A program made the translations under genes and the position numbers. The notes below the pieces were generated by a model. The model searched no databases. It saw only the letters and a list, made by a program, of their open reading frames with translations, and was not told the origin of the DNA. Shown here piece by piece: positions 1-64,000 of a stretch of 64,000 nucleotides of DNA. Each line of letters begins with the position of its first letter. Positions within the stretch are counted from its first letter, which is position 1. The stretch lies in contig OZ251252.1 of assembly GCA_965240325.2 (NCBI GenBank), forward strand, positions 1-64,000, read 5' to 3'. Source of the DNA: Rebecca billardiae RCC1528. Taxonomy: Eukaryota > Protista > Haptophyta.

Positions 1-291
1 ACCCTAACTAACCCTAACCCTAACCCTAACCCTAACCCTAACCCTAACCCCTAACCCTAACCCTAACCCTAACCCTAACCCTAACCCTAACCCTAACCCT
101 AACCCTAACCCTAACCCTAACCCTAACCCTAACCCTAACCCTAACCCTAACCCCTAACCCTAACCCTAACCCTAACCCTAACCCTAACCCTAACCCTAAC
201 CCTAACCCTAACCCTAACCCTAACCCTAACCCTAACCCTAACCCTAACCCTAACCCTAACCCTAACCCTAACCCTAACCCTAACCCTAACC

Positions 292-352
<61 letters not shown>

Positions 353-450
353 CCCTAACCCTAACCCTAACCCTAACCCTAACCCTAACCCTAACCCTAC
401 CTAACCCTAAACCCTAACCCTAACCCTAACCCCTAACCCTAACCCTAACC

Positions 451-506
<56 letters not shown>

Positions 507-668
507 TAACCCTAACCCTAACCCTAACCCTAACCCTAACCCTAACCCTAACCCTAACCCTAACCCTAACCCTAACCCTAACCCTAACCCTAACCCTAAC
601 CCCTAACCCTAACCCTAACCCTAACCCTAACCCTAACCCTAACCCTAACCCTAACCCTAACCCTAACC

Positions 669-709
<41 letters not shown>

Positions 710-808
710 CCCCTAACCTAACCCTAACCCTAACCCTAACCCTAACCCCTAACCCTAACCCTAACCCTAACCCTAACCCTAACCCTAACCCTAACCCTAA
801 CCCTAACC

Positions 809-849
<41 letters not shown>

Positions 850-1111
850 CCCTAACCCTAACCTAACCCTAACCCTAACCCTAACCCTAACCCTAACCCT
901 AACCCTAACCCTAACCCTAACCCTAACCCTAACCCTAACCCTAACCCTAACCCTAACCCTAACCCTAACCCTAACCCTAACCCTAACCCCTAAACCCTAA
1001 CCCTAACCTAACCCTAACCCTAACCCTAACCCTAACCCTAACCCTAACCCCTAACCCTAACCCCTAACCCTAACCCTAACCCTAACCCTAACCCTAACCC
1101 TAACCCTAACC

Positions 1112-1165
<54 letters not shown>

Positions 1166-1204
1166 CCCTAACCCTAACCCTAACCCTAACCCTAACCCCT
1201 AACC

Positions 1205-1239
<35 letters not shown>

Positions 1240-1331
1240 TCCTAACCCCTAACCCTAACCCTAACCCCTAACCCTAACCCCAACCCTAACCCCTAACCCC
1301 TAACCCTAACCCTAACCCTAACCCTAACCCT
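1..1331 (-). repeat. Telomere, (CCCTAA)n / TTAGGG type
   Basis: Continuous CCCTAA hexamers from base 1, with scattered 1-nt indel variants (some probably read errors) and degenerate units near the proximal end. Confidence 0.99.
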
Positions 1332-2031
1332 CGCAGCAGAGTCGACCCTAACCCTAACCTAGCGCCGCCGGCCCGCAACGCTGTGGCGCTGATGTACTCC
1401 GAGCGCCCAGCAGTACTCGTAACTGCCCCGCCGCCCAGCTGCAGGACCCAGCTACGCGTACTGCGGCTGCTAAGCCCCCCAGCTCGGCTGCTGGGCGGTG
1501 GGGCAGCTTGCCATCACTGCTTGCCGCGCGCCCATCAGCCGGCAGCAGCAGTGCGTGATGACGACGGTCGTGGTCAGCGCGGTGGGCGCTGTGCTGTACA
1601 CATGCATGCACAGAATGGCATGCATCAGATCCGCGCTCAGCGGCTTCGCCGACCGGTCCTCAGGCCGGTCACGCTTGCCGTGCACCGATGGATCTGGGTG
1701 CTCGGCGATGACTGGACGCGAACGCGGTGCAGGCGGCATGTCGCGCTACGCGGGGGCGGTTGCAGGCCCTCTGTACCCCCGAGGGCACGTGAGCGCGCGC
1801 GCGTAGTCTAGATCGCGCTCCGGGACGCACGCGCGCCACCACGTTTTGTGGCGCCGCGCGCCGACCTCCCGAGTCGGCCCGAGCTCGGCCGCGCGCCGTC
1901 GCGGGCGCAGGCCGGATTTTTTTGGAGAAGCCGACGCGTAGTAAGAGGCCCGACGAATCTTTGCGCCCGGGGAAATACAGATATTCGCGTGCGCGAGGTG
2001 AGTGGACTCCGCCATATTGGCATCATCATGA

Positions 2032-3374
2032 TTGTACTGGTATGTGGACGAATCAGAGCAGCCCGGCAGCCGGGATGCACCATCCGGCGATGGCCACCGC
2101 TGCGTCGGCAGCAGTGGCGGCGGCGACGGCGGCGGCGGCCCGTGGGCCGGCCCGCGGCTGGGTGCTGTGCACGAGGATGTGCTCGAGCGTCTGGTCGGGC
2201 TCGGCAGCACCGGCAGCAGCAGCGCTCGGAACGGCAGCGCCGTGCCGAGCCTGGACCTGAGCGAGTGGGCGAGCGCGGAGCTGCGCAGTGGCACGGTGGA
2301 GCACCTGCCGGTGGCATCAGTGCCGCCGCCCTCGGGCGGCAGCCGCGCACGCGTCACGCCGGTGATCGTCGAGGCGCCCTGCGGCAGCGCGTCCATGCTG
2401 CGCTGGATGCTCCACCTCCTGGACGCGCTTGGCGCGCACACCGGAGCGGGCGGAGCAGCCGCGCGCATCGCCGCTGTGGCGGTGGAGCGCGAGCGCGCCC
2501 TCGCCGAGACGCTGGTCGCTGACGCTGGCTTCACGGTGCTGGTGTGGCCAGGCGACGTCGTGCGGCGCGGACTGCCGCTGCACGTGATGCCGGGCGAGCG
2601 CCTGCTCATCATTGCTGACATGCTCGACGCGCAGTTTCAGCACGTGTTCGGCGTGTGGCAAGCGGCCAACGCGCCCATCCTCCGCGCTGGAGGCACGCCG
2701 TGCAGCGAAAGCTCGCAGCTGTGTGGCCAGCAGCACTGCGCGACCTGCGGAAACCGCCACCGCTTCGCGACAGGCGAGACCGAGCTGCCGCTCGCCCTGA
2801 GGCAGGAGGGCTCCGAGGAGCTGGCGAGGCGGAACGCGCTCGCCGCGCGAGCGGCGTACGACGCGAGCGGCGGCAGCAGCCAGGCAATCCTAAAGATGTC
2901 CGCGGCAGCGTCGGTCTTCGAGCTGCCAGGCCTCCGCGCGCTGCACCAGGGAGGCAGCGCTATCGGCTCGCACGCACTCACGTCCCACTGCGCATTCACG
3001 GACGAGCGACTGGACTGGCCCAGCGTGCGGCAGCGGCCGACAGCGAGGCAGAGGTGGGGCCGTGCAGCATGCAGCTGCACGGCGCGCAGAAGGCCACACA
3101 GCTCATCGTGACGGGAAGGGGGAGCGACGCGTCGCACCGCCTGCCAGCTACGGCTGTGAGGCCACGCTGCTCTTCCGAGCACCCGTGCGAGCTGCTGCTG
3201 GCGCAGCCGCCAACTGGTGCCGCTGCCAAGCGCCAGAGGCGGCACCCAGCTGGCGTGAAGGACTGCCCGCGGGCGTACTACCACGTCCCAGTGCTGCTGT
3301 GCCTGGAGCTGGCAGTGGTGGTGCTGGGGCGCCTGACTGGCACCTGGGCGCACCCGCCAGCGGGCAACGACTAG
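2032..3374 (+). pseudogene. Subtelomeric hypothetical protein with one frameshift near 3040 (pseudogene or sequencing indel)
   Basis: ORF 2032..3111 reads as a globular protein (VIVEAPCG, FTVLVWPG, LLIIADML, a Cys/His cluster CGQQHCATCGNRH). A second frame continues plausibly (DSEAEVGPCSMQL...YYHVPVLLCLELAVV) to the stop at 3374. No family recognised. Confidence 0.45.
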
Positions 3375-5127
3375 GCTCAGGTGGGTGCCAGTTCATCGGA
3401 GCCGTCTGCGCGGCGGCAGTTATTATATGTATGTATAGGTCACGACTGCTGCTGCCTGCTCAGCCGGCGGCGCCCGTACTCGATGACTAATCGTCCGTCG
3501 TCGTCACTGCTGACGATCGATGCCGGATTATACAGCCTGCGCCCGTCGCCATGGCGGATCATATTATTATATGCGCCGATGATCGATGCTAGTCATATGG
3601 CTATTACTGCTGGTACTTGGCGGTAGTACAAGTCGTCGATCAGATTCGGTGCGCGCGCAAGACGCCAGCCAGCAGAGCACCGCGTCGCAGTGTGAACCGA
3701 CGAGCGCACGTACGCGTCGAGCTCATGCTGACAATAGCGGCAGGACTACCGTCACAGTGCGGCTGATGTGCACGGGCCGGCACACGTGGCAAGCAGCGGC
3801 GGCTGGCCAAAGTGCGCAGGGCGAGAGCGCGCAGTCGCTCGCGCCGACGCTGGCCCTGCTCTGGGCTGCTGCGGCTGCCACGCACTCAGCTCGGAGTGAT
3901 GGGATACCCGACGGCGGGCTCTGCTGCGAGCGCGGTGGGGGTGGAACCGAGGCTCGGCAGCGGTCACAGCGGGTGGACAGGCTGCTGTGCGGGGAGCGGA
4001 GGGACGGGCGACAGGCTGGGCGTGCGCGGCGGCGGGCTCTGCGACAACCTCGGCGGCAGGCTCGGCGGGCGGCGGTGCAGGTGGCGGTGGGCTCGGCTGT
4101 GGCCACGGCAGCGGCGTTGAGGGCGGCTGCGAGGCGAGGGCGGCGGTGAGGGCAGCGGGCGGGCGGGGGGCGACGCCCCGGGCCACGGCACAGCTCGCGC
4201 GGCGGGAGAGACACGCCATCGCCGCCCGCCATCGCCGCCGCCATTCGCCGACGAAAAAAAAGGAATTCGGCAACACCAAAATTGGAAATCCGCAGGAGCA
4301 GGACGATAGGATTTCCATCGAAATTCGAAATTGTGAATATTGGCCGCGGCGAGCCCAAGGCTGATGAGGTCAAATCATAGAATGGGTCACGGGCTGAGCC
4401 TAGGTCGCTGAGCTCGCTGGGTGGCGGCTGTCACGCCCCGCGCCGCGCGAGCGCGCGGCGCGCTCGCACGTGAGTGCACCGCTCGCCCGAGCGGCGGCGG
4501 CGGCACGCGCGCGCTGCCGCTGCTCGGGTGCGCCAAGCGGCCACTGCAACCTAGGCGTCAGCTGGAGGCGGCCACCGCCCGACCGCCGTCCGAGCTGACC
4601 GGCCGGCCGGCTGGGTGCCACGGCACGCAGAGCGGCTGCAGCGCAAGCGCGGCGGCGGCAGGCGCAAGGGGCGCGCGGGCACCAGCATCAGCGCCCAAGC
4701 TACCCACGCTGCCGCGCTGCCGGGCACTGGCTCGCTGGCGCACCCAGCGCTCGTCGCCGCTCGGTGTAGCCCCGCTGCCGAGCGTGGACGGGTCGGCCGC
4801 TCGGCTGCCGACCTACCGCGCGGCAGCGTTGGGTGAGGCGAGGAGCGGAGGTCCGCGCGAAGAGGCGCGCGCACGCGCAACGCGAGCGCTCGCTCGCGCA
4901 CCGCCGCCTCCAGCGCGGCCCGAGGCGATGCCTCGCACGCTGGCCACCGCCGCCGCACCCGCTGCGCTGGCTGGCGCCCCCGGACGCCGGCTGTGACGTC
5001 TCGGCCGGCCGGGCAGCATGGTGGGCACGTGAGGAGAGCGAGGGCGCGCGTGCGCGCCGCGCGCGGCGCGTACGCGCTAACCGCGCGATCCACGCACACT
5101 GCGGGCATGCGCTCGGCGCCCTCACCA

Positions 5128-7105
5128 CCGCCGCCGGCGCCGGTGGCGGCGGAAGGCTTGCACCTTGCTCTGCGCATTCAGTCATGAGGCTGTCGAAATA
5201 AGGCTCAAGGGTGGGGGCTGCCGCCCCCACACCCCCGCTTTTTCTTCCGCTCGTTCAGCCCGCTCACTGCCGGCGGCGCCGGCGGCGGGCGCGGCGCGGC
5301 GCGCGGGAGCAGCTCGGCCGCCATGGCAGCCGTCGTCGCCGGCGGCAGTTTTTGGCGGTGGCACGGAAAAAACAAGTAGTCGTAGTATTCAAAAACCAAT
5401 ATTCGGACAGATTCGCCCGGTGAAACGGCCGCGCGCTGGACTGAGGCTCTGCTGCCGCCGCGCAATGGCGGCCGGCCCGCCCAGCGTCGTGGCTGGGCGA
5501 CTCTGGAGGGTGAGAGCGGCGGAACGGCATATGAGAAGGGTCGGAAGAAGCGATCAGGCGACTCAGTGGGGCATGCTGGTCACGTCAGGCAGCTTTGTTG
5601 CCGCGCCCCCGACCCGCTCGCCACCTGCACGGTTGACGTGAGCCGGTCGGAGGCCCGGTCGGGCTCCGCCCGCCCACGCGACGAGCCAAGACTCGAGATC
5701 GGCATATGAGACTGCCGCCAAATAAATTGGGGAGGGGTCCTCATAACATGCCCATCACGACTAGCCGAGTGCGCGCGTGGCCCCGTGATTTTGGGGAGTG
5801 GGCACCTCTTATACACCCCCGCTTTTTCTTCCGTGGGGGCTGCCGCCCCCACACCCCCGCTTTGGACCGCCTCCGAACGCTCGTTCAGCCCGCTCACTGC
5901 CGGCGGCGGGCGCGGCGCGCGGGAGCAGCTCGGTGGCAGCCATCGTCGCCGGCGGCAATTTTTGGCGGCATGGAAAAAACAAGTAGTCGTAGTATTCAAA
6001 AACCAATATTCGGACAGATTCGCCCGGTGAAACGGCCGCGCGCTGGACTGAGGCTCTGCTGCCGCCGCGCAATGGCGGCCGGCCCGCCCAGCGTCGTGGC
6101 TGGGCGACTCTGGAGGGTGAGAGCGGCGGAACGGCATATGAGAAGGGTCGGAAGAAGCTATCAGGCGACTCAGTGGGGCATGCTGGTCACGTCAGGCAGC
6201 TTTGTTGCCGCGCCCCCGACCCGCTCGCCACCTGCACTGTTGTTGGGCGCCGGTCGGGTCTGCAGCCGTGCGCCGAAGTAAACTGGTGGTCGTAAGGCTG
6301 AAGGGGGGGGGCTGCCGCCGCCATACAGCCGCTCTTTATCTTGCGGGGCTGCCACCTTCACACGCCCGCACGCTCTTTCGGCCGCCTCCGCACGCTCGGT
6401 CAGCCCGCTCACCGCCAGCGCCGGTGGCGGCAGAAGGCTTGCACCTTGCTCTGCGCATTCAGTCATGAGGCTGTCGAAATAGGGCTCTAGGGTGGGGGCT
6501 GCCGCCCCCACACCCCCGCTTTGGACCGCCTCCGAACGCTCGTTCAGCCCGCTCACTGCCGGCGGCGCCGGCGGCGGGCGCGGCGCGGCGCGCGGGAGCA
6601 GCTCGGCCGCCATGGCAGCCGTCGTCGCCGGCGGCAGTTTTTGGCGGTGGCACGGAAAAAACAAGTAGTCGTAGTATTCAAAAACCAATATTCGGACAGA
6701 TTCGCCCGGTGAAACGGCCGCGCGCTGGACTGAGGCTCTGCTGCCGCCGCGCAATGGCGGCCGGCCCGCCCAGCGTCGTGGCTGGGCGACTCTGGAGGGT
6801 GAGAGCGGCGGAACGGCATATGAGAAGGGTCGGAAGGAGCGATCAGGCGACTCAGTGGGGCATGCTGGTCACGTCAGGCAGCTTTGTTGCCGCGCCCCCG
6901 ACCCGCTCGCCACCTGCACGGTTGACGTGAGCCGGTCGGAGGCCCGGTCGGGCTCCGCCCGCCCACGCGACGAGCCAAGACTCGAGATCGGCATATGAGA
7001 CTGCCGCCAAATAAATTGGGGAGGGGTCCTCATACCATGCCCATCACGACTAGCCGAGTGCGCGCGTGGCCCCGTGATTTTGGGGAGTGGGCACCTCTTA
7101 TACAC
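5128..7105. repeat. Subtelomeric direct-repeat block: two ~690-bp copies (5128-5815, ~6410-7105) flanking a third partial copy (~5830-6237)
   Basis: The core AAAAACAAGTAGTCGTAGTATTCAAAAACCAATATTCGGACAG... occurs at ~5368, ~5975 and ~6657. The downstream ~185 bp ending CACCTCTTATACAC occurs twice. Confidence 0.9.
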
Positions 7106-7142
7106 GTCTTACACGGTCTGTGTACTCTCTTAGAGTATTGTA

Positions 7143-8482
7143 TGCGCATCAGCGAGGCCCACACCCACGAGGGAATGTGCAGCACGCGGGGCGGGGCGGG
7201 TAGCCCGTTGCTCCGCGCGAGCGCGGGTACGCGCTGTATGTGCCGCATGTCGACCGCGATGGCGTAATCGAGCGCCTCGCCGCCGACGAAGTCGCCAGAG
7301 TAGATCATGTGCATGTCCTCCTGCCGCCAGCCGAGAGCGGTCGTCGCGAGGATGCTTGTCGATGTCGGCTCCAGGCATGATGGGCTCGGCGCAGGTCGCG
7401 TTGACGTCGTACACGGCCACCGCGCTGAGCACGAGCGCGTTGACGTTCACGCGGTCGTCGCTCTTCGCATCTTCGACAGGTCTGGCGCTCGCGTGCTCGG
7501 CGGCACGAGGAGCTGTTGGTTGTGCGCGCGCGCGCGCACAGCGACAGCGTGTGCCACTCGCGATCGAGAGTGAGCAAGCGCTGCTCACGCGGGCACACGA
7601 ATCGCAGCGCATCCGTCACCGGCGTGACGACTTCCGCCTCGTCCCGCAGCGCCTGCGCCATGGACGAGGATGGCGCGTCGATGTTGCATGCTCGACGATT
7701 CATCTCTCTGCGGATGGCATCACGGGCTTGTCTGTGTCGCGCTGCGGCGAGGGTCGCCAACTCGCGATGACGCGGTTGCTGCCACAGCGACAGACCCGGG
7801 AGGTGCGTCCGCAGCGCGTCGTACGCCGTTGGCGCTGCGCTTCCGTCGCATTGGTCACCGTCGACGCCATGCAGGCCGGACGTGGGCTTCGGCTGAGGGA
7901 CCGGACCGCGAGCAATGACTGAGTCCGGTGCGCGGATTCCGGCGATCGAGTTCAGAAGGCCGCGCCAAATCTTGCGTCGCGTGCGATGGCGCTTCCCGCC
8001 CGCGAGACGCCTCGTGATGAGGGCTTTCTCACACCGAGCCCGACGCGCGACGGTGGATCGCGCGAGGCGGCCATCGTGCGCAGCGCATGATGCTATGGCC
8101 GGTGCGAGCTTTCGACGTGCACGTCGGGCGAGGATCGCCCCAGGTCGCACGATTGTGTCGACGCGCCGAGCGTACCGCTCCAAACGCGTCGATTTAGCCC
8201 CCGTTCGACCTGCACGCGAGACGACGAGGGCAGCAATCGCGAATCGGGCGAAAACCCGTCTAGGGAATCCCCGCGCGATGTCCGCGCCGGCGTTGGATTT
8301 GGCGCGCGCCGCCCATGTGCTCCGCGCCATCCAGGACTCTCTTTCGGCCGAGCGTCCCCAGTGGGAGCTGCGAGGGCGCCCGGTAGTGAGCGAAGCGATT
8401 TTCTTTTCTCTGCGAGGCGATTTTATTTTTCCTTTTCCTTTTCCTATCTTTTTCCCGGGCACTACAAGGGGCGGACCTACGG
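7143..8482 (-). mobile_element. Truncated copy of DNA-transposon family 'U' (terminus GGCGGGCCGTAGGTCCGCCCCTTGTAGTGCCCGGGAAAAAGA) with degenerate ORF
   Basis: Colinear and highly similar to 46404-47720, and to the reverse complement of 44599-45915. Carries a frameshifted ORF remnant. Confidence 0.75.
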
Positions 8483-10943
8483 CTTCTGAGACAAACGCGT
8501 GAAGCGCACTGCTTAGGAGGGGGGGGGGGGGGCTCCTAAGCAGTGCCTGGAGTCCGGACGCGGCCGCCGCTGCCGCGGGCGCTGCGAGGTTTGAGTCCGG
8601 GTCGCCCTTCCCACGTCGCGCCGCCGCGCGAGAACGCGACGTAGGCCGCGAGGACGTCCCCCCGCGCGCGGCGCGTGGTGCGCCGAGCCAGAGCACGTGT
8701 ACTGCCGCCCTCTGCCGCGGCTCGTCACCTCATCTCACCCGCGTTGCTCAGCGCGGGCGCCGTGCGACGCCGGCGACGTGACTCAGCTTGCACACGCCGG
8801 ATGAGAAGCTGCACCCAGAGGCCGAGCTGCGCTCTAGCCCCTGGTGCGCCCGGTGGGCAGCGTGCACATGGATGTTATGCGTCTTCCCCGCGCTCAGTGG
8901 TCTGTCTCGAGGCGTCTCTAGAGTGAGTTGTTGGCTCTGCTACACGACTGCGTTTGAATTGCGCGTGTCGACGCACTCTGTCATGCCCGTGCGTGGGCAG
9001 TGTACGTCCTCAGGTTGCGGGCGCACGCGCGCGCCTGGTCGCAGTAATCATAGGCCTACCCGACACCAACGATTTTGGGTCCTGCACGGTCATCAGGTGG
9101 GCGCAGTGCACGTGCGTGCGCGGTGCGAGTTGCATCCAAGCCGCGACGCCTTTGCGCGCGCTGCTCGCGTTGGCGGAGAGAGGCGAGGAGCGACCGCCGA
9201 CGCGTACCTGGGGACTACGTATGACCTTGGTCGACTACCAGCCTCGTCGCGTCCGCGCGCACGGGCCGTATTCGTCCGCACCGACGCTCGCGAGGTACGC
9301 TAGCAGCGGCACCGGGGGCACGGTGCCGCCTTTCACGGGTTTGAGTCACAAGCCTACGGCCCGCCATACCAACCGATCGAGAGAAATCCGGCCTCAAAGA
9401 CCAGCATGGCCGCACTGCATCCCCGCCGTCCGCCAAAGGCGGCTGTCGTGCGCGTCGCGTGCGTGCGCACGCCGGCGCAGTGGTGCGCGAGGGGATCCAC
9501 GCGCCGTCAAAGCACGCGCGCCTCGGCCAGCTGGCCAAGTCCCACGCGCGGTCATCGCGGCGCGAGCGCACCGCCGGCCCCTCGCTCGGCCGCGCTGCCA
9601 CGCACACGCTGCCGGCTGCGCGCGGCCGCGCGAGTGCACTGTCGAGCGGTCGAGCGCGCGTGCTGCGAGGATATATTCGCGTCTTCATCACTCGCACGAC
9701 GCCGCGCAGTGCGTGGTGCCCGTCAGCAACGCGTGAACAGCTGCCAATAAGTCTGCGCGCAGAGCTCGGCCGCGGCGCGCGCTTGGCTGTTCAACATGAA
9801 GGCTGCACGACTCGCCATCACGCGGAGCGCTCTCGAGTGTGCCCGTGCCGACCGCCATGCGCACGCGCCACGGTGCAGGGGCGACCGCTCTTTCGGCGTG
9901 AGGCGCGTGCGCGACCGACCGACCGTCCGCGATGGCGCACTCTGGAGCCAGGTCGGCCGAGGTGGAAGATGGGGGCGCGGGGGCGGGGGCAGCTGGGCCG
10001 GTGCGTGGCGCCTGGATGTGCGCGGCGCTTTCGTGCCCCGCGCCGCCAAGCGGCATGCGCTGCGGCCGCGTGGTCGGCTCGCATCACCTCACGCGCTGCC
10101 ATCGCGCCCGCGCGAGCGCGATATGAACGGCAAGTGGCGGCCACGCGCGCGCCGCCCCGCCGGACGCAGCGTCGGTACGGCCGCGACAGCCCGCGCCTGG
10201 GGCGCGGGCCCGCGCGGGCATGCCTCGGGGGCGCCACGCCTCGATCTCGGCCGCTGCGCCGCGTGCTGCGCCAAGGTCCGACGAACCCGCAGCCGAGCTG
10301 CACAGCCGCACGGATGCGCGGCGGCGAGCGCGCCCGCCACTCGCGGCACTGCGCTCCGGACGCAGCCTGACGAGTCTGCTGGATTATGGCTGGTTTGCGG
10401 TCGTCGCGTGCCGCCCTCGTACGGGCGTACTGTTATACGGCCGAGCAGCCCGCGGGGCCCCGGGCGCGGGGCTCCACGCCGCCTCGCGCTCGGCATGACG
10501 GCGTAGTGCGCGCGCGCTAAGTCTCCGCACTCGCGCGTCTTATGAGTGCCGCTGGCTGATCACTTGGCTGATCGCGCGACACAGCATCGTTTACGGTTTA
10601 GTACTACGGAGCGTCTCGTATCAGAATCATCAGCAGCACTAGATCGTCAGCAGAGTCGCCGTCGTCCGATCGCGAGTCAGGCCGATCGACGTCGGAGCCG
10701 GCCGAGCATCAGCCAGTCGCCGAGCAGGCGGCAGCAGGCTGCAGGGCCTCTGCTGGCTCTGCACTGCCGGCGGGCGGCCAGGCCGCTGGACCCGGAGGCC
10801 CTGCGGCGCGGCGTATAGTGCGGGAGCCGGTCGATAATGACTGTACCGTGTGGCGTCAATCGATGACGCGCGCCCGCCCGAGGGGCTCACTCGCTCCGCC
10901 CGCACTATTATTAATAAATTATACATATATATATAATATATAT

Positions 10944-12323
10944 GGGTCGATTTTTTTGGCTTCGGCGCACGGAGCGCCGATCTCGTCAACGAGCGGCCAT
11001 CGTGAAAGCGCGCGAAAGTTGCGTTTGCGGGGGCTCGCGCCTGCCGGGGTCGTGCGACGCGGGCGAAGGGCGCGCGGCCCCTCGCGCTGGTCGGCGGTGA
11101 CGAGGACACCCAGGTGCGCCATCTCGCGCGCCGCCACGCCCCTCTCCGCGTCTGCCTCGCGCACACGCAGCGATTGCATTTGGATGTTGCATTCTTGCGC
11201 ATGCTTGCGCGCCACGTTGCGGGACGAGAAAAAGCGTCATGCGGTTAGGTTTGGCAGTTTGAGATGGTTCAGATGATGTTGTGACAGGAACTGGAAGACC
11301 TAACCGCATGACGCCCTTCCTGCGCGCGCTACACGCATCACGTGCTCTCCGCGCAGGTGAGCTTGAAAATTTGAAGCTGCTGCTCCTCTGCGAGGCCATC
11401 GAGGCGAGCGGCGGCTAGCATGACGCAGCGCTCTCCCCAGCTGCCACGGCCAGCCACCTGCACCCGGCTGTGCTCGCACTCGCCTTGAGTGTGTGCACGG
11501 TTGACACGTCGACGGTGCTCGGCGGTGTGTTTTTGACTGCTGGTTGGTACGCACGCATCATGGGCCCACAGTGGAGTTGGGGTGCGTGCCGTGGCTGTGG
11601 CGCGCACGCGATCGACCCATACTACACACGCACAGCGCAGCTCGGCATCGTTACGGGCTTCAAACGTCGGCCAGAGCTTGTTTGCTATCCGCGTGCTGCG
11701 GTCGTCGGCTCCGAGCAATCCACGAGGATGACAACAGGCGGTGCGTGCGCTGTTTGAAGGCGTTGGGCGCGGCGTCTGCTGGCTGTGCAGTCGCGCCTGG
11801 GTACGGCTCGCATGCTACGCAGCGGCGGATACCAGTCTGATGCGGTTTGACGCACGGGCAGTCATCTGCTTTGCTCTGCACGCGTGGCCGGCTGATCATC
11901 CTTTCGCAACGCGTGTCTGCGCGTGCGGTGACTGCTCCCAGATGGGCTCGACGCGAGGCAAACGCGTGCGAGACTCATCGATACGGAGCTCCCCTCCAGG
12001 CAAGCGAGCGTTTGAGCGCGCTCACCTCACTCATGCCTACCCACGCGCATGTTTGCGCGGCCCACTGGTTCGAATGATGCGACGAGGTCGGTGCGGCGTG
12101 CTCGTGGGCAGGAGTGCGCGCTCAGTCGACGGTCAAGACGCGCGCCACGAGGAGCAGTCATGTGCCCAAGGTCGCTCGACCAGCGCGCGACCAACGGCAC
12201 CCGCGTAGGGCAGCGCAGGAGCTCGCGTTTGACACAGTGGAGCGCCACTGGGGCGGACGGGCGCCATGGGCGCCCATCGGCGCTACCAGCCCTCCCGTGC
12301 GCCGAAGCCAAAAAAATCGACCC
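10944..12323. mobile_element. Non-autonomous TIR element (MITE-like, 1380 bp)
   Basis: Perfect 29-bp TIRs GGGTCGATTTTTTTGGCTTCGGCGCACGG (10944-10972 / 12295-12323), with ATAT on both flanks in an AT-rich target. No transposase ORF. Confidence 0.85.
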
Positions 12324-12821
12324 ATATTATATTAATATATATATTAATATATATTATATTTAACGGGACTACGACCGCGCGCGCGTGCAGCGGGCAGCAT
12401 CGTCATCGTCATCATCGATCCGCCGCACCCCGGCACCCGCGAACCGGCGGACGTGACAGTCACCGATCGGATGCGCTGCGCTGGCAGCAGGCGCCACTCC
12501 GCGGTACCGGGAGCGGTCGGCCATGGCCGCGCGGTGCTGTGGTGCGGTGGTGGTGGTGGGCGGCGACTGCAGAGGCTGGCAGGGGAGTGAGAGCACGCGA
12601 TTCCGGAACGCGGCGACGGCCCGCCCGCGGTTGACGCCAGTGGCTTGCCACTTGGCAGCGTGCAAGTCGAAGCTGGCGCGCATCCGCGTAGCGGCGATCG
12701 GCGCCGCCGGCAGCAGTCGAGCCGCCGGGCGGCAGCCAAGCCGGCGCAGCGACGTGCCCGGCCGCGCGCAGACGGACGGCACGCGGCCGCGAGCAAGAAG
12801 ACATGGAGGGCGCTGCACCAC

Positions 12822-13578
12822 TCAGCTGTGCGCCGCCGCGCCGCCGCCCGACCGCCCGCTGCCACCGCGCCGCCGCCGAGACGGCTGGTCGCCACCGTGC
12901 CCGCCACCGCCACCGCCACCGCCGCCGCCACCGCCATGCCCGCCGTGCCCACCGCCGCCACCGTGCCCGCCGTGCCCGCCGCCGCCGCCGCCGCCGCCGT
13001 GCCCGCCGTGCCCGCCGCCGCCGCCGCCGCCGCCGTGCCCGCCGCCGCCGCCGCCGCCGCGCGCGCGCTGCTGCGCGTTGGGGTGCGCGTGGCCGCCGCC
13101 GTGCGGCTGCTGCCGCGGGCTGCCGCCGTGCGCCGCGCCGCCGCCGCCGTGCGGGTGGCGCTGCTGCTGGTGCTGCGGCTGCGCGCCGTGCTGCTGCTGC
13201 TGCTGCGCCGGCTGGTGGTGCTGGTGGTGCGGCGGCTGGTGCTGCTGCGCCGCCGGCTGCGGCTGCTGCGCCGGCCGCGCGGGCGGCAGCGCGAACGGCT
13301 CGAAGCCGCCGCCGGGCTGGCGCAGGCCGCCCTCGCGCGCGCCGGCCGCCGCGTGCAGCGGCGCGGGCGCGCTCGGCGCCGCGATGAAGGCGGCGTAGCC
13401 CGGCTGGCCGATCAGCGGCGCGGAGGAGCCGAGCGGCGCGCCGGCCGCCGCGCCGAACGCGCCGAGCGAGAGGCTCGCGCCGCCGCCCAGCCCGCCGCCC
13501 CACAGCGAGGCGCCGCCGTTGCCCACCGCGCCGAACGCGCCGCCAAACGCGGACGCGGACGGCTGCGTGAGCGCGGGC

Positions 13579-13611
<33 letters not shown>

Positions 13612-14436
13612 GAGGGGCCGCACGCGCCCAGGTCCACGCCGCCCATGCGCGGCGACTGCGCGGCGGCGTGCGCGCGCGCGCGCGCGCGAGCGAGAGGGAG
13701 CGCGAGAGAAGACAGGGAGGGGCGCGCGCGGGTCTCAGCAACGCGCGCCGCGGCGGCAGCGGCGTGAGTCGCCCGCGCGCACAGCGCGCGCACAGCGCGC
13801 GCACCTGCGACGGCCCCAGCGGGCGCGGCGGGGGCGGCGCGTCGTCGGAGAGCACGCCCTGCGCGACGGCGGTGGCGACGGGCGACATGGGCATCGCCGC
13901 GGCCGACCAGCCGTCGGCCGCCTCGTCCTCTCGCGCGTAGCCGCACGTGGACACAGCCACACCCGCACCACCCGCACACGCAACCTGCGACACCGGCGGC
14001 TGCGGCGCGCGGCGCGCGGCGGGCGCGCGGCGGGCGCGCGAGCGAGTGAGCCTTCGCGGCGACGGTCGCGGGCGCGTTGCGCGCGCGGGGCGGCGCGCGC
14101 GTCGCACCTGCTGCTGCGCCGACCGGCCGCTGGGCGCCGCGCCCTCACACCCGCCACACCCGCGGCCGCGCGCGCTCACCGCGCCGCCGCCGCGCGCGCC
14201 GCCGCCGCCGCCCGCGCTGCGCGCGCCGCCGCGGCCGCGCACGGCGACGCCGCCGCGCCCGCCGGCGGGCGCGGCGGCGGCGGTGCTCGCCTGCGCGCGC
14301 GCGCGCGCCGCCTCGAGCGCGGCCGCCGCGTCGACGGGCGCTGCCGTGCGCGGCGAGCCCTCGCCGCCGCCACCGCCGCCGCGGCCGCGCCGCTTGCGGC
14401 CGCCGCCGTGCGGCGCGTCGGCCGACGGCGCGCCCG

Positions 14437-14487
<51 letters not shown>

Positions 14488-15024
14488 GCGCTCGGCGGCG
14501 GCTCCCCGGCGCGCCCGCCGGCGCGCCCGCCGGAGCGTCCGGCGCGGCGCCGCGCTTCGCGCCGCCGCCGCCGCCCTTGGCCGCGCCGCCGCCGCCGCCC
14601 CTGCCGTGCGCGTCGGCGGCCGCGGACGCGCGGCGGCGCGGCTGCGGCGGCGGGTGCGCGGGCGCGTCGGAGCGCCACTGGTCGGCGACGGCGGCGCGCG
14701 AGGGCTCGGCGCCGGCGGGCCCCTGCACGGCGCACGAGATGGGCAGACCGCCGCCGTGCGCGCACCCGCCGCGCCCGCCGCCGCCGCCGCCGCCGTGGTG
14801 ATGGCCCGGCGGCGGCGGCGGTGGCGGCGCGGCCGCGCCGGTGCGCGCGCGCGCGCGCTCGTGCGAGGCCACGACCGCGGCGGCGGCGGCGGGCAGCGGG
14901 CCGGCGGCGGCGGCGGCGGCGGCGTCGTCGGCCGTGTTGACCGCGCCGGCGGGGCGCGCGGGCGCGCCGTCGCCGCCGCCATTGCTCCCGCGCCGCGCCG
15001 CCGCCGCCGCGCCGTTGGGCGGCT

Positions 15025-15055
<31 letters not shown>

Positions 15056-15935
15056 CGCTCGCTCGTGCGCGCGCGCCTTCGCGGCCGCCTCCGCCGCCTC
15101 GCGCGCCGCCGCCTCGCGCTCGACGCGCTTGCGCTCGATCTCGGCGAGCTTGGCCGCCGCGCGCTCCTTGGCCGCGCGCTCGTGCTCCGCCTCCGCCGCG
15201 CGGCGCAGCTCCGCGCGCTTCGCCGCCAGCGCCTTCATGTAGGCGGGCTGCTCCGCCAGCGGCACGGTCGCCGGGTCGGCGCCGATCGGGTCGTCCGCCC
15301 ACGACAGGGCGGGGGGCGCGGAGGGCGCGGAGGCGGCGGGCTCGGGCGGGGCGGGCGGCGCCTCGCGCGCCGCCGCGGCGGGCGAGGCGGGCGAGGCGGG
15401 CAGGGTCTCGGCCGACGCCGCGCGCGGCGCGGGCGACGCGGCGCGCGCCGCGGCGGCGGCGGGCGCGGCGGCGGCGGCTGGCGGCTGCGGCTGCGGCTGC
15501 GGCTGCGGCGCGAGCGGCGGCGACGCGGGCGTGGCGCCGCCCGCGGCGGCGGCGGGCGGCGGCGCGCCGATCGCGCGTCCGCTCACCGCGCGCACGCGCT
15601 CGCGCCGCTCCGCCGCCGTGCGGTTCGCCTCCGCCTCCGCGCGCCTGCGCTGCCCCTCCTGCCGCTGCTGCCGCTCCGCCTCCGCCTGCGCCACCTCCTT
15701 CTCGAACGCGCTCAGCTTCTCCACCTCGAGCGCCTCGTCCGCGCGCCGCTCCTGCGCGAGGAAGCGCGCGCGCTCGGCGCGCGCGCGCGCCGCCTCGGCG
15801 GACTCGCCTTTGAACACCGGGCCCTCCGAGGCGAAGAGCTCGTCCTCGTCCTCCAGCAGCTCCAGGCCACCGCCGCCGGCGGCGGCCCCGGCGGCGCCCG
15901 CGGCCTCCGCCTCCGCCTCCACCGCGTCCGCCCAC

Positions 15936-15966
<31 letters not shown>

Positions 15967-16606
15967 TCGGCGCGGGCGGCGGCGGCGACGCGGCGGCGGG
16001 CTCAGCGGCGGGCGCGGCGTCGGCGGCGGGCGCGCCGGAGGATGCCGCCGCGTCGTCCGCCGCGTCCGCCGCCGCCCCGCTCGGGCCGTGCGCGGAGGCG
16101 GAGGCGTGCGCGTGCTGCGCGCACGCGGAGCCAGCAGCAGCGGCCGCGTGCTCGGCAGAGCCGCCCTCGGCGGGCGCGGGCGGGTGCGGCGCGTGCGGCG
16201 GCGCGACGGCGTGGTGGTGGGCGTCGTACCCGCCCGCCTGCGCCTCCGCCTGCAGCGAGGGCAGGTTGAACGGCTTGGGCGCCGTCACCTTGCCCGCGCC
16301 CACCGAGGTCGCGACCAGACGGCCTCCGCGCCCGCGGCCGCCGAGGACGAGCATGCGCCCATGGCCTGCGGAGAGAGGGGCGCGCGCACGCCGCGTGAGC
16401 GCGTGAGCGCACGCGCGCGCCGCGCCGCGCGCGCGCCGCGCCGCGCCGCGCGCCGCGCGCCGCGCGCCGCGCGCCGCGGCGAGCGGCGGCTCGCGCGCCG
16501 CGCGCCGCGCGCCGCGCGCCGCGGCGCGCGCACCCGGTCCTCGGCCGCCCTGGGGCGGCGGCCTGTGGCCCGCGCTCGAGCTGGCCGTGTGGTACGGCCT
16601 GTTCAT
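12822..16606 (-). CDS. BAT2_N-domain (PRRC2 / plant MOS1-like) low-complexity protein, multi-exon
   Basis: N-terminal GKVTAPKPFNLPSLQAE matches the BAT2_N/MOS1 motif. YMKALAAKRAELRR...KERAAAKLAEIERK matches the MOS1/PRRC2 charged helix. Approximate exons: 16606-16534, 16365-14108, ~13999-13805, 13655-12822. Confidence 0.72.
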
Positions 16607-16833
16607 CCACGCGCCGCGAGAGGCGGGCGGAGCGCTCGCGCGCGGCGGGCTGCGCGCCGCTCGAGCGGCCGCGCACCCTCGGAGGGCGGGCCACGCACAC
16701 CGTCTCTGCCCTTGCTGAGGGCAAGCAGCGCTCTTGGCGCTTGGGCGCGCTCGCCGCCGCGGCGGGCGGGAGAGCGCGCGCAGACCGGACTCGCGCCGCG
16801 AGGCCGATCGGGCAGTCCGGGGCGCCGACGACG

Positions 16834-18358
16834 ATGGCCGTCCGGCGCGCGCTCGCGCTCGCCGCCGTGCTCGCGGCGGCGGCGGCGCCGGCGGCGCGCG
16901 CGCACGCGTGCGCGCGGGGCGCGCCGCGCCGCGGCGCGGCCGCCGCGCCGCCGCGCGCCGCGCCCGCCGCCGCCGCGCCGCGGAAGAAGCCCAAGCGAGC
17001 CGGCGGCGGCGGCGGCGCCAAGGGCTTTGGCGCGCGGCCCGCGGCCGGCGGCGGCGGCGGCGGCGGCGCGGCGGGCGTGGAGCCGATCGGCGGGTTCGAG
17101 CCGTTCTACGAGTGGCTCGCGTCGCACGGCGCCACCCGCCGCGTCGCCATCGCGCGCGTCTCGGGCGTGCGCGGCGCCGTCGCGCTGGAGGACGTGCCGC
17201 AGGGCGGCACGCTGATCGGCGTGCCGTCCGAGCTCGCGCTCGACCTGGGCGTGGAGGCGGCGGACCCGCTGCCCGCGGCGCGCACGCTGCTCGGCGTGTG
17301 GCGCGCGCTGCACGGCCACCCGCCGCCCGCCGACCCGCGCGCCGCCGCCGAGGCCGCCCGCCTCGCGCCCTTCCTGCGCACGCTGCCGCCGCCCGGCAGC
17401 GCCGACCTGAGCACCCCGGACTTCTTCAGTCCGGAGCAGCTGGCCGCGACGCAGTGGGCGCCGGTGCAGGCGGAGGCGCGGGAGGCGCAGGCGCGGCTCG
17501 AGGCGGCGGCGCGCGACGCCGCGCCCGAGCTCGGCGCGCCCGACGCCGCCGCCGTGCTGGCCGAGCTGCGGTGGGCGCGCTGGGCTGTGCTCAGCCGCGT
17601 GCTCACCGTGCAGGGGCCGCTCGGACAGGGGGGGGCGCTGGGGCCCCCGAGCGCACGCCCCAGCCGCAAGCTGCTCATCCCGCTGGTGGACATGTGCAAC
17701 CACCACCTCACCAAGGAACGGACGCCGCCGCGCGCGTGCGCGCGCCCGCGCGTGCGTGCGCCCACGCGCGCTTGAAGCGCTGTGCACTGCGTGCCGCCCT
17801 CCCGCCCTCCCGCCCTCCCGCCCTGCGGGCTGGCTGCTGCGCAGTGGAACGGCCTCCCCTCCGGCCGGGTGGGCGGCGATCTCAAAATCGTCGCCGCCAG
17901 GGACGTCAAGCAGGGGGAGCAGGTGGGCGCGCCGCCCGCGCGGCGCGCCGCCCCCTTGGCCCTTGGCCCGCGCACGCCGCCGAGCGCGCCCCCCGCCCCG
18001 CCCCCTTCTCCCCGCCCCCTTCTCCCCGCGTGCATCCCCCGCGCTGCAGGTGTGCATCCAGTACGGCGGAGGGGCGCTGTCCTCCGACCGGCTGCTGAGC
18101 GAGTACGGCTTCGTGGACGGCAGCGGCGCGCAGCAGGAGCTGGACGTGCGGCTGCTGGCGAGGCTGGCGCAGCAGGGGCGGGCGGAGGAGCTGCTCGGGC
18201 CAAGCGCGCCGCTCAGCGAGACCAGCGTGCCGGAGGACGAGGCCGCGCTCCGCGCCGCGCGCGACGCGTCCGACGCCAAGCTCGCCGCCGCCATCTCGCT
18301 CCGGCTCGCGCTCAAGCGCGCGTACGCGCAGCTGCGCGCGCGCGCGGGCGCGGCATGA
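16834..18358 (+). CDS. SET-domain lysine methyltransferase (Rubisco LSMT/SETD3-like), probably plastid-targeted
   Basis: Motifs RWARWAVLSR, LLIPLVDMCNH and IVAARDVKQGEQVCIQYG..SSDRLLSEYGF. The N-terminus has a signal peptide followed by an Arg/Ala-rich transit-like stretch. Introns end at 17844 and 18049. Confidence 0.85.
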
Positions 18359-20465
18359 GGCAGGGCCACCGTGGGGCGCCCGGCGCCGCCCTGCGCCGCC
18401 GGCGGCCCGCCGTGGGCGCAAGGCGCTGTGCTCCCGCCGCATCGGCCCACACCGGCCGAGTCTAGATAGACAGTCGTAGCTAGCAGTCTAGTTGGCTGAG
18501 CGCGCATCACTGAGCAGTACCGGCCCGCGGCGGTCGTCGGTCCAGCGGCGGGACCGAGTGTCGCCATCACGACACTCGCGCCGCCGTGTCACTCGGAGTG
18601 TCGGACCGGTTGCCGGTACTAGTAGTACTACGGTTCCGCCGCTATAATGGTGAGCAGTAATGCCGTGCTGCCGTGGGCTAACCGTCCGCGCCGCCGCCGC
18701 GCCCGCGGAGTCCCGTCGAGTCCGCGCCCGCCGGCGCCACTGCAGCGCGGCCCGCACCCGGCTGAACCGGAGTACCGTGCCCGTATATAATCGGGCGGCT
18801 AACTCTGTCAGGCTACTCATACTGGCAGCACGCACTACTACTCCGCGAGTACGCGGGCCGCCGAATATAAGTCAGGCGGGCGACGCGCCGACTGGGCCCG
18901 AGACCGCGGCCCTGACGCCCGGCGCGGGACCGTCCCGCTCGCCGGCTCGCGCGGGTGTCCCTGAGCCTCCGAGTGTGCGGCCTGAGAGTGCCCGCCGGCC
19001 GCGGCCCCGCGCGGGCCGTGCACTACCGGCACGGGCGGCCGCGGCTCCGGCGGATCAAGCCGCCCAGCCGCGGGCCGCGGCCCTGCCGCCGGCGGGACTC
19101 GACGGCCGGCGCGGGGCCCGAGCAGTGCCCGCGCCGGGCACAGCTCACTGCCCGGGCATATCACCGGTCAATGAGACGAGTCGTATGTAGCGCGCTCCGC
19201 GCTCCGGGGCGCCGCCCCGGGGCCCCGGGTGCCCACGGGTGGCGGTGCGTAGCGCCTCAGTCAGTCAGCGGCGGCCGCCGGCGCGACCGGCGTGCTGCTA
19301 CACTCTGCTACGCGTGATCGCGGCGCGGCAGACCGCGCGGCTTACTATTCAGCTGTATAGTAGCAGCAGCGCGCAGTCCGCGCGCTAGCCGTGTCAGTGA
19401 GTAGTGACCGAGTGTGGCGCAGGCGACTCGGAGCTATAGAATCTCGCGCGCGGACCGGGACTACATCATCATCTATCATATATATATGATTCTTAGCTCA
19501 TCAGTCGGTGCCGCAGGAGTCCCGCGATATCCGAGCCGGTGCCGCTGACGACCGACGTACGGCGCGGCGATCGGAGTCGGATCATCAGCCACTCTAGTCT
19601 CTACTCTTGTCCCACCGCGCGGGGCCCCGGCCCGCCCGCGGGCGGCCGGGGCGACACGGCAGGCGTAGGCGCGCCGGCTGATCGGGCATGTCACGACGAC
19701 GCCCCCGCGCGGGCGCCGCCGGCCTCTGGCTCTGCGTCTCGCGCCCGGGCTCAGCGCGGGCCTCGCCCTCGGGCCGTCGGCCGGTCTGACCGGCCGGTGG
19801 CGGACGGCTAGCCGGGCTAGCGCGGTCCGCGCGCGCGTCATCGGTCAGCCCCGGACCGTCATGACTCAGCCTGCGGATCCGGGCCGGCGCGCACCCCTTA
19901 CTGGCCCGTCTGCTCACTCAGGCGCTCATCCGTGCATGGCCACCCACTATATAGCTACTCGCCGCTCGGTGTGACTCGGTCTGAACTGAGTTGAACGGAC
20001 TGAACCGCGCGGGTCGGGCCCCGCCGGCGTCGCGGCCGTGCTCGGTGCAAGTGCCGCTCCTGGCCGCGCGCCCGGCATTCTCAGCCGCCGCCGGGGCGCG
20101 GCATGGCTATTGACGATGCTGACTCGGCCGGGTGATGACGTCCGATATATATATATATATACGACGACTTCGGACTTGGGCCAGCGGACGACGACAGACT
20201 GAGATCGACACCGGACTGAGTCCGGACCGTCGAGTACTGCCTCCGCCCGCCGGTCAGCTAGACGGTATTGCGCGACGACGATCAGTATACTTAATACTCG
20301 GACGATATAGTAGATATATATGATGCGGCTGCAATGCGATATATACCGGCGGTATATACATCATCATTCACATATACATCGGCATCAGCAGTATATTATC
20401 CATGGCATTTATTTATTATATCGTCGACGCGACGCGTCGTCGATCAACGGTACGTGTACGTATAT

Positions 20466-23400
20466 GCGCCCACAGCAACGATTTCTTTTTTAAAGCGGCC
20501 GTTAAGGAAACTCCAACAAATGAGTTTTCGGCCGTTAACGGCTGAATCTGGTGGTCCGGGCCAAATCCCGAGAGCGTTCGTCGCTCGGCGTCGCACGGAC
20601 GCCGTCGCAGGGCTTGGCGAGCGGACGTTCGACTCGCGGTGCGAGCGCGCGCCGTGCGTGCGCGTGTGGCGGCGTCCACGTCGCCGCTGCGCCACCGGTG
20701 CTCTAATCGCGGGTGTTCCCCAACCTATCCCCCGCCTGCCCCGCACCCGCTCCGCGTCCCGACGCGCCACACCGATCTACTTTGCTAGGTCTGTTCGTAA
20801 CACGGTGCGAATTCGCGCCCGCCCGCACGCCGCTGCGCGCGGGGATGCAGGAAGTGTATGGAGGGGCGCGGAGTTGTTATTCAGGCGGCGGGTTACTCGT
20901 GATGCACGCACATGCGCAGCGGGAACGCTTACTTTTGCATGGGTGACCGGGAATTTGCATCAGACTAACTTGCTGCGGCTGCGCCCGGCACGGCCGCGCC
21001 GGGACCGCGCTCGCCGCGCGCAGCAATGGCGACGGCTGTGCTCACCGTGGGCAAGGGCAAGCGTTCCTGCGCGAAGCCTAGGAAGCCCAAGCTGCATCGC
21101 AAAGGTGCCTAACGCATCGGGCGCCACGTCTCTGCCGCATCTGCATGGCTGCGCATGGCCGCGGCGCTCAGCCGCACGAGATGCTCAAGCTGCGCGCGCG
21201 CGAGGCCGCGAGCGAGGTGGACCACTCGATCATGCCGAACGAGAACTACCTGGCGGAGGTCAAGCGCAGCGTCAACAGCCTCGTCGCCATCAAGGCCCAG
21301 CGGAAGAAGAACAACCTGCTGCGTGTAGCCAAGCTGCGGCTCTTCTCGTGAGACGCGCTCGTCTTGCATGCCTTCACCTCGCTCGACGACGAGGGCGTCG
21401 TGCACTAGGCGCGCGAGAAGGACCGCACACTGAGCATCGTGGGCTCGCGCCAGCCCGAGAGTTCTCGACGTGGCTCAACCTGGGCATGCGCCACCCGATC
21501 CCGCCGCCGGTGGCTGGCTCACGTGAGAGCGCGCTGCGCAATCGCGAGCACGCGGGCGCGGGCGTGATGATGATCGGCAGCGAGTCGGCGGCGCGGCCGT
21601 GGCCGCAGGCCGTGGGCGCCGTGCTGGATCGCTTGGAGCACTACGGCAAGTCCGCGCGCCCGCGCGGGCAGCCGCATGTCCTCCTCCTCTCGGCGGACAC
21701 GGGCCAAACGCAGCGCACTCGCGCGCGGCCACGATCGCCATCGTGCGCAACTATGAGGGTGTTGCGCTCGCGTCGTCGGAGGCGATCGCCATCTCGGAGC
21801 GGCCGGACTCGGACATGCCCGAGCTATGGAGCGCGGACGCCGACGGGATCAATGACGTGATCCGGAGCGGCCGGCTCCCACCGCGACCGGCGCCGCCAGC
21901 TGCCGCCGCTGCACGTGGCCAGCGCGGCAGGGCGGCGCGGCTGGCGGCGCTGCAGGCGGCGCGGCCGGCGACGCGGCCGGCGGCGCGGCCGGCGGCAGCG
22001 GCGGCAGCGGCAGCGGTAGCGGCGTAGCTGGCGGTGCCGCCGGCGCTGGAGTCCGCGCGGCCGGTTGCGCGGTCGGCGGCGCGGCCGGCGGCGCGGCGGG
22101 CGGCGCGGCTGGCAACGCGGGCGCGTCCGCGGGCACGGGCGGCGGCGCGGCCGGCGCGAGCGGCAGCGGCAGCGGCGTGGCTGGCGGCACAGTCGGCGCT
22201 GGCGTCCGTGCGGCCGGTGGCGCGGCCGGCGGCGCGGCCAGCGGCGCGGCTGACAGCGCGGGCGGTGGCGCGGCCGGCGGCGGCACTGCCGGCGGCGGCG
22301 CGGCCGGCGGCGCGGCCGCGCGCGGCCGGCGCGGCCGGCAGCAGCGGCGGCAGCTGCAGCGACAGCGGCGTGACTGGCGACACAGCCGGCGTTGGCGTCC
22401 GCGCGGCCGGTGGCGCGGCCTGCGGCGCGGCCGGCGGCGCGGCTGACAGCGCGGGCGATGGCGGGCCCGGTGGCGGCGCGCCCGACGGCGGCACGCCCGA
22501 CAACTGCGCGCCAGGCGGCGGTGCGCCCGGCGACGCGGCCGGACGCGGCCGGGGGCGCGGCTGGCAACGCGGGCGCGGGTGCTGGCGGCGGCGCGGGCGG
22601 CGCGGGCGGCAGCTGCAGTGGCGTGGCTGGCGGCACAGCTGGCGTTGGCGTCCGCGCGGCTGGAGGCGCGGCCGGAGGTGCGGCCGGCGGCGCGGACAGC
22701 GGCGCGGCTGACAGCGCTCGCGATCGCGCGGCCGGCGGCGGCGCGGCCGGCGGCGGCGCGGCCGGCGGCGGCGCGGCCGGCGGTGGCGCGGCCGGCGGCG
22801 GCGCGGCCGGTGCGGGCGGCAGCAGCAGCACTGGTGGCAGCAGCAGCGGCAGCTGCGTGGCTGGCGGCACCGCTGGCGCTGGCGTCCGCGCGGCCGGTGG
22901 CGCGGCCGGCGGCGCGGCCGGGGGCGCGGCCGGGGGCGCGGCTGGCAACGTGGGCGCGGGCGCGGGCGCGGGCGGCGGCGTGGGCGGCGCGGCCGGCAGT
23001 GGCAGCGGCGTGGCTAGCGGCACAGCCGGTGCTGGCGTCCGCGTGGCCGGTGGCGCGGCATGTGGCGCGGCCAGCCGCGCGGCTGACAGTGCGGGTGGTG
23101 GTGCGGCTGGTGGCGGCGCGGCCGGCGGCGGCGCGGCCGGCGGCGGCGCGCAGCAGCGCGGCCTCGGTGGCAGCACTGCCTCGGCAGGCGGCAGCGCGGC
23201 CGGCGGCGGTTTTGGCGGCGGCGCCGAGGCGGCCGACTACGCGGAGGAGCAGAAGGCCATCGTGGCGTGCACCGGCGCTTACGTCAGCCTCGCCAGCCTC
23301 GCCGGCCAGGGCTCGCACAACGTCCCACCGCTCCGCTTCAACGTCTGGGCGGTCACGGAGGCGGGCGCAGACGGCGTCTCGCCTCAGGCGGCGGGGGCGC

Positions 23401-24025
23401 CTCGTGCAGCTCGCGGACGAGCAGGTGCAGGGGCATTTCGTGCAGGTGACCAAGCGTGCGATGCCGCTCGTGCACGCGCGCAAGTCACTCGACTCATTCG
23501 TCCGCGAGTACGCCGAGGGGAAGAAGTCGACGGCGGAGCCGCACATCTCGACGGTCGCGCAGCTCGTGCGCCGCGTGTCGCTTGCGACGTGGGCAGAGGA
23601 GTTCGGCGACAAGGTGCGGCGGCTCTGGCTGAAGAAGTACGCCAAGCGGCAGCGCGAATGGCAGCGCAGGGCGGAGACCGACGCGATCGACCTGATCGCG
23701 GAGTGCATGACGGCGCGCAAGCTCCTGCGCGAGGAGGCTGGGCTTCCGGAGAAGGAGTTTTCGGCACTCAGGAGCAAATTGATGGCGGCGCGCTCGCCGG
23801 ACCGCTCGGTGACGGTGATTTACGACGCGGATGTCGCGCGCGACGGTAGCGGGGCTGGGTAGCGGCAATCAGGCAGCTGACGGTGCGGGCATGCAGGGGG
23901 GACCAGCCGCGCGCGCGCGCCGCCCCCTAGGGGCGCGCGCGCAGCGCATAGTAATTTTTCGAAAATTAATCTGGCCGCTGGACACGCTAACGGCCGCTTT
24001 AAAAAAGAAGTCGTTGCTGTGGCCT
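20466..24025 (+). mobile_element. 3.56-kb TIR element carrying a decayed ORF and an internal minisatellite
   Basis: 35-bp TIRs CCACAGCAACGA(T/C)TTCTTTTTTAAAGCGGCCGTTA (20470-20504 / 23988-24022, 1 mismatch), with ATAT close to both ends. Internal coding-like pieces at 21026-21870 and 23225-23862 contain stops and frameshifts. Confidence 0.75.
21890..23230. repeat. GC-rich compound minisatellite (GGCGGCGCGGCC units within ~150-250 bp higher-order repeats)
   Basis: About six recurrences of ...GCTGGCG(T/A)CCGCGCGGCCGGTGGCGCGGCC-like blocks; translates as GGGAA / ARPAA / PPAAP repeats depending on frame. Confidence 0.9.
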
Positions 24026-24371
24026 ATATACACGCGCGGTTCCGGTCACGACGCGACAGTTTCATGCTGCTGCGGACCACATGTATCGATATATATGCTG
24101 ATTGCGCGCGCGCGCGGTTCGGTCCACGACCACGGCCAGCGTCCGCGCGACGACGACTGGTACTGATCCAGACTCAACGGACACTCCGCGGCCCGGAGCC
24201 TGGCTCCGGGCCACCCGTGTGCCCGGCGAGTCTGGCCGGCGCGGCGCGCTCGGCGCGCGACCGCGCCGCAGGCCACCGCGCCGCCACCGCCGCGCAGCCG
24301 CCGCTCGCGCCTCGCGCCCGCCCGCGCGCACGCGCTGCCGCCGCTGCGCGGCGCGCGTGCGCGGCGCGCGC

Positions 24372-26297
24372 TCAGAGCGCGGGCGGCGCTGTGTTGACGG
24401 TGAGGAAGACGTACGGGTAGAACTCGGCCTGCTGGCCGGGCATGTCCGCGTCGTCGCCGCCCACCATGTCGCCCGCCGCGAGGTGGCCGTAGCGCTGGTC
24501 CAGCGTCTTGCGCAGCGCCATGTCCTTGCGCGGCTTGGGCTTGAGCAGCACCGCCTCGAACGTGGGCGGCACCCCGTACCGCAGCACCGACTCGACAAAG
24601 AGGCGCACGGCCTTGAGGTGCACCATCGCGGAGTAGGCCTCGGCGAAGTTGGTCTTGCACCAGCGCAGGAACATGGCCTTCGCCTTGTCGTGCTCCGAGA
24701 TCGCCTTGGCCTTGCCCTCCTTGTCCGCCGCCACGCCCTCCTCCGAGTAGGCAAAGTCGCGCACGGTGAAGCGCTTCTCGCGCGCCGCGTTCTTGAAGTC
24801 CTCGACCACCGAGCGGAAGAGCGTGACGGTGACGAGCGCCGAGTCGCCGTCCTCGTGCACGGTGCGCGAGGAGCCGGGGACGACGAAGGAGGGCGAGGCG
24901 CCGAGGCTCGCGTAGTTCGCCGCCCAGTCCTTGAGCGCGAACTTGGGCACGACGACGAGCAGCGTGGTGAGGTGCTCGCTCTCGATGAAGTCCTCCTTCT
25001 TCACGAGCGCGTTCAGCGAGCGCACCATCAGGTTGCCCGTCTCCTTGCGCTCGATCGCCTGCTTGGCGGAGCGCGCGTTGGTGTACTCGGTCGCCTTCGT
25101 CTTCAGCTCGTCGTCCATGCGCGACAGCGCCGCGTTCAGCTGCTCCGTCAGCTCGCGCAGCGGCGACTGCGCGCGGCGGCGGGCGCGGGCGCGGCGGGCG
25201 GGCGGGCGGGCGGCGCGTCAGCGGCGTCAGCGGCGCGCGGCGCATGCGGCGCGCAGCCGGCCACGCGAGCGGGCGAGCGCCAGCGGCCGCGCGGCACGCG
25301 CCCTCGGGCGGCGGCGGCGGCGGCGGCGGCGGGCCCTCGCACGCGCCGTGCGCAGACGACGGCGCGGCCAGCAGCGCGCCGCCCGCCGCATCGGCCGCGC
25401 CGGTCGCTCCGGCCGCGCCGCCCGAGCCCGCGGCGCCGGCCGCGCCCGCAGCGGCGGCGCGAGGCGGTGCGCACCTTGACGGGGTACTTCGCCTCGTCCC
25501 ATGCGAAGCGCGTGAGGTAGTGCTCGATCGAGACAGGCCGGCCTGCGCGGGCAGCACGCCGCGCCGCCGACGCGCGCGTGAGGGCGGCGCCGCGCGCGGG
25601 GGCCGCAGGACGCGCCGCGCGCCGCGCGGCGGTGCGCTTGCGCGCGCGCGCGCACCGGTGTCGCCGACGGGGATGGTGGGCTCCTCGATCGCGCCCTGGT
25701 CCTTCTGCAGCTCGACCAGCTGGCGGTACACCTTGAACGCCGTCGCCTCGCCGAACGCGTCCGCCTTGATCAGGTCGTCCGAGAGCGCCATCAGAGAGTC
25801 GAGCGTGCCCACCTTGAAGTCCTTCGACGGCACGGCGAACTTGGAGTTCTCGGAGAGGTCGTCCTTCAGCGTGGCCATGTTCAGCTCTGCGCGCGCGCGC
25901 GGCGCCACGCCCGCGGCCGGCGGCGGAGGGGCGCGCCCTCAGACCCGGGCCCGCGCGGCTCGCTCCGGACGCGCTGTGCAGCAGCGGCCGCGCAGCCGCG
26001 CCCGCTGGGTGGCGGGCGGCGGGCGGGCGGCGGCGGAGCGCCGGGCGCCGGCGGCAGGCGGGCTGCCGACCCGTCGCGCCAGGCGCCCGCCGCGCCGCGC
26101 CGCGCCCCACCCGCCTCGCGCGCGCCGCCGATGCCTCGGCGCATCGCTGACGAGCCGCGCCGATGCGCCGATGCGGCCGGCGCGTGGCGGCGCATCGGCG
26201 GGCTCGGGCGCGCCGGGCGCGGGCGCGTACGGTTCCAGTCATCACGCGTGCTCGGCGTGGAGATGAGCCAGAAGCACGTGCCCTCCGCGGCCTCCAT
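24372..26297 (-). CDS. ATP6V1C: V-type proton ATPase subunit C
   Basis: Motifs FWLIS, FKVGTLDSLMALSDDL, YLTRFAWDEAKYP, ESEHLTTLLVVVPK, HLKAVRLFVESVLRYGVP and FYPYV. Exons 26297-26231, 25886-25656, 25542-25475 and 25166-24372 splice in frame with GT-AG introns. Confidence 0.97.
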
Positions 26298-26740
26298 GAC
26301 ACTCCCACCGGCGTTCGCGCCCGGTGCAGTGAGGCGCTGCTGTGATGGAGACTGCCGAGGCTGGGGACTCGCCGAAGCCTCGGCCCGGGCCGCACCTTTC
26401 TGCCTGCCTCACCACTGTCGGGCCCCGCGTGCAGCCAGCGCCGGACTCGGGCCTCATGATTGAGCCGGAGCGGTCCGGGCGCGAGCGTAATCAGCGCGGA
26501 TGCGCGCGCGGCGTATCAGAAACGTAAATGGCGTAAATGCTGAAAAGCCGGGATGGCGGAAATGCGCCGTCCGAATTTCGGCGCGCGCAGCGGGAGCAGG
26601 ACATGTCGGAGTTTCCGCGCGCGAATGCTGGTGTCCGCCCGCCGGCGAGCAAAGAGTCCCCAAACCATCCACGTCCGATCGAGGTGTGCGCCCGTCCACG
26701 CGCCGAGAGTGGCCGCCGAGCGCGGACACAGGCGGGCGAG

Positions 26741-27214
26741 ATGGCGCCCAAGGCCGAGCAGGCGGTCAAAGAGGCGACATACGCGGCGGAGGAGGCGCGC
26801 ACCGCCGCCAGCCCGCACGCGATCCTCGGCGCCGCCGCCGCGTCGGCCTCGTCGGGCGCGCTGCCGTCGCCAACGGTCGCGCTGGCGGTCGCGCGGCAGT
26901 GGTCGTCGGCCGTGGGGCCGACGGAGGACGGGCTCGCGGTGGAGGAGGAGATGGAGCTGATCGGCATGCGCGACCGCCTCCGGCTGGGCACGTGCTGCGT
27001 CTCCTTCGCCGTCCTCGTGCTGAGCGCGCTGCTGGTCGTGCGCGTGCACGAGGCGGGCGCGCCGCTCGGCCTCGCCGCGTTCGAGCTCGCGCTCGCCGCG
27101 CTGCTGCTCGTGTGGACGGTGCTCTGCGCGTGGGGCATGGTCATCGACACGCGCTTGCAACGCCACGGCCCACCCTCGCCCGTGCCGCGCCACGGTGGCG
27201 CGCTCGACGTGTGA
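26741..27214 (+). CDS. Small hypothetical membrane protein (2 TM)
   Basis: Intronless 157-aa ORF with GC3-biased codons and two hydrophobic segments (CCVSFAVLVLSALLVV; LAAFELALAALLLVWTVLCAWGMVI). Confidence 0.65.
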   Translation: MAPKAEQAVKEATYAAEEARTAASPHAILGAAAASASSGALPSPTVALAVARQWSSAVGPTEDGLAVEEEMELIGMRDRLRLGTCCVSFAVLVLSALLVVRVHEAGAPLGLAAFELALAALLLVWTVLCAWGMVIDTRLQRHGPPSPVPRHGGALDV

Positions 27215-27620
27215 GCGCCGCGCGCTCCGCCGGGCGCCGTGTGACCCGGACGTCGCACGACGCGTGCGCAGCTGCGAGCCCGGGGGCTCCGGCGCACACC
27301 GCCGGCCGGCGCCGCGCGGCTTTTGTGCGCCCCGCCAACGCGTGCCGCGAGGGCGCCGCCGCTCGACAGGCGCGCGCTCCGAGCCGTCCTTTCGCAGTGT
27401 CCGCACTCACCCTGACGTCATGTCGGCGTCACGCGCGCGCCCGCGTGGCGAACGAGTCTTGCCGTAATGCCGTTTGCCCCTCCTCATTTTCAATTTCAGA
27501 CTGTCTTTGCCGACGACGCCCGACGACGCCATGGCAAGGGCCTTGGCCATGGCTCGTTGGGAAACAGCTCAGTCCATAGTTTGTACAAGCCTCCTCGTCG
27601 TTACACGCCATCGTGGGGGC

Positions 27621-29317
27621 ATGAGCGCCGACGGCGGCGCGCCGCGCCTGGACTGGCGCGAGATCGTGAACGCCAAGACGCTCGCGCTCGTGCCCGACTG
27701 GTTCGCCGACATCCCGCCGTACCAGCGCGCCCGCGTGCGCTGGGCCTTCCAGGACCCGACCGGCAAGCCGAACGAGCCCAACCTCGTCGCCGACTCCAAG
27801 TACGAGGCGCTCGCGCTGCGGTACACGAGCCTGCCCAAGGGCGCGACGGAGCGGCCGCGCGGGGGGTACGGCTCGCTGGCGCACGGACTCAAGATGCTCC
27901 CCGCCGACAAGCTCGCCGCCACCGCGCCGGACGAGCAGTGGGTGCGCGCGCTCGCGGCGCGCCGCACAGCTGCGCGGCCGCTCGGCGCGCGCCGCGCCGA
28001 CGCACCGCCTCCGCCGAGTCCCTCCGCTCGCGCGCGCGCAGGTGCTCGCGTCGAGCGTGGAGAAGCGCCCCCTGCACGAGCTGTACACCAAGGACGCGCA
28101 CTCCGAGTCCCGCATCCAGCCGCCCCCCAACGGCGAGTTCATGCGGCACTGGGCGGAGGCCAACATGCTCTCAGCGTCTGCGCGCTTCTCGCTGCCGCCC
28201 GCGCCGGACCCGCCGCTGAGCGTCTCGTTCATCTCGCCCGTCTCCAAGCTGTTCGCGAGCATCCTCGCGCCCTCCGCGGTGCCTCGCCTCGAGCGGTGCG
28301 CCGCCGCCGCCGCCGCGCGCTCGCTCGGCGCTCGCCCCGCCGCGCCTCCTGCCCTCCTGCTCTCATCAGCTCGGCTCCGCGCCGCCCCGCGCCCGCCCCT
28401 GCCTGCGGCGGCCGCAGCTGGGCGTCGGGCGCGGACGGCTCGGCCAAGGCGACGGTGCACCAGCGCGACGCGTTCATGGAGGCGCTCTACTCGCTGCTCG
28501 CGACCATCGACCGCATGCACGGCCAGACCTCCTACCGCCGGTGCGCGCGCGCTGCGCTGCGCTGCGCCGCGCGCCGCCGGCCGCGCGCGCACGCGCGCGC
28601 TCACGCGGCACGCGCCGCGCCGACCGGCCGCGCGCGCGCAGCGACTTCCGCAAGCCCGAGCTGATCCGGGTGCCGTCGGCAAAGCCGCCGGTGGCGGAGT
28701 ACCGCCCGACGGCCAAGTCCGCCGTGCCGCCCGCGCAGAAGCACATGGAGCGCGTGCGGCGGCAGGAGCACGCCGCGCTGATTGCGATGGCGGAGCAGGC
28801 GATGGCGGAGGGGCGCGTGCTCGCGGGCAACGGCGGCGAGGCCGTGCGGCACGCGATCAGCGCGGCGCCGTTCAAGTCGAACGCGAAGCCGATCGGCGGC
28901 GTGCGCGTCGGCGCGCTCGAGTCCTCCGCGCAGGCCATGAACAACGCCTTCACGCTGCAGGACCGCAAAAACTACGCCGGTGCGCGCGTGCGCGCGCGCC
29001 GCCGCGGCGCCGCGCGCGGCCGCCCCCGGCTCACGCGCGCGCGCGCGCCGCCGCCGCCGTCCGCGCGCGCAGGCAAGGCGCTCGCGACGAACGCGTCGGA
29101 GTGGGCGCGCACGACCGCCTCGTTCGGCCGGATCGTCGGCGACGCGCCGTGGCACGGCGACGGCATGCCGCCGGGCTCGCTGATACCCTCGGCCGCGCGG
29201 CTGCAGACACGGCCGATCGTGCGCACGCAGCTGCAGGCGCAGGCGCTCGAGGGCGCGCGCGCGCGCAGGCCCGCGCACGCCGCGGGCAACGTGCACGGCT
29301 ACGCGCAGCCCGCGTAG
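27621..29317 (+). CDS. Hypothetical protein, 5 exons
   Basis: Exons 27621-27941, 28042-28295, 28418-28540, 28642-28979 and 29073-29317 join in frame via GT-AG introns, with strong coding codon bias. No family recognised. Confidence 0.75.
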
Positions 29318-29939
29318 CCGCGCGGAGCTGCTGCCGAGCGCGGGGCAGCAGCGGCCGGGCGGTGCCGCGGCGCAGCCACGCGGTGAAGAGCAGTAGGCGG
29401 CGCCGTCGCGTCACAGGTTAGCCGACCGAGGCGCCAGCGGCGAACAGCTAGCTGCGCCCCGGGCTGCCACTTGCCAGCACGCGGACGAATGCGGTCGCGG
29501 ATGCTGACGGCCCCGCCGCCGCCCAGCCGGACGATGATTGCGCTGCTGCGTGCTGCCGGCGCCGCGACTATACGACTGATATTATAATAGTACGTAATGG
29601 CCCGCCGGTGCAGGGCGGAGCGCGCAGCGTGGAGCCCGCTCCGTGGGCACTAACCACGTTTCCTTGAATAAAAAGATCTTATTTATTGATGATCAAAGAA
29701 AAAAGGGACCGGGGACGATTTTCAGGGCTGGAGGAGACCGAATTTCGAATTTTGAGACCGCAAAGAGACATCCATTAGCGAGCAGAAATGGGCACGTCCG
29801 GCTTGTTTGTATTCAGAGGAATCAACGAAACCCACGTCCAAGTGTGCGAGGGTGGGTAATTGTGGCGGGTAGACTGTGACCATAGTAAATAAGCACATGA
29901 CCATATAGTAAAACAAGCCTCGCTGCCGCTACTAGGCGC

Positions 29940-31165
29940 GCGCCAGACACGGAGCGCGCGCACCAGTTGCGTCGCGCTGCGCACGGCCACGGAGCATGCG
30001 CGACGAGATCGCGGCGGGGGCGGCGAGATCGCGGCGGGGGCGACGGGCAACAACCTGCCCGCGGGCGCGTTCGTCACTCGAGGAGCAGCGCGCAAGGGCG
30101 AGCCGAGTCCGGAGCACGCGAGCTCGTCGCTCGCCGCCCGGAGCAGAGCGCGCCGCTGCGAGCGAGCGGGCGCGGCAGAGCTGATGTGAGCCGGATGCGC
30201 CCGGAGCTCGCGCGGCTGAAGGGCAAGCTCGAGCACGCGAGCTCGCGCCTCGACGCCGAGCGCGAGCTCCTCCTCAACTCGGTCGACGGCGGCGCGGAGG
30301 TGCAGCAGCGTGAGGACGAGCAGGAGCATCAGTGAAACGCGCGCCGGTTCCGGGTCGCGCAGCGGTGCCCAGCTGCCTGCCACGCGAGCGGCGGCCACGT
30401 GGCGCGAGGAGCTGCGTGGGGAAATCGCCGCGCGCGTCGACGCGGCGATCACCGGGCTGCAGGCCTCGGCAATCGACGCGGTGCGCACCCTCGCCGCCAG
30501 CCGCGACGACTCCGCCGTCGAGCTGCAGCAGCTGCGCGCGCAGATGCCAGAAGTGCCGATGGGCGGCGGCGTATCAGCAGGCTGACGTGCACGAGCACGT
30601 GACACGCGGAGGCGCTAGGCGCCAAGCTGGCGAAGTGCGGCGCCGAGCTCGACGAGCTGAGCGACGCGGCAACGGACGCGCTGGGCGCCCGCGCCGCCAT
30701 CGTCGCGGCGCCCTCCAGCAGCTCGAGCAGCTGTGGATAGTTGGCCGTCGAGGCGACCGCGGGTGTGACTCACAGTGTGAGTGAGCCGGCGCGCGGCTCA
30801 GCCTGCCGCTGGCAGCCGCCGTCTTCGAGGCCGACGCGGCGGAGGAGGCGGCGGGCGAGCACGGCGGCGCGGTGGAGCAGGCGCGCACGCGCGGCGGCAG
30901 GCGCGACGCGCCGCTCGCCTCGTTCCACCGCCCCGAGCTCCGCTCGGTCGGTCTCGGTGCGAGGCTGCGCAGCCCGGCAGGCCTGAGGCCGGGGCCAGCA
31001 GTGGCGCGCGCTCTCGCTCTGCCGGCACGAGCGACCAGCGGCCCGTCGTCGAGCGCATGGCGCAGGGCGAGTACCTCAAGCAGGTGCGCCCGCTCGCGCG
31101 CACGCGCCGGCTCGCGCCGCGCCAGCGCCTCTCGTCCTGCCTGCGCGCGCGCGCCTGCCGCTAGT
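29940..31165 (+). pseudogene. Fragmented coiled-coil gene remnant, possibly TE cargo
   Basis: Coding-like pieces in shifting frames (RPELARLKGKLEHASSRLDAERELL; WREELRGEIAARVDAAITGLQ; RPVVERMAQGEYLKQ followed by gtgcgc donor-like sequence). Flanked by an AT-rich block (29645-29920) and a GGGCCGCG|ATAT-type end at 31356. Confidence 0.45.
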
Positions 31166-31356
31166 CCCCGCGGCGGCCCGCGGACCCGCGGCGACAGTCC
31201 TCGGCCCGCCGGCCCGGTGGGCGGCAGTGACTGAGTTGGCGGTGGCAGCTCAGGCGAACTGTTACACATGTCAGACTGAGACAGCAGCCGACGGAGGGTG
31301 CGCCGCGGGCCCCGAACTACGTTCGTTCTACGGAAAAAGACCGCGGAACGCGGCCC

Positions 31357-31390
<34 letters not shown>

Positions 31391-31591
31391 TCGCCCGGCC
31401 GCATCATCAGGATCAGCTGTCACATCGGCTCCAGAGTCCAGCCGCCACCGAGCCCGACAGGTGTCAGGCCGACCGAGCGGCTCAGCCGCTCAGCGGGCGC
31501 GCCTCAGCACCGAGCAGCACGCCGTCACTCAGACACTGACAGTGACAGTGACACTGTCGACGGCGTCCCGGAGTGTCAGTGACCCTGATGG

Positions 31592-32589
31592 GCGGGGGGA
31601 TGCATTCAGACGAACCCCTGGGAGCCAGAGGGCGATGAGGGTACCAATCGAAAGATCTCCGGGGCGGCGGACGAAGTAACGTAGTCCTCATCGAAGTAAT
31701 CGACGTCTTCTCGCGCCTCGACGTGTTTGAACGCGTCGTCACACTCACAGTCGAACACGGAGGACTCCATCGTGCTGAACTTTTTTTTGGCCTCCCGGAC
31801 CGGTCTCCCGCACGATGGAGTTCCGCGGAGCGGGCGAGGAGATGAGACGTCTTGGAGGCCTTGATCCGGGCGCATCCGCTGGTTGGCCGCGGCACCCTGT
31901 CGCGCGCGCGCCCCGGGTGCACCTTCGTGCACTGAGAGTCACCGATGGGCGAGAAGCTGCTCGTCGACTCGAGCAAGCTGCGCGCTGTCCACGTCGAGCT
32001 GCTCGCGCCGGCGGCCGCGCCTTGAGCTCGCGGCGGTGCGGGCGTGCGCGTGAGCTTGTCGGCGTCGAGCTGCTCGCGCCCCGGCCCGCGCCGTCAGCTC
32101 GTACTGGCACGGGCATGCGCACGAGCTCGTGCTTGGCTGCAGCTCCTCAGAGGACTGCCACAGCTGGCTGGCTCAGAGCTTGTTCGCGAGAGCGCCACGA
32201 GGTGCGGCGGCCTGCGCCGCAGTGCCAGTGGTCAATGCGTTGCTCGATCCTGCACTGCACTACGTCTTGACTCGCGAGGGAGGCGCCGATCTCGGGGCTG
32301 TGCGCAATGCGTCATGGCCGCTCGGAGCAGAGCCGACGCCGCACGACGCAGCCCTCAGCCAACACCAGCGACGAACGCCGGCGGCGATCTGCTACGGTAT
32401 GCGCCTATGCACTGCCAATGACTGAAATTTCTGGCGAGTTAGGGGCCTTATGCCCCTTATTATTAACTACTACGGCCCGCCATTTGAGGCCGCGCGTATT
32501 TAATATTATTTGGTCCTTATTCGATCCGCTGGGGGGAGCCCCCCCCCCCCCAGACCCCCCCAGAGAGTCTGATTAGAATGCACCCCTGC
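31592..32589. mobile_element. Possible old hAT-like non-autonomous element
   Basis: The right end reads CAGGGGTGCATTC on the minus strand; a degenerate partner GGGGGATGCATTC lies at ~31593. The 8-bp flanks are only partly alike. Confidence 0.3.
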
Positions 32590-32739
32590 TTGACGCCCCC
32601 GACAGTGACCGGAGCCCATCATATATGCTGTATATGTATCGCGCGAGGTCATCACTTCACTGCGCTTATCGTCGTAGTAGTCTGTGCGCCGGCTGCGGCG
32701 CCCTGCGCTGTCGTCACGAATCGAGCGCAGTCATCGTCG

Positions 32740-33984
32740 TCATTGAAAGAAAAGAGAGCCGGCATCCGCCGACTTGGGGTGGCACTTGGGGTGGGAGAAG
32801 ACCGCGTCGATCGGCTCCGCACGTGCGACCTCCCACCACGCGGATGTGTTCAGCCGCGCGTCCAGCCCAACCACCGTGCGGTCGATGCAGCCGAGCACCG
32901 ACCTCCACGCCGCGACGCACTGCGCCGCCTGCGCCGTCGAGAGGACCGTCTCGCCCGTGTGCGCCATGGCCTCGAGCGCGTCCGCCCCCTCGCGGAGGTA
33001 GACGTAGCGCTTCGCGACTGCCTTCCCCGTCTTCTGCCACAGCGCCCCCGCCGGGTCCGCGCGCAGCCTGTGCGCCCACCCCTCGCAGCCGAACACGCTG
33101 TAGGGCTTGGACGCGCAGTGCGGCAGGCACCAGCGCGGCCGAGGCGCGGAGCCGGGCGGGCGCTGCAGCGGCAGGTTGGCGCCGAGCGCAAACTTGACGC
33201 GCATCATGTAGAAGAAGAAGCCCTGGTCGAGCGGGGCGTCGAAGAAGCGCCAGTCGTTGCGCTTGAGCAGCGCCCACGACGTCGTCCCCCTTTCTGCCCG
33301 CCACACGTCGTCCGCCTTGGGCATCACGTCGCGCGGCCGCCCCCTCCGCTCCCAGCCGTGTGTCTGGTTGTAGTCGGCGTCTGCGCCCTCCAGCACGCGG
33401 ATGCCCGCCTCGTACAGCGCGCGGTCGGGGCGGAAGAGGAGCCAGCCGCCGTTGAGCGGCGAGCTGCTGTCCGGCTCCGACACCAGGCGGAGGTTGCGCG
33501 CGCGCATCCGCTCCATCAGCAGCCGCCACTCCTCCGCGACGAGGCGGGGCCAGCGCGCCAGCCTGGGCGTGAGCGGCAGCATGTCCATGTCGACGTAGCA
33601 CACGTACTCCGCGTCGAGCACGCGCATCGCCGCCCACTTGTACAGGCAGCGCGCGTGCACGCGCACCTTGGGGTGCGCGTACGCGGCCGGCGCGTGCGCG
33701 ACGCCCTTCTCCAGCGCGGGGTCGCGCCTGGGGTGCGCGCGGACCACGACGCCGTTCGGGGCGACGCTCGTGCCCTCCGGGAGGCAGTTGGTGAGCAGGT
33801 CGAGCGCGCCGCGCCGGCCCTGCGCCTTGGTGACGATCGACACCAGCTCCGACGCGCGCTCCACCCAGACGCCCATCGGGCATGCGACGCACACCGCGGC
33901 GCAGGCCTCCTGCCGCTCGTAGTAGCCGAGCAGGGCGAGCGAGAGGAGAAACGTGCGGCGCTCGCCCGCGCTGCCGGCCGGCAT
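32740..33984 (-). CDS. Glycosyltransferase family 8-like (GT-A fold)
   Basis: LYKW...AEYVCYVDMDML (DxD motif), PLNGGWLLFRPD..LY and DQGFF follow the GT8 motif order. Intronless; start codon uncertain. Confidence 0.8.
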   Translation of the reverse strand: MPAGSAGERRTFLLSLALLGYYERQEACAAVCVACPMGVWVERASELVSIVTKAQGRRGALDLLTNCLPEGTSVAPNGVVVRAHPRRDPALEKGVAHAPAAYAHPKVRVHARCLYKWAAMRVLDAEYVCYVDMDMLPLTPRLARWPRLVAEEWRLLMERMRARNLRLVSEPDSSSPLNGGWLLFRPDRALYEAGIRVLEGADADYNQTHGWERRGRPRDVMPKADDVWRAERGTTSWALLKRNDWRFFDAPLDQGFFFYMMRVKFALGANLPLQRPPGSAPRPRWCLPHCASKPYSVFGCEGWAHRLRADPAGALWQKTGKAVAKRYVYLREGADALEAMAHTGETVLSTAQAAQCVAAWRSVLGCIDRTVVGLDARLNTSAWWEVARAEPIDAVFSHPKCHPKSADAGSLFFQ

Positions 33985-34224
33985 CGCGTGGGGGCGGTCG
34001 GCCGCCGAGCGAATGACGAGTGGGCCCTCGCCCGGACGGTCGCGGACGAGCAGCCCCCCCCAGGTACCCCGCTTGGCCGTGCGTCCCCAACGCGACCACG
34101 AGCCAGCGAGTTGCGCCCTTGCTCACCCGATCCTGCATCATTGAGCATGCGCCATGCAGATTGAAGATCCGGCTCCGTGCCAAGGCCCTGGTCAGAATCC
34201 GCCGCGCGCACGAAATCTTCCTCG

Positions 34225-36546
34225 ATGGCGGCCGCGGCGAGGCCGCCGCCGCCGCCGCATCCTCGTCGCGGCCGCCGGGCTAACCCGCCGGCCCGGCCGC
34301 GCGCGTGGGCTGCGCTCGCGCGCGCGGCGCTGCTCCTCGCGCCGCCGCTCCTCCTCGCGCCGCGCGCCGCCGCCGCCCCCGCCGAGCGCGAGCGCGGCCC
34401 GCCGGTGAGCGCCGAGCTCAAGCGGCGGCGCCGCGCGGCGATGACGGCGCCGCCCGAGGCGGCGGGGCTGAACGCGGCGCCGCGCTCGGCGGGGTGGGCG
34501 CTGCTACGCGACGCGCGGCCCTCCGCGCTGCCCCGCCCCTCCGCCGCCGAGCTCCACGCCGCCGCCACGCTCCGGCGCCGCATCCTGGTGGGCGAGTTCT
34601 TCCGCAAGCGCGACCCGTGGCAGCGCCCGCCCGGCTTCGTCGAGACGTACGCGCACCTGAACGCGTCGTGCACGGCGTGCTTCGAGGGGGCGTACCGCGC
34701 GTCGCTCGTGGCGGCGCCGCTCGCCCCCGCCCTCGGCGTGCCCACCCCGCTGCTCGACGACGCGCCGCTGGCCGCGTGGCGGTGCGCGGGCCGCGCGCTC
34801 GAGAGGCCGCGCAAGCGCGCGCTGCGCGGCCTCACGTGCCCCGGCGCGTGCCGCTTCCCGGAGGACTCGAAGTGGACGGCGCGCCGGCGCTTCGGCATGT
34901 ACGGCTCCGTGCTGCGCCGCGGCGCCACCGGCGCCGACGCCGAGGCGGGCGGCTCCACCTTCCGGCTGTGGCTGGGCGAGCGGCAGAGCTGGTACGCAGA
35001 GTCGGAGGACGGCGTGGGCTGGGCGCCGCCCACGCCGCTGCGCCGGCTGCCGGGCGCGCGCGTGGGCGAGGCGTTCGACAACGTGTGCGTGACGCGCGAC
35101 CTCCGCCCCGGCGCGCCGCGCCGGCTGCTCCTCGGCTACAGCTGCGGCAACAAGGGCGGCGGCGAGTCGCTCTGCGTCGCCGCCTCGGCGGACGCGCTCG
35201 AGGGCTTGCGCTGGGCGCCCGCGGGGAGGCGGCGCTGGGGTGCGGAGGCGAAGATCACGGCGACGGTGCACACGCAGCCGTGCGCCGAGCTCGCGGCGTG
35301 CTGCGGCCCGCACTGCGCGTACGCCGCCGACGCGCAGAACTGCGTCCGCTGGGACGCCACCGCGGCCGCGTACCGGCTGAGCAAGCGCGCGCCCCTCTCG
35401 CTGCCGCGCGCGGACGCGCTCTGGGCGCGGCACCACGGCTGGCGCGCGGTGCGCGCCGTGCTCACGCTGCAGGCGGGCTCGCTCGACCGCGCGCCGCGCG
35501 GCTGGGCGCCCGTGCGCGAGCCGTGGTACTTCGACAGGCTGGGCAAGGCCGAGCTCCTGCAGCGCCAGCCCTACTCGCTGTCGGTCGCGCCCGCGCCCGC
35601 GTCGTGGGGCACGCACGCGCTCGGCGCGCGCGGCAACGGCTCGGGCGCGGCGGGCGTGGGCGGCGGGCTGCAGCTCGGGCTGCTGAGCGTGCTGCACTGG
35701 CCCAAGCACCTCGCCGGCGCGCGGCAGCACGCGCCCATCCCGCACGCGTACGACTGGGTGGGCGCCTACCTGCTGCCCTCCCGAGACGGCTCCGCGTTCG
35801 GCCTCGAGTGGGTGTACGCGCACGAGCGCGGGCTGCTCGTGCCCCGGGGCGGCTGCGCGCCCAACGCGAGCAGTCGCGCGGAGTGCGCGCCCGACCACGC
35901 GTACGTGCAGCCCGCCTCCGAGCTGCTCGACGTGGTCGCCTCCACGCGCGACGGCCGCGCGCTGCCGGGCAGCGCCGCGCCCGACCCGAACGCGCCCCCG
36001 CCGGGCACGCGCGCCGAGCACTGGCTTTACTACGAGGGCAGGCCCACGCCGCACGAGCGCCGCTTCCACGCGCCCGCCACGCTGCTGCTCGCGCGCTGGG
36101 CGCGGCACCGCATCGCCGGGCTCGCGCGCGACGCGGGCGGCGCGTGCAACGCCTCGGCGTGCGCCGCGCTGCGCACCAAGCCGTTCGCGCTGCCGGCCGG
36201 CGCGCGCGGCCTCGCGCTCAACGTCGACACGCGCGACGAACGGCCCGCGGACGCGGCGGACACGGCGGGCGCGGAGGCGCGCGGCGGCGGCGGCAGCGTG
36301 CGCGCCGTGCTGTTCGAGCTGCCGCACGCCGGCGCGGCCGCCGGCGCGGAGGACGGGCCGCCCGCGGCCGCCCGCCGCTGGGCCTCGCGCCCGCTCACGC
36401 GCGTCGACTCGGCGGCGGCGACCGTGCGCTGGGCGCGCGCGCCGCGCGGCGCCAAGGACCTCTCGGACGTGCGCAGCGCCGCGGTGCAGCTCGAGCTCAC
36501 GCTGTGCGGCCGCGCGCGGCTGTACGCGTTCGCGCTCACGCGCTGA
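34225..36546 (+). CDS. Secreted or membrane-anchored five-bladed beta-propeller glycoside-hydrolase-like protein (GH32/43/130-like)
   Basis: Hydrophobic N-terminal segment. Asp-box-like YAESEDGVGW and SRDG..F, HWLYYEG, and a C-terminal LRTKPF...LALNVD...GSVRA...RLYAF pattern recalling bacterial propeller-plus-sandwich hypothetical hydrolases. Intronless, 773 aa. Confidence 0.7.
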   Translation: MAAAARPPPPPHPRRGRRANPPARPRAWAALARAALLLAPPLLLAPRAAAAPAERERGPPVSAELKRRRRAAMTAPPEAAGLNAAPRSAGWALLRDARPSALPRPSAAELHAAATLRRRILVGEFFRKRDPWQRPPGFVETYAHLNASCTACFEGAYRASLVAAPLAPALGVPTPLLDDAPLAAWRCAGRALERPRKRALRGLTCPGACRFPEDSKWTARRRFGMYGSVLRRGATGADAEAGGSTFRLWLGERQSWYAESEDGVGWAPPTPLRRLPGARVGEAFDNVCVTRDLRPGAPRRLLLGYSCGNKGGGESLCVAASADALEGLRWAPAGRRRWGAEAKITATVHTQPCAELAACCGPHCAYAADAQNCVRWDATAAAYRLSKRAPLSLPRADALWARHHGWRAVRAVLTLQAGSLDRAPRGWAPVREPWYFDRLGKAELLQRQPYSLSVAPAPASWGTHALGARGNGSGAAGVGGGLQLGLLSVLHWPKHLAGARQHAPIPHAYDWVGAYLLPSRDGSAFGLEWVYAHERGLLVPRGGCAPNASSRAECAPDHAYVQPASELLDVVASTRDGRALPGSAAPDPNAPPPGTRAEHWLYYEGRPTPHERRFHAPATLLLARWARHRIAGLARDAGGACNASACAALRTKPFALPAGARGLALNVDTRDERPADAADTAGAEARGGGGSVRAVLFELPHAGAAAGAEDGPPAAARRWASRPLTRVDSAAATVRWARAPRGAKDLSDVRSAAVQLELTLCGRARLYAFALTR

Positions 36547-37698
36547 GACTGTGAGCGGTGACCCGCGCCGCCGCCCGCCGCCGCCCGGCGGGCCGCACTG
36601 CTCGGATGATGCTCAGTACGACGGAACGGTATTCCGGATCGAGTCCGACGCTTGGTATGACCGCGCGCCCCATCATGCAGTATTATTAGTATTACAGTAT
36701 TCCCGTTCGTTCTGAGACAGTAGTCGTCGTATATATATATATATGCATATATATATGATTATTTTAGACGGTTTACTTATTCGTCACTTTTCGGCGGGCT
36801 TATACTGCTGTATTTCGGCAGCGGCGGCGGCGTGCCGGCGGTCCACGGCCGACTGCCGAGGCCGAGCAGCTGACGGCTCGGCTGACGCGGCGCCCCGCCG
36901 GCGGTCCGCCGGTACTACTTATATAAGCTCGCGACCGTACTCGTTACGCGGGCGGACCGTCTGGCATAAGATGAGTCGTACTAGTCGTGAGTGTAGTGAT
37001 GCATATATATTAATGGTCGTCGGATGATGGCGGCAAGTGCGCGCTGCTGCCACTGTCATGCGCGCCCACAGCTGAGCGCGCGACGTATATTATATATACT
37101 ACGACTGCGACTCCGCGGTGCCGCCGGGAGCCGTCGTACTGGCGTAGGCGGCTCCGCGCGGCGGCGCGCCGCGGACTCCCGCGGCGCCAGGCGGCAGGGC
37201 GCGACCGTGCCATCGTCAAGTCCGATCAGTGCGTCGTCATATACCGCGTCCGTCAGTCATGAGTCACTGAGTCAGGCCTCAGCCGCGGTGACGACATCAG
37301 CATATCATATATATCATCATATATCGTCATCATATATAGCAGTCGCCGCCGTGAATCGGCGGAACTACATACTGCTGAGTGCTGGCGAGGCGCGGCGCGC
37401 TCGGCCGTCAGCGCACGCTACTACGCTATAGCTGCCACGACTGGCTGACCGGGCCCGAGGACCGACGGTGAGCGCAGTCGCCGGCACTCCGTACCGTCAG
37501 GCAGTCCCGGGACTCCGCGCGTCCCGGGGCTCCGGGAGAGTCCACAATACGGCTCGTCCCCACGACCGGGACGAATACGCGCGCCGCCGCGCGGGGCTCC
37601 GGGCTGAACGCCACGGCACTCTGCAAGTAGCAGCAGACGAAGTAGTATATAGCGGACGAGATGATGCTAGCAGTCGCCGCCGCTGCCGCCGCGGCCCG

Positions 37699-38528
37699 TC
37701 ACGTGTCCTCGCCGCCCGCCACCGCCGTCAGCGTGTGCGGCGGCTGCTCGTGCTCGGCCGTGCGGCGATGGCGGCCGGCCTGCCCGGGCTCCTCCGCCGC
37801 AACACACGCCGCCATCGGCGCCACCTGGGCCGCAGCGGCGGCGCACTCTGCGAGCAGCGCGCGGATCTGCGCGATGCCCTCCGTGCTCTTGTCCACGCAG
37901 CAGCTCAGGCCCGCCGCCTCAAAGGCCGCGCGCTCGGGCGTGCCCGCGGGGTCGCCTGCGGGCGGCACGGCGCGCGCCGCAGACCACGCAGGTGTGAGCA
38001 GACCGCGCAGGTGTGGGCGCGCGCGCGGCGGGCGTGGTGCTGCGCGCGGCGGCGTGCGCGCACCGGTGAGCCCGACGATCAGCCCGTCGTACCCGGCAGC
38101 GCGCAGCTCGCGCGTCGCCTCCGTGCCGCTCTTGAGCGGCATCTGCGAGAACGGCGGGGGCGGGGCCGCGCGCACGGGGCCGGTGAGCGGCCGCTGAGCG
38201 CGAGGCGGCGGCGGCGCGCACGCGCACACAGCGGCCGTGCTACACACACGCGCGCTCGGCCCTTTGTGCGCACCTGGTTGTCCATCAGCACCAGCGCCCA
38301 GCGGTGCGGGCAGCCCAGCACGCGCTCCACCGCGTCCGCGCCGTTCTCAGCGTGCGCGTACGGCACGCCCGCGGGGCGGAAGAGGCGGCGCACCAGCGCC
38401 CAGCGCAGCAGCCGGTCGTCCTCGGCGTGCAGGACGGCCAGCCCCTCCGGCCACGCGGGCGGCGGCGCGGCGCCGAGCTTGGACGGGCCGGCGGCGCGGC
38501 CGCTGTGCGCGCTGCCGCCGCTGCCGCT

Positions 38529-38578
<50 letters not shown>

Positions 38579-41396
38579 TGCTGCTGCCGCCCTTGGGCTC
38601 GGCGCAGCCGCGCTGCCCGGCGGCGGGGCTGCTGCCGCTGGCGCTGCCGCTGCCGCCACCGCTGCTGCCGCCGCCGGTGCGCAGGCTGCTCGACAGCTCC
38701 GAGCTGCCGCCGCCGCCGCTGACGGCAGCGCCGCCGCTGCCCGCGCTGCCGCGGTGCGCGCGGCGCGCGGCCGAGTCCGTGGGCGAAGGCGCGGCGAGGA
38801 GGCGGTCGCGCGAGGAGGCGGAGCTGGAGGGGCTGGGCGGGGCGGCGGGCTGCTGCCCGCTACCCCACGGCAGCGGCAGCGTGCCGCCCCTGATCGCCGC
38901 CGCCGCCGCCGCCGCCGCCACAGCCGCCTTGGCACCGCCGTCGCCGTGCGAGCGCGCCTCGGCCGGAGCGGCGGCCGCCTCCGTCTCCATCTCGACCCAC
39001 CACGCGAGGCGTGCGCGCGGCTCGGCGCCGGCGTGCGGCCCGTCCGCCGCGTCCTCCACGACGCCGGCGGCGTGCGCGCGCCAGCGCGCCTCCGTCAGCG
39101 CCGAGCGCTTCAGCGCGGGCAGCGGCGGCGAGTCTTGCGCGGCGGCGCCGGCCGCGCACAGGCGCACGCCGCGCCGCCACGCGTCCGCGCCGCGCGCCGC
39201 CGCGCCGGGCTCGGCCGTGCCGGGCGCGCCCGCCGGCTGGCCGGCGGGCTTGGCGGGGCGCGGCGGCGTGCCACCGCCCTGCAGCACCGTGCGCGCCACC
39301 GACAGCTCCGAGCCGTCGCGCGTCGCCGCCGACAGCCGGCGCGGCTCGGCGCGCGCCGCCGCGCCCGCCGCCTGCGGCGGCGCGGCCGGCAGCGACGATC
39401 GGTGCGGCCGCGCGCCGTGGCCCAGCGCGGCCGTGCGCGCGCACGCCGCGCCGCCGCCGAGCCCGCCCGCGCGCGCGGGCAGCGGCGCCGAGCGCGCCAC
39501 GCCGCCCTCCTCGCCCGCCGCGCACCCCGGCTGCGCCGTGCACGGCAGGCTGATCGCGAACACCGCGCCGCGCCCCGCCCCGCCGCTGCTCAGCGTGAGC
39601 TCGGCGCCGCCGTGCAGCGCAATGATGCGCCGCGCCATCGCGAGCCCGATGCCCGCGCCGCCCAGCCCGCGCATCTGGCCCGCGGTGACGCCCGAGGTGA
39701 ACGGCTCCGCCGTGTTCAGCGCGCGCAGCTCGGCCTCGCCCAGCCCGGGCCCGCCGTCGCGCACCGAGATGGTCACGCGCGCGCCCCCCTCGCGCCCCTC
39801 GGAGCTCGCCTCGGCCTCGGCGCCGCCGTCCGCGTCCGCGTCCGCGGCCGGCTGCACGGCCGCGCTCACCGTGACGACCTGCCCGGGCGCGGAGTACTTG
39901 AGCGCGTTGGAGAGGCCGTGGCCGAGGCACTGCTGCAGCCGGAGCAGGTCGCCCTCCACGCGGCAGTGCCGCACGGCCGCGCCCATGTGCTCCACCACCA
40001 GCGCCACGCGCCGCGCGCTCGCCAGCCCGGCGTACGCCTCGACAGCGCCGCGCACGAGCGCGCGCAGCTCGAACGCGGTGCGCGCGAGGGAGTCGGTGCG
40101 CGCCTCGAGGCGCTCGAACTCGAGCAGGTCGGCGAGGATCGCGTCGACCAGCTCGCACGCCCCCTCGATCGTGCCCAGCCGCGCGCCCAGCTCGCGCGAC
40201 GCGGCGCGCGCGCCGCGCTGCCGCTGCCGCCGCCGATCGGGCGAGCGCAGCCGCCGCGCCGCCTCGTCCGCCGCCGCGGCGGGCAGCGCGCCGCCGTCGC
40301 GCTCGGCGCCCGGCGGGCGCGCGCCCGCCGGGCTGCTGCCGTCGGAGGAGTCGGTGCGCGCGGCCGAGCTCTCGCTCACGGCGGCACCGCCGCTGCTGCT
40401 GCCGCCGCCGCCGCCGCTCCCGCTGCCGTCGCCGCTGCTGCCGCCGCCAAAGCCGCCGCCGCCGCCGCTGCTGCTGCTGCTGCCGCCGCCCTCGCCGTCG
40501 AGCTCGCCCTCGAGCGTGAGCGCGCCGCTGTCGCACGCGTCGCGCAGCGAGCCGGCGATGGTGCTCACGGTGAGCACCGGCGTGCGCAGCTCGTGGTTCA
40601 GCATCCGGATCACCCGCGAGCGCGCGAGCACCGCCGCCCGCTCGGCGCAGCTCTCAGCGGCTGCGAGCGCGGAGTCGCGCTCGCGCTCCGCCGCGGCCGC
40701 CGCGCGCGCGTGCGCGGACGCGGCCGCGCGGAGCGCGACGAGGCGCGCGCGGAGGGCGAGGAGAACCGCGTACGCCACGCCGAGAGCCAGCGCGCGGCAC
40801 GCCCGCGCCACCGCCGGCTCGTGCGCGTCCGCGCGCCACGCGGCCGCGACGGCTGCCGCCGCGCTCGGCAGCAGCGCGGCGGCGCGCGCGCTCGGCGGCG
40901 CGCACAGCACGGAGAGCGCCGCGCCCGCGCGCGCGGCGACGGCCAGCGCGCCCGCGAGGGTCGCGCGCGCATCCAACTCCAGCGCGGCGCCGCCGCGCGC
41001 CGTCTCCACGCGCAGCGCCAGCGCGCTCAGCGCGGGTGCGGGCAGGCCGAGCGCGAGGCCGAGCAGCGCGCCGCGCGCGCGCTCGCCAAGCGCCGGACGG
41101 CTGAGGTGGAGGCCGACGAACGCGGCGGCGCCGGACGCGGCGAGCATGAGCGAGAAGTGTGCGTCGACGAGCGCCTCGCCCAGCGCCAGCGCGCCGAGCG
41201 CGCCCAGCGTGCACGCCAGCGCGAGCAGCAGCTCGGCCGTGGCCTCGGCGCGCTGCTGCTGCTGCTGCGCGCCGCCGTCCGAGCGCCGCCGTGCGCGCGC
41301 GGGACGGCCAAACTCGTCGGCCCCGGGATGGGGCTCTTCCAGAGCGCGCTCGTCGGCGCGCGCAACGTCTATATCCGCATGATCGTGTCGGCCCAT
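37699..41396 (-). CDS. Hybrid sensor histidine kinase (TM-HisKA-HATPase-REC)
   Basis: H-box MLNHELRTP, N-box GDLLRLQQCL..GLSNALKYS, G1 VRDGGPGL, G2 GAGIGLAMARRII.LHGG, receiver LHAEDD...LVLMDNQMP..SG.EATRELR. Introns at 38273-38143 and 38063-37956. Confidence 0.92.
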
Positions 41397-41791
41397 GTCG
41401 CTCGCTCGCTCGGCCGAAGGTCGAGCGGGGAGGCCGGGCGGTTGTTTGCAGGTTGGGAGAACTCAGAACTCCTCTTCGGTGGTTGGGCTTGCTGCACACG
41501 TTCGTCGAGCTTCGATCTTGTTCGCCCGTCCCAATATTGTTGAGCGGTGTTTAGCGCTTTTAGCGGAACAGTTGATATTGACTCATATTCGAGAGACAAC
41601 CATTGCCGATTGTCGATCAGCCTGAATATGGGCAAGATCAACCACCGGTTATCGGGTTGGACCACTTGATTGCTTTCCACCCAGTTTCTAAGATCTCGGC
41701 AGATCTCCTTCACCACGGGCTACGGCGTGGGTGCTACCTACTGGAAAGGGCCGGGAAGCAAGTAATCGAAGGCGAACTCATATGGGTCGTA

Positions 41792-43249
41792 TAACCGATT
41801 TCGGGCAACCGTGCTCATCAAAGTGATTCTCAAGCTGAAGTGAGACTTCAACTTCATCCCCTCTTCGGAAGTGTGTTCGGAAGCCAGCTCCTAGTTCAGA
41901 ACACCTTCGGTCCTATGAAGTCGAACGTCCTTTGCGAACGGGTCTCGCTTCGGTACCGCTTCGCAAACTTGACGACTCGGAGTGGCAAAGTCGTTCCGAA
42001 GCGAAGCCAAAGTACAGGTTCAAGGTCGAGTTGGTCAGCGGGCGGCGGCGGCGGCGAGGGCTTCTCCGGCGGCGGGGCGCGCACGGGGCACGGCGCGGCG
42101 GGAGCGGATGTGCTCGCACAGCCGGCGCGTGTGGACGGGCTGTTGTGGAAGTGCACGTGGCGCCCTCCTGCGCCGCGCGTCTTGCGCCACGCCTCTCTCG
42201 CCGCGGCTCAGGGCAGCGCGCATGCGCGCGCCGCCTCAAGGCCAGCCTAGTGCCGCGCCGCAGCCGACCGCGCGCGCGCCGTGCGCGGCGTGGCCGGGAA
42301 GGAACGGGCGCGGCTGCCGGGCGAGATGGCGACCCCACGTGTGCTCGCCATGCCGCCCCGCCACGCCTTGACGACCGTGTCGTCGGTCCGTTTGCATGCC
42401 TCTTCGGCTGGTCACAAATGGCGTGCACGGCCTCGCGGTCGTGACCCTTATCGGGACGATCATTGAGACGCAGAACGGTGCCAGACGGGCACAAGTGCTG
42501 TGCGTGCATGCGTGTCTATCACCATACGGCCATGTAGAAGGTGCGCCATGCGACGCTTTTCTCGCGCTGATGATCGTTCATCATCATCTTCTTCGAGCTC
42601 AGGTCTGGCTTGTTACGACTAGTGGTCAGCCAACTCGTCAACAGCTGTGTGGATCCGTTATTGTGCCCTTTCGCGGCGTCGCGGGGCGGCATGGCGTGCG
42701 CGTATGGCGTCGCCATCTCGCCCGGCAGCCGCGCCCGTTCCTTCCCGGCCACGCCGCGCACGGCGCGCGCGCGGTCGGCTGCGGCGCGGCACTAGGCTGG
42801 CCTTGAGGCGGCGCGCGCATGCGCGCTGCCCTGAGCCGCGGCGAGAGAGGCGTGGCGCAAGACGCGCGGCGCAGGAGAGCGCCACGTGCACTTCCACAAC
42901 AGCCCGTCCGCACGCGCCGGCTCTGCGAGCACATCCGCTCCCGCCGCGCCGTGCCCCGTGCGCGCCCCGCCGCCGGAGAAGCCCTCGCCGCCGCCACCGC
43001 CGCCGCCGCCGCACAAGCGAACCCGATTGGGCAAAGTGCTCCCAACGTGTGAAGCCAGCTTCTCAGAAGAGGGGTCACCGCTGCTTTGACACGTGTTCCG
43101 CTTCGACTTCCAAAGTGGAACGCAAACCGCAAGCTCACTTCGCTTTAGGATTCGACAGAAGCTTTGGAAGTCGAAGTCGGTTCGACTTGACTTTCCAATC
43201 TGAAGTCACACAATCAGACTTTATGAGCACGGTTGCCCGAAATCGGTGA
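41792..43249. mobile_element. Foldback TIR element 'T' (1458 bp, apparent TA TSD)
   Basis: Outer TIR T(A/C)ACCGATTTCGGGCAACCGTGCTCAT. Subterminal zones rich in CTTC/GAAG. Inner inverted arms ~42041-42367 / ~42675-43011, nearly identical to each other. TA at 41790-41791 and 43250-43251. Confidence 0.85.
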
Positions 43250-43489
43250 TAAAGTGGCGTGATACAATCATCAGTTTAAGGACATGATTGGAGCTCAGTT
43301 TAAGGACATAACTGGAGCTTTGCTTTCATCATCGACAATTGACGATATCAACCCTGCCGAAATAACGTCGTTTGCCCGGGTACGGAAAATTAGGATGCAT
43401 CATCATCATCACTGTTTCGGGCGCAGTTTGTGACAATGGTCCTTTGGTCGAATCGATATCGATTCCCGGCACGATTCCCTCGGCACAAG

Positions 43490-44498
43490 CGAATCGCCGA
43501 ATTTGCTATTCGCCGAATTCGCCGAATCGCCGTTGGAACGGCGAACGCTGCAAGCGAACGCGCATTCGGCGAATGTGGCGAAATGCCCCGATCCGGGCGG
43601 TATTGCCCTTGACCCGCGCGCCGCCGCGTGCGCGTCCGCCGCGCCGAGGCGTGCGGCGTACGACGCGAACTCGCCAAGCGGGCTGTCGAATATGACGCGG
43701 TCGGCGCTTGCGTGCCTCCGCAGCGGCGGCGGCAGCCAGTCGTCGAGCGCGGAGAGCGGGCGCGCCTGCAACTCGGCGCCGCTACGTTGCCACTAGTAGG
43801 TGGCCGCGAGCAGCTCGGCCTTGCACGCGTCGTTGACGCACAGGGTCACGCAGCGCATCTCCGCTACAAGTGTAGCAACGTGCGCTCTGACGAGGCGTCA
43901 GATGAGCGGCGCGACGACTTCTGGCGCGGGCAGCGTTGCGTGCATACGCCTAAGGTGGACTGCCGAGCAGCCGTGAACTCTCAGGCCGACGGACAGCCTG
44001 TGCGCCGGCCTTGGTGGTGGCATCGGCGAGGCTGGCGTTCACCGGGCGGCGCGGCAGACTCGAGCACAATGCTCCTTGGCACGCTTGCAGTGAGACTTGC
44101 CGCCAGCTTAGCGAAGGCTGAGGAAGCTGGCCGGGCCGAGGTCCGTGTCAAGTAAGCTCGTGCCCGACGCAAGGCGCGCATGCGGCGCGCAATGAAGATG
44201 TCTGACCCGCCGCGCGCGTCCCAGAGCTCGGCCACGTACAGGCTTCACAGCTTGGGCACGGTCCCTGGTAGTCGACGGGGTGTGCCACGCGTCATCCTGA
44301 CACTCGTAGCCTGTCAGCTCGGGTGACACATGGCGCGGAAATGTTCGCTACAGTTTACTATGATTTAACGTGCACACTTGGTTAAGGCGTGATACGCAGA
44401 AATATTCGCCATCATATTCGGCGAATTTATTCGGCGAATTCGGCGAATTCGGCGAAGCGGCGAAGGCTGAGGCCATTCGGCGAATCTGCCCATCCCTG
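43490..44498 (-). mobile_element. hAT-like element remnant with TTCGCCGAA subterminal repeats and a pseudogene cargo
   Basis: The right end reads CAGGGATGGGCAGAT on the minus strand. TTCGCCGAA/TTCGGCGAA clusters at 43495-43575 and 44405-44485. Internal minus-strand ORF with in-frame stops (HATLPAPEVVAPLI*RLVRAHV...LAATY*WQ). Left TIR not found. Confidence 0.55.
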
Positions 44499-44598
44499 GA
44501 CTGCTGCTGCCGCAATTCGAGGCCAACTAATGTTCGGAAATAGTGCTGGCGTCAGCGGCTCAGCGCCGCGAAATCGGTCAGCAGGCGATTTTCGATAT

Positions 44599-45915
44599 GG
44601 CGGGCCGTAGGTCCGCCCCTTGTAGTGCCCGGGAAAAAGATAAGAAAAAGAAAAAGGAAAAAGAAAATCGCCTAGCAAAGAAAAGAAAATCGCCTCCCTC
44701 ACTGCCGGGTCGCTTCGCTCACTACCGGGCGCCCTCGCAGCTCCCACTGGGGACGCTCGGCCGAAAACCATCTCCCCGATGGCGCGGAGCGCTTGGGCGG
44801 CGCGCGCCAAATCCAACGCCGGCGCGGACATCGCGCGAGGATTCCCTAGACGGGTTTTCGCCCGATTCGCGATTGCTGCCCTCCTCGTCTCGCGTGCAGG
44901 TCGAACGGGGGCCAAAGTCGACGCGTTTGGAGGCACGGTCGGCGCGTCGACACGATCGTGCGACCTGGGGCGGTCCTCGCCCGACTTGCACGTCGAGCGC
45001 TCGCACGAGCCATAGTATTAAGCGCTGCGCACGACAACCACCTCGCGCGATCCACCGTCGCGCGTCGGGCTCGGTGCGGAAAGGCCCTCATCACGAGGCG
45101 TCTCGCGGGCGGGAAGCGCCATCGCACGCGACGCAAGCTTTGGCGCGGCCTTCTGAACTCGATCGCCGGAAACGGCGCACCGGACTGTCGCGTGCCACAA
45201 CTTCTCAAAGCCGGGCGCATGCAAATCCGTTTGCTACAGCTGTACCAGTTCCCGGCCAAGCCGAAGGGCCGGCCCTTGTCCCGGCGATCATCTTTCGCGA
45301 TCGCGGCCAAAGATCGCTCGGCGCTCGCGGTCCCTCACAGCCGAAAGCCCACGTCCGGCCTTCAGCATGGCGTCGACGGTGACCAATGCGACGGAGGCGC
45401 AGCGCAAAGCGGCGTACGAGGGGCAGCGAACGCAGCTGCCGTGTCTGTCGCCGTGGCAGGAACCGCGTCTTGGCGAGTCGGCGGCCCTCGTCGCACAGCG
45501 CTACAGTATGACCGATCCCAGAGGCGCATCCGCCACGAGCTGAAACGCCGAGCGTGCAACATTGTCGCCCCATCCTCCACCATGGCACGAGCGCTGCGGG
45601 ACGAGGCCGACGTCGTGAAGCCAGTGGCACATGCGCTGCGCTTCCTGTGCCTGCTCGAGCAGCGCGTGCCCACCCTCGATCGCGAGTGGCACACGCTCTC
45701 GCACTGCGCGCGCGCGCACCGCCGACTCAGCTCCTGATACCGCCGAACGTGCGGGTGCCGGACCTGTCGCGCGAAGCGGCGAGCGCCGACGAGCGCTTGG
45801 ACCTGGACGCGTTGTTGCGCAGCGTGGCGGCCGTGCACGACGCCGACGCGACCTTCGCCGAGCCCATCGTGCCCGGAGCGGACATCGGCATCCTCGCGAC
45901 ACACGATCTCAGCCG
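44599..45915 (+). mobile_element. Family 'U' copy (left arm of a 3.1-kb inverted pair)
   Basis: Starts ATAT|GGCGGGCCGTAGGTCCGCCCCTTGTAGTG; homologous to the reverse complement of 46404-47720 and 7143-8482. Confidence 0.75.
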
Positions 45916-46029
45916 TGGCGGCAGCGGAGGAGATGCTGTCGCGTTATTATTCGTCAGTGAGTCAGGTAGCTCACCATCATCTGTGTGTCGCATTGTTATT
46001 CGTCATCCTGCCCGTCAAACCGCTAAATA

Positions 46030-46197
46030 AAAGGCGCGAACCCGCTGGGGAAATATTGCGACAGCACTGGCACGGCCCGCCGACCCCCCCGCCCGCCAGG
46101 GCAGAGTTTTTATTTATTAATAATTACGCGGCTTGGACCACGGCGGCTTCGCCGCTGGGGCGTGTTCACTGTCGGTATTAAACTGTGCCCTGGCGGG

Positions 46198-46233
<36 letters not shown>

Positions 46234-46286
46234 CGGCGGGCCGTGCCAGTGCTGTCGCAATGTTTCCTTTTCGGGTTCGCGTCTTT
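46030..46286. mobile_element. Small foldback/MITE (~257 bp)
   Basis: Inverted arms ~46030-46113 / ~46177-46286 sharing ATTGCGACAGCACTGGCACGGCCCGCCGACCCCCCC..GCCCGCCAGGGCA, around a ~60-bp loop. Confidence 0.8.
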
Positions 46287-46403
46287 CCACAGCATTCGTT
46301 ATTTCGCTCGTGGCCGGGTGACGGACCGAGGGCGGACCCGAGTGACAGGCTACGGGTGACTCAGTTCTCCCACGCGGTGCGGTAACCCGCGGTACGCGTT
46401 CGC

Positions 46404-47720
46404 GCGCATCAGCGAGGCCCACACCCACGAGGGAATGTGCAGCACGCGGGGCGGGGCGGGTAGCCCGTTGCTCCGCGCGAGCACGGGTACGCGCTGTATG
46501 TGCCGCATCTCGACCGCGTGGCGCAATCGAGCGCCTCGCCGCCGTCGCGAAGACGCTTGCCAATGTCCGCTCCGGGCATGATGGGCTCGGCGCAGGTCGC
46601 GTTGACATCGTACACGGCCGCCAGGCTGAGTACGAGCGCGTTGACGTTCACGCGGTCGTCGCTCTTCGCCTCTTCGACAGGTCTGGCGCCCGCGTGTTTG
46701 GCGGCACGAGGAGCTGTTGGTTGTGCGCGCACGCGCGCACAGCGACAGCGTGTGCCACTCGCGATCGAGAGTGGGCACGAGCTGCTCACGCAGGCACACG
46801 ATTCACAGCGCATCCGTCACCGGCGTGACGACGTCCGCCTCGTCCCGCAGCACCTGCGCCATGTACGAGGATGGGGCGTCGACGTTGCATGCTCGACGAT
46901 TCATCTCTCTGCGGATGGCATCACGGGCTTGTCTGTGTCGCGCTGCGGCGAGGGTCGCCAACTCGCGAAGAGTTGGTTGCTGCCACGGCGACAGACCCGG
47001 GAGGTGCGTCCGCTGCGCGTCGTACGCCGTTGGCGCTGCGCTTCCGTCGCATTGGTCACCGTCGACGCCATGCACGCCGGACGCGGGCTTCACTCGGGCT
47101 GACCGGCTGAGGGACCGCGAGCGACAGTCCGGTGCGCGGATTCCGCCAATCCATCGAGCCAGAAGGCCGCGCCAAATCTTGCGTCGCGTGCGATGGCGCT
47201 TCCCGCCCGCGAGACACCTCGTGATGAGGGCCTTTCCGCACCGAGCCCGACGCGCGGCGGTGGATCGCGCGAGGTGGTTGTCGTGCGCAGCGCTTGATAC
47301 TATGGCCCGTGCGAGCGCTCGACGTGCACGTCAGGCGAGGACCGCCCCAGGTCGCACGATCGTGTCGACGCGCCGAGCGCCACGGCCAAACGCGTCGACT
47401 AGTACTCGACTGTGGCCCCCGTTCGACCTGCACGCGAGACGACGAGGGCAGCAATCGCGAATCGGGCGAAACCCCACCTCGGGAGTCCTCTCGTGATGTC
47501 CAAGCCGGCGTTGGATCTGGCGCGCGCCACCCACGCGCTCCGCGCCATGGGCAACCCTTTTTCGGCCGAGGGTCCCCAGTGGGAGCTGCGAGGGCGCCCG
47601 TACCGATAGCCAGCGAGGCGACTTTCTTTTCTTTAATTGCGAGGCGATTTTCTTTTTCTTTTATTTATTTTCTTATTATCTTTTTCCCGGGCACTACAAG
47701 GGGCGGACCTACGGCCCGCC
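46404..47720 (-). mobile_element. Family 'U' copy (right arm of the inverted pair)
   Basis: Ends ...CACTACAAGGGGCGGACCTACGGCCCGCC at 47720; close relative of 7143-8482. Confidence 0.75.
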
Positions 47721-47967
47721 ATTATTGCCCGCCGCGATTGCATCGGAAGCCTGTGCATCATATATGATGTACCGGGAAGCGGCCGACTCGGCCGGTCCGA
47801 CGGCAGCCAGCAGGTCCGACCCGCGACACTGGCGGGCTGCGGCGCCCTGGCCGGCGGCGCCCCGGCGGCCGACCCGCCGTTCCGACTCGTGCGCCGGCAC
47901 GGCACCTCGCGCTCGTCCGCCATCACGCCGAGCGCCGCCGCGCGCGCCGGCGCTGACTGGGCGTGGG

Positions 47968-50746
47968 TCACTGCCCGCCGATCACGTACACCATCGTGCC
48001 CTCGGCGGGCGCGCGGCCGGTGCGCTCGGCGGTGGCGGGCTTGCTGCCGCCGGCCGTGCCGCCGCGCGTGGCGGTGGCCGTGCCGCTCGTGCCCGCCACC
48101 GGCGAGCCGCCGGTCGCGGCGCCGCGCGCGCTGCCCGCCGCGGAGCCGCCCGAGCCGGGCGGCGGTGGCAGCGCGGCCTGCGTGCCGTACGGCGACTGGC
48201 CGGGCTGGCGGCGGCGCGCCCACTCCTGGATCTGCCGAGGGCGCGTCCCGCGGCGCGCGGGGCGGGGGCGCGGCGGGCGTGAGCGACGACCGCGCCGCGC
48301 GTGCTGCCGCCGCTGCTGCCGCGTGCCGCTGCGCACACCTGCATGCGCTCCTTGTTCTTGTTCACCTTGCGGCGCGAGAAGGGCGTGAAGGCGGACTTCT
48401 GCTCCGCACGGCGCTCCATCTCCTCCTGAGAGCGCGGCGCGCGCGCACCACGGGCGGAGGGCGGGGGCGGCGCGGGCGGAGGGCGGGGGCGTGAGTGAGC
48501 GCCCACAGCGCGCGCGCCCTCCACAGCGCGCGCTGCCCTCGGCCAAACAGCCGCAGCGGCAGCGGCGCGGTGCGCGGTGCGCGCGCGGTGCGCGCGCGCA
48601 CCTCGTCGTCGTCCGCGCCGAGCTGCACGGCGTTGTTGGCCGCCATCACGAGCCGGTCGTAGATCTCGTCGATGGACTCGTACGCCTTGGGCGGCTTGGG
48701 TTGCACCCACTCGTAGAGCGCCTCCTGCGTGCGCACCTTGGTGGAGAGGTAGCGCTGCCGCCAGTGCGCGTGCAGCTGCGCCGTCACGTCCTCGTGCAGC
48801 TGCAGGTGCTCCTCGAGGTTGGCGACCGAGCACGCGCCGTCCGCGGGCAGCGCGCGCGTCGAGCGCGGCGCGAGCAGCTCGGTGATCGCCGCCACCTTGT
48901 CGCAGAGGTCGGCGAGCTGCGCCTCGATGCGGTACGCCGCCTCCGCCTCGGCCTGCGCGAGGCCGTCAAAGTCCATCACCGGCGCCGCGTCGCTCTCGAG
49001 CGCCACCTGCAGCTGGCGCTCGAGCGTGCGCGCCGTCTCCTGCGTGCCCTTGAGCTCCGCCTCCAGCCCCTGCAGCTCCACCTGCTGCGCGTGCAGGTAG
49101 CGCAGCAGCGAGGTGTTCTGCTGGTCCTTGGAGAGGTACCGAGATGTGATCTCCTCGATCGTCTGGTCGTCGCCCGGGGCAAACCGCTTGTCCATGCCGG
49201 TGAACTCCTGCAGCCGCGCGAACTCCGAGTCCCAGCCCACGACCTGCGACTGCAGGAAGCCCGCCTTGGTCTCCGCCTGCAGCTGCGCCAGCCTGCGCTG
49301 CTTGCCCAGCGCGTACTGCCGTCGCCTGCGCGCCTGCTCCGACTCGTCGATCGAGGCGAGCTTGTGGTCGTACTCCGAGTCGAGCGTGTCCGCCTTGGCC
49401 ATCAGCTCGGCGAGCTGGGACAGGCGGTGCGCCTTCTCCAGCCCCGAGTCGCGCTGCGTCTGCTGCAGCTTCACCTTCACCTTCTCGCGCTGGTCGAGCG
49501 CCGAGTGCGCCGCCTGCGCCAAAAACGCCATGTCCTCGTCCATCTTGCCGTCCTTCTCTGACATCTTGCGCACCTGCGACAGCACGAGCGCGCGCTCGGA
49601 GCGGAGGTCGTTGATCACGTGGATGAGCTCGGCGTTGGACGCCTCGAGCGCGTTCGCCTTCTCCACCAGCACCTGCAGCCGCGTCGCCAGCGCCTTCTCC
49701 TTGCGCGCCTGCCGCACCAGCTCCTCGGCCGCGCGCGCCTCGCCGCCGCGCGACTCCTTGAGCGTGAGCGCCACCTCCTGCTGCATGTGCCGCAGGTCGG
49801 CGTCCAGGTCCTGCCCGAGCAGCTGCTCCATCTGGAAGGCGCGCGTGTAGTAGTGGATCTTGTTCTGCCGCTGCATCGCGCGCTTCCGGATGCTCGCCTG
49901 CGTCGCGCTCACCGGCTTGGGCGGCGGCTTCTTCTGTTCGCGCGGCATCGGCACGCTCTTGCCGAGCGGGTTGCCCGCGTCGGGGGAGAGCGCCGAGAGG
50001 GCGAGGTCGTTGGCCGACATGGACTGCGCGGAGGAAGGGAGGGCGGGGGCGGGCGGGGGCGCGGGGGCGGCGGGGCGTCAGCGGGCGGCGCGCCGGGGCG
50101 GCGAGGCGCGCGCCGACAGACCCACACACAGACACACACACGCGCGTGCACGCACACGCACACGCACACGCGCACGTACCAGCTTCTCGGTGAGCGGCTT
50201 GGCGGCGCGGTCCTGCTCGCGCGTGCTCATGCGCTTGAGCACGCGCTCGAGGATGCGGCGCTGCCACACGGGCGTCTTCTGGTACCCCTGCGGCGCCAGC
50301 TTCTTCATCACGTGGTTCCAGTGCTCCTCCGTGCCCTCGTCCACCGCCACGCGCGCCTTGGAGGCCGTCTCGTTCACCACCGCGGCAAAGCGGCCGGCGG
50401 CGGAGGCCTTGCCGGCGCGGCCGGCGCGGCCGCCGGGGGGCGGGGAGGCGGCAGTGCCGCCCGCCGGCCCGCGCCCCGCGCCGTCCGCGCCGCTGCCCAG
50501 CTCGTCCGTCGTCGCCGTGCCGAGGCCGAGCGACGTCTCGCGCAGACCGGCGGCGCCGCCGGCCGCGACCGCGTTCGCGCCGCTGCCGGCGGGGGGCGCG
50601 GGCGGCTCGGAGGGCGCGAGCGCGTCGTTGGTGGCCTGCGTGGACGTCAGCTTGAACACGCCCTCGCCCGGCGCGGGGCTCGCCGGGTCGGCCGCGCCGC
50701 CGCCGTCGGGCGGCGCGAGCTGCTCGTCGTCGGCCGCGCTCGCCAT
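47968..50746 (-). CDS. Outer dynein arm docking-complex coiled-coil protein (ODAD1/CCDC114/ODA1-like)
   Basis: LATRLQVLVEKANALEASNAELIHVINDLRSER and FARLQEFTG...ITSRYLSKDQQNTSLLRYL parallel conserved CCDC114/63 blocks. Exons 50746-50180, 50023-48602, 48425-48339 and 48231-47968. Confidence 0.7.
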
Positions 50747-51108
50747 CGGCGCGAGCGGTGGCGGGCGGGTGGTGGGGGCGGCGAGCGCGAGGCTCGGCGG
50801 GAGCGCTCGGCCGCCGGGGAGAGGCCGGGCCGGGTGCTCGTGCGCGCGCGCGCGTGTGCCGGCTCGGGCGGCACGCGCGAGGCTGGGCGCGTCGAGGCGG
50901 TGCCGCAGGCAGCACTGCTGTGCGCGCAGACGCCCTGCTGAAACAGCCGGCGGCGCTTCTGCACCGTACCGTATCTGCTTTCAACCGAGTACGGGCGGGT
51001 GGGTAATCAAGTCCGGGCGGCGCGCGCCCGGAGCGGTCAGCCTCCAGCTTTTGCGCGATCAACGTGGCGCGCTTTGCGGACGCGAGGAAGGCGGAGGGCA
51101 GCGTCGCC

Positions 51109-52438
51109 ATGGCGCAGCGCGAGCAGTCGTTCATGCTGCTCCGGCACGAGGGCGTGCAGCGCCACCGGGTGCGCGCGTCCCCCCTCCCGCGCCCTCCCGC
51201 CCTCGCGCCCGCCCTCCGAGCGCCGCCGCTCTTGCCGCGCGCGCACCTCTTGCCGCGCGCGCGCGCGCGCGACGGGCGCGCGCGAGGCCGCCGCCCGCCG
51301 CCGCTCATGCGCTCGCGCGCGTGCCGCGCGGCGCCGGCGCCCGCAGCTCGGCGCGCTCGTCGCGAGGCTCGAGTCCAAGGGCCTCAAGCTCGTCGGCATG
51401 CGGCTCCTCGCCGCCACGCCGCCCGCCGCGCAAAAGTCGGCCGCGGCCAAGGCGGCGGGCTCGGGCGCGCTCGTCGCCATCGCCGTCGAGGGCCTCGGCG
51501 CGGTGCGCGCGTGCGCCGCGCTGGTGGGCGCGGACGGGTACGGCGCGCTCGACCCGGCACGCCCGCTCGCGTACGCATCCGCCGACGCCGCCGCCGCCGC
51601 CGCCGACGCCGCCGCCTGGCTGGGCGGGTGCGCGGTGGGCTACGCGCACCACTCGGATGCGCAGACGCACGAGCACGCGGCGGAGGCGGCGGCGGGCGCG
51701 GCGGCGGCGGGCGGTGGCGGCGCGGGGCACGGCGGGAAGAAGGGGGGCAAGCCCGCTGCGCCCGCGCCGCAGCCGCAGCCCGCCAAGCCCGCGCCGCCGC
51801 CCACGGCCGGCGCCAAGGGCGGCGGCAAGGGCAAGGGCGGCGGCGGCTCGGCCGCGCCGCCCGCGGCCGGCGGCGGCGCGGCCGGAGCGGCCGGCGGTCC
51901 GGGCGAGAGCATCCACGCGTATCTCGAGCGGCACGCGGTGCCCGCCCAGCTGAACACGGCGCTGAACCAGCTGCTCGAGGAGATGCCCGACCGGCCGTAC
52001 GACTGGCTCGCACGCCACTTCCTCGCGCAGGGTGCGCTGCAGCGGCGCGGCGCGGCGCGGGGTAGCGCGCGGCGCGCCGCGCGATCGGCCGCCGCCGCTC
52101 CGCTCAGCCGCCCCCGCCGCCGCGCCGACCGCCGCCCACCGCGCGCCCCGCCCACCGCGCTTAGGGCAGCCATAGCGCAGACGCCGGCGGGGGCGGGGGC
52201 CGAGCGGCCGCCCAAGCCGAGTGGCGCCGCCAAGCCCGCCCGCCGCGCGGCGCCGCCCGCGGCGGGCGGCCGCGCGGCGGCGGCGGCGCCGCCCGAGCCG
52301 GCCGCGGCCGCGGCCGCGGCCGCGCCGCGCGCCGTGCTACGCGGCGCGTGCGCGTGGGAGCCGGCGCACTGCACGCCGTGGGTGCCGCCGCCGGCGAAGC
52401 CTCCGTCGTGGCCGCCGCAGGCCGCGCTGTGGTCCTGA
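51109..52438 (+). CDS. Degenerate nucleoside-diphosphate-kinase domain plus Dpy-30/RIIa-like docking domain (NME5/RSP23-like architecture)
   Basis: EQSFMLLRHEGVQRHRLGALVARLESKGLKLVGMR and ALVAIAVEGLGAV align with NDK. AYLERHAVPAQLNTALNQLLEEMPDRPYDWLA is a D/D-type domain. Two GT-AG introns. Confidence 0.7.
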
Positions 52439-52720
52439 GTCCACGCACCCGCTCGCGAGCCGGGCCGGAGCCCTTATTCATAGTCCGAGTCGCGCCAGGA
52501 CGGTCCCAAGCGGAAGGGGGCCGCCCGTGACGTCCCATCGCCGGACTCGGCAGTCGTCGGCTCGGCAACGGCGCGCACTATTCATCAGATTCAGCCGGAT
52601 ATCATCATCGGTTCATCTCGCACGTGAGATGATAGCAGGCCCACAATTTCGTCGCGCTAGCGAATCGTTTCTCGCCGGACTGTGGCGCGGCGGTGGTGCA
52701 GGCGTGCAGTGCAGCTTCGC

Positions 52721-53834
52721 CAAGGGGAGTCAGGGTACAGCACGTCCAGTTGGGCTGCAGCTGGAGCTTGGGTACAAAAGCTTCCCGCGGCGCAGCGGCA
52801 CTCGCCGCCGCCGCCGCCGTGGAGGGGCGGTGTGGCGCGCACGGCGTGAGCCGCTGCGGGCGCTGAGGTGCGCGCGACGGCGGCGCGCCCGGCGGCGCTG
52901 CTGTAGGAGGCCACTGCCCTCCTCTCTGCCCCGCGCGCTTCGCTCGTCGTCGCCGTCTCCGCGCCTGCGACTCAGCGCGCACGCGAGCGCGGCACCGCCC
53001 GGCAGCCGGGGCAATCTCTGCCGTGACTGCGCATGTGCGTCGCGACCTGGTCGGCCCAGCGCGCGAGGCGCGTGCGGGCGAGGTAGGGCCAGTATGGGCG
53101 CGCGCCATGCCGCCTCGACCTTGCGCCGGTGGGCATGTCGCGGGCCTTGCACCTCTGTCGACAACGTTGACAAACAATGCGGCACCCAAGCGCAGACGTC
53201 AGTGTGCACGATCGAGGCAGTAGGCGTACAGACGCGATAGTTGCAGAGCTTTTTGTGATCATGCGAGTCATACATTGTCAGTGACTCTCGCCCAGGTCGT
53301 CTGCGCGCTGAACTGACGTTTTGACTGAGTGCCTCGAGATCGCCTCGACGATGGCCCGTGCATTGCTTGAACACAGTCCAAGCGGCCAACCAGACACACG
53401 TGCTCAGTTCCCTGTTGTACGCTCTGATGGGCTTACTTGAGGCGGCATGGCGCGCGCCCATACTGGCCCTACCTCGCCCGCACGCGCCTCGCGCGCTGGG
53501 CCGACCAGGTCGCGACGCACATGCGCAGTCATGGCAGAGATTGCCCCGGCTGCCGGGCGGTGCCGCGCTCGCGTGCGCGCTGAGTCGCAGGCGCGGAGAC
53601 GGAGACGACGAGCGAAGCGCGCGGGGCAGAGAGGAGGGCAGTGGCCTCCTACAGCAGCGCCGCCGGGCGCGCCGCCGTCGCGCGCACCTCAGCGCCCGCA
53701 GCGGCTCACGCCGTGCGCGCCACAACCGCCCCTCGACGGCGGCGGCGGCGGCGAGTGCCGCTGCGCCGCGGGAGCTTTTGTACCCAAGCTCCAGCTGCAG
53801 CCCAACTGGACGTGCTGTACCCTGACTCCCCTTG
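52721..53834. mobile_element. Foldback element 'P' (1114 bp) with 396-bp TIRs and 7-bp TSD; P-superfamily-like ends
   Basis: Arms 52721-53116 / 53439-53834 are nearly identical, with termini CAAGGGGAGTCAGGGTAC. Perfect TSD GCTTCGC at 52714-52720 and 53835-53841. Confidence 0.92.
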
Positions 53835-54017
53835 GCTTCGCAGTCGGGCCTGCTGGCTCGGCCGAGGTGCGCACACCCGCCGCCTCGCCCGGCTGCTCTG
53901 GAAGCTCAGGAGCCACAGCCGAGGCAAGGGGCGGCGCGAGGACAAGGGCAACCGCCCTCCACTCGCGCGCTCGCAACCATTCGCCTGCTGCCGCTCCAGG
54001 CGACGCCGGCGGGCGCG

Positions 54018-57000
54018 ATGGGCGAGCAGCCCGCCGGCGCACATCCACCTGAAAAAGACGGCGCCGCCGCCGCGCAGGTCGCGGCGCTCCTCGACGCGAG
54101 CGGCGCGCCGACGGCGGACGGTGAGCCGCTCGCTCCCGTGCTCGCGTCTCTCGCGCGCGCGCGGCCGGCGTCGCGCGCGGGCGTCGCGCGCGCGCGCGCG
54201 CGCCCAGACATCTCGACGCTCACGCGCGCACGCCATCCCGCCCCGCCCGCCGCCGCCCGCGCGCGCCGCGCCGCGCAGGCTGCGCGACGCTCGCGCAGCT
54301 CATCGCCGGCACCAGCTCTGCGCACGGCGACGCGTTCCGCACGGCGGTCGTCGCGGCGGTGCGCGCGAGCCGCGAGGACGAGGTCTTGTCCGCGCTCGTC
54401 GCCAGCTCGGCGTGCATGGCCGCGCTCAACGGCTGGCTCGACGACGCGCGCGCCGCGTGCGCGGACGGCGGCGAGCCGGCCTCGGCCTCGGCGACGGCGG
54501 CCTGCCTTGGGCTGCTAGCGGCGCTGGGGCGGCTTCCGGTGACGGTGAAGGTGCGCCGCGCTGCCCCGCGCGCGCCGACGCACGCGTGCGCGCCCCGTGC
54601 CCCGTGCCCGGCCGTCTGCCGCCCGTGCGCTCGGCTGTGCCGCGTGCTGCTGCCGTGTGCGCGCTGTGCTCCGCTCGTCGGCGTGTGCAAGTGTGCGTGT
54701 GCGTGTGCGCGTGCGTGTGTGCGCGCTCTGCGCGTCGGGCCGCGGCCTGGGCGGCGGCGCGGCGATGTACTGGGCGGCTGCTCCGCATCGCGACCTTTGC
54801 CACCGACGAGTCCTCCACTCCCACGCCAGCCGACGCCGCACCGCTCGCCGCGCGCCGCACCGCCGCGTCCCGGCCTCGCCGGGCGCGCGCCGGCGCGGCG
54901 CGCGTCGGCGGCGCGGCGCCGCGCGCGGCCTGGCGTAGCCCGCGCCTGATGAGCGCGCCGCTCGAGCTGCCTCAGCAGCGTGATGGCGCCCGCGAGGCGA
55001 TGGGTGGGCCATGGACAAACTGTCGCCTTGCGGCCGGCGTGCCACGCGCGCTCATCAGCGGGCGCTGACAGCACTGAGCGTCGTTCGAGTTGACCGCGCT
55101 AACCGGAGGTGGCGCGGACTGCCGATCGATCCCGAGGGGCGGCGAGCGAGCGACTCGGCGCCGCCGGCGCAGGCGCGAGGACATCCATGTGTACATACGC
55201 TGTGCAACTGAATGGGCGGGATGCCTTCGTGCGCTCAGACGCGACGGTATCGCTCCAGCGTGTCCACTCCGCCGCTCCCGCCGACGCCCACGTCCCACGC
55301 GTGCGCTGCTGCATAACCGCCTCTCCTACCGCCTCAGCCGCTGTGCTCACGAGTGGCGTCGGGGCTTTTGCGGCGGCCATTTTTTTTCCAACTGCTCCGC
55401 CCCAAAAAGCTGCGCATTCTGCTGCTGGCCTTTTTTTCAGCAGCGGCGGGAATATTCTGGCCTGCCTTTTCCAAAAAGGTTGGCTTGCTTGCTACCGGAT
55501 TTTGCTTTTCTTTTCGGCAAAACCCGGTGGAAAGGCATGCAGAGGTCATCAATTGGGGGGCCCATGCAGCGCAGGGCCTTGGCTGGCCTCAAGAGCGGAG
55601 GCGGCGGGCGCACGCGCGCGGCGGGTCAGCACGCCTCGCGGCTGGCGCGCCCTCGGCGGGCGGCGTCGGCCCAGCTGCGCGGGCGGCGCCGCCTGCCGCG
55701 CGCCGCGGGCCGTGAGCGCGGTCGCTCGGCCGGCGGGCGCGCGGGCGCAGGCCGCGTCCGAGCGCGCCGCCGCGCTGGGCCGAGTGGGTGGCTGGCCGGA
55801 GCAGCTGCGACGGGCACGGCGGCGGCCAGAGCGTAGATGCGCGCTTCGGGGGGCGTGGTGTGCCGTGTGCCTGTGCCGCCTGCGTGCCTGTGCGTGTGCT
55901 GCCGGGTGCCGAGTGCTGCCGGGCGCCGGGCGCGGGGTGCGGGGTGCGGGGTGCAGAGTGCGCCACTGCGGAGTGCAGAGTGCCGTGCAGAGTGCAGACC
56001 GACTGGCTGATGGCCGGCGGCCATGCTGATGGATGGCGGCTGCCCGGATGTCGGCGCGCGGCCGATGGCGCGCGCGGGCCGTAGCGCGGCCCGTCGCGCG
56101 CGGCTGGGATGAGCCCTCACCCGCGGCTCCCCTTCGCCCTTCCGCCGAACCCGGCCCCGCCCCGCGCCGCGCTCGGCGCCGGCCGCGCCCTCCCCTGCGC
56201 GGCGCTCGACGGCCCGCCCCGCGCTCGCGCGCCGTGTGCGCGCGCGCGCGTGCGTGTGCGCGGTGTGCGCGCGTGTGCCCCGCAGGCGCTGCAACTGTCC
56301 GGCATCGGCAAGAGCCTCAACCGGCTGCGCAAGGCGGCGGGGCTGGACGCGGAGGCGGCGGGCGCGGCGGCGGCTCTGATGGACTCGTGGAAGCAGCGCG
56401 CGGCTAGCGGCGGCGCGGCGGACGCGGGCGCTCCCGCGGCCGCGGCCGCGCTGCCCGCGCGCTCGCCCACCGGCCCGCCGCCCGCCGGCTCGGCCGAGAT
56501 GTTCTCAGCGCAGCCGCCCGCGCAGCAGCCCGCGGAGGCCGCGGACCCGCTCGCCTCGCTCGACTCTCTGCGCGCCTCGAAGCCCTCGCTCGCGCCCTCC
56601 GCGCCCGCGCCACCCGGCCAGCCGTCCGCCGTCGCGCTCTGGGCCGCGCCGCTCACCGGGCGCAAGCGCGCGGCGCCCGACGAGGACGGCGCCGCCGAGG
56701 GCGCGCCGAGCGCGCCGCCCACGTCGGCGTTCGGCGCGGCGCTGAGCGGCGCCGGCGCGCTGGCGAGCACGCTGGGCGCGGGCGCGCGGCCGGGCGCGGG
56801 CGCGCCGCTCAGCATCAGCACGGGTGGCAGTGGCGGCGGCTGGAGCGGCCCACCCACCCCGTCCTCTGCCGAGCAGGGGCAGCAGGGGCAGCAGCGCGCG
56901 GCGTCCGCGGACGCGGGCGGCGCGCCCGCCGGCCCGCCGCCGCGCAAGCGCCGCCGCCGCGTCTCCTGGGCGCCCGCCGTCTCGCTCGCCGTGATCCGCG

Positions 57001-57713
57001 AGTTTGAGAAGGATGCCAACCGCGGCATGCACGCGGCTGCGGCGGCGGCCGCCGCCGCGGCCGCGGGCGACAGTGCGGAGACGTCGTCGTTTGGGCCGCT
57101 GCGCGCCGGGCTCTCGGGCGACTCGCTCGAGAACGCCGCGTCGCACGCCGACTTTGGCGTGATGTTCAACCACGCGCGGCACTCGCAGCACGGGCCAGCC
57201 GGCGCGCGCGCCGCCGGCCGTGCGGGCCAGGGTGCGGCCCCCCCCGCGCGCAGGTCGCAGCCGATCGCGACCCTCAGCTGGTGCGTGCGCGCGCGCGCGC
57301 GCGCGCCAAGGGTGCCCACACGAGCGGGCGCGTCGCGCGCGCGCCGCGCCGCGGCGCGAAGCGTCGCGTTGCGCGCGGGCGCTCACACGCGCCGCGCGCC
57401 CGCCGCCTGTGCCCACCCGCGCGCCGCGCGCCGCGCCTCGCCCGGCAGGCAATCGCCCGCTCGGCTGTCGGACGAGGCGGGCCGTCCGCTCGCGCTGAGG
57501 CGCGGCGAGAGCTCGACCGAGGTCGGGGCCCAGAACAAGCGCACAGGCGCCATCTACCAGCCCGGCGGCTACCTCTGGCTCGACCCGTGGCGGACCGAGC
57601 CGCCCAAGGAGCCCGCGGCCGACGGGCAGGGCGGCGACCCGCGCCGGGCGCGGCGCGCCGCCGCGCCGACGCCGACGCTGATCCCACTCGACGCCGAGCC
57701 CGAGCCCTCCTCC

Positions 57714-57748
<35 letters not shown>

Positions 57749-58448
57749 CGTGTCGGACGGCGGCTTCGGCGGCGGCCGCGGCTCGCCCACGCCGGCCGCG
57801 GACGGCGCGCGCGCCGCCGTGGGCGCGCTCGACTCGTACCCACCGCATGGCGGCGGCGGCGGCGGCGGCTTTGGTGTGGGCTCGGGCTTCCCGCCGACGA
57901 GCGCGCCCGATCTGGGCGGGCTGGGCGGGCTGGGCGGGCTGATGGGTGGCGGGCTCGGCGGCGGCATGCTCGGCGGGCTCGGAGGCAGCGCGGGCGACAA
58001 CGCGCTCGAGTACGCCAAGGCGATGCTCGCCGCCGGGCCCGCGGGGATGGGCGGCATGCCCACGCTGCCGCCCGGGCTGGGCGGGCTCGGCGGCGGGCTC
58101 GGCGGGCTCGGCCCAAACCCGATGGCGAGCATGTTCGGCGGCGCGCCGCCGCTCGGCGGGTTGGGCTTGCCCGGCGCGGACTTTGGGATGGGCGGCGGCG
58201 GCAACTGGGGCGGCGGCGGCAAATGGGACGGCGGCGGCGGCGGCGGTGGTGGTGGCAACTGGGACGGCGGCAACAAGGGCGGCGGCGGGCACCACGGCAA
58301 CGATCGCTTCCGCGGAGGCGACCGCGGCTCGCGCGGCGGCGGCCCGGGCGGCGGCGGCTCCCACTCGTACCGCACCAAGCCGTGCCGGTACCACCGCATG
58401 CCTAGCGGCTGCCGCAACGGCGACAAGTGCAACTTCCTCCACGACTGA
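54018..58448 (+). CDS. PNUTS/PPP1R10-like PP1 nuclear targeting subunit
   Basis: TFIIS-N-like domain (LNGWL...LGRLPVTVK|ALQLSGIGKSLNRL...LMDSWK), RVxW motif RRRVSWAP..L..IREFE, Gly-rich tail and terminal CCCH finger CRYHRMPSGCRNGDKCNFLH. Exons 54018-54120, 54279-54550, 56286-57280 and 57449-58448. Confidence 0.82.
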
Positions 58449-59685
58449 GGCTGAGCAGGCGCCGAGGTCGAGGACCAGTGAGGCGGGGCGAGCACCGCGG
58501 CGGTGCAGCCGCACGGCGCTGACCGTGCCGCGTGCCGCGTGCGGCCTCGCGATGAGTACGGTACTGACGCCTGCTGAACCCGCGAGCCGGGGCGACCGGC
58601 GGGCGGGCGGACGCGCATCTCAATCGCAATTATCAGGCCGGCGCGGACGTTCCGACTGCAGGCTACGTATACGACTACTGTTACGAATATTATGACGACG
58701 GCCCGGCCTCAGACTATCCCGGATCATTATCTCACATCGACATCGTCATCTGACTGACATCTGTCAATATAATATATATATAATTAATATATAATAAAAC
58801 GGTTCTACTAGCTGCTGCTACTCAGTGAGGTTCCGAAGGTCGCGCACCGCGTGAATTAATATACGTACTGTAGTCGTACGAGTTGGCATATATATATGCA
58901 TCCCGATTGCCGATGCGCCGCCGCCGATTCCGATCACGGCGGATCATGATGCCGGCCGACGACTGACTCTGAGTGGGCTGTGCCGCGGCGCGCGGCGCTC
59001 TGATAGCGCTGACTACGAGTCGCCAGCCTCTGGCGGTCTGATCGGCCCGTGAACCGCTCACCTCATCATAATGCACATCATCTGCGCGGTCGGCCCGGTC
59101 ACACGAGTTCCGATGCCAGCGAATATTTGTAGGCACTGCCGGCGCGCGGCATTAAGGCCGCGGCGGGCGCGCAAGTTATCCTGCCCGAGTGGAACAGTAG
59201 CAGTAGCATCAGAGATGCCCGCAGCCATGCCACTACCATTCGCTCGTCCGCAAGCGATAGCAGCGAACCAGCCGCATGCGCATGGACTCAGCCGCGCAGC
59301 CGCCCCGGACCCGAGGCGTCGAACGGCCGCGCGGCGGAGGCTGGCGCGGGCGACGCGGTCTGACCGACCGCCCGTTGCGGACTTCGCAGTCCCAGCACGC
59401 GTCCACTCGGGCGGACTCGCGCGCAACCGTGGTCGACGCTGCAGGGAGGAGCGGCTCCACTCGCCGTAGCCGCGTCTGGTGCGCCCCTGCCGCCCAGCCG
59501 GCACGGGCTTGCTTGTTGGTGACCTTGTTGGTGCAGCGATGATCGAGCTGGCGCGGCCGCCATCGTGCAAGTTGCAACCCGAGCGGCAGGCCGAGCTGCT
59601 CGAGTGAACGGGAGCCGTTGTACGAGCGACGGCCTTGGCCACAGCGCCACCACCACCGCGAGGGGACGCGCGCGAGCGGGAGCAG

Positions 59686-62356
59686 ATGAGCGCGCAGCGG
59701 CCGAGCTCGCGGCACGGCGCGCCTGGCGGCATGCAGCGCCCCGGCTCGCGCGGCGGTGCGGGCGCGCCGCCGATGCCCGGCCCGACCGGCGGCGCCTCCG
59801 CCAACCCGTACGTGCAGGCGCAGCCGCCGATGGGTCCGGGCATGGGCGCGCCCGCGCCGATGGGCGGGCGGCCGGGCACGGGGCAGCGGCCGGGCACGGG
59901 CGCGGGCGGCGGCGCGCGCCCCGGCTCCGCCGCGCGGCAGGGCACCGCGGGCGGCCCCAAGAACTTTGGCGGCATCGGCCTGAACACGGCGGTGTCGGTC
60001 GAGCACCGGCCGGTCACGCAGCAGGGCATGCGCGGCTCGACGGCGGTGGGCGCGCGCGCGGGGCCGGGGCGGCAGATCCAGGACCGGAACTACTTCCTGG
60101 GCGAGCTGCGCGCGCGGTGCACCGAGGTCGAGGACGAGACGGCCAAGCTCACCGCGCAGGCCGAGGCGGCGCGCGAGGACAATGCGTCGTACGGCGCGCT
60201 CGAGCGCAAGTACGAGGGGCTGTCCAACGAGATGCGCGCGCTGCAGGGGCAGCTGGCGGACTACAACCTGCTGCTCGACCGCTCGCGGCTCGGCCGCGAG
60301 CCCGCGGACATCTTCGACGAGACGGCGCAGCTCAAGGTGCGCGCGCGCGCCGCGCGGCCGCGCGCCGCGCGCCTCCGCTCGCGGTGCTCGCGCCGCCGAC
60401 GCGCGCGCCCCCCGGCGCGCGGCCGTTGCTGCGACCGCGCGCGCGCGGCCGGCGCGCAGGCGACGAACGCGCAGGAGCGGCAGCTCGCGGACTCGCTCTT
60501 CAACGGGCGGCAGGTCGCGGAGGCGCGCATCCGCGAGCTCGAGGGCGCGATGTTCGAGCACTCGCAGCGGCTGGCTGAGCGCATGGCGGAGATGGAGCCG
60601 TCCAAGCGCGAGCTGTTCGCAAGGCTGCAGGAGGAGAAGGGCGCGCTGCTCGCCGAGCTGCCCAAGCGGCAGGCGGCGCTGCTCGAGCTCACCGAGCGGG
60701 TGGCCGCGGCGGAGGCGGCGGCGGCGCGCGACGCGGGCCGCGCCGAGCTCGTCTCGCTGCACGCCTCGATCCGGAGCCTCACCGAGCGCGTGAGCGGCCT
60801 GCAGGACTCGGCGGAGGAGGTGCCGCTGAGCGCGGAGCAGCAGCGCGACAGGCTGCTGGCCAACGTCAAGCGGCAGAACGCGGAGATCCAGGCGGCGGAG
60901 AAGGTGCGTGGCAGCCGGGGGTGGCGCGTGGGCGGGGCGGCAGCGCGCGCTCCACACGCCCCATCTGTCCCTCCTTCCCGCCTGCCCCCGCTGACCCTCT
61001 GCCCCGCCCGGCGTGCCGCTGCCGCTGCCTCTGCCGCTGCCGCTGCCGCTGCCTCTGCCGCTGCCGCTGCCGCTGCCTCTGCCGCTGCCGCTGCCGCTGC
61101 CTCTGCCTCTGCCGCTGCCCCTGCCTCTGCCCCTGCCTCTGCCGCTGCCCCTGCCTCTGCCACGCTGCCTCTGCATCTGCCGCTGCGACGCTGCGTCAGA
61201 CGATCGGCGAGGCTGGCGAGCAGCTCAAGAAGCACCGCGCGCAGCTGAGCAACATCAACCAGGAGCTGCAGCGCGCGGGCGGCGGCGCGGGGCCCAACGG
61301 CGACGGCGGGTCTGCGGACAAGGAGGCCAAGTACGAGCAGCTGCTGGCGCGCGACGCGGAGATGCAGCAGCTGATCGACACGTTCGACGAGACGCACGCG
61401 GCCGAGACGGCGCGGCTGGACGAGCTGCGCGCGCAGATCACCGCCGCGCTGACGGGGATCTCGAAGCAGCTCGAGGCGTCGGCGACGCTCGAGAGCGGCG
61501 GCGGCGGCGAGGCCGGCAACGGCGTCTCCGCCGCGCAGCTCGCCGAGCTTCGCTCCGAGCTCTCGTTCAAGGCGGGGCAGATGGAGGCGGCCGAGCGCAC
61601 CGCGCAGCGGCTGGTCGCGGAGAAGGAGAAGCGGTGAGCGCGGCTGGCTGCGCGTGTGGCACCCCGGCCCTGCCTGCCTCCGCGCGCGCACGCGCGCGCC
61701 CACCTCACGGCGCGGCGGCGCGCGTGCCGCTGCACTCACGCAACCCCTCGCCCGCGCGCCCGCGCGCCCGCGCGCCCGCGCGCCCGCGCGTGCGCGCTGC
61801 GCAGGCACAACGAGCTCGAGAAGATCAAGACGCTCGACGCCAAGATCTCGCACGAGCTCGGCCAGCTCACCGACAAGATGGGCTCGATGACGTCCGAGCT
61901 CGCCTCGTTCAAGGACATCCGGCAGCTCAAGGAAGACGCCGAGATGCGCCGCCAGACCTACTCGGACGCGCGCGGCACGCTGCGCGCGCGGCAGGAGGCG
62001 GCGCGCCGCGCGGGCGTGCAGCGCAAGGCGCTGTACGAGCAGGCCAAGGCCGCGCTCGCAGACGACCAGACCGCCGCCGGGCTCGAGGCGCTCGAGCAGA
62101 AGCTGCGCCACTACGAGAGCACCGTGTTCATGCTGCAGGAGTACGTGCACGCAAAGGTGCGCAGCGCCGCGCGGCGGGGTGGTGCGCGGCGCGGCGCGCG
62201 GCGCGGCCTCGCTCACGCGCGCGCGTCCCGGTGGTGGCCTGCTCGGCGGCGCGCGCGCAGGGCCGCGAGTCCGACTTTGCGACCCTCAAGGGTGACTGCG
62301 AGAACATGCTTGGCACCATCAACCGCACCGCGCTGCTCGTCATGCGCGACCGCTAG
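59686..62356 (+). CDS. IFT74: Intraflagellar transport protein 74/72
   Basis: Basic RPGT/RPGS N-terminus; V.HRPVTQQGM, GPGRQIQDRNYFLGELR, LQGQLADYNLLLD and C-terminal LEQKLRHYESTVFMLQEYV..K.RESDF. Four GT-AG introns. Confidence 0.93.
61013..61165. repeat. Intronic hexamer microsatellite (GCCGCT/GCCTCT/GCCCCT)n
   Basis: About 25 hexamer units inside IFT74 intron 60904-61199. Confidence 0.9.
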
Positions 62357-63514
62357 CCGCGCCCGGACGCGTGCCACAGGCATCGCCGCCTGTCACGGCG
62401 CGGCGGCCTCGTTGGTCGAGCGAGTGGAGCGACCCGCGTCCCTCGCGTCGGCGTGGGCAGAGCCGGCGGCATGATGAGATGGGCAGGCTGCAGAGTGCAG
62501 TCGGGTCCCCTCACGGTAATACTCCTGCTTCGGCACACATCTTTAATGAACTACTATGGTGTCAGCCCAATGACTCAAATGAGGCCTACTCCTCATCCCA
62601 CCGGTATCATATATATATGGGCGTGCAGGGGTAAGGTGGTTCCCTAAAATCCCCTAGCTGTATGTGAGCCTGCCCCTGCACAGGTACAATTTTGACGGGC
62701 ACATCCAATAAGGTCTGGCGCTCTGCAGTGGCGGATGCCAGCTGAAACTGGGGCTTTTGGCCCAGTTTGCGATGGCACAGTGGGGGGCTTCGCGGGTCAG
62801 TAAACTGGGGAAAAGCCTCAGTTTCAGATGGCACGCGCCCACTGCGGCCGTGCCATCGCAAACTGGGCCGAATCGCCCAGTTTGCGTGTGCACGGGGACG
62901 CACTGCGGCCGGCTGCAACTTGGCTCAGCATGGGGCAGCTGTCCACAGCCCAGGCGGGGCGTCACCGCCTGCGGGCCGCCGGTGGGCAGGGCCGACGGCG
63001 TCGCAGAGCTCATGCGTGGGAGCGGCGCGTTGAGAAGGCAACCAAGGTCGAGAAGGAGGGGGCAAGGCCGGCAAGCAGCAGGGGCCACCGGTACGTTCGT
63101 ACATGCCTCCACACCGGTGCACATCACCCTTGCTCGCGGCCGTGACCTGTGCTGGCACTCACCTCATCATCGCCCACCATGCAGTGGCGGCCGAGCTAAG
63201 GCGAATACTCACAGGCACCGAACACGCATCGGCGGTGCCCACTGGTGCTGGCATGCTGTCCTCTACTTGCTGTCGGACAGCAAGCGGAGACGGCACCGCC
63301 GCAGCTGCGAGCGGGTGAGGTGCTGCTCTGCTCAGCGAGGCTGAGAGGCTGAGCACGGATCACGGATGGTGAGCCCTGGTCTCTCAACGCATCCAGGAGA
63401 GCAGTTGGTGCATAACTGTGCTCAGGCGTGCAGGACCAACCATCCGGTGCTGCTTCAAGCACCCGCGCCAACAGCGGCGGTACTCAACTCCACGCTGCTC
63501 ATGCGGCCACACAG

Positions 63515-64000
63515 CTGCAGGGATGGTGCCACGGCGGGCGGCGGCGGTCGACGCAGCTGTCAGCTCGGCGGTGCGCGCCCGAGGGGCCTAGGCGACGAAC
63601 GCGCCGAGCGCGGTGTGGCTGCTCGCTTCGCCCAGCGCGCGCGAGCCGCTGCCATCGGGCGCTGCTGCGCCCGCGCCCAGCCGGGGCAGCAGCAGCTGCG
63701 CTCGACTCCGCGCCGAGTGCGGCGGCAGCAGCGGGGATGGTGCCACGGCGGGCGGCGGCGGTCGCTGGAGCTGGCAGCTCGGTGGTCTGCGCCCGAGGAG
63801 CCTGGGCGCTGGGCGCACCGAGCGCGGTGACGCTGCTCGCCTCGCCCAACGCGCTGGAGCCGCTGCCACCGGGCGCCGCTGCGCCCGCGCCCAGCTTGGG
63901 CAGCAGCAGCTGCGCTCGACTCCGCGCCGAGTGCGGCGGCAGCAGCAGGGATGGTGACACGGCGGGCGGCGGCGGTCGCTGGAGCTGGCAGCTCGGTGGT
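63515..64000. repeat. 214-bp tandem repeat running off the window edge
   Basis: GGATGGTG(C/A)CACGGCGGGCGGCGGCGGTCG at 63521, 63735 and 63949 (period 214). Confidence 0.9.

Follow-up and report, generated by a model that had tools for sequence, protein, structure and literature searches.

How did two DNA transposons with unrelated ends come to carry arm-spacer-arm interiors that appear homologous? The question is raised by two elements, termed T (41792-43249) and P (52721-53834), which lie on the same 64-kb stretch of Rebecca billardiae DNA, referred to here as the window. A (CCCTAA)n telomere opens the window, and past it the GC content is ~60-90%. A V-ATPase C exon is found at 24375-25166; its best named relative, at 68%, is from Diacronema lutheri, and the exon DNA has an identical counterpart among the RNA contigs from run ERR14847148. 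Judged by this one gene, the host would belong to the Pavlovophyceae within the haptophytes.

Structure of elements T and P

The coordinates and sequence anchors of both elements were recovered as given in a preliminary description of the locus. Element P ends in CAAGG...CCTTG and is flanked on either side by the direct repeat GCTTCGC, an exact match over 7 bp (52714-52720 and 53835-53841, both forward strand), which represents its target-site duplication. Two arms of 399 nt (52719-53116 and 53439-53836, 98.7% alike) enclose a spacer of 322 nt with 57% GC (53117-53438). The left tip (52721-52825, forward strand) comprises the CAAGG end, two GGGTACA motifs and a (GCC)n tract at 52801-52818, and is devoid of homology to the ends of T. 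It is followed by the T-homologous portion of the left arm (52826-53116, forward strand), in which 192 of 288 aligned positions are identical and an inward ATG is located at 53107. The right arm including the CCTTG end extends from 53439 to 53834 on the reverse strand.

The CAAGG end may be an instance of the CA-N-R-G type terminus of the P superfamily. In addition, the duplication of 7 bp falls within the 7-8 bp of Galileo target-site duplications (PMC4168063), and the long terminal inverted repeats (TIRs) around a spacer give P the foldback structure of P superfamily/Galileo-like elements. Neither P itself nor any of the 47 ORFs of the window that were scanned showed a THAP-domain P transposase.

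Element T is composed of outer TIRs of ~30 bp, motif-rich ends of ~240 bp and an inner foldback core. The left TIR (41792-41821, forward strand) pairs with the right TIR (43220-43249, reverse strand), and TA is found on either side (41790-41791 and 43250-43251). With these flanks counted, the repeat pair is 32 nt long and 94% complementary (41790-41821/43220-43251). The TA is a probable 2-bp target duplication, matched between the left and right flanks; a reading with duplicated AT and CACCG ends is equally possible. Inside the TIRs, the left subterminal shell (41822-42040) has a GC content of 52% and the right one (43013-43219) of 51%. Both contain dispersed RAAGYS motifs, 11 of them in the left shell in both orientations, and the total of 23 across the two shells (about 240 nt each) compares with 2.0 expected and a maximum of 6 among 1000 shuffles, for a motif picked post hoc. 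Past the TIR the two shells cannot be aligned with each other (z 1.2). With a common diagonal absent, the reading of T as an ancient element with long TIRs, whose symmetric shells have decayed, was rejected. In its minimal-end build, T resembles Ds-like elements.

The inner arms of T (42041-42367, forward strand, and 42675-43001, reverse strand) are 327 nt long and 97% alike. The left arm, with 80% GC, begins with a (GGC)n tract, is homologous to P from 42068 onwards and carries an inward ATG at 42350. The right arm together with its (GCC)n tract reaches 43012, its likeness to the left arm ending at 43001. Between them lies a spacer of 307 nt with 56% GC (42368-42674). The core is centred in T to within 0.5 nt, an observation made post hoc. 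A minus-strand histidine-kinase reading frame adjoins T, which lies upstream of it; the first ATG of this frame (41396) is ~400 nt away.

Regarding the superfamily of T, a TA duplication and TIRs of ~30 bp are features of Tc1/mariner elements (PMC10741241), and the TA duplication in T suggests an affiliation of this type. The match is a weak one, extending over 2 bp in a single copy, and the AT reading fits equally. EnSpm-like elements with 2-bp duplications exist outside plants; an AT duplication, CACCG ends and the subterminal motif arrays would together suggest an EnSpm-like element. CACTA/EnSpm elements with their CACTA/CACTG terminus and 3-bp duplication (PMC10741241) were rejected as relatives, as the ends of T would read (C/A)ACCG and the 3-bp flanks differ (TAT versus ATA). 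The same applies to a piggyBac-like foldback with TCA...TGA ends and a 4-bp duplication, for which the 4-bp flanks differ (CGTA versus TAAA). No transposase, including a DDE/D partner for T, was found among the ORFs scanned in the 64-kb window.

Homology of the interiors

The inner arms of T and P are evidently homologous. Their local alignment scores 155, whereas 500 dinucleotide shuffles, a type of control already proposed in the preliminary description, score 82.7±8.8 (maximum 115; z 8.2); the reverse-complement control is not raised (score 58). When 738 window segments are each normalised to their own shuffles, the P arms occupy the top four ranks (z 5.8-8.4; next 3.8). An nhmmer search yields an arm match with E=1.5e-5, and a three-anchor pattern matches exactly the four arms in the window. 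In both elements the homology sets in just inside the (GCC)n/(GGC)n tract, at 42068 in T and at 52826 in P. At the module boundary, 18 nt of (GCC)n-CTC match exactly but are oppositely oriented in T and P; this match was discarded as low-complexity sequence.

In DNA of this composition, the similarity might be an artefact of GC content: low-complexity DNA of 90% GC can reach raw scores near 150, and the aligned columns of shuffled pairs are 63% identical. This explanation is refuted by the shuffle scores, which are moreover orientation-specific, and by the composition-normalised ranking of the window segments. The restriction of the three-anchor pattern to the four arms and the agreement of the spacers in the expected orientation likewise speak against it, and its probability is practically negligible.

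The spacers appear weakly homologous, in the same orientation only. Local alignment gives z 2.3. In global alignment, z is 3.5-3.7 when both spacers run in the same direction, a level reached by 0-1 of 1000 shuffles, and 0.7 in reverse. All eight spacer anchors listed previously are present and in order. The distance from the first anchor to the ATG is 274 nt in T and 273 nt in P, in agreement with the earlier estimates of ~274 and ~273 nt, and the two ATGs are 343 nt apart in T and 342 nt in P. The proposal of colinear homologous interiors thus stands for the arms; the spacer signal is weaker than had been implied.

The ends of T, compared with the P tip, give z 0.3 and 1.3 and are unrelated to it; a single left-end local score reaches z 2.9, yet stays under the best shuffle. 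The motif contents differ as well: GGGTACA occurs four times in P and is absent from T, and RAAGYS occurs 23 times in the T shells and twice in the whole of P. The earlier observation that the two elements have no terminal sequence in common is thereby borne out. T evidently does not represent a P copy with degraded termini, because it has a TIR and motif-dense ends (240 bp) of its own and because its shells and the P tips are unrelated.

The comparison of the core is based on two copies, T and P, in one window. No free copy of the core was found elsewhere in the 64 kb, where the nearest relative of the T cargo is the P core, a distant one at ~0.5 substitutions per site. Exact-pattern scans of metagenome, viral and prokaryote collections for further copies were blank; such scans need exact words or called genes and say little about the host genome. 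Two viral matches to the core pattern were dismissed as chance matches in phage portal/terminase DNA. A search of 23 kb of Diacronema lutheri gave nothing convincing.

Divergence and composition of arms and spacers

Arm identity is 97-99% within an element and ~67% between the elements, a pattern that, at the level of the sequence, demonstrates concerted evolution of the arms within each element. By simulation, T and P have diverged by ~0.5 substitutions per site in the arms and by ~1.0 in the spacers. The GC content is 79-80% in the arms, 56-57% in the spacers and 51-52% in the T shells. Arms that are near-identical, GC-richer and about twice as slow as the spacer fit what arm-to-arm gene conversion gives, and we infer that conversion is the cause of the contrast between arms and spacers. 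In a gene-free human Y palindrome, arms evolve more slowly than the spacer and in a GC-biased manner via arm-to-arm conversion (PMC3723533). Because the same pattern is thus published for a palindrome free of genes, the contrast needs no selection. Another foldback in the window (44597-47722) has a mild contrast between arm and centre GC (69-70% versus 65%).

Coding capacity and constraint of the core

The core is non-coding. Codon phase is absent, with matches spread evenly across codon positions and 1-nt indels breaking the frame. The peptides predicted from the inward ATGs of T and P have only the arm-encoded MPP(R) in common; the left ORFs comprise 38 aa in both elements with stops at non-homologous positions, and the right ORFs 58 versus 14 aa. 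Since Pfam and Atlas gave no match either, and protein searches and exact look-ups were blank, a coding relic was rejected. A structured RNA was also rejected: inside T and P there is no Rfam match at the gathering threshold or at E<=5, and single arms (z -0.16 and -1.43) show no significant gain in folding over their shuffles. The whole element is able to form one long hairpin.

The longest identical runs fit uniform divergence (P=0.51 for the arm, 0.08 for the spacer), and the clustering of the anchors does not exceed that expected from random divergence. The lengths of arm and spacer both match within 1 nt between the elements, for which the joint chance, considered post hoc, is about 0.002-0.08 over a range of neutral indel settings. 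This match points to a hint of constraint. The length match and the centring would likewise arise if the core had been captured recently, out of a family of fixed length and into minimal ends of equal size. The preliminary description had taken the retained geometry to suggest a function in the module itself. With coding signal, Rfam match, arm folding beyond shuffles and anchor clustering all missing, the evidence to date lends this suggestion no support.

Origin of the shared core

The best explanation, to which we assign a probability of about one half, is that a T-type shell acquired the interior of a Galileo/P-like CAAGG foldback, either via capture or via nesting with loss of the ends. 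P would then be a non-autonomous Galileo/P-like foldback that is mobilised in trans by a P-type transposase binding the CAAGG tips. T would be a non-autonomous element of another superfamily, with a TIR of ~30 bp and, on either side, a stretch of ~240 bp carrying transposase-binding motifs, and its interior would be a core from a relative of the CAAGG foldbacks. The core may have entered through a template switch while a gap was being repaired (Pack-type capture), or else through nesting, after which the inner tips would have been lost; the (GCC)n tracts at both junctions could act as microhomology. Once inside, it would be passive cargo, and arm-arm conversion in each lineage would account for the likeness of 97-99%, raise the GC content and slow the divergence relative to the single-copy spacer. 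We infer the direction of the transfer, from a P-type element to T, as well as the capture route, the identities of the transposases and the mobility of T. Of the earlier proposal that a module had moved between transposon families or swapped its ends, the common ancestry of the interiors and the difference of the ends are retained, and a function of the module's own is not.

At the inner junctions of T, neither a target duplication nor a leftover CAAGG/CCTTG pair was found bracketing inverted ends, which weighs against the acquisition of a P-type core. A nested insertion with a surviving duplication was rejected on this basis, and no inner duplication is left that would separate capture from nesting. 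A donor copy was not found in the 64-kb window, in which T is seen once, and the foldback at 44597-47722 shows merely a mild contrast in GC. The centring of the core would be rare under random nesting, though minimal ends of equal size would produce it, and the matching arm and spacer lengths have a low joint chance under neutral indels.

Length match and centring speak for an alternative in which selection maintains the core as a portable arm-spacer-arm module whose length is fixed, which is present in several DNA-transposon superfamilies of the alga and survives by repeatedly changing its transposase partners and the ends that they bind. Such a module would be the DNA-transposon counterpart of the SINE central domain, for which the SINE superfamilies (PMC4824008) offer a precedent, and it might act in end pairing via a hairpin, in a fixed nucleosome geometry, in convergent transcription or as a hairpin RNA. 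The slower evolution of the arms would agree with selection, but a passive explanation exists for the contrast in both rate and GC. Since, in addition, anchors are unclustered, single arms fold no better than shuffles, an Rfam match is absent and only two copies are compared, this explanation is considered unlikely. A different ancestry of the arm is suggested by its inner border, which in both elements lies 9-17 nt past GCCATG. The arm might represent the promoter and 5' leader of an autonomous ancestor of T and P, whose left end, as far as a point shortly beyond the transposase ATG, was copied to the right end, the spacer being the decayed gene start and the tips having later been replaced in one lineage. 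The one-sided orientation of the spacer homology agrees with this, and the copying would equal a Galileo-style extension of TIRs by internal sequence, transposase ORF included, which is published. The peptides downstream of the ATGs, however, share merely the arm-encoded residues, and both their stop positions and the lengths of the right ORFs disagree. Similarity to transposase or THAP sequences is absent, although the power of such a search is low at this divergence. As a whole the scenario appears rather unlikely; it is compatible with the transfer of a P-type core into T, as the origin of that core.

The distance between T and P (~0.5 in the arms) would also allow different donors. Both shells could have captured a third-party palindrome of the same kind independently, supplied by a repeat of the host or by foldbacks of a third family; alternatively, the transfer could have run from a T-type to a P-type element. 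Both junctions lie at (GCC)n tracts, which are abundant (83 matches of a 15-mer in the window). On the other hand, a free core copy is absent elsewhere in the 64 kb and the P core is continuous with its TIR, which makes this origin improbable.

If the core is passive, as in the acquisition of a P-type interior by a T-type shell, the locus clearly documents the passage of an entire foldback core from one DNA-transposon family to another. It would also caution that sequences clustered by homology will lump different superfamilies together in genomes of this kind, and would provide a compact system with many copies in which arm-to-arm and GC-biased conversion can be measured at the extreme GC content of this eukaryote. 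If conservation of the core across several end types is found instead, a SINE-like change of ends could let non-autonomous DNA transposons persist after their transposase is gone, and a function of the core would be directly testable.

Comparison with known systems

In the open-access library, no report of precisely such a cross-superfamily arm-spacer-arm case was found. The statement in the preliminary description that no element of this kind is described is nevertheless too strong, as precedents are given by Galileo (PMC4168063, PMC3573991) and the SINE superfamilies (PMC4824008). Galileo, a P superfamily element of Drosophila, resembles P in its long near-identical arms, short spacer, 7-bp duplication and lack of a transposase (PMC3573991, PMC4168063). 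Non-autonomous Galileo copies with two TIRs and 7-bp duplications are known, TIRs have been extended by internal sequence and interiors have been exchanged between subfamilies (PMC3573991). Segments of other transposons (P, Mar, 1360) have also been incorporated into Galileo, in both of its arms (PMC4168063). The resemblance is one of structure; the host here is a haptophyte, and the arms are GC-rich and free of tandem repeats. Furthermore, foreign DNA resides within the foldback arms in Galileo, whereas here a foldback core resides within a different shell.

Pack-TYPE/Ds-like elements (PMC8903248) are similar to T in that minimal ends with motif arrays surround an unrelated cargo. The cargo of Pack-TYPE elements is a host gene fragment, in contrast to the palindromic core of another transposon in T, for which no donor locus was found in the window. 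SINE superfamilies (CORE, V, Deu, Ceph, Meta) keep their core and change their tails (PMC4824008). As in T and P, a central region is common and the mobilising end changes, which is an analogy only: SINEs are retroposons with a core conserved across phyla, whereas T and P are two copies of DNA transposons in one genome, with two end types, in which no conservation beyond the neutral expectation was seen apart from the suggestive length match. The primate Y palindrome P6 (PMC3723533) shares with T and P the arm-spacer-arm structure and homogenised, GC-biased arms that evolve more slowly than the spacer, with no function needed. Its arms, however, are ~100 kb long and it is immobile, and conversion in T and P is deduced from their sequences. 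Taken together, the T/P case would be a variant of known behaviour, combining chimeric non-autonomous transposons with the concerted evolution of foldback arms.

Edges and arms of the shared core

The non-autonomous element T (41792-43249) and the CAAGG-ended foldback P (52721-53834) share an arm-spacer-arm core of about 0.9 kb. An 18-nt tract, CTC(GCC)5, is located at the outer edge of this core in both elements (42041-42058 in T and 52801-52818 in P), in opposite orientation in T and P. The 18-mer occurs one further time in the 64-kb window. The tract is possibly a junction at the core edge; its presence at the core edges of both elements is possibly due to chance.

CpG observed/expected ratios exceed 1.0 in all parts of T and P except the 65-nt tip of P (52721-52785), which is strongly depleted (0.19). 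Of the 11 differences between the two arms of T, seven are found within the spacer-proximal 34 nt (42334-42367 versus 42675-42708), as if the homogenisation of the arms faded at the loop.

Genomic context of T and P

Three host genes are encoded on the minus strand of the window, namely those for V-ATPase subunit C (24372-25878), a histidine kinase with HisKA and HATPase_c domains (38082-41462) and an ODAD1-like coiled-coil protein (48365-50077). Subtelomeric direct repeats of ~620-690 nt with 90-97% identity are found at 5131-7105, and tandem units of ~218 nt with 86% identity occupy 63460-64000 and continue past the window end. A 1.4-kb element with ~30-bp TIRs beginning GGGTCGATTTTTT (10925-12342) is inserted in a (TA)n tract and contains a 44-nt inverted repeat at 11216-11332.

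The arm identity of a 3.1-kb foldback (44597-47722) is layered, with 100% at the tips, 90-95% in the outer arm and ~80% in the inner arm. It carries a small inner inverted repeat (46030-46107/46182-46286) adjoining a poly-G run. A search for a target duplication of this foldback gave no clear one, and its comparison with the T/P core gave no match. A one-ended relative, corresponding to its right arm, is found at 7144-8483 (84% over 1378 nt).

Together with T and a candidate element between the two (43480-44500), the 3.1-kb foldback forms a transposon cluster at ~41500-47800. The candidate has TTCGCCGAA/TTCGGCGAA repeats clustered at either end and a right end reading CCCATCCCTG; judged by these sequence features, it resembles a hAT-like element.
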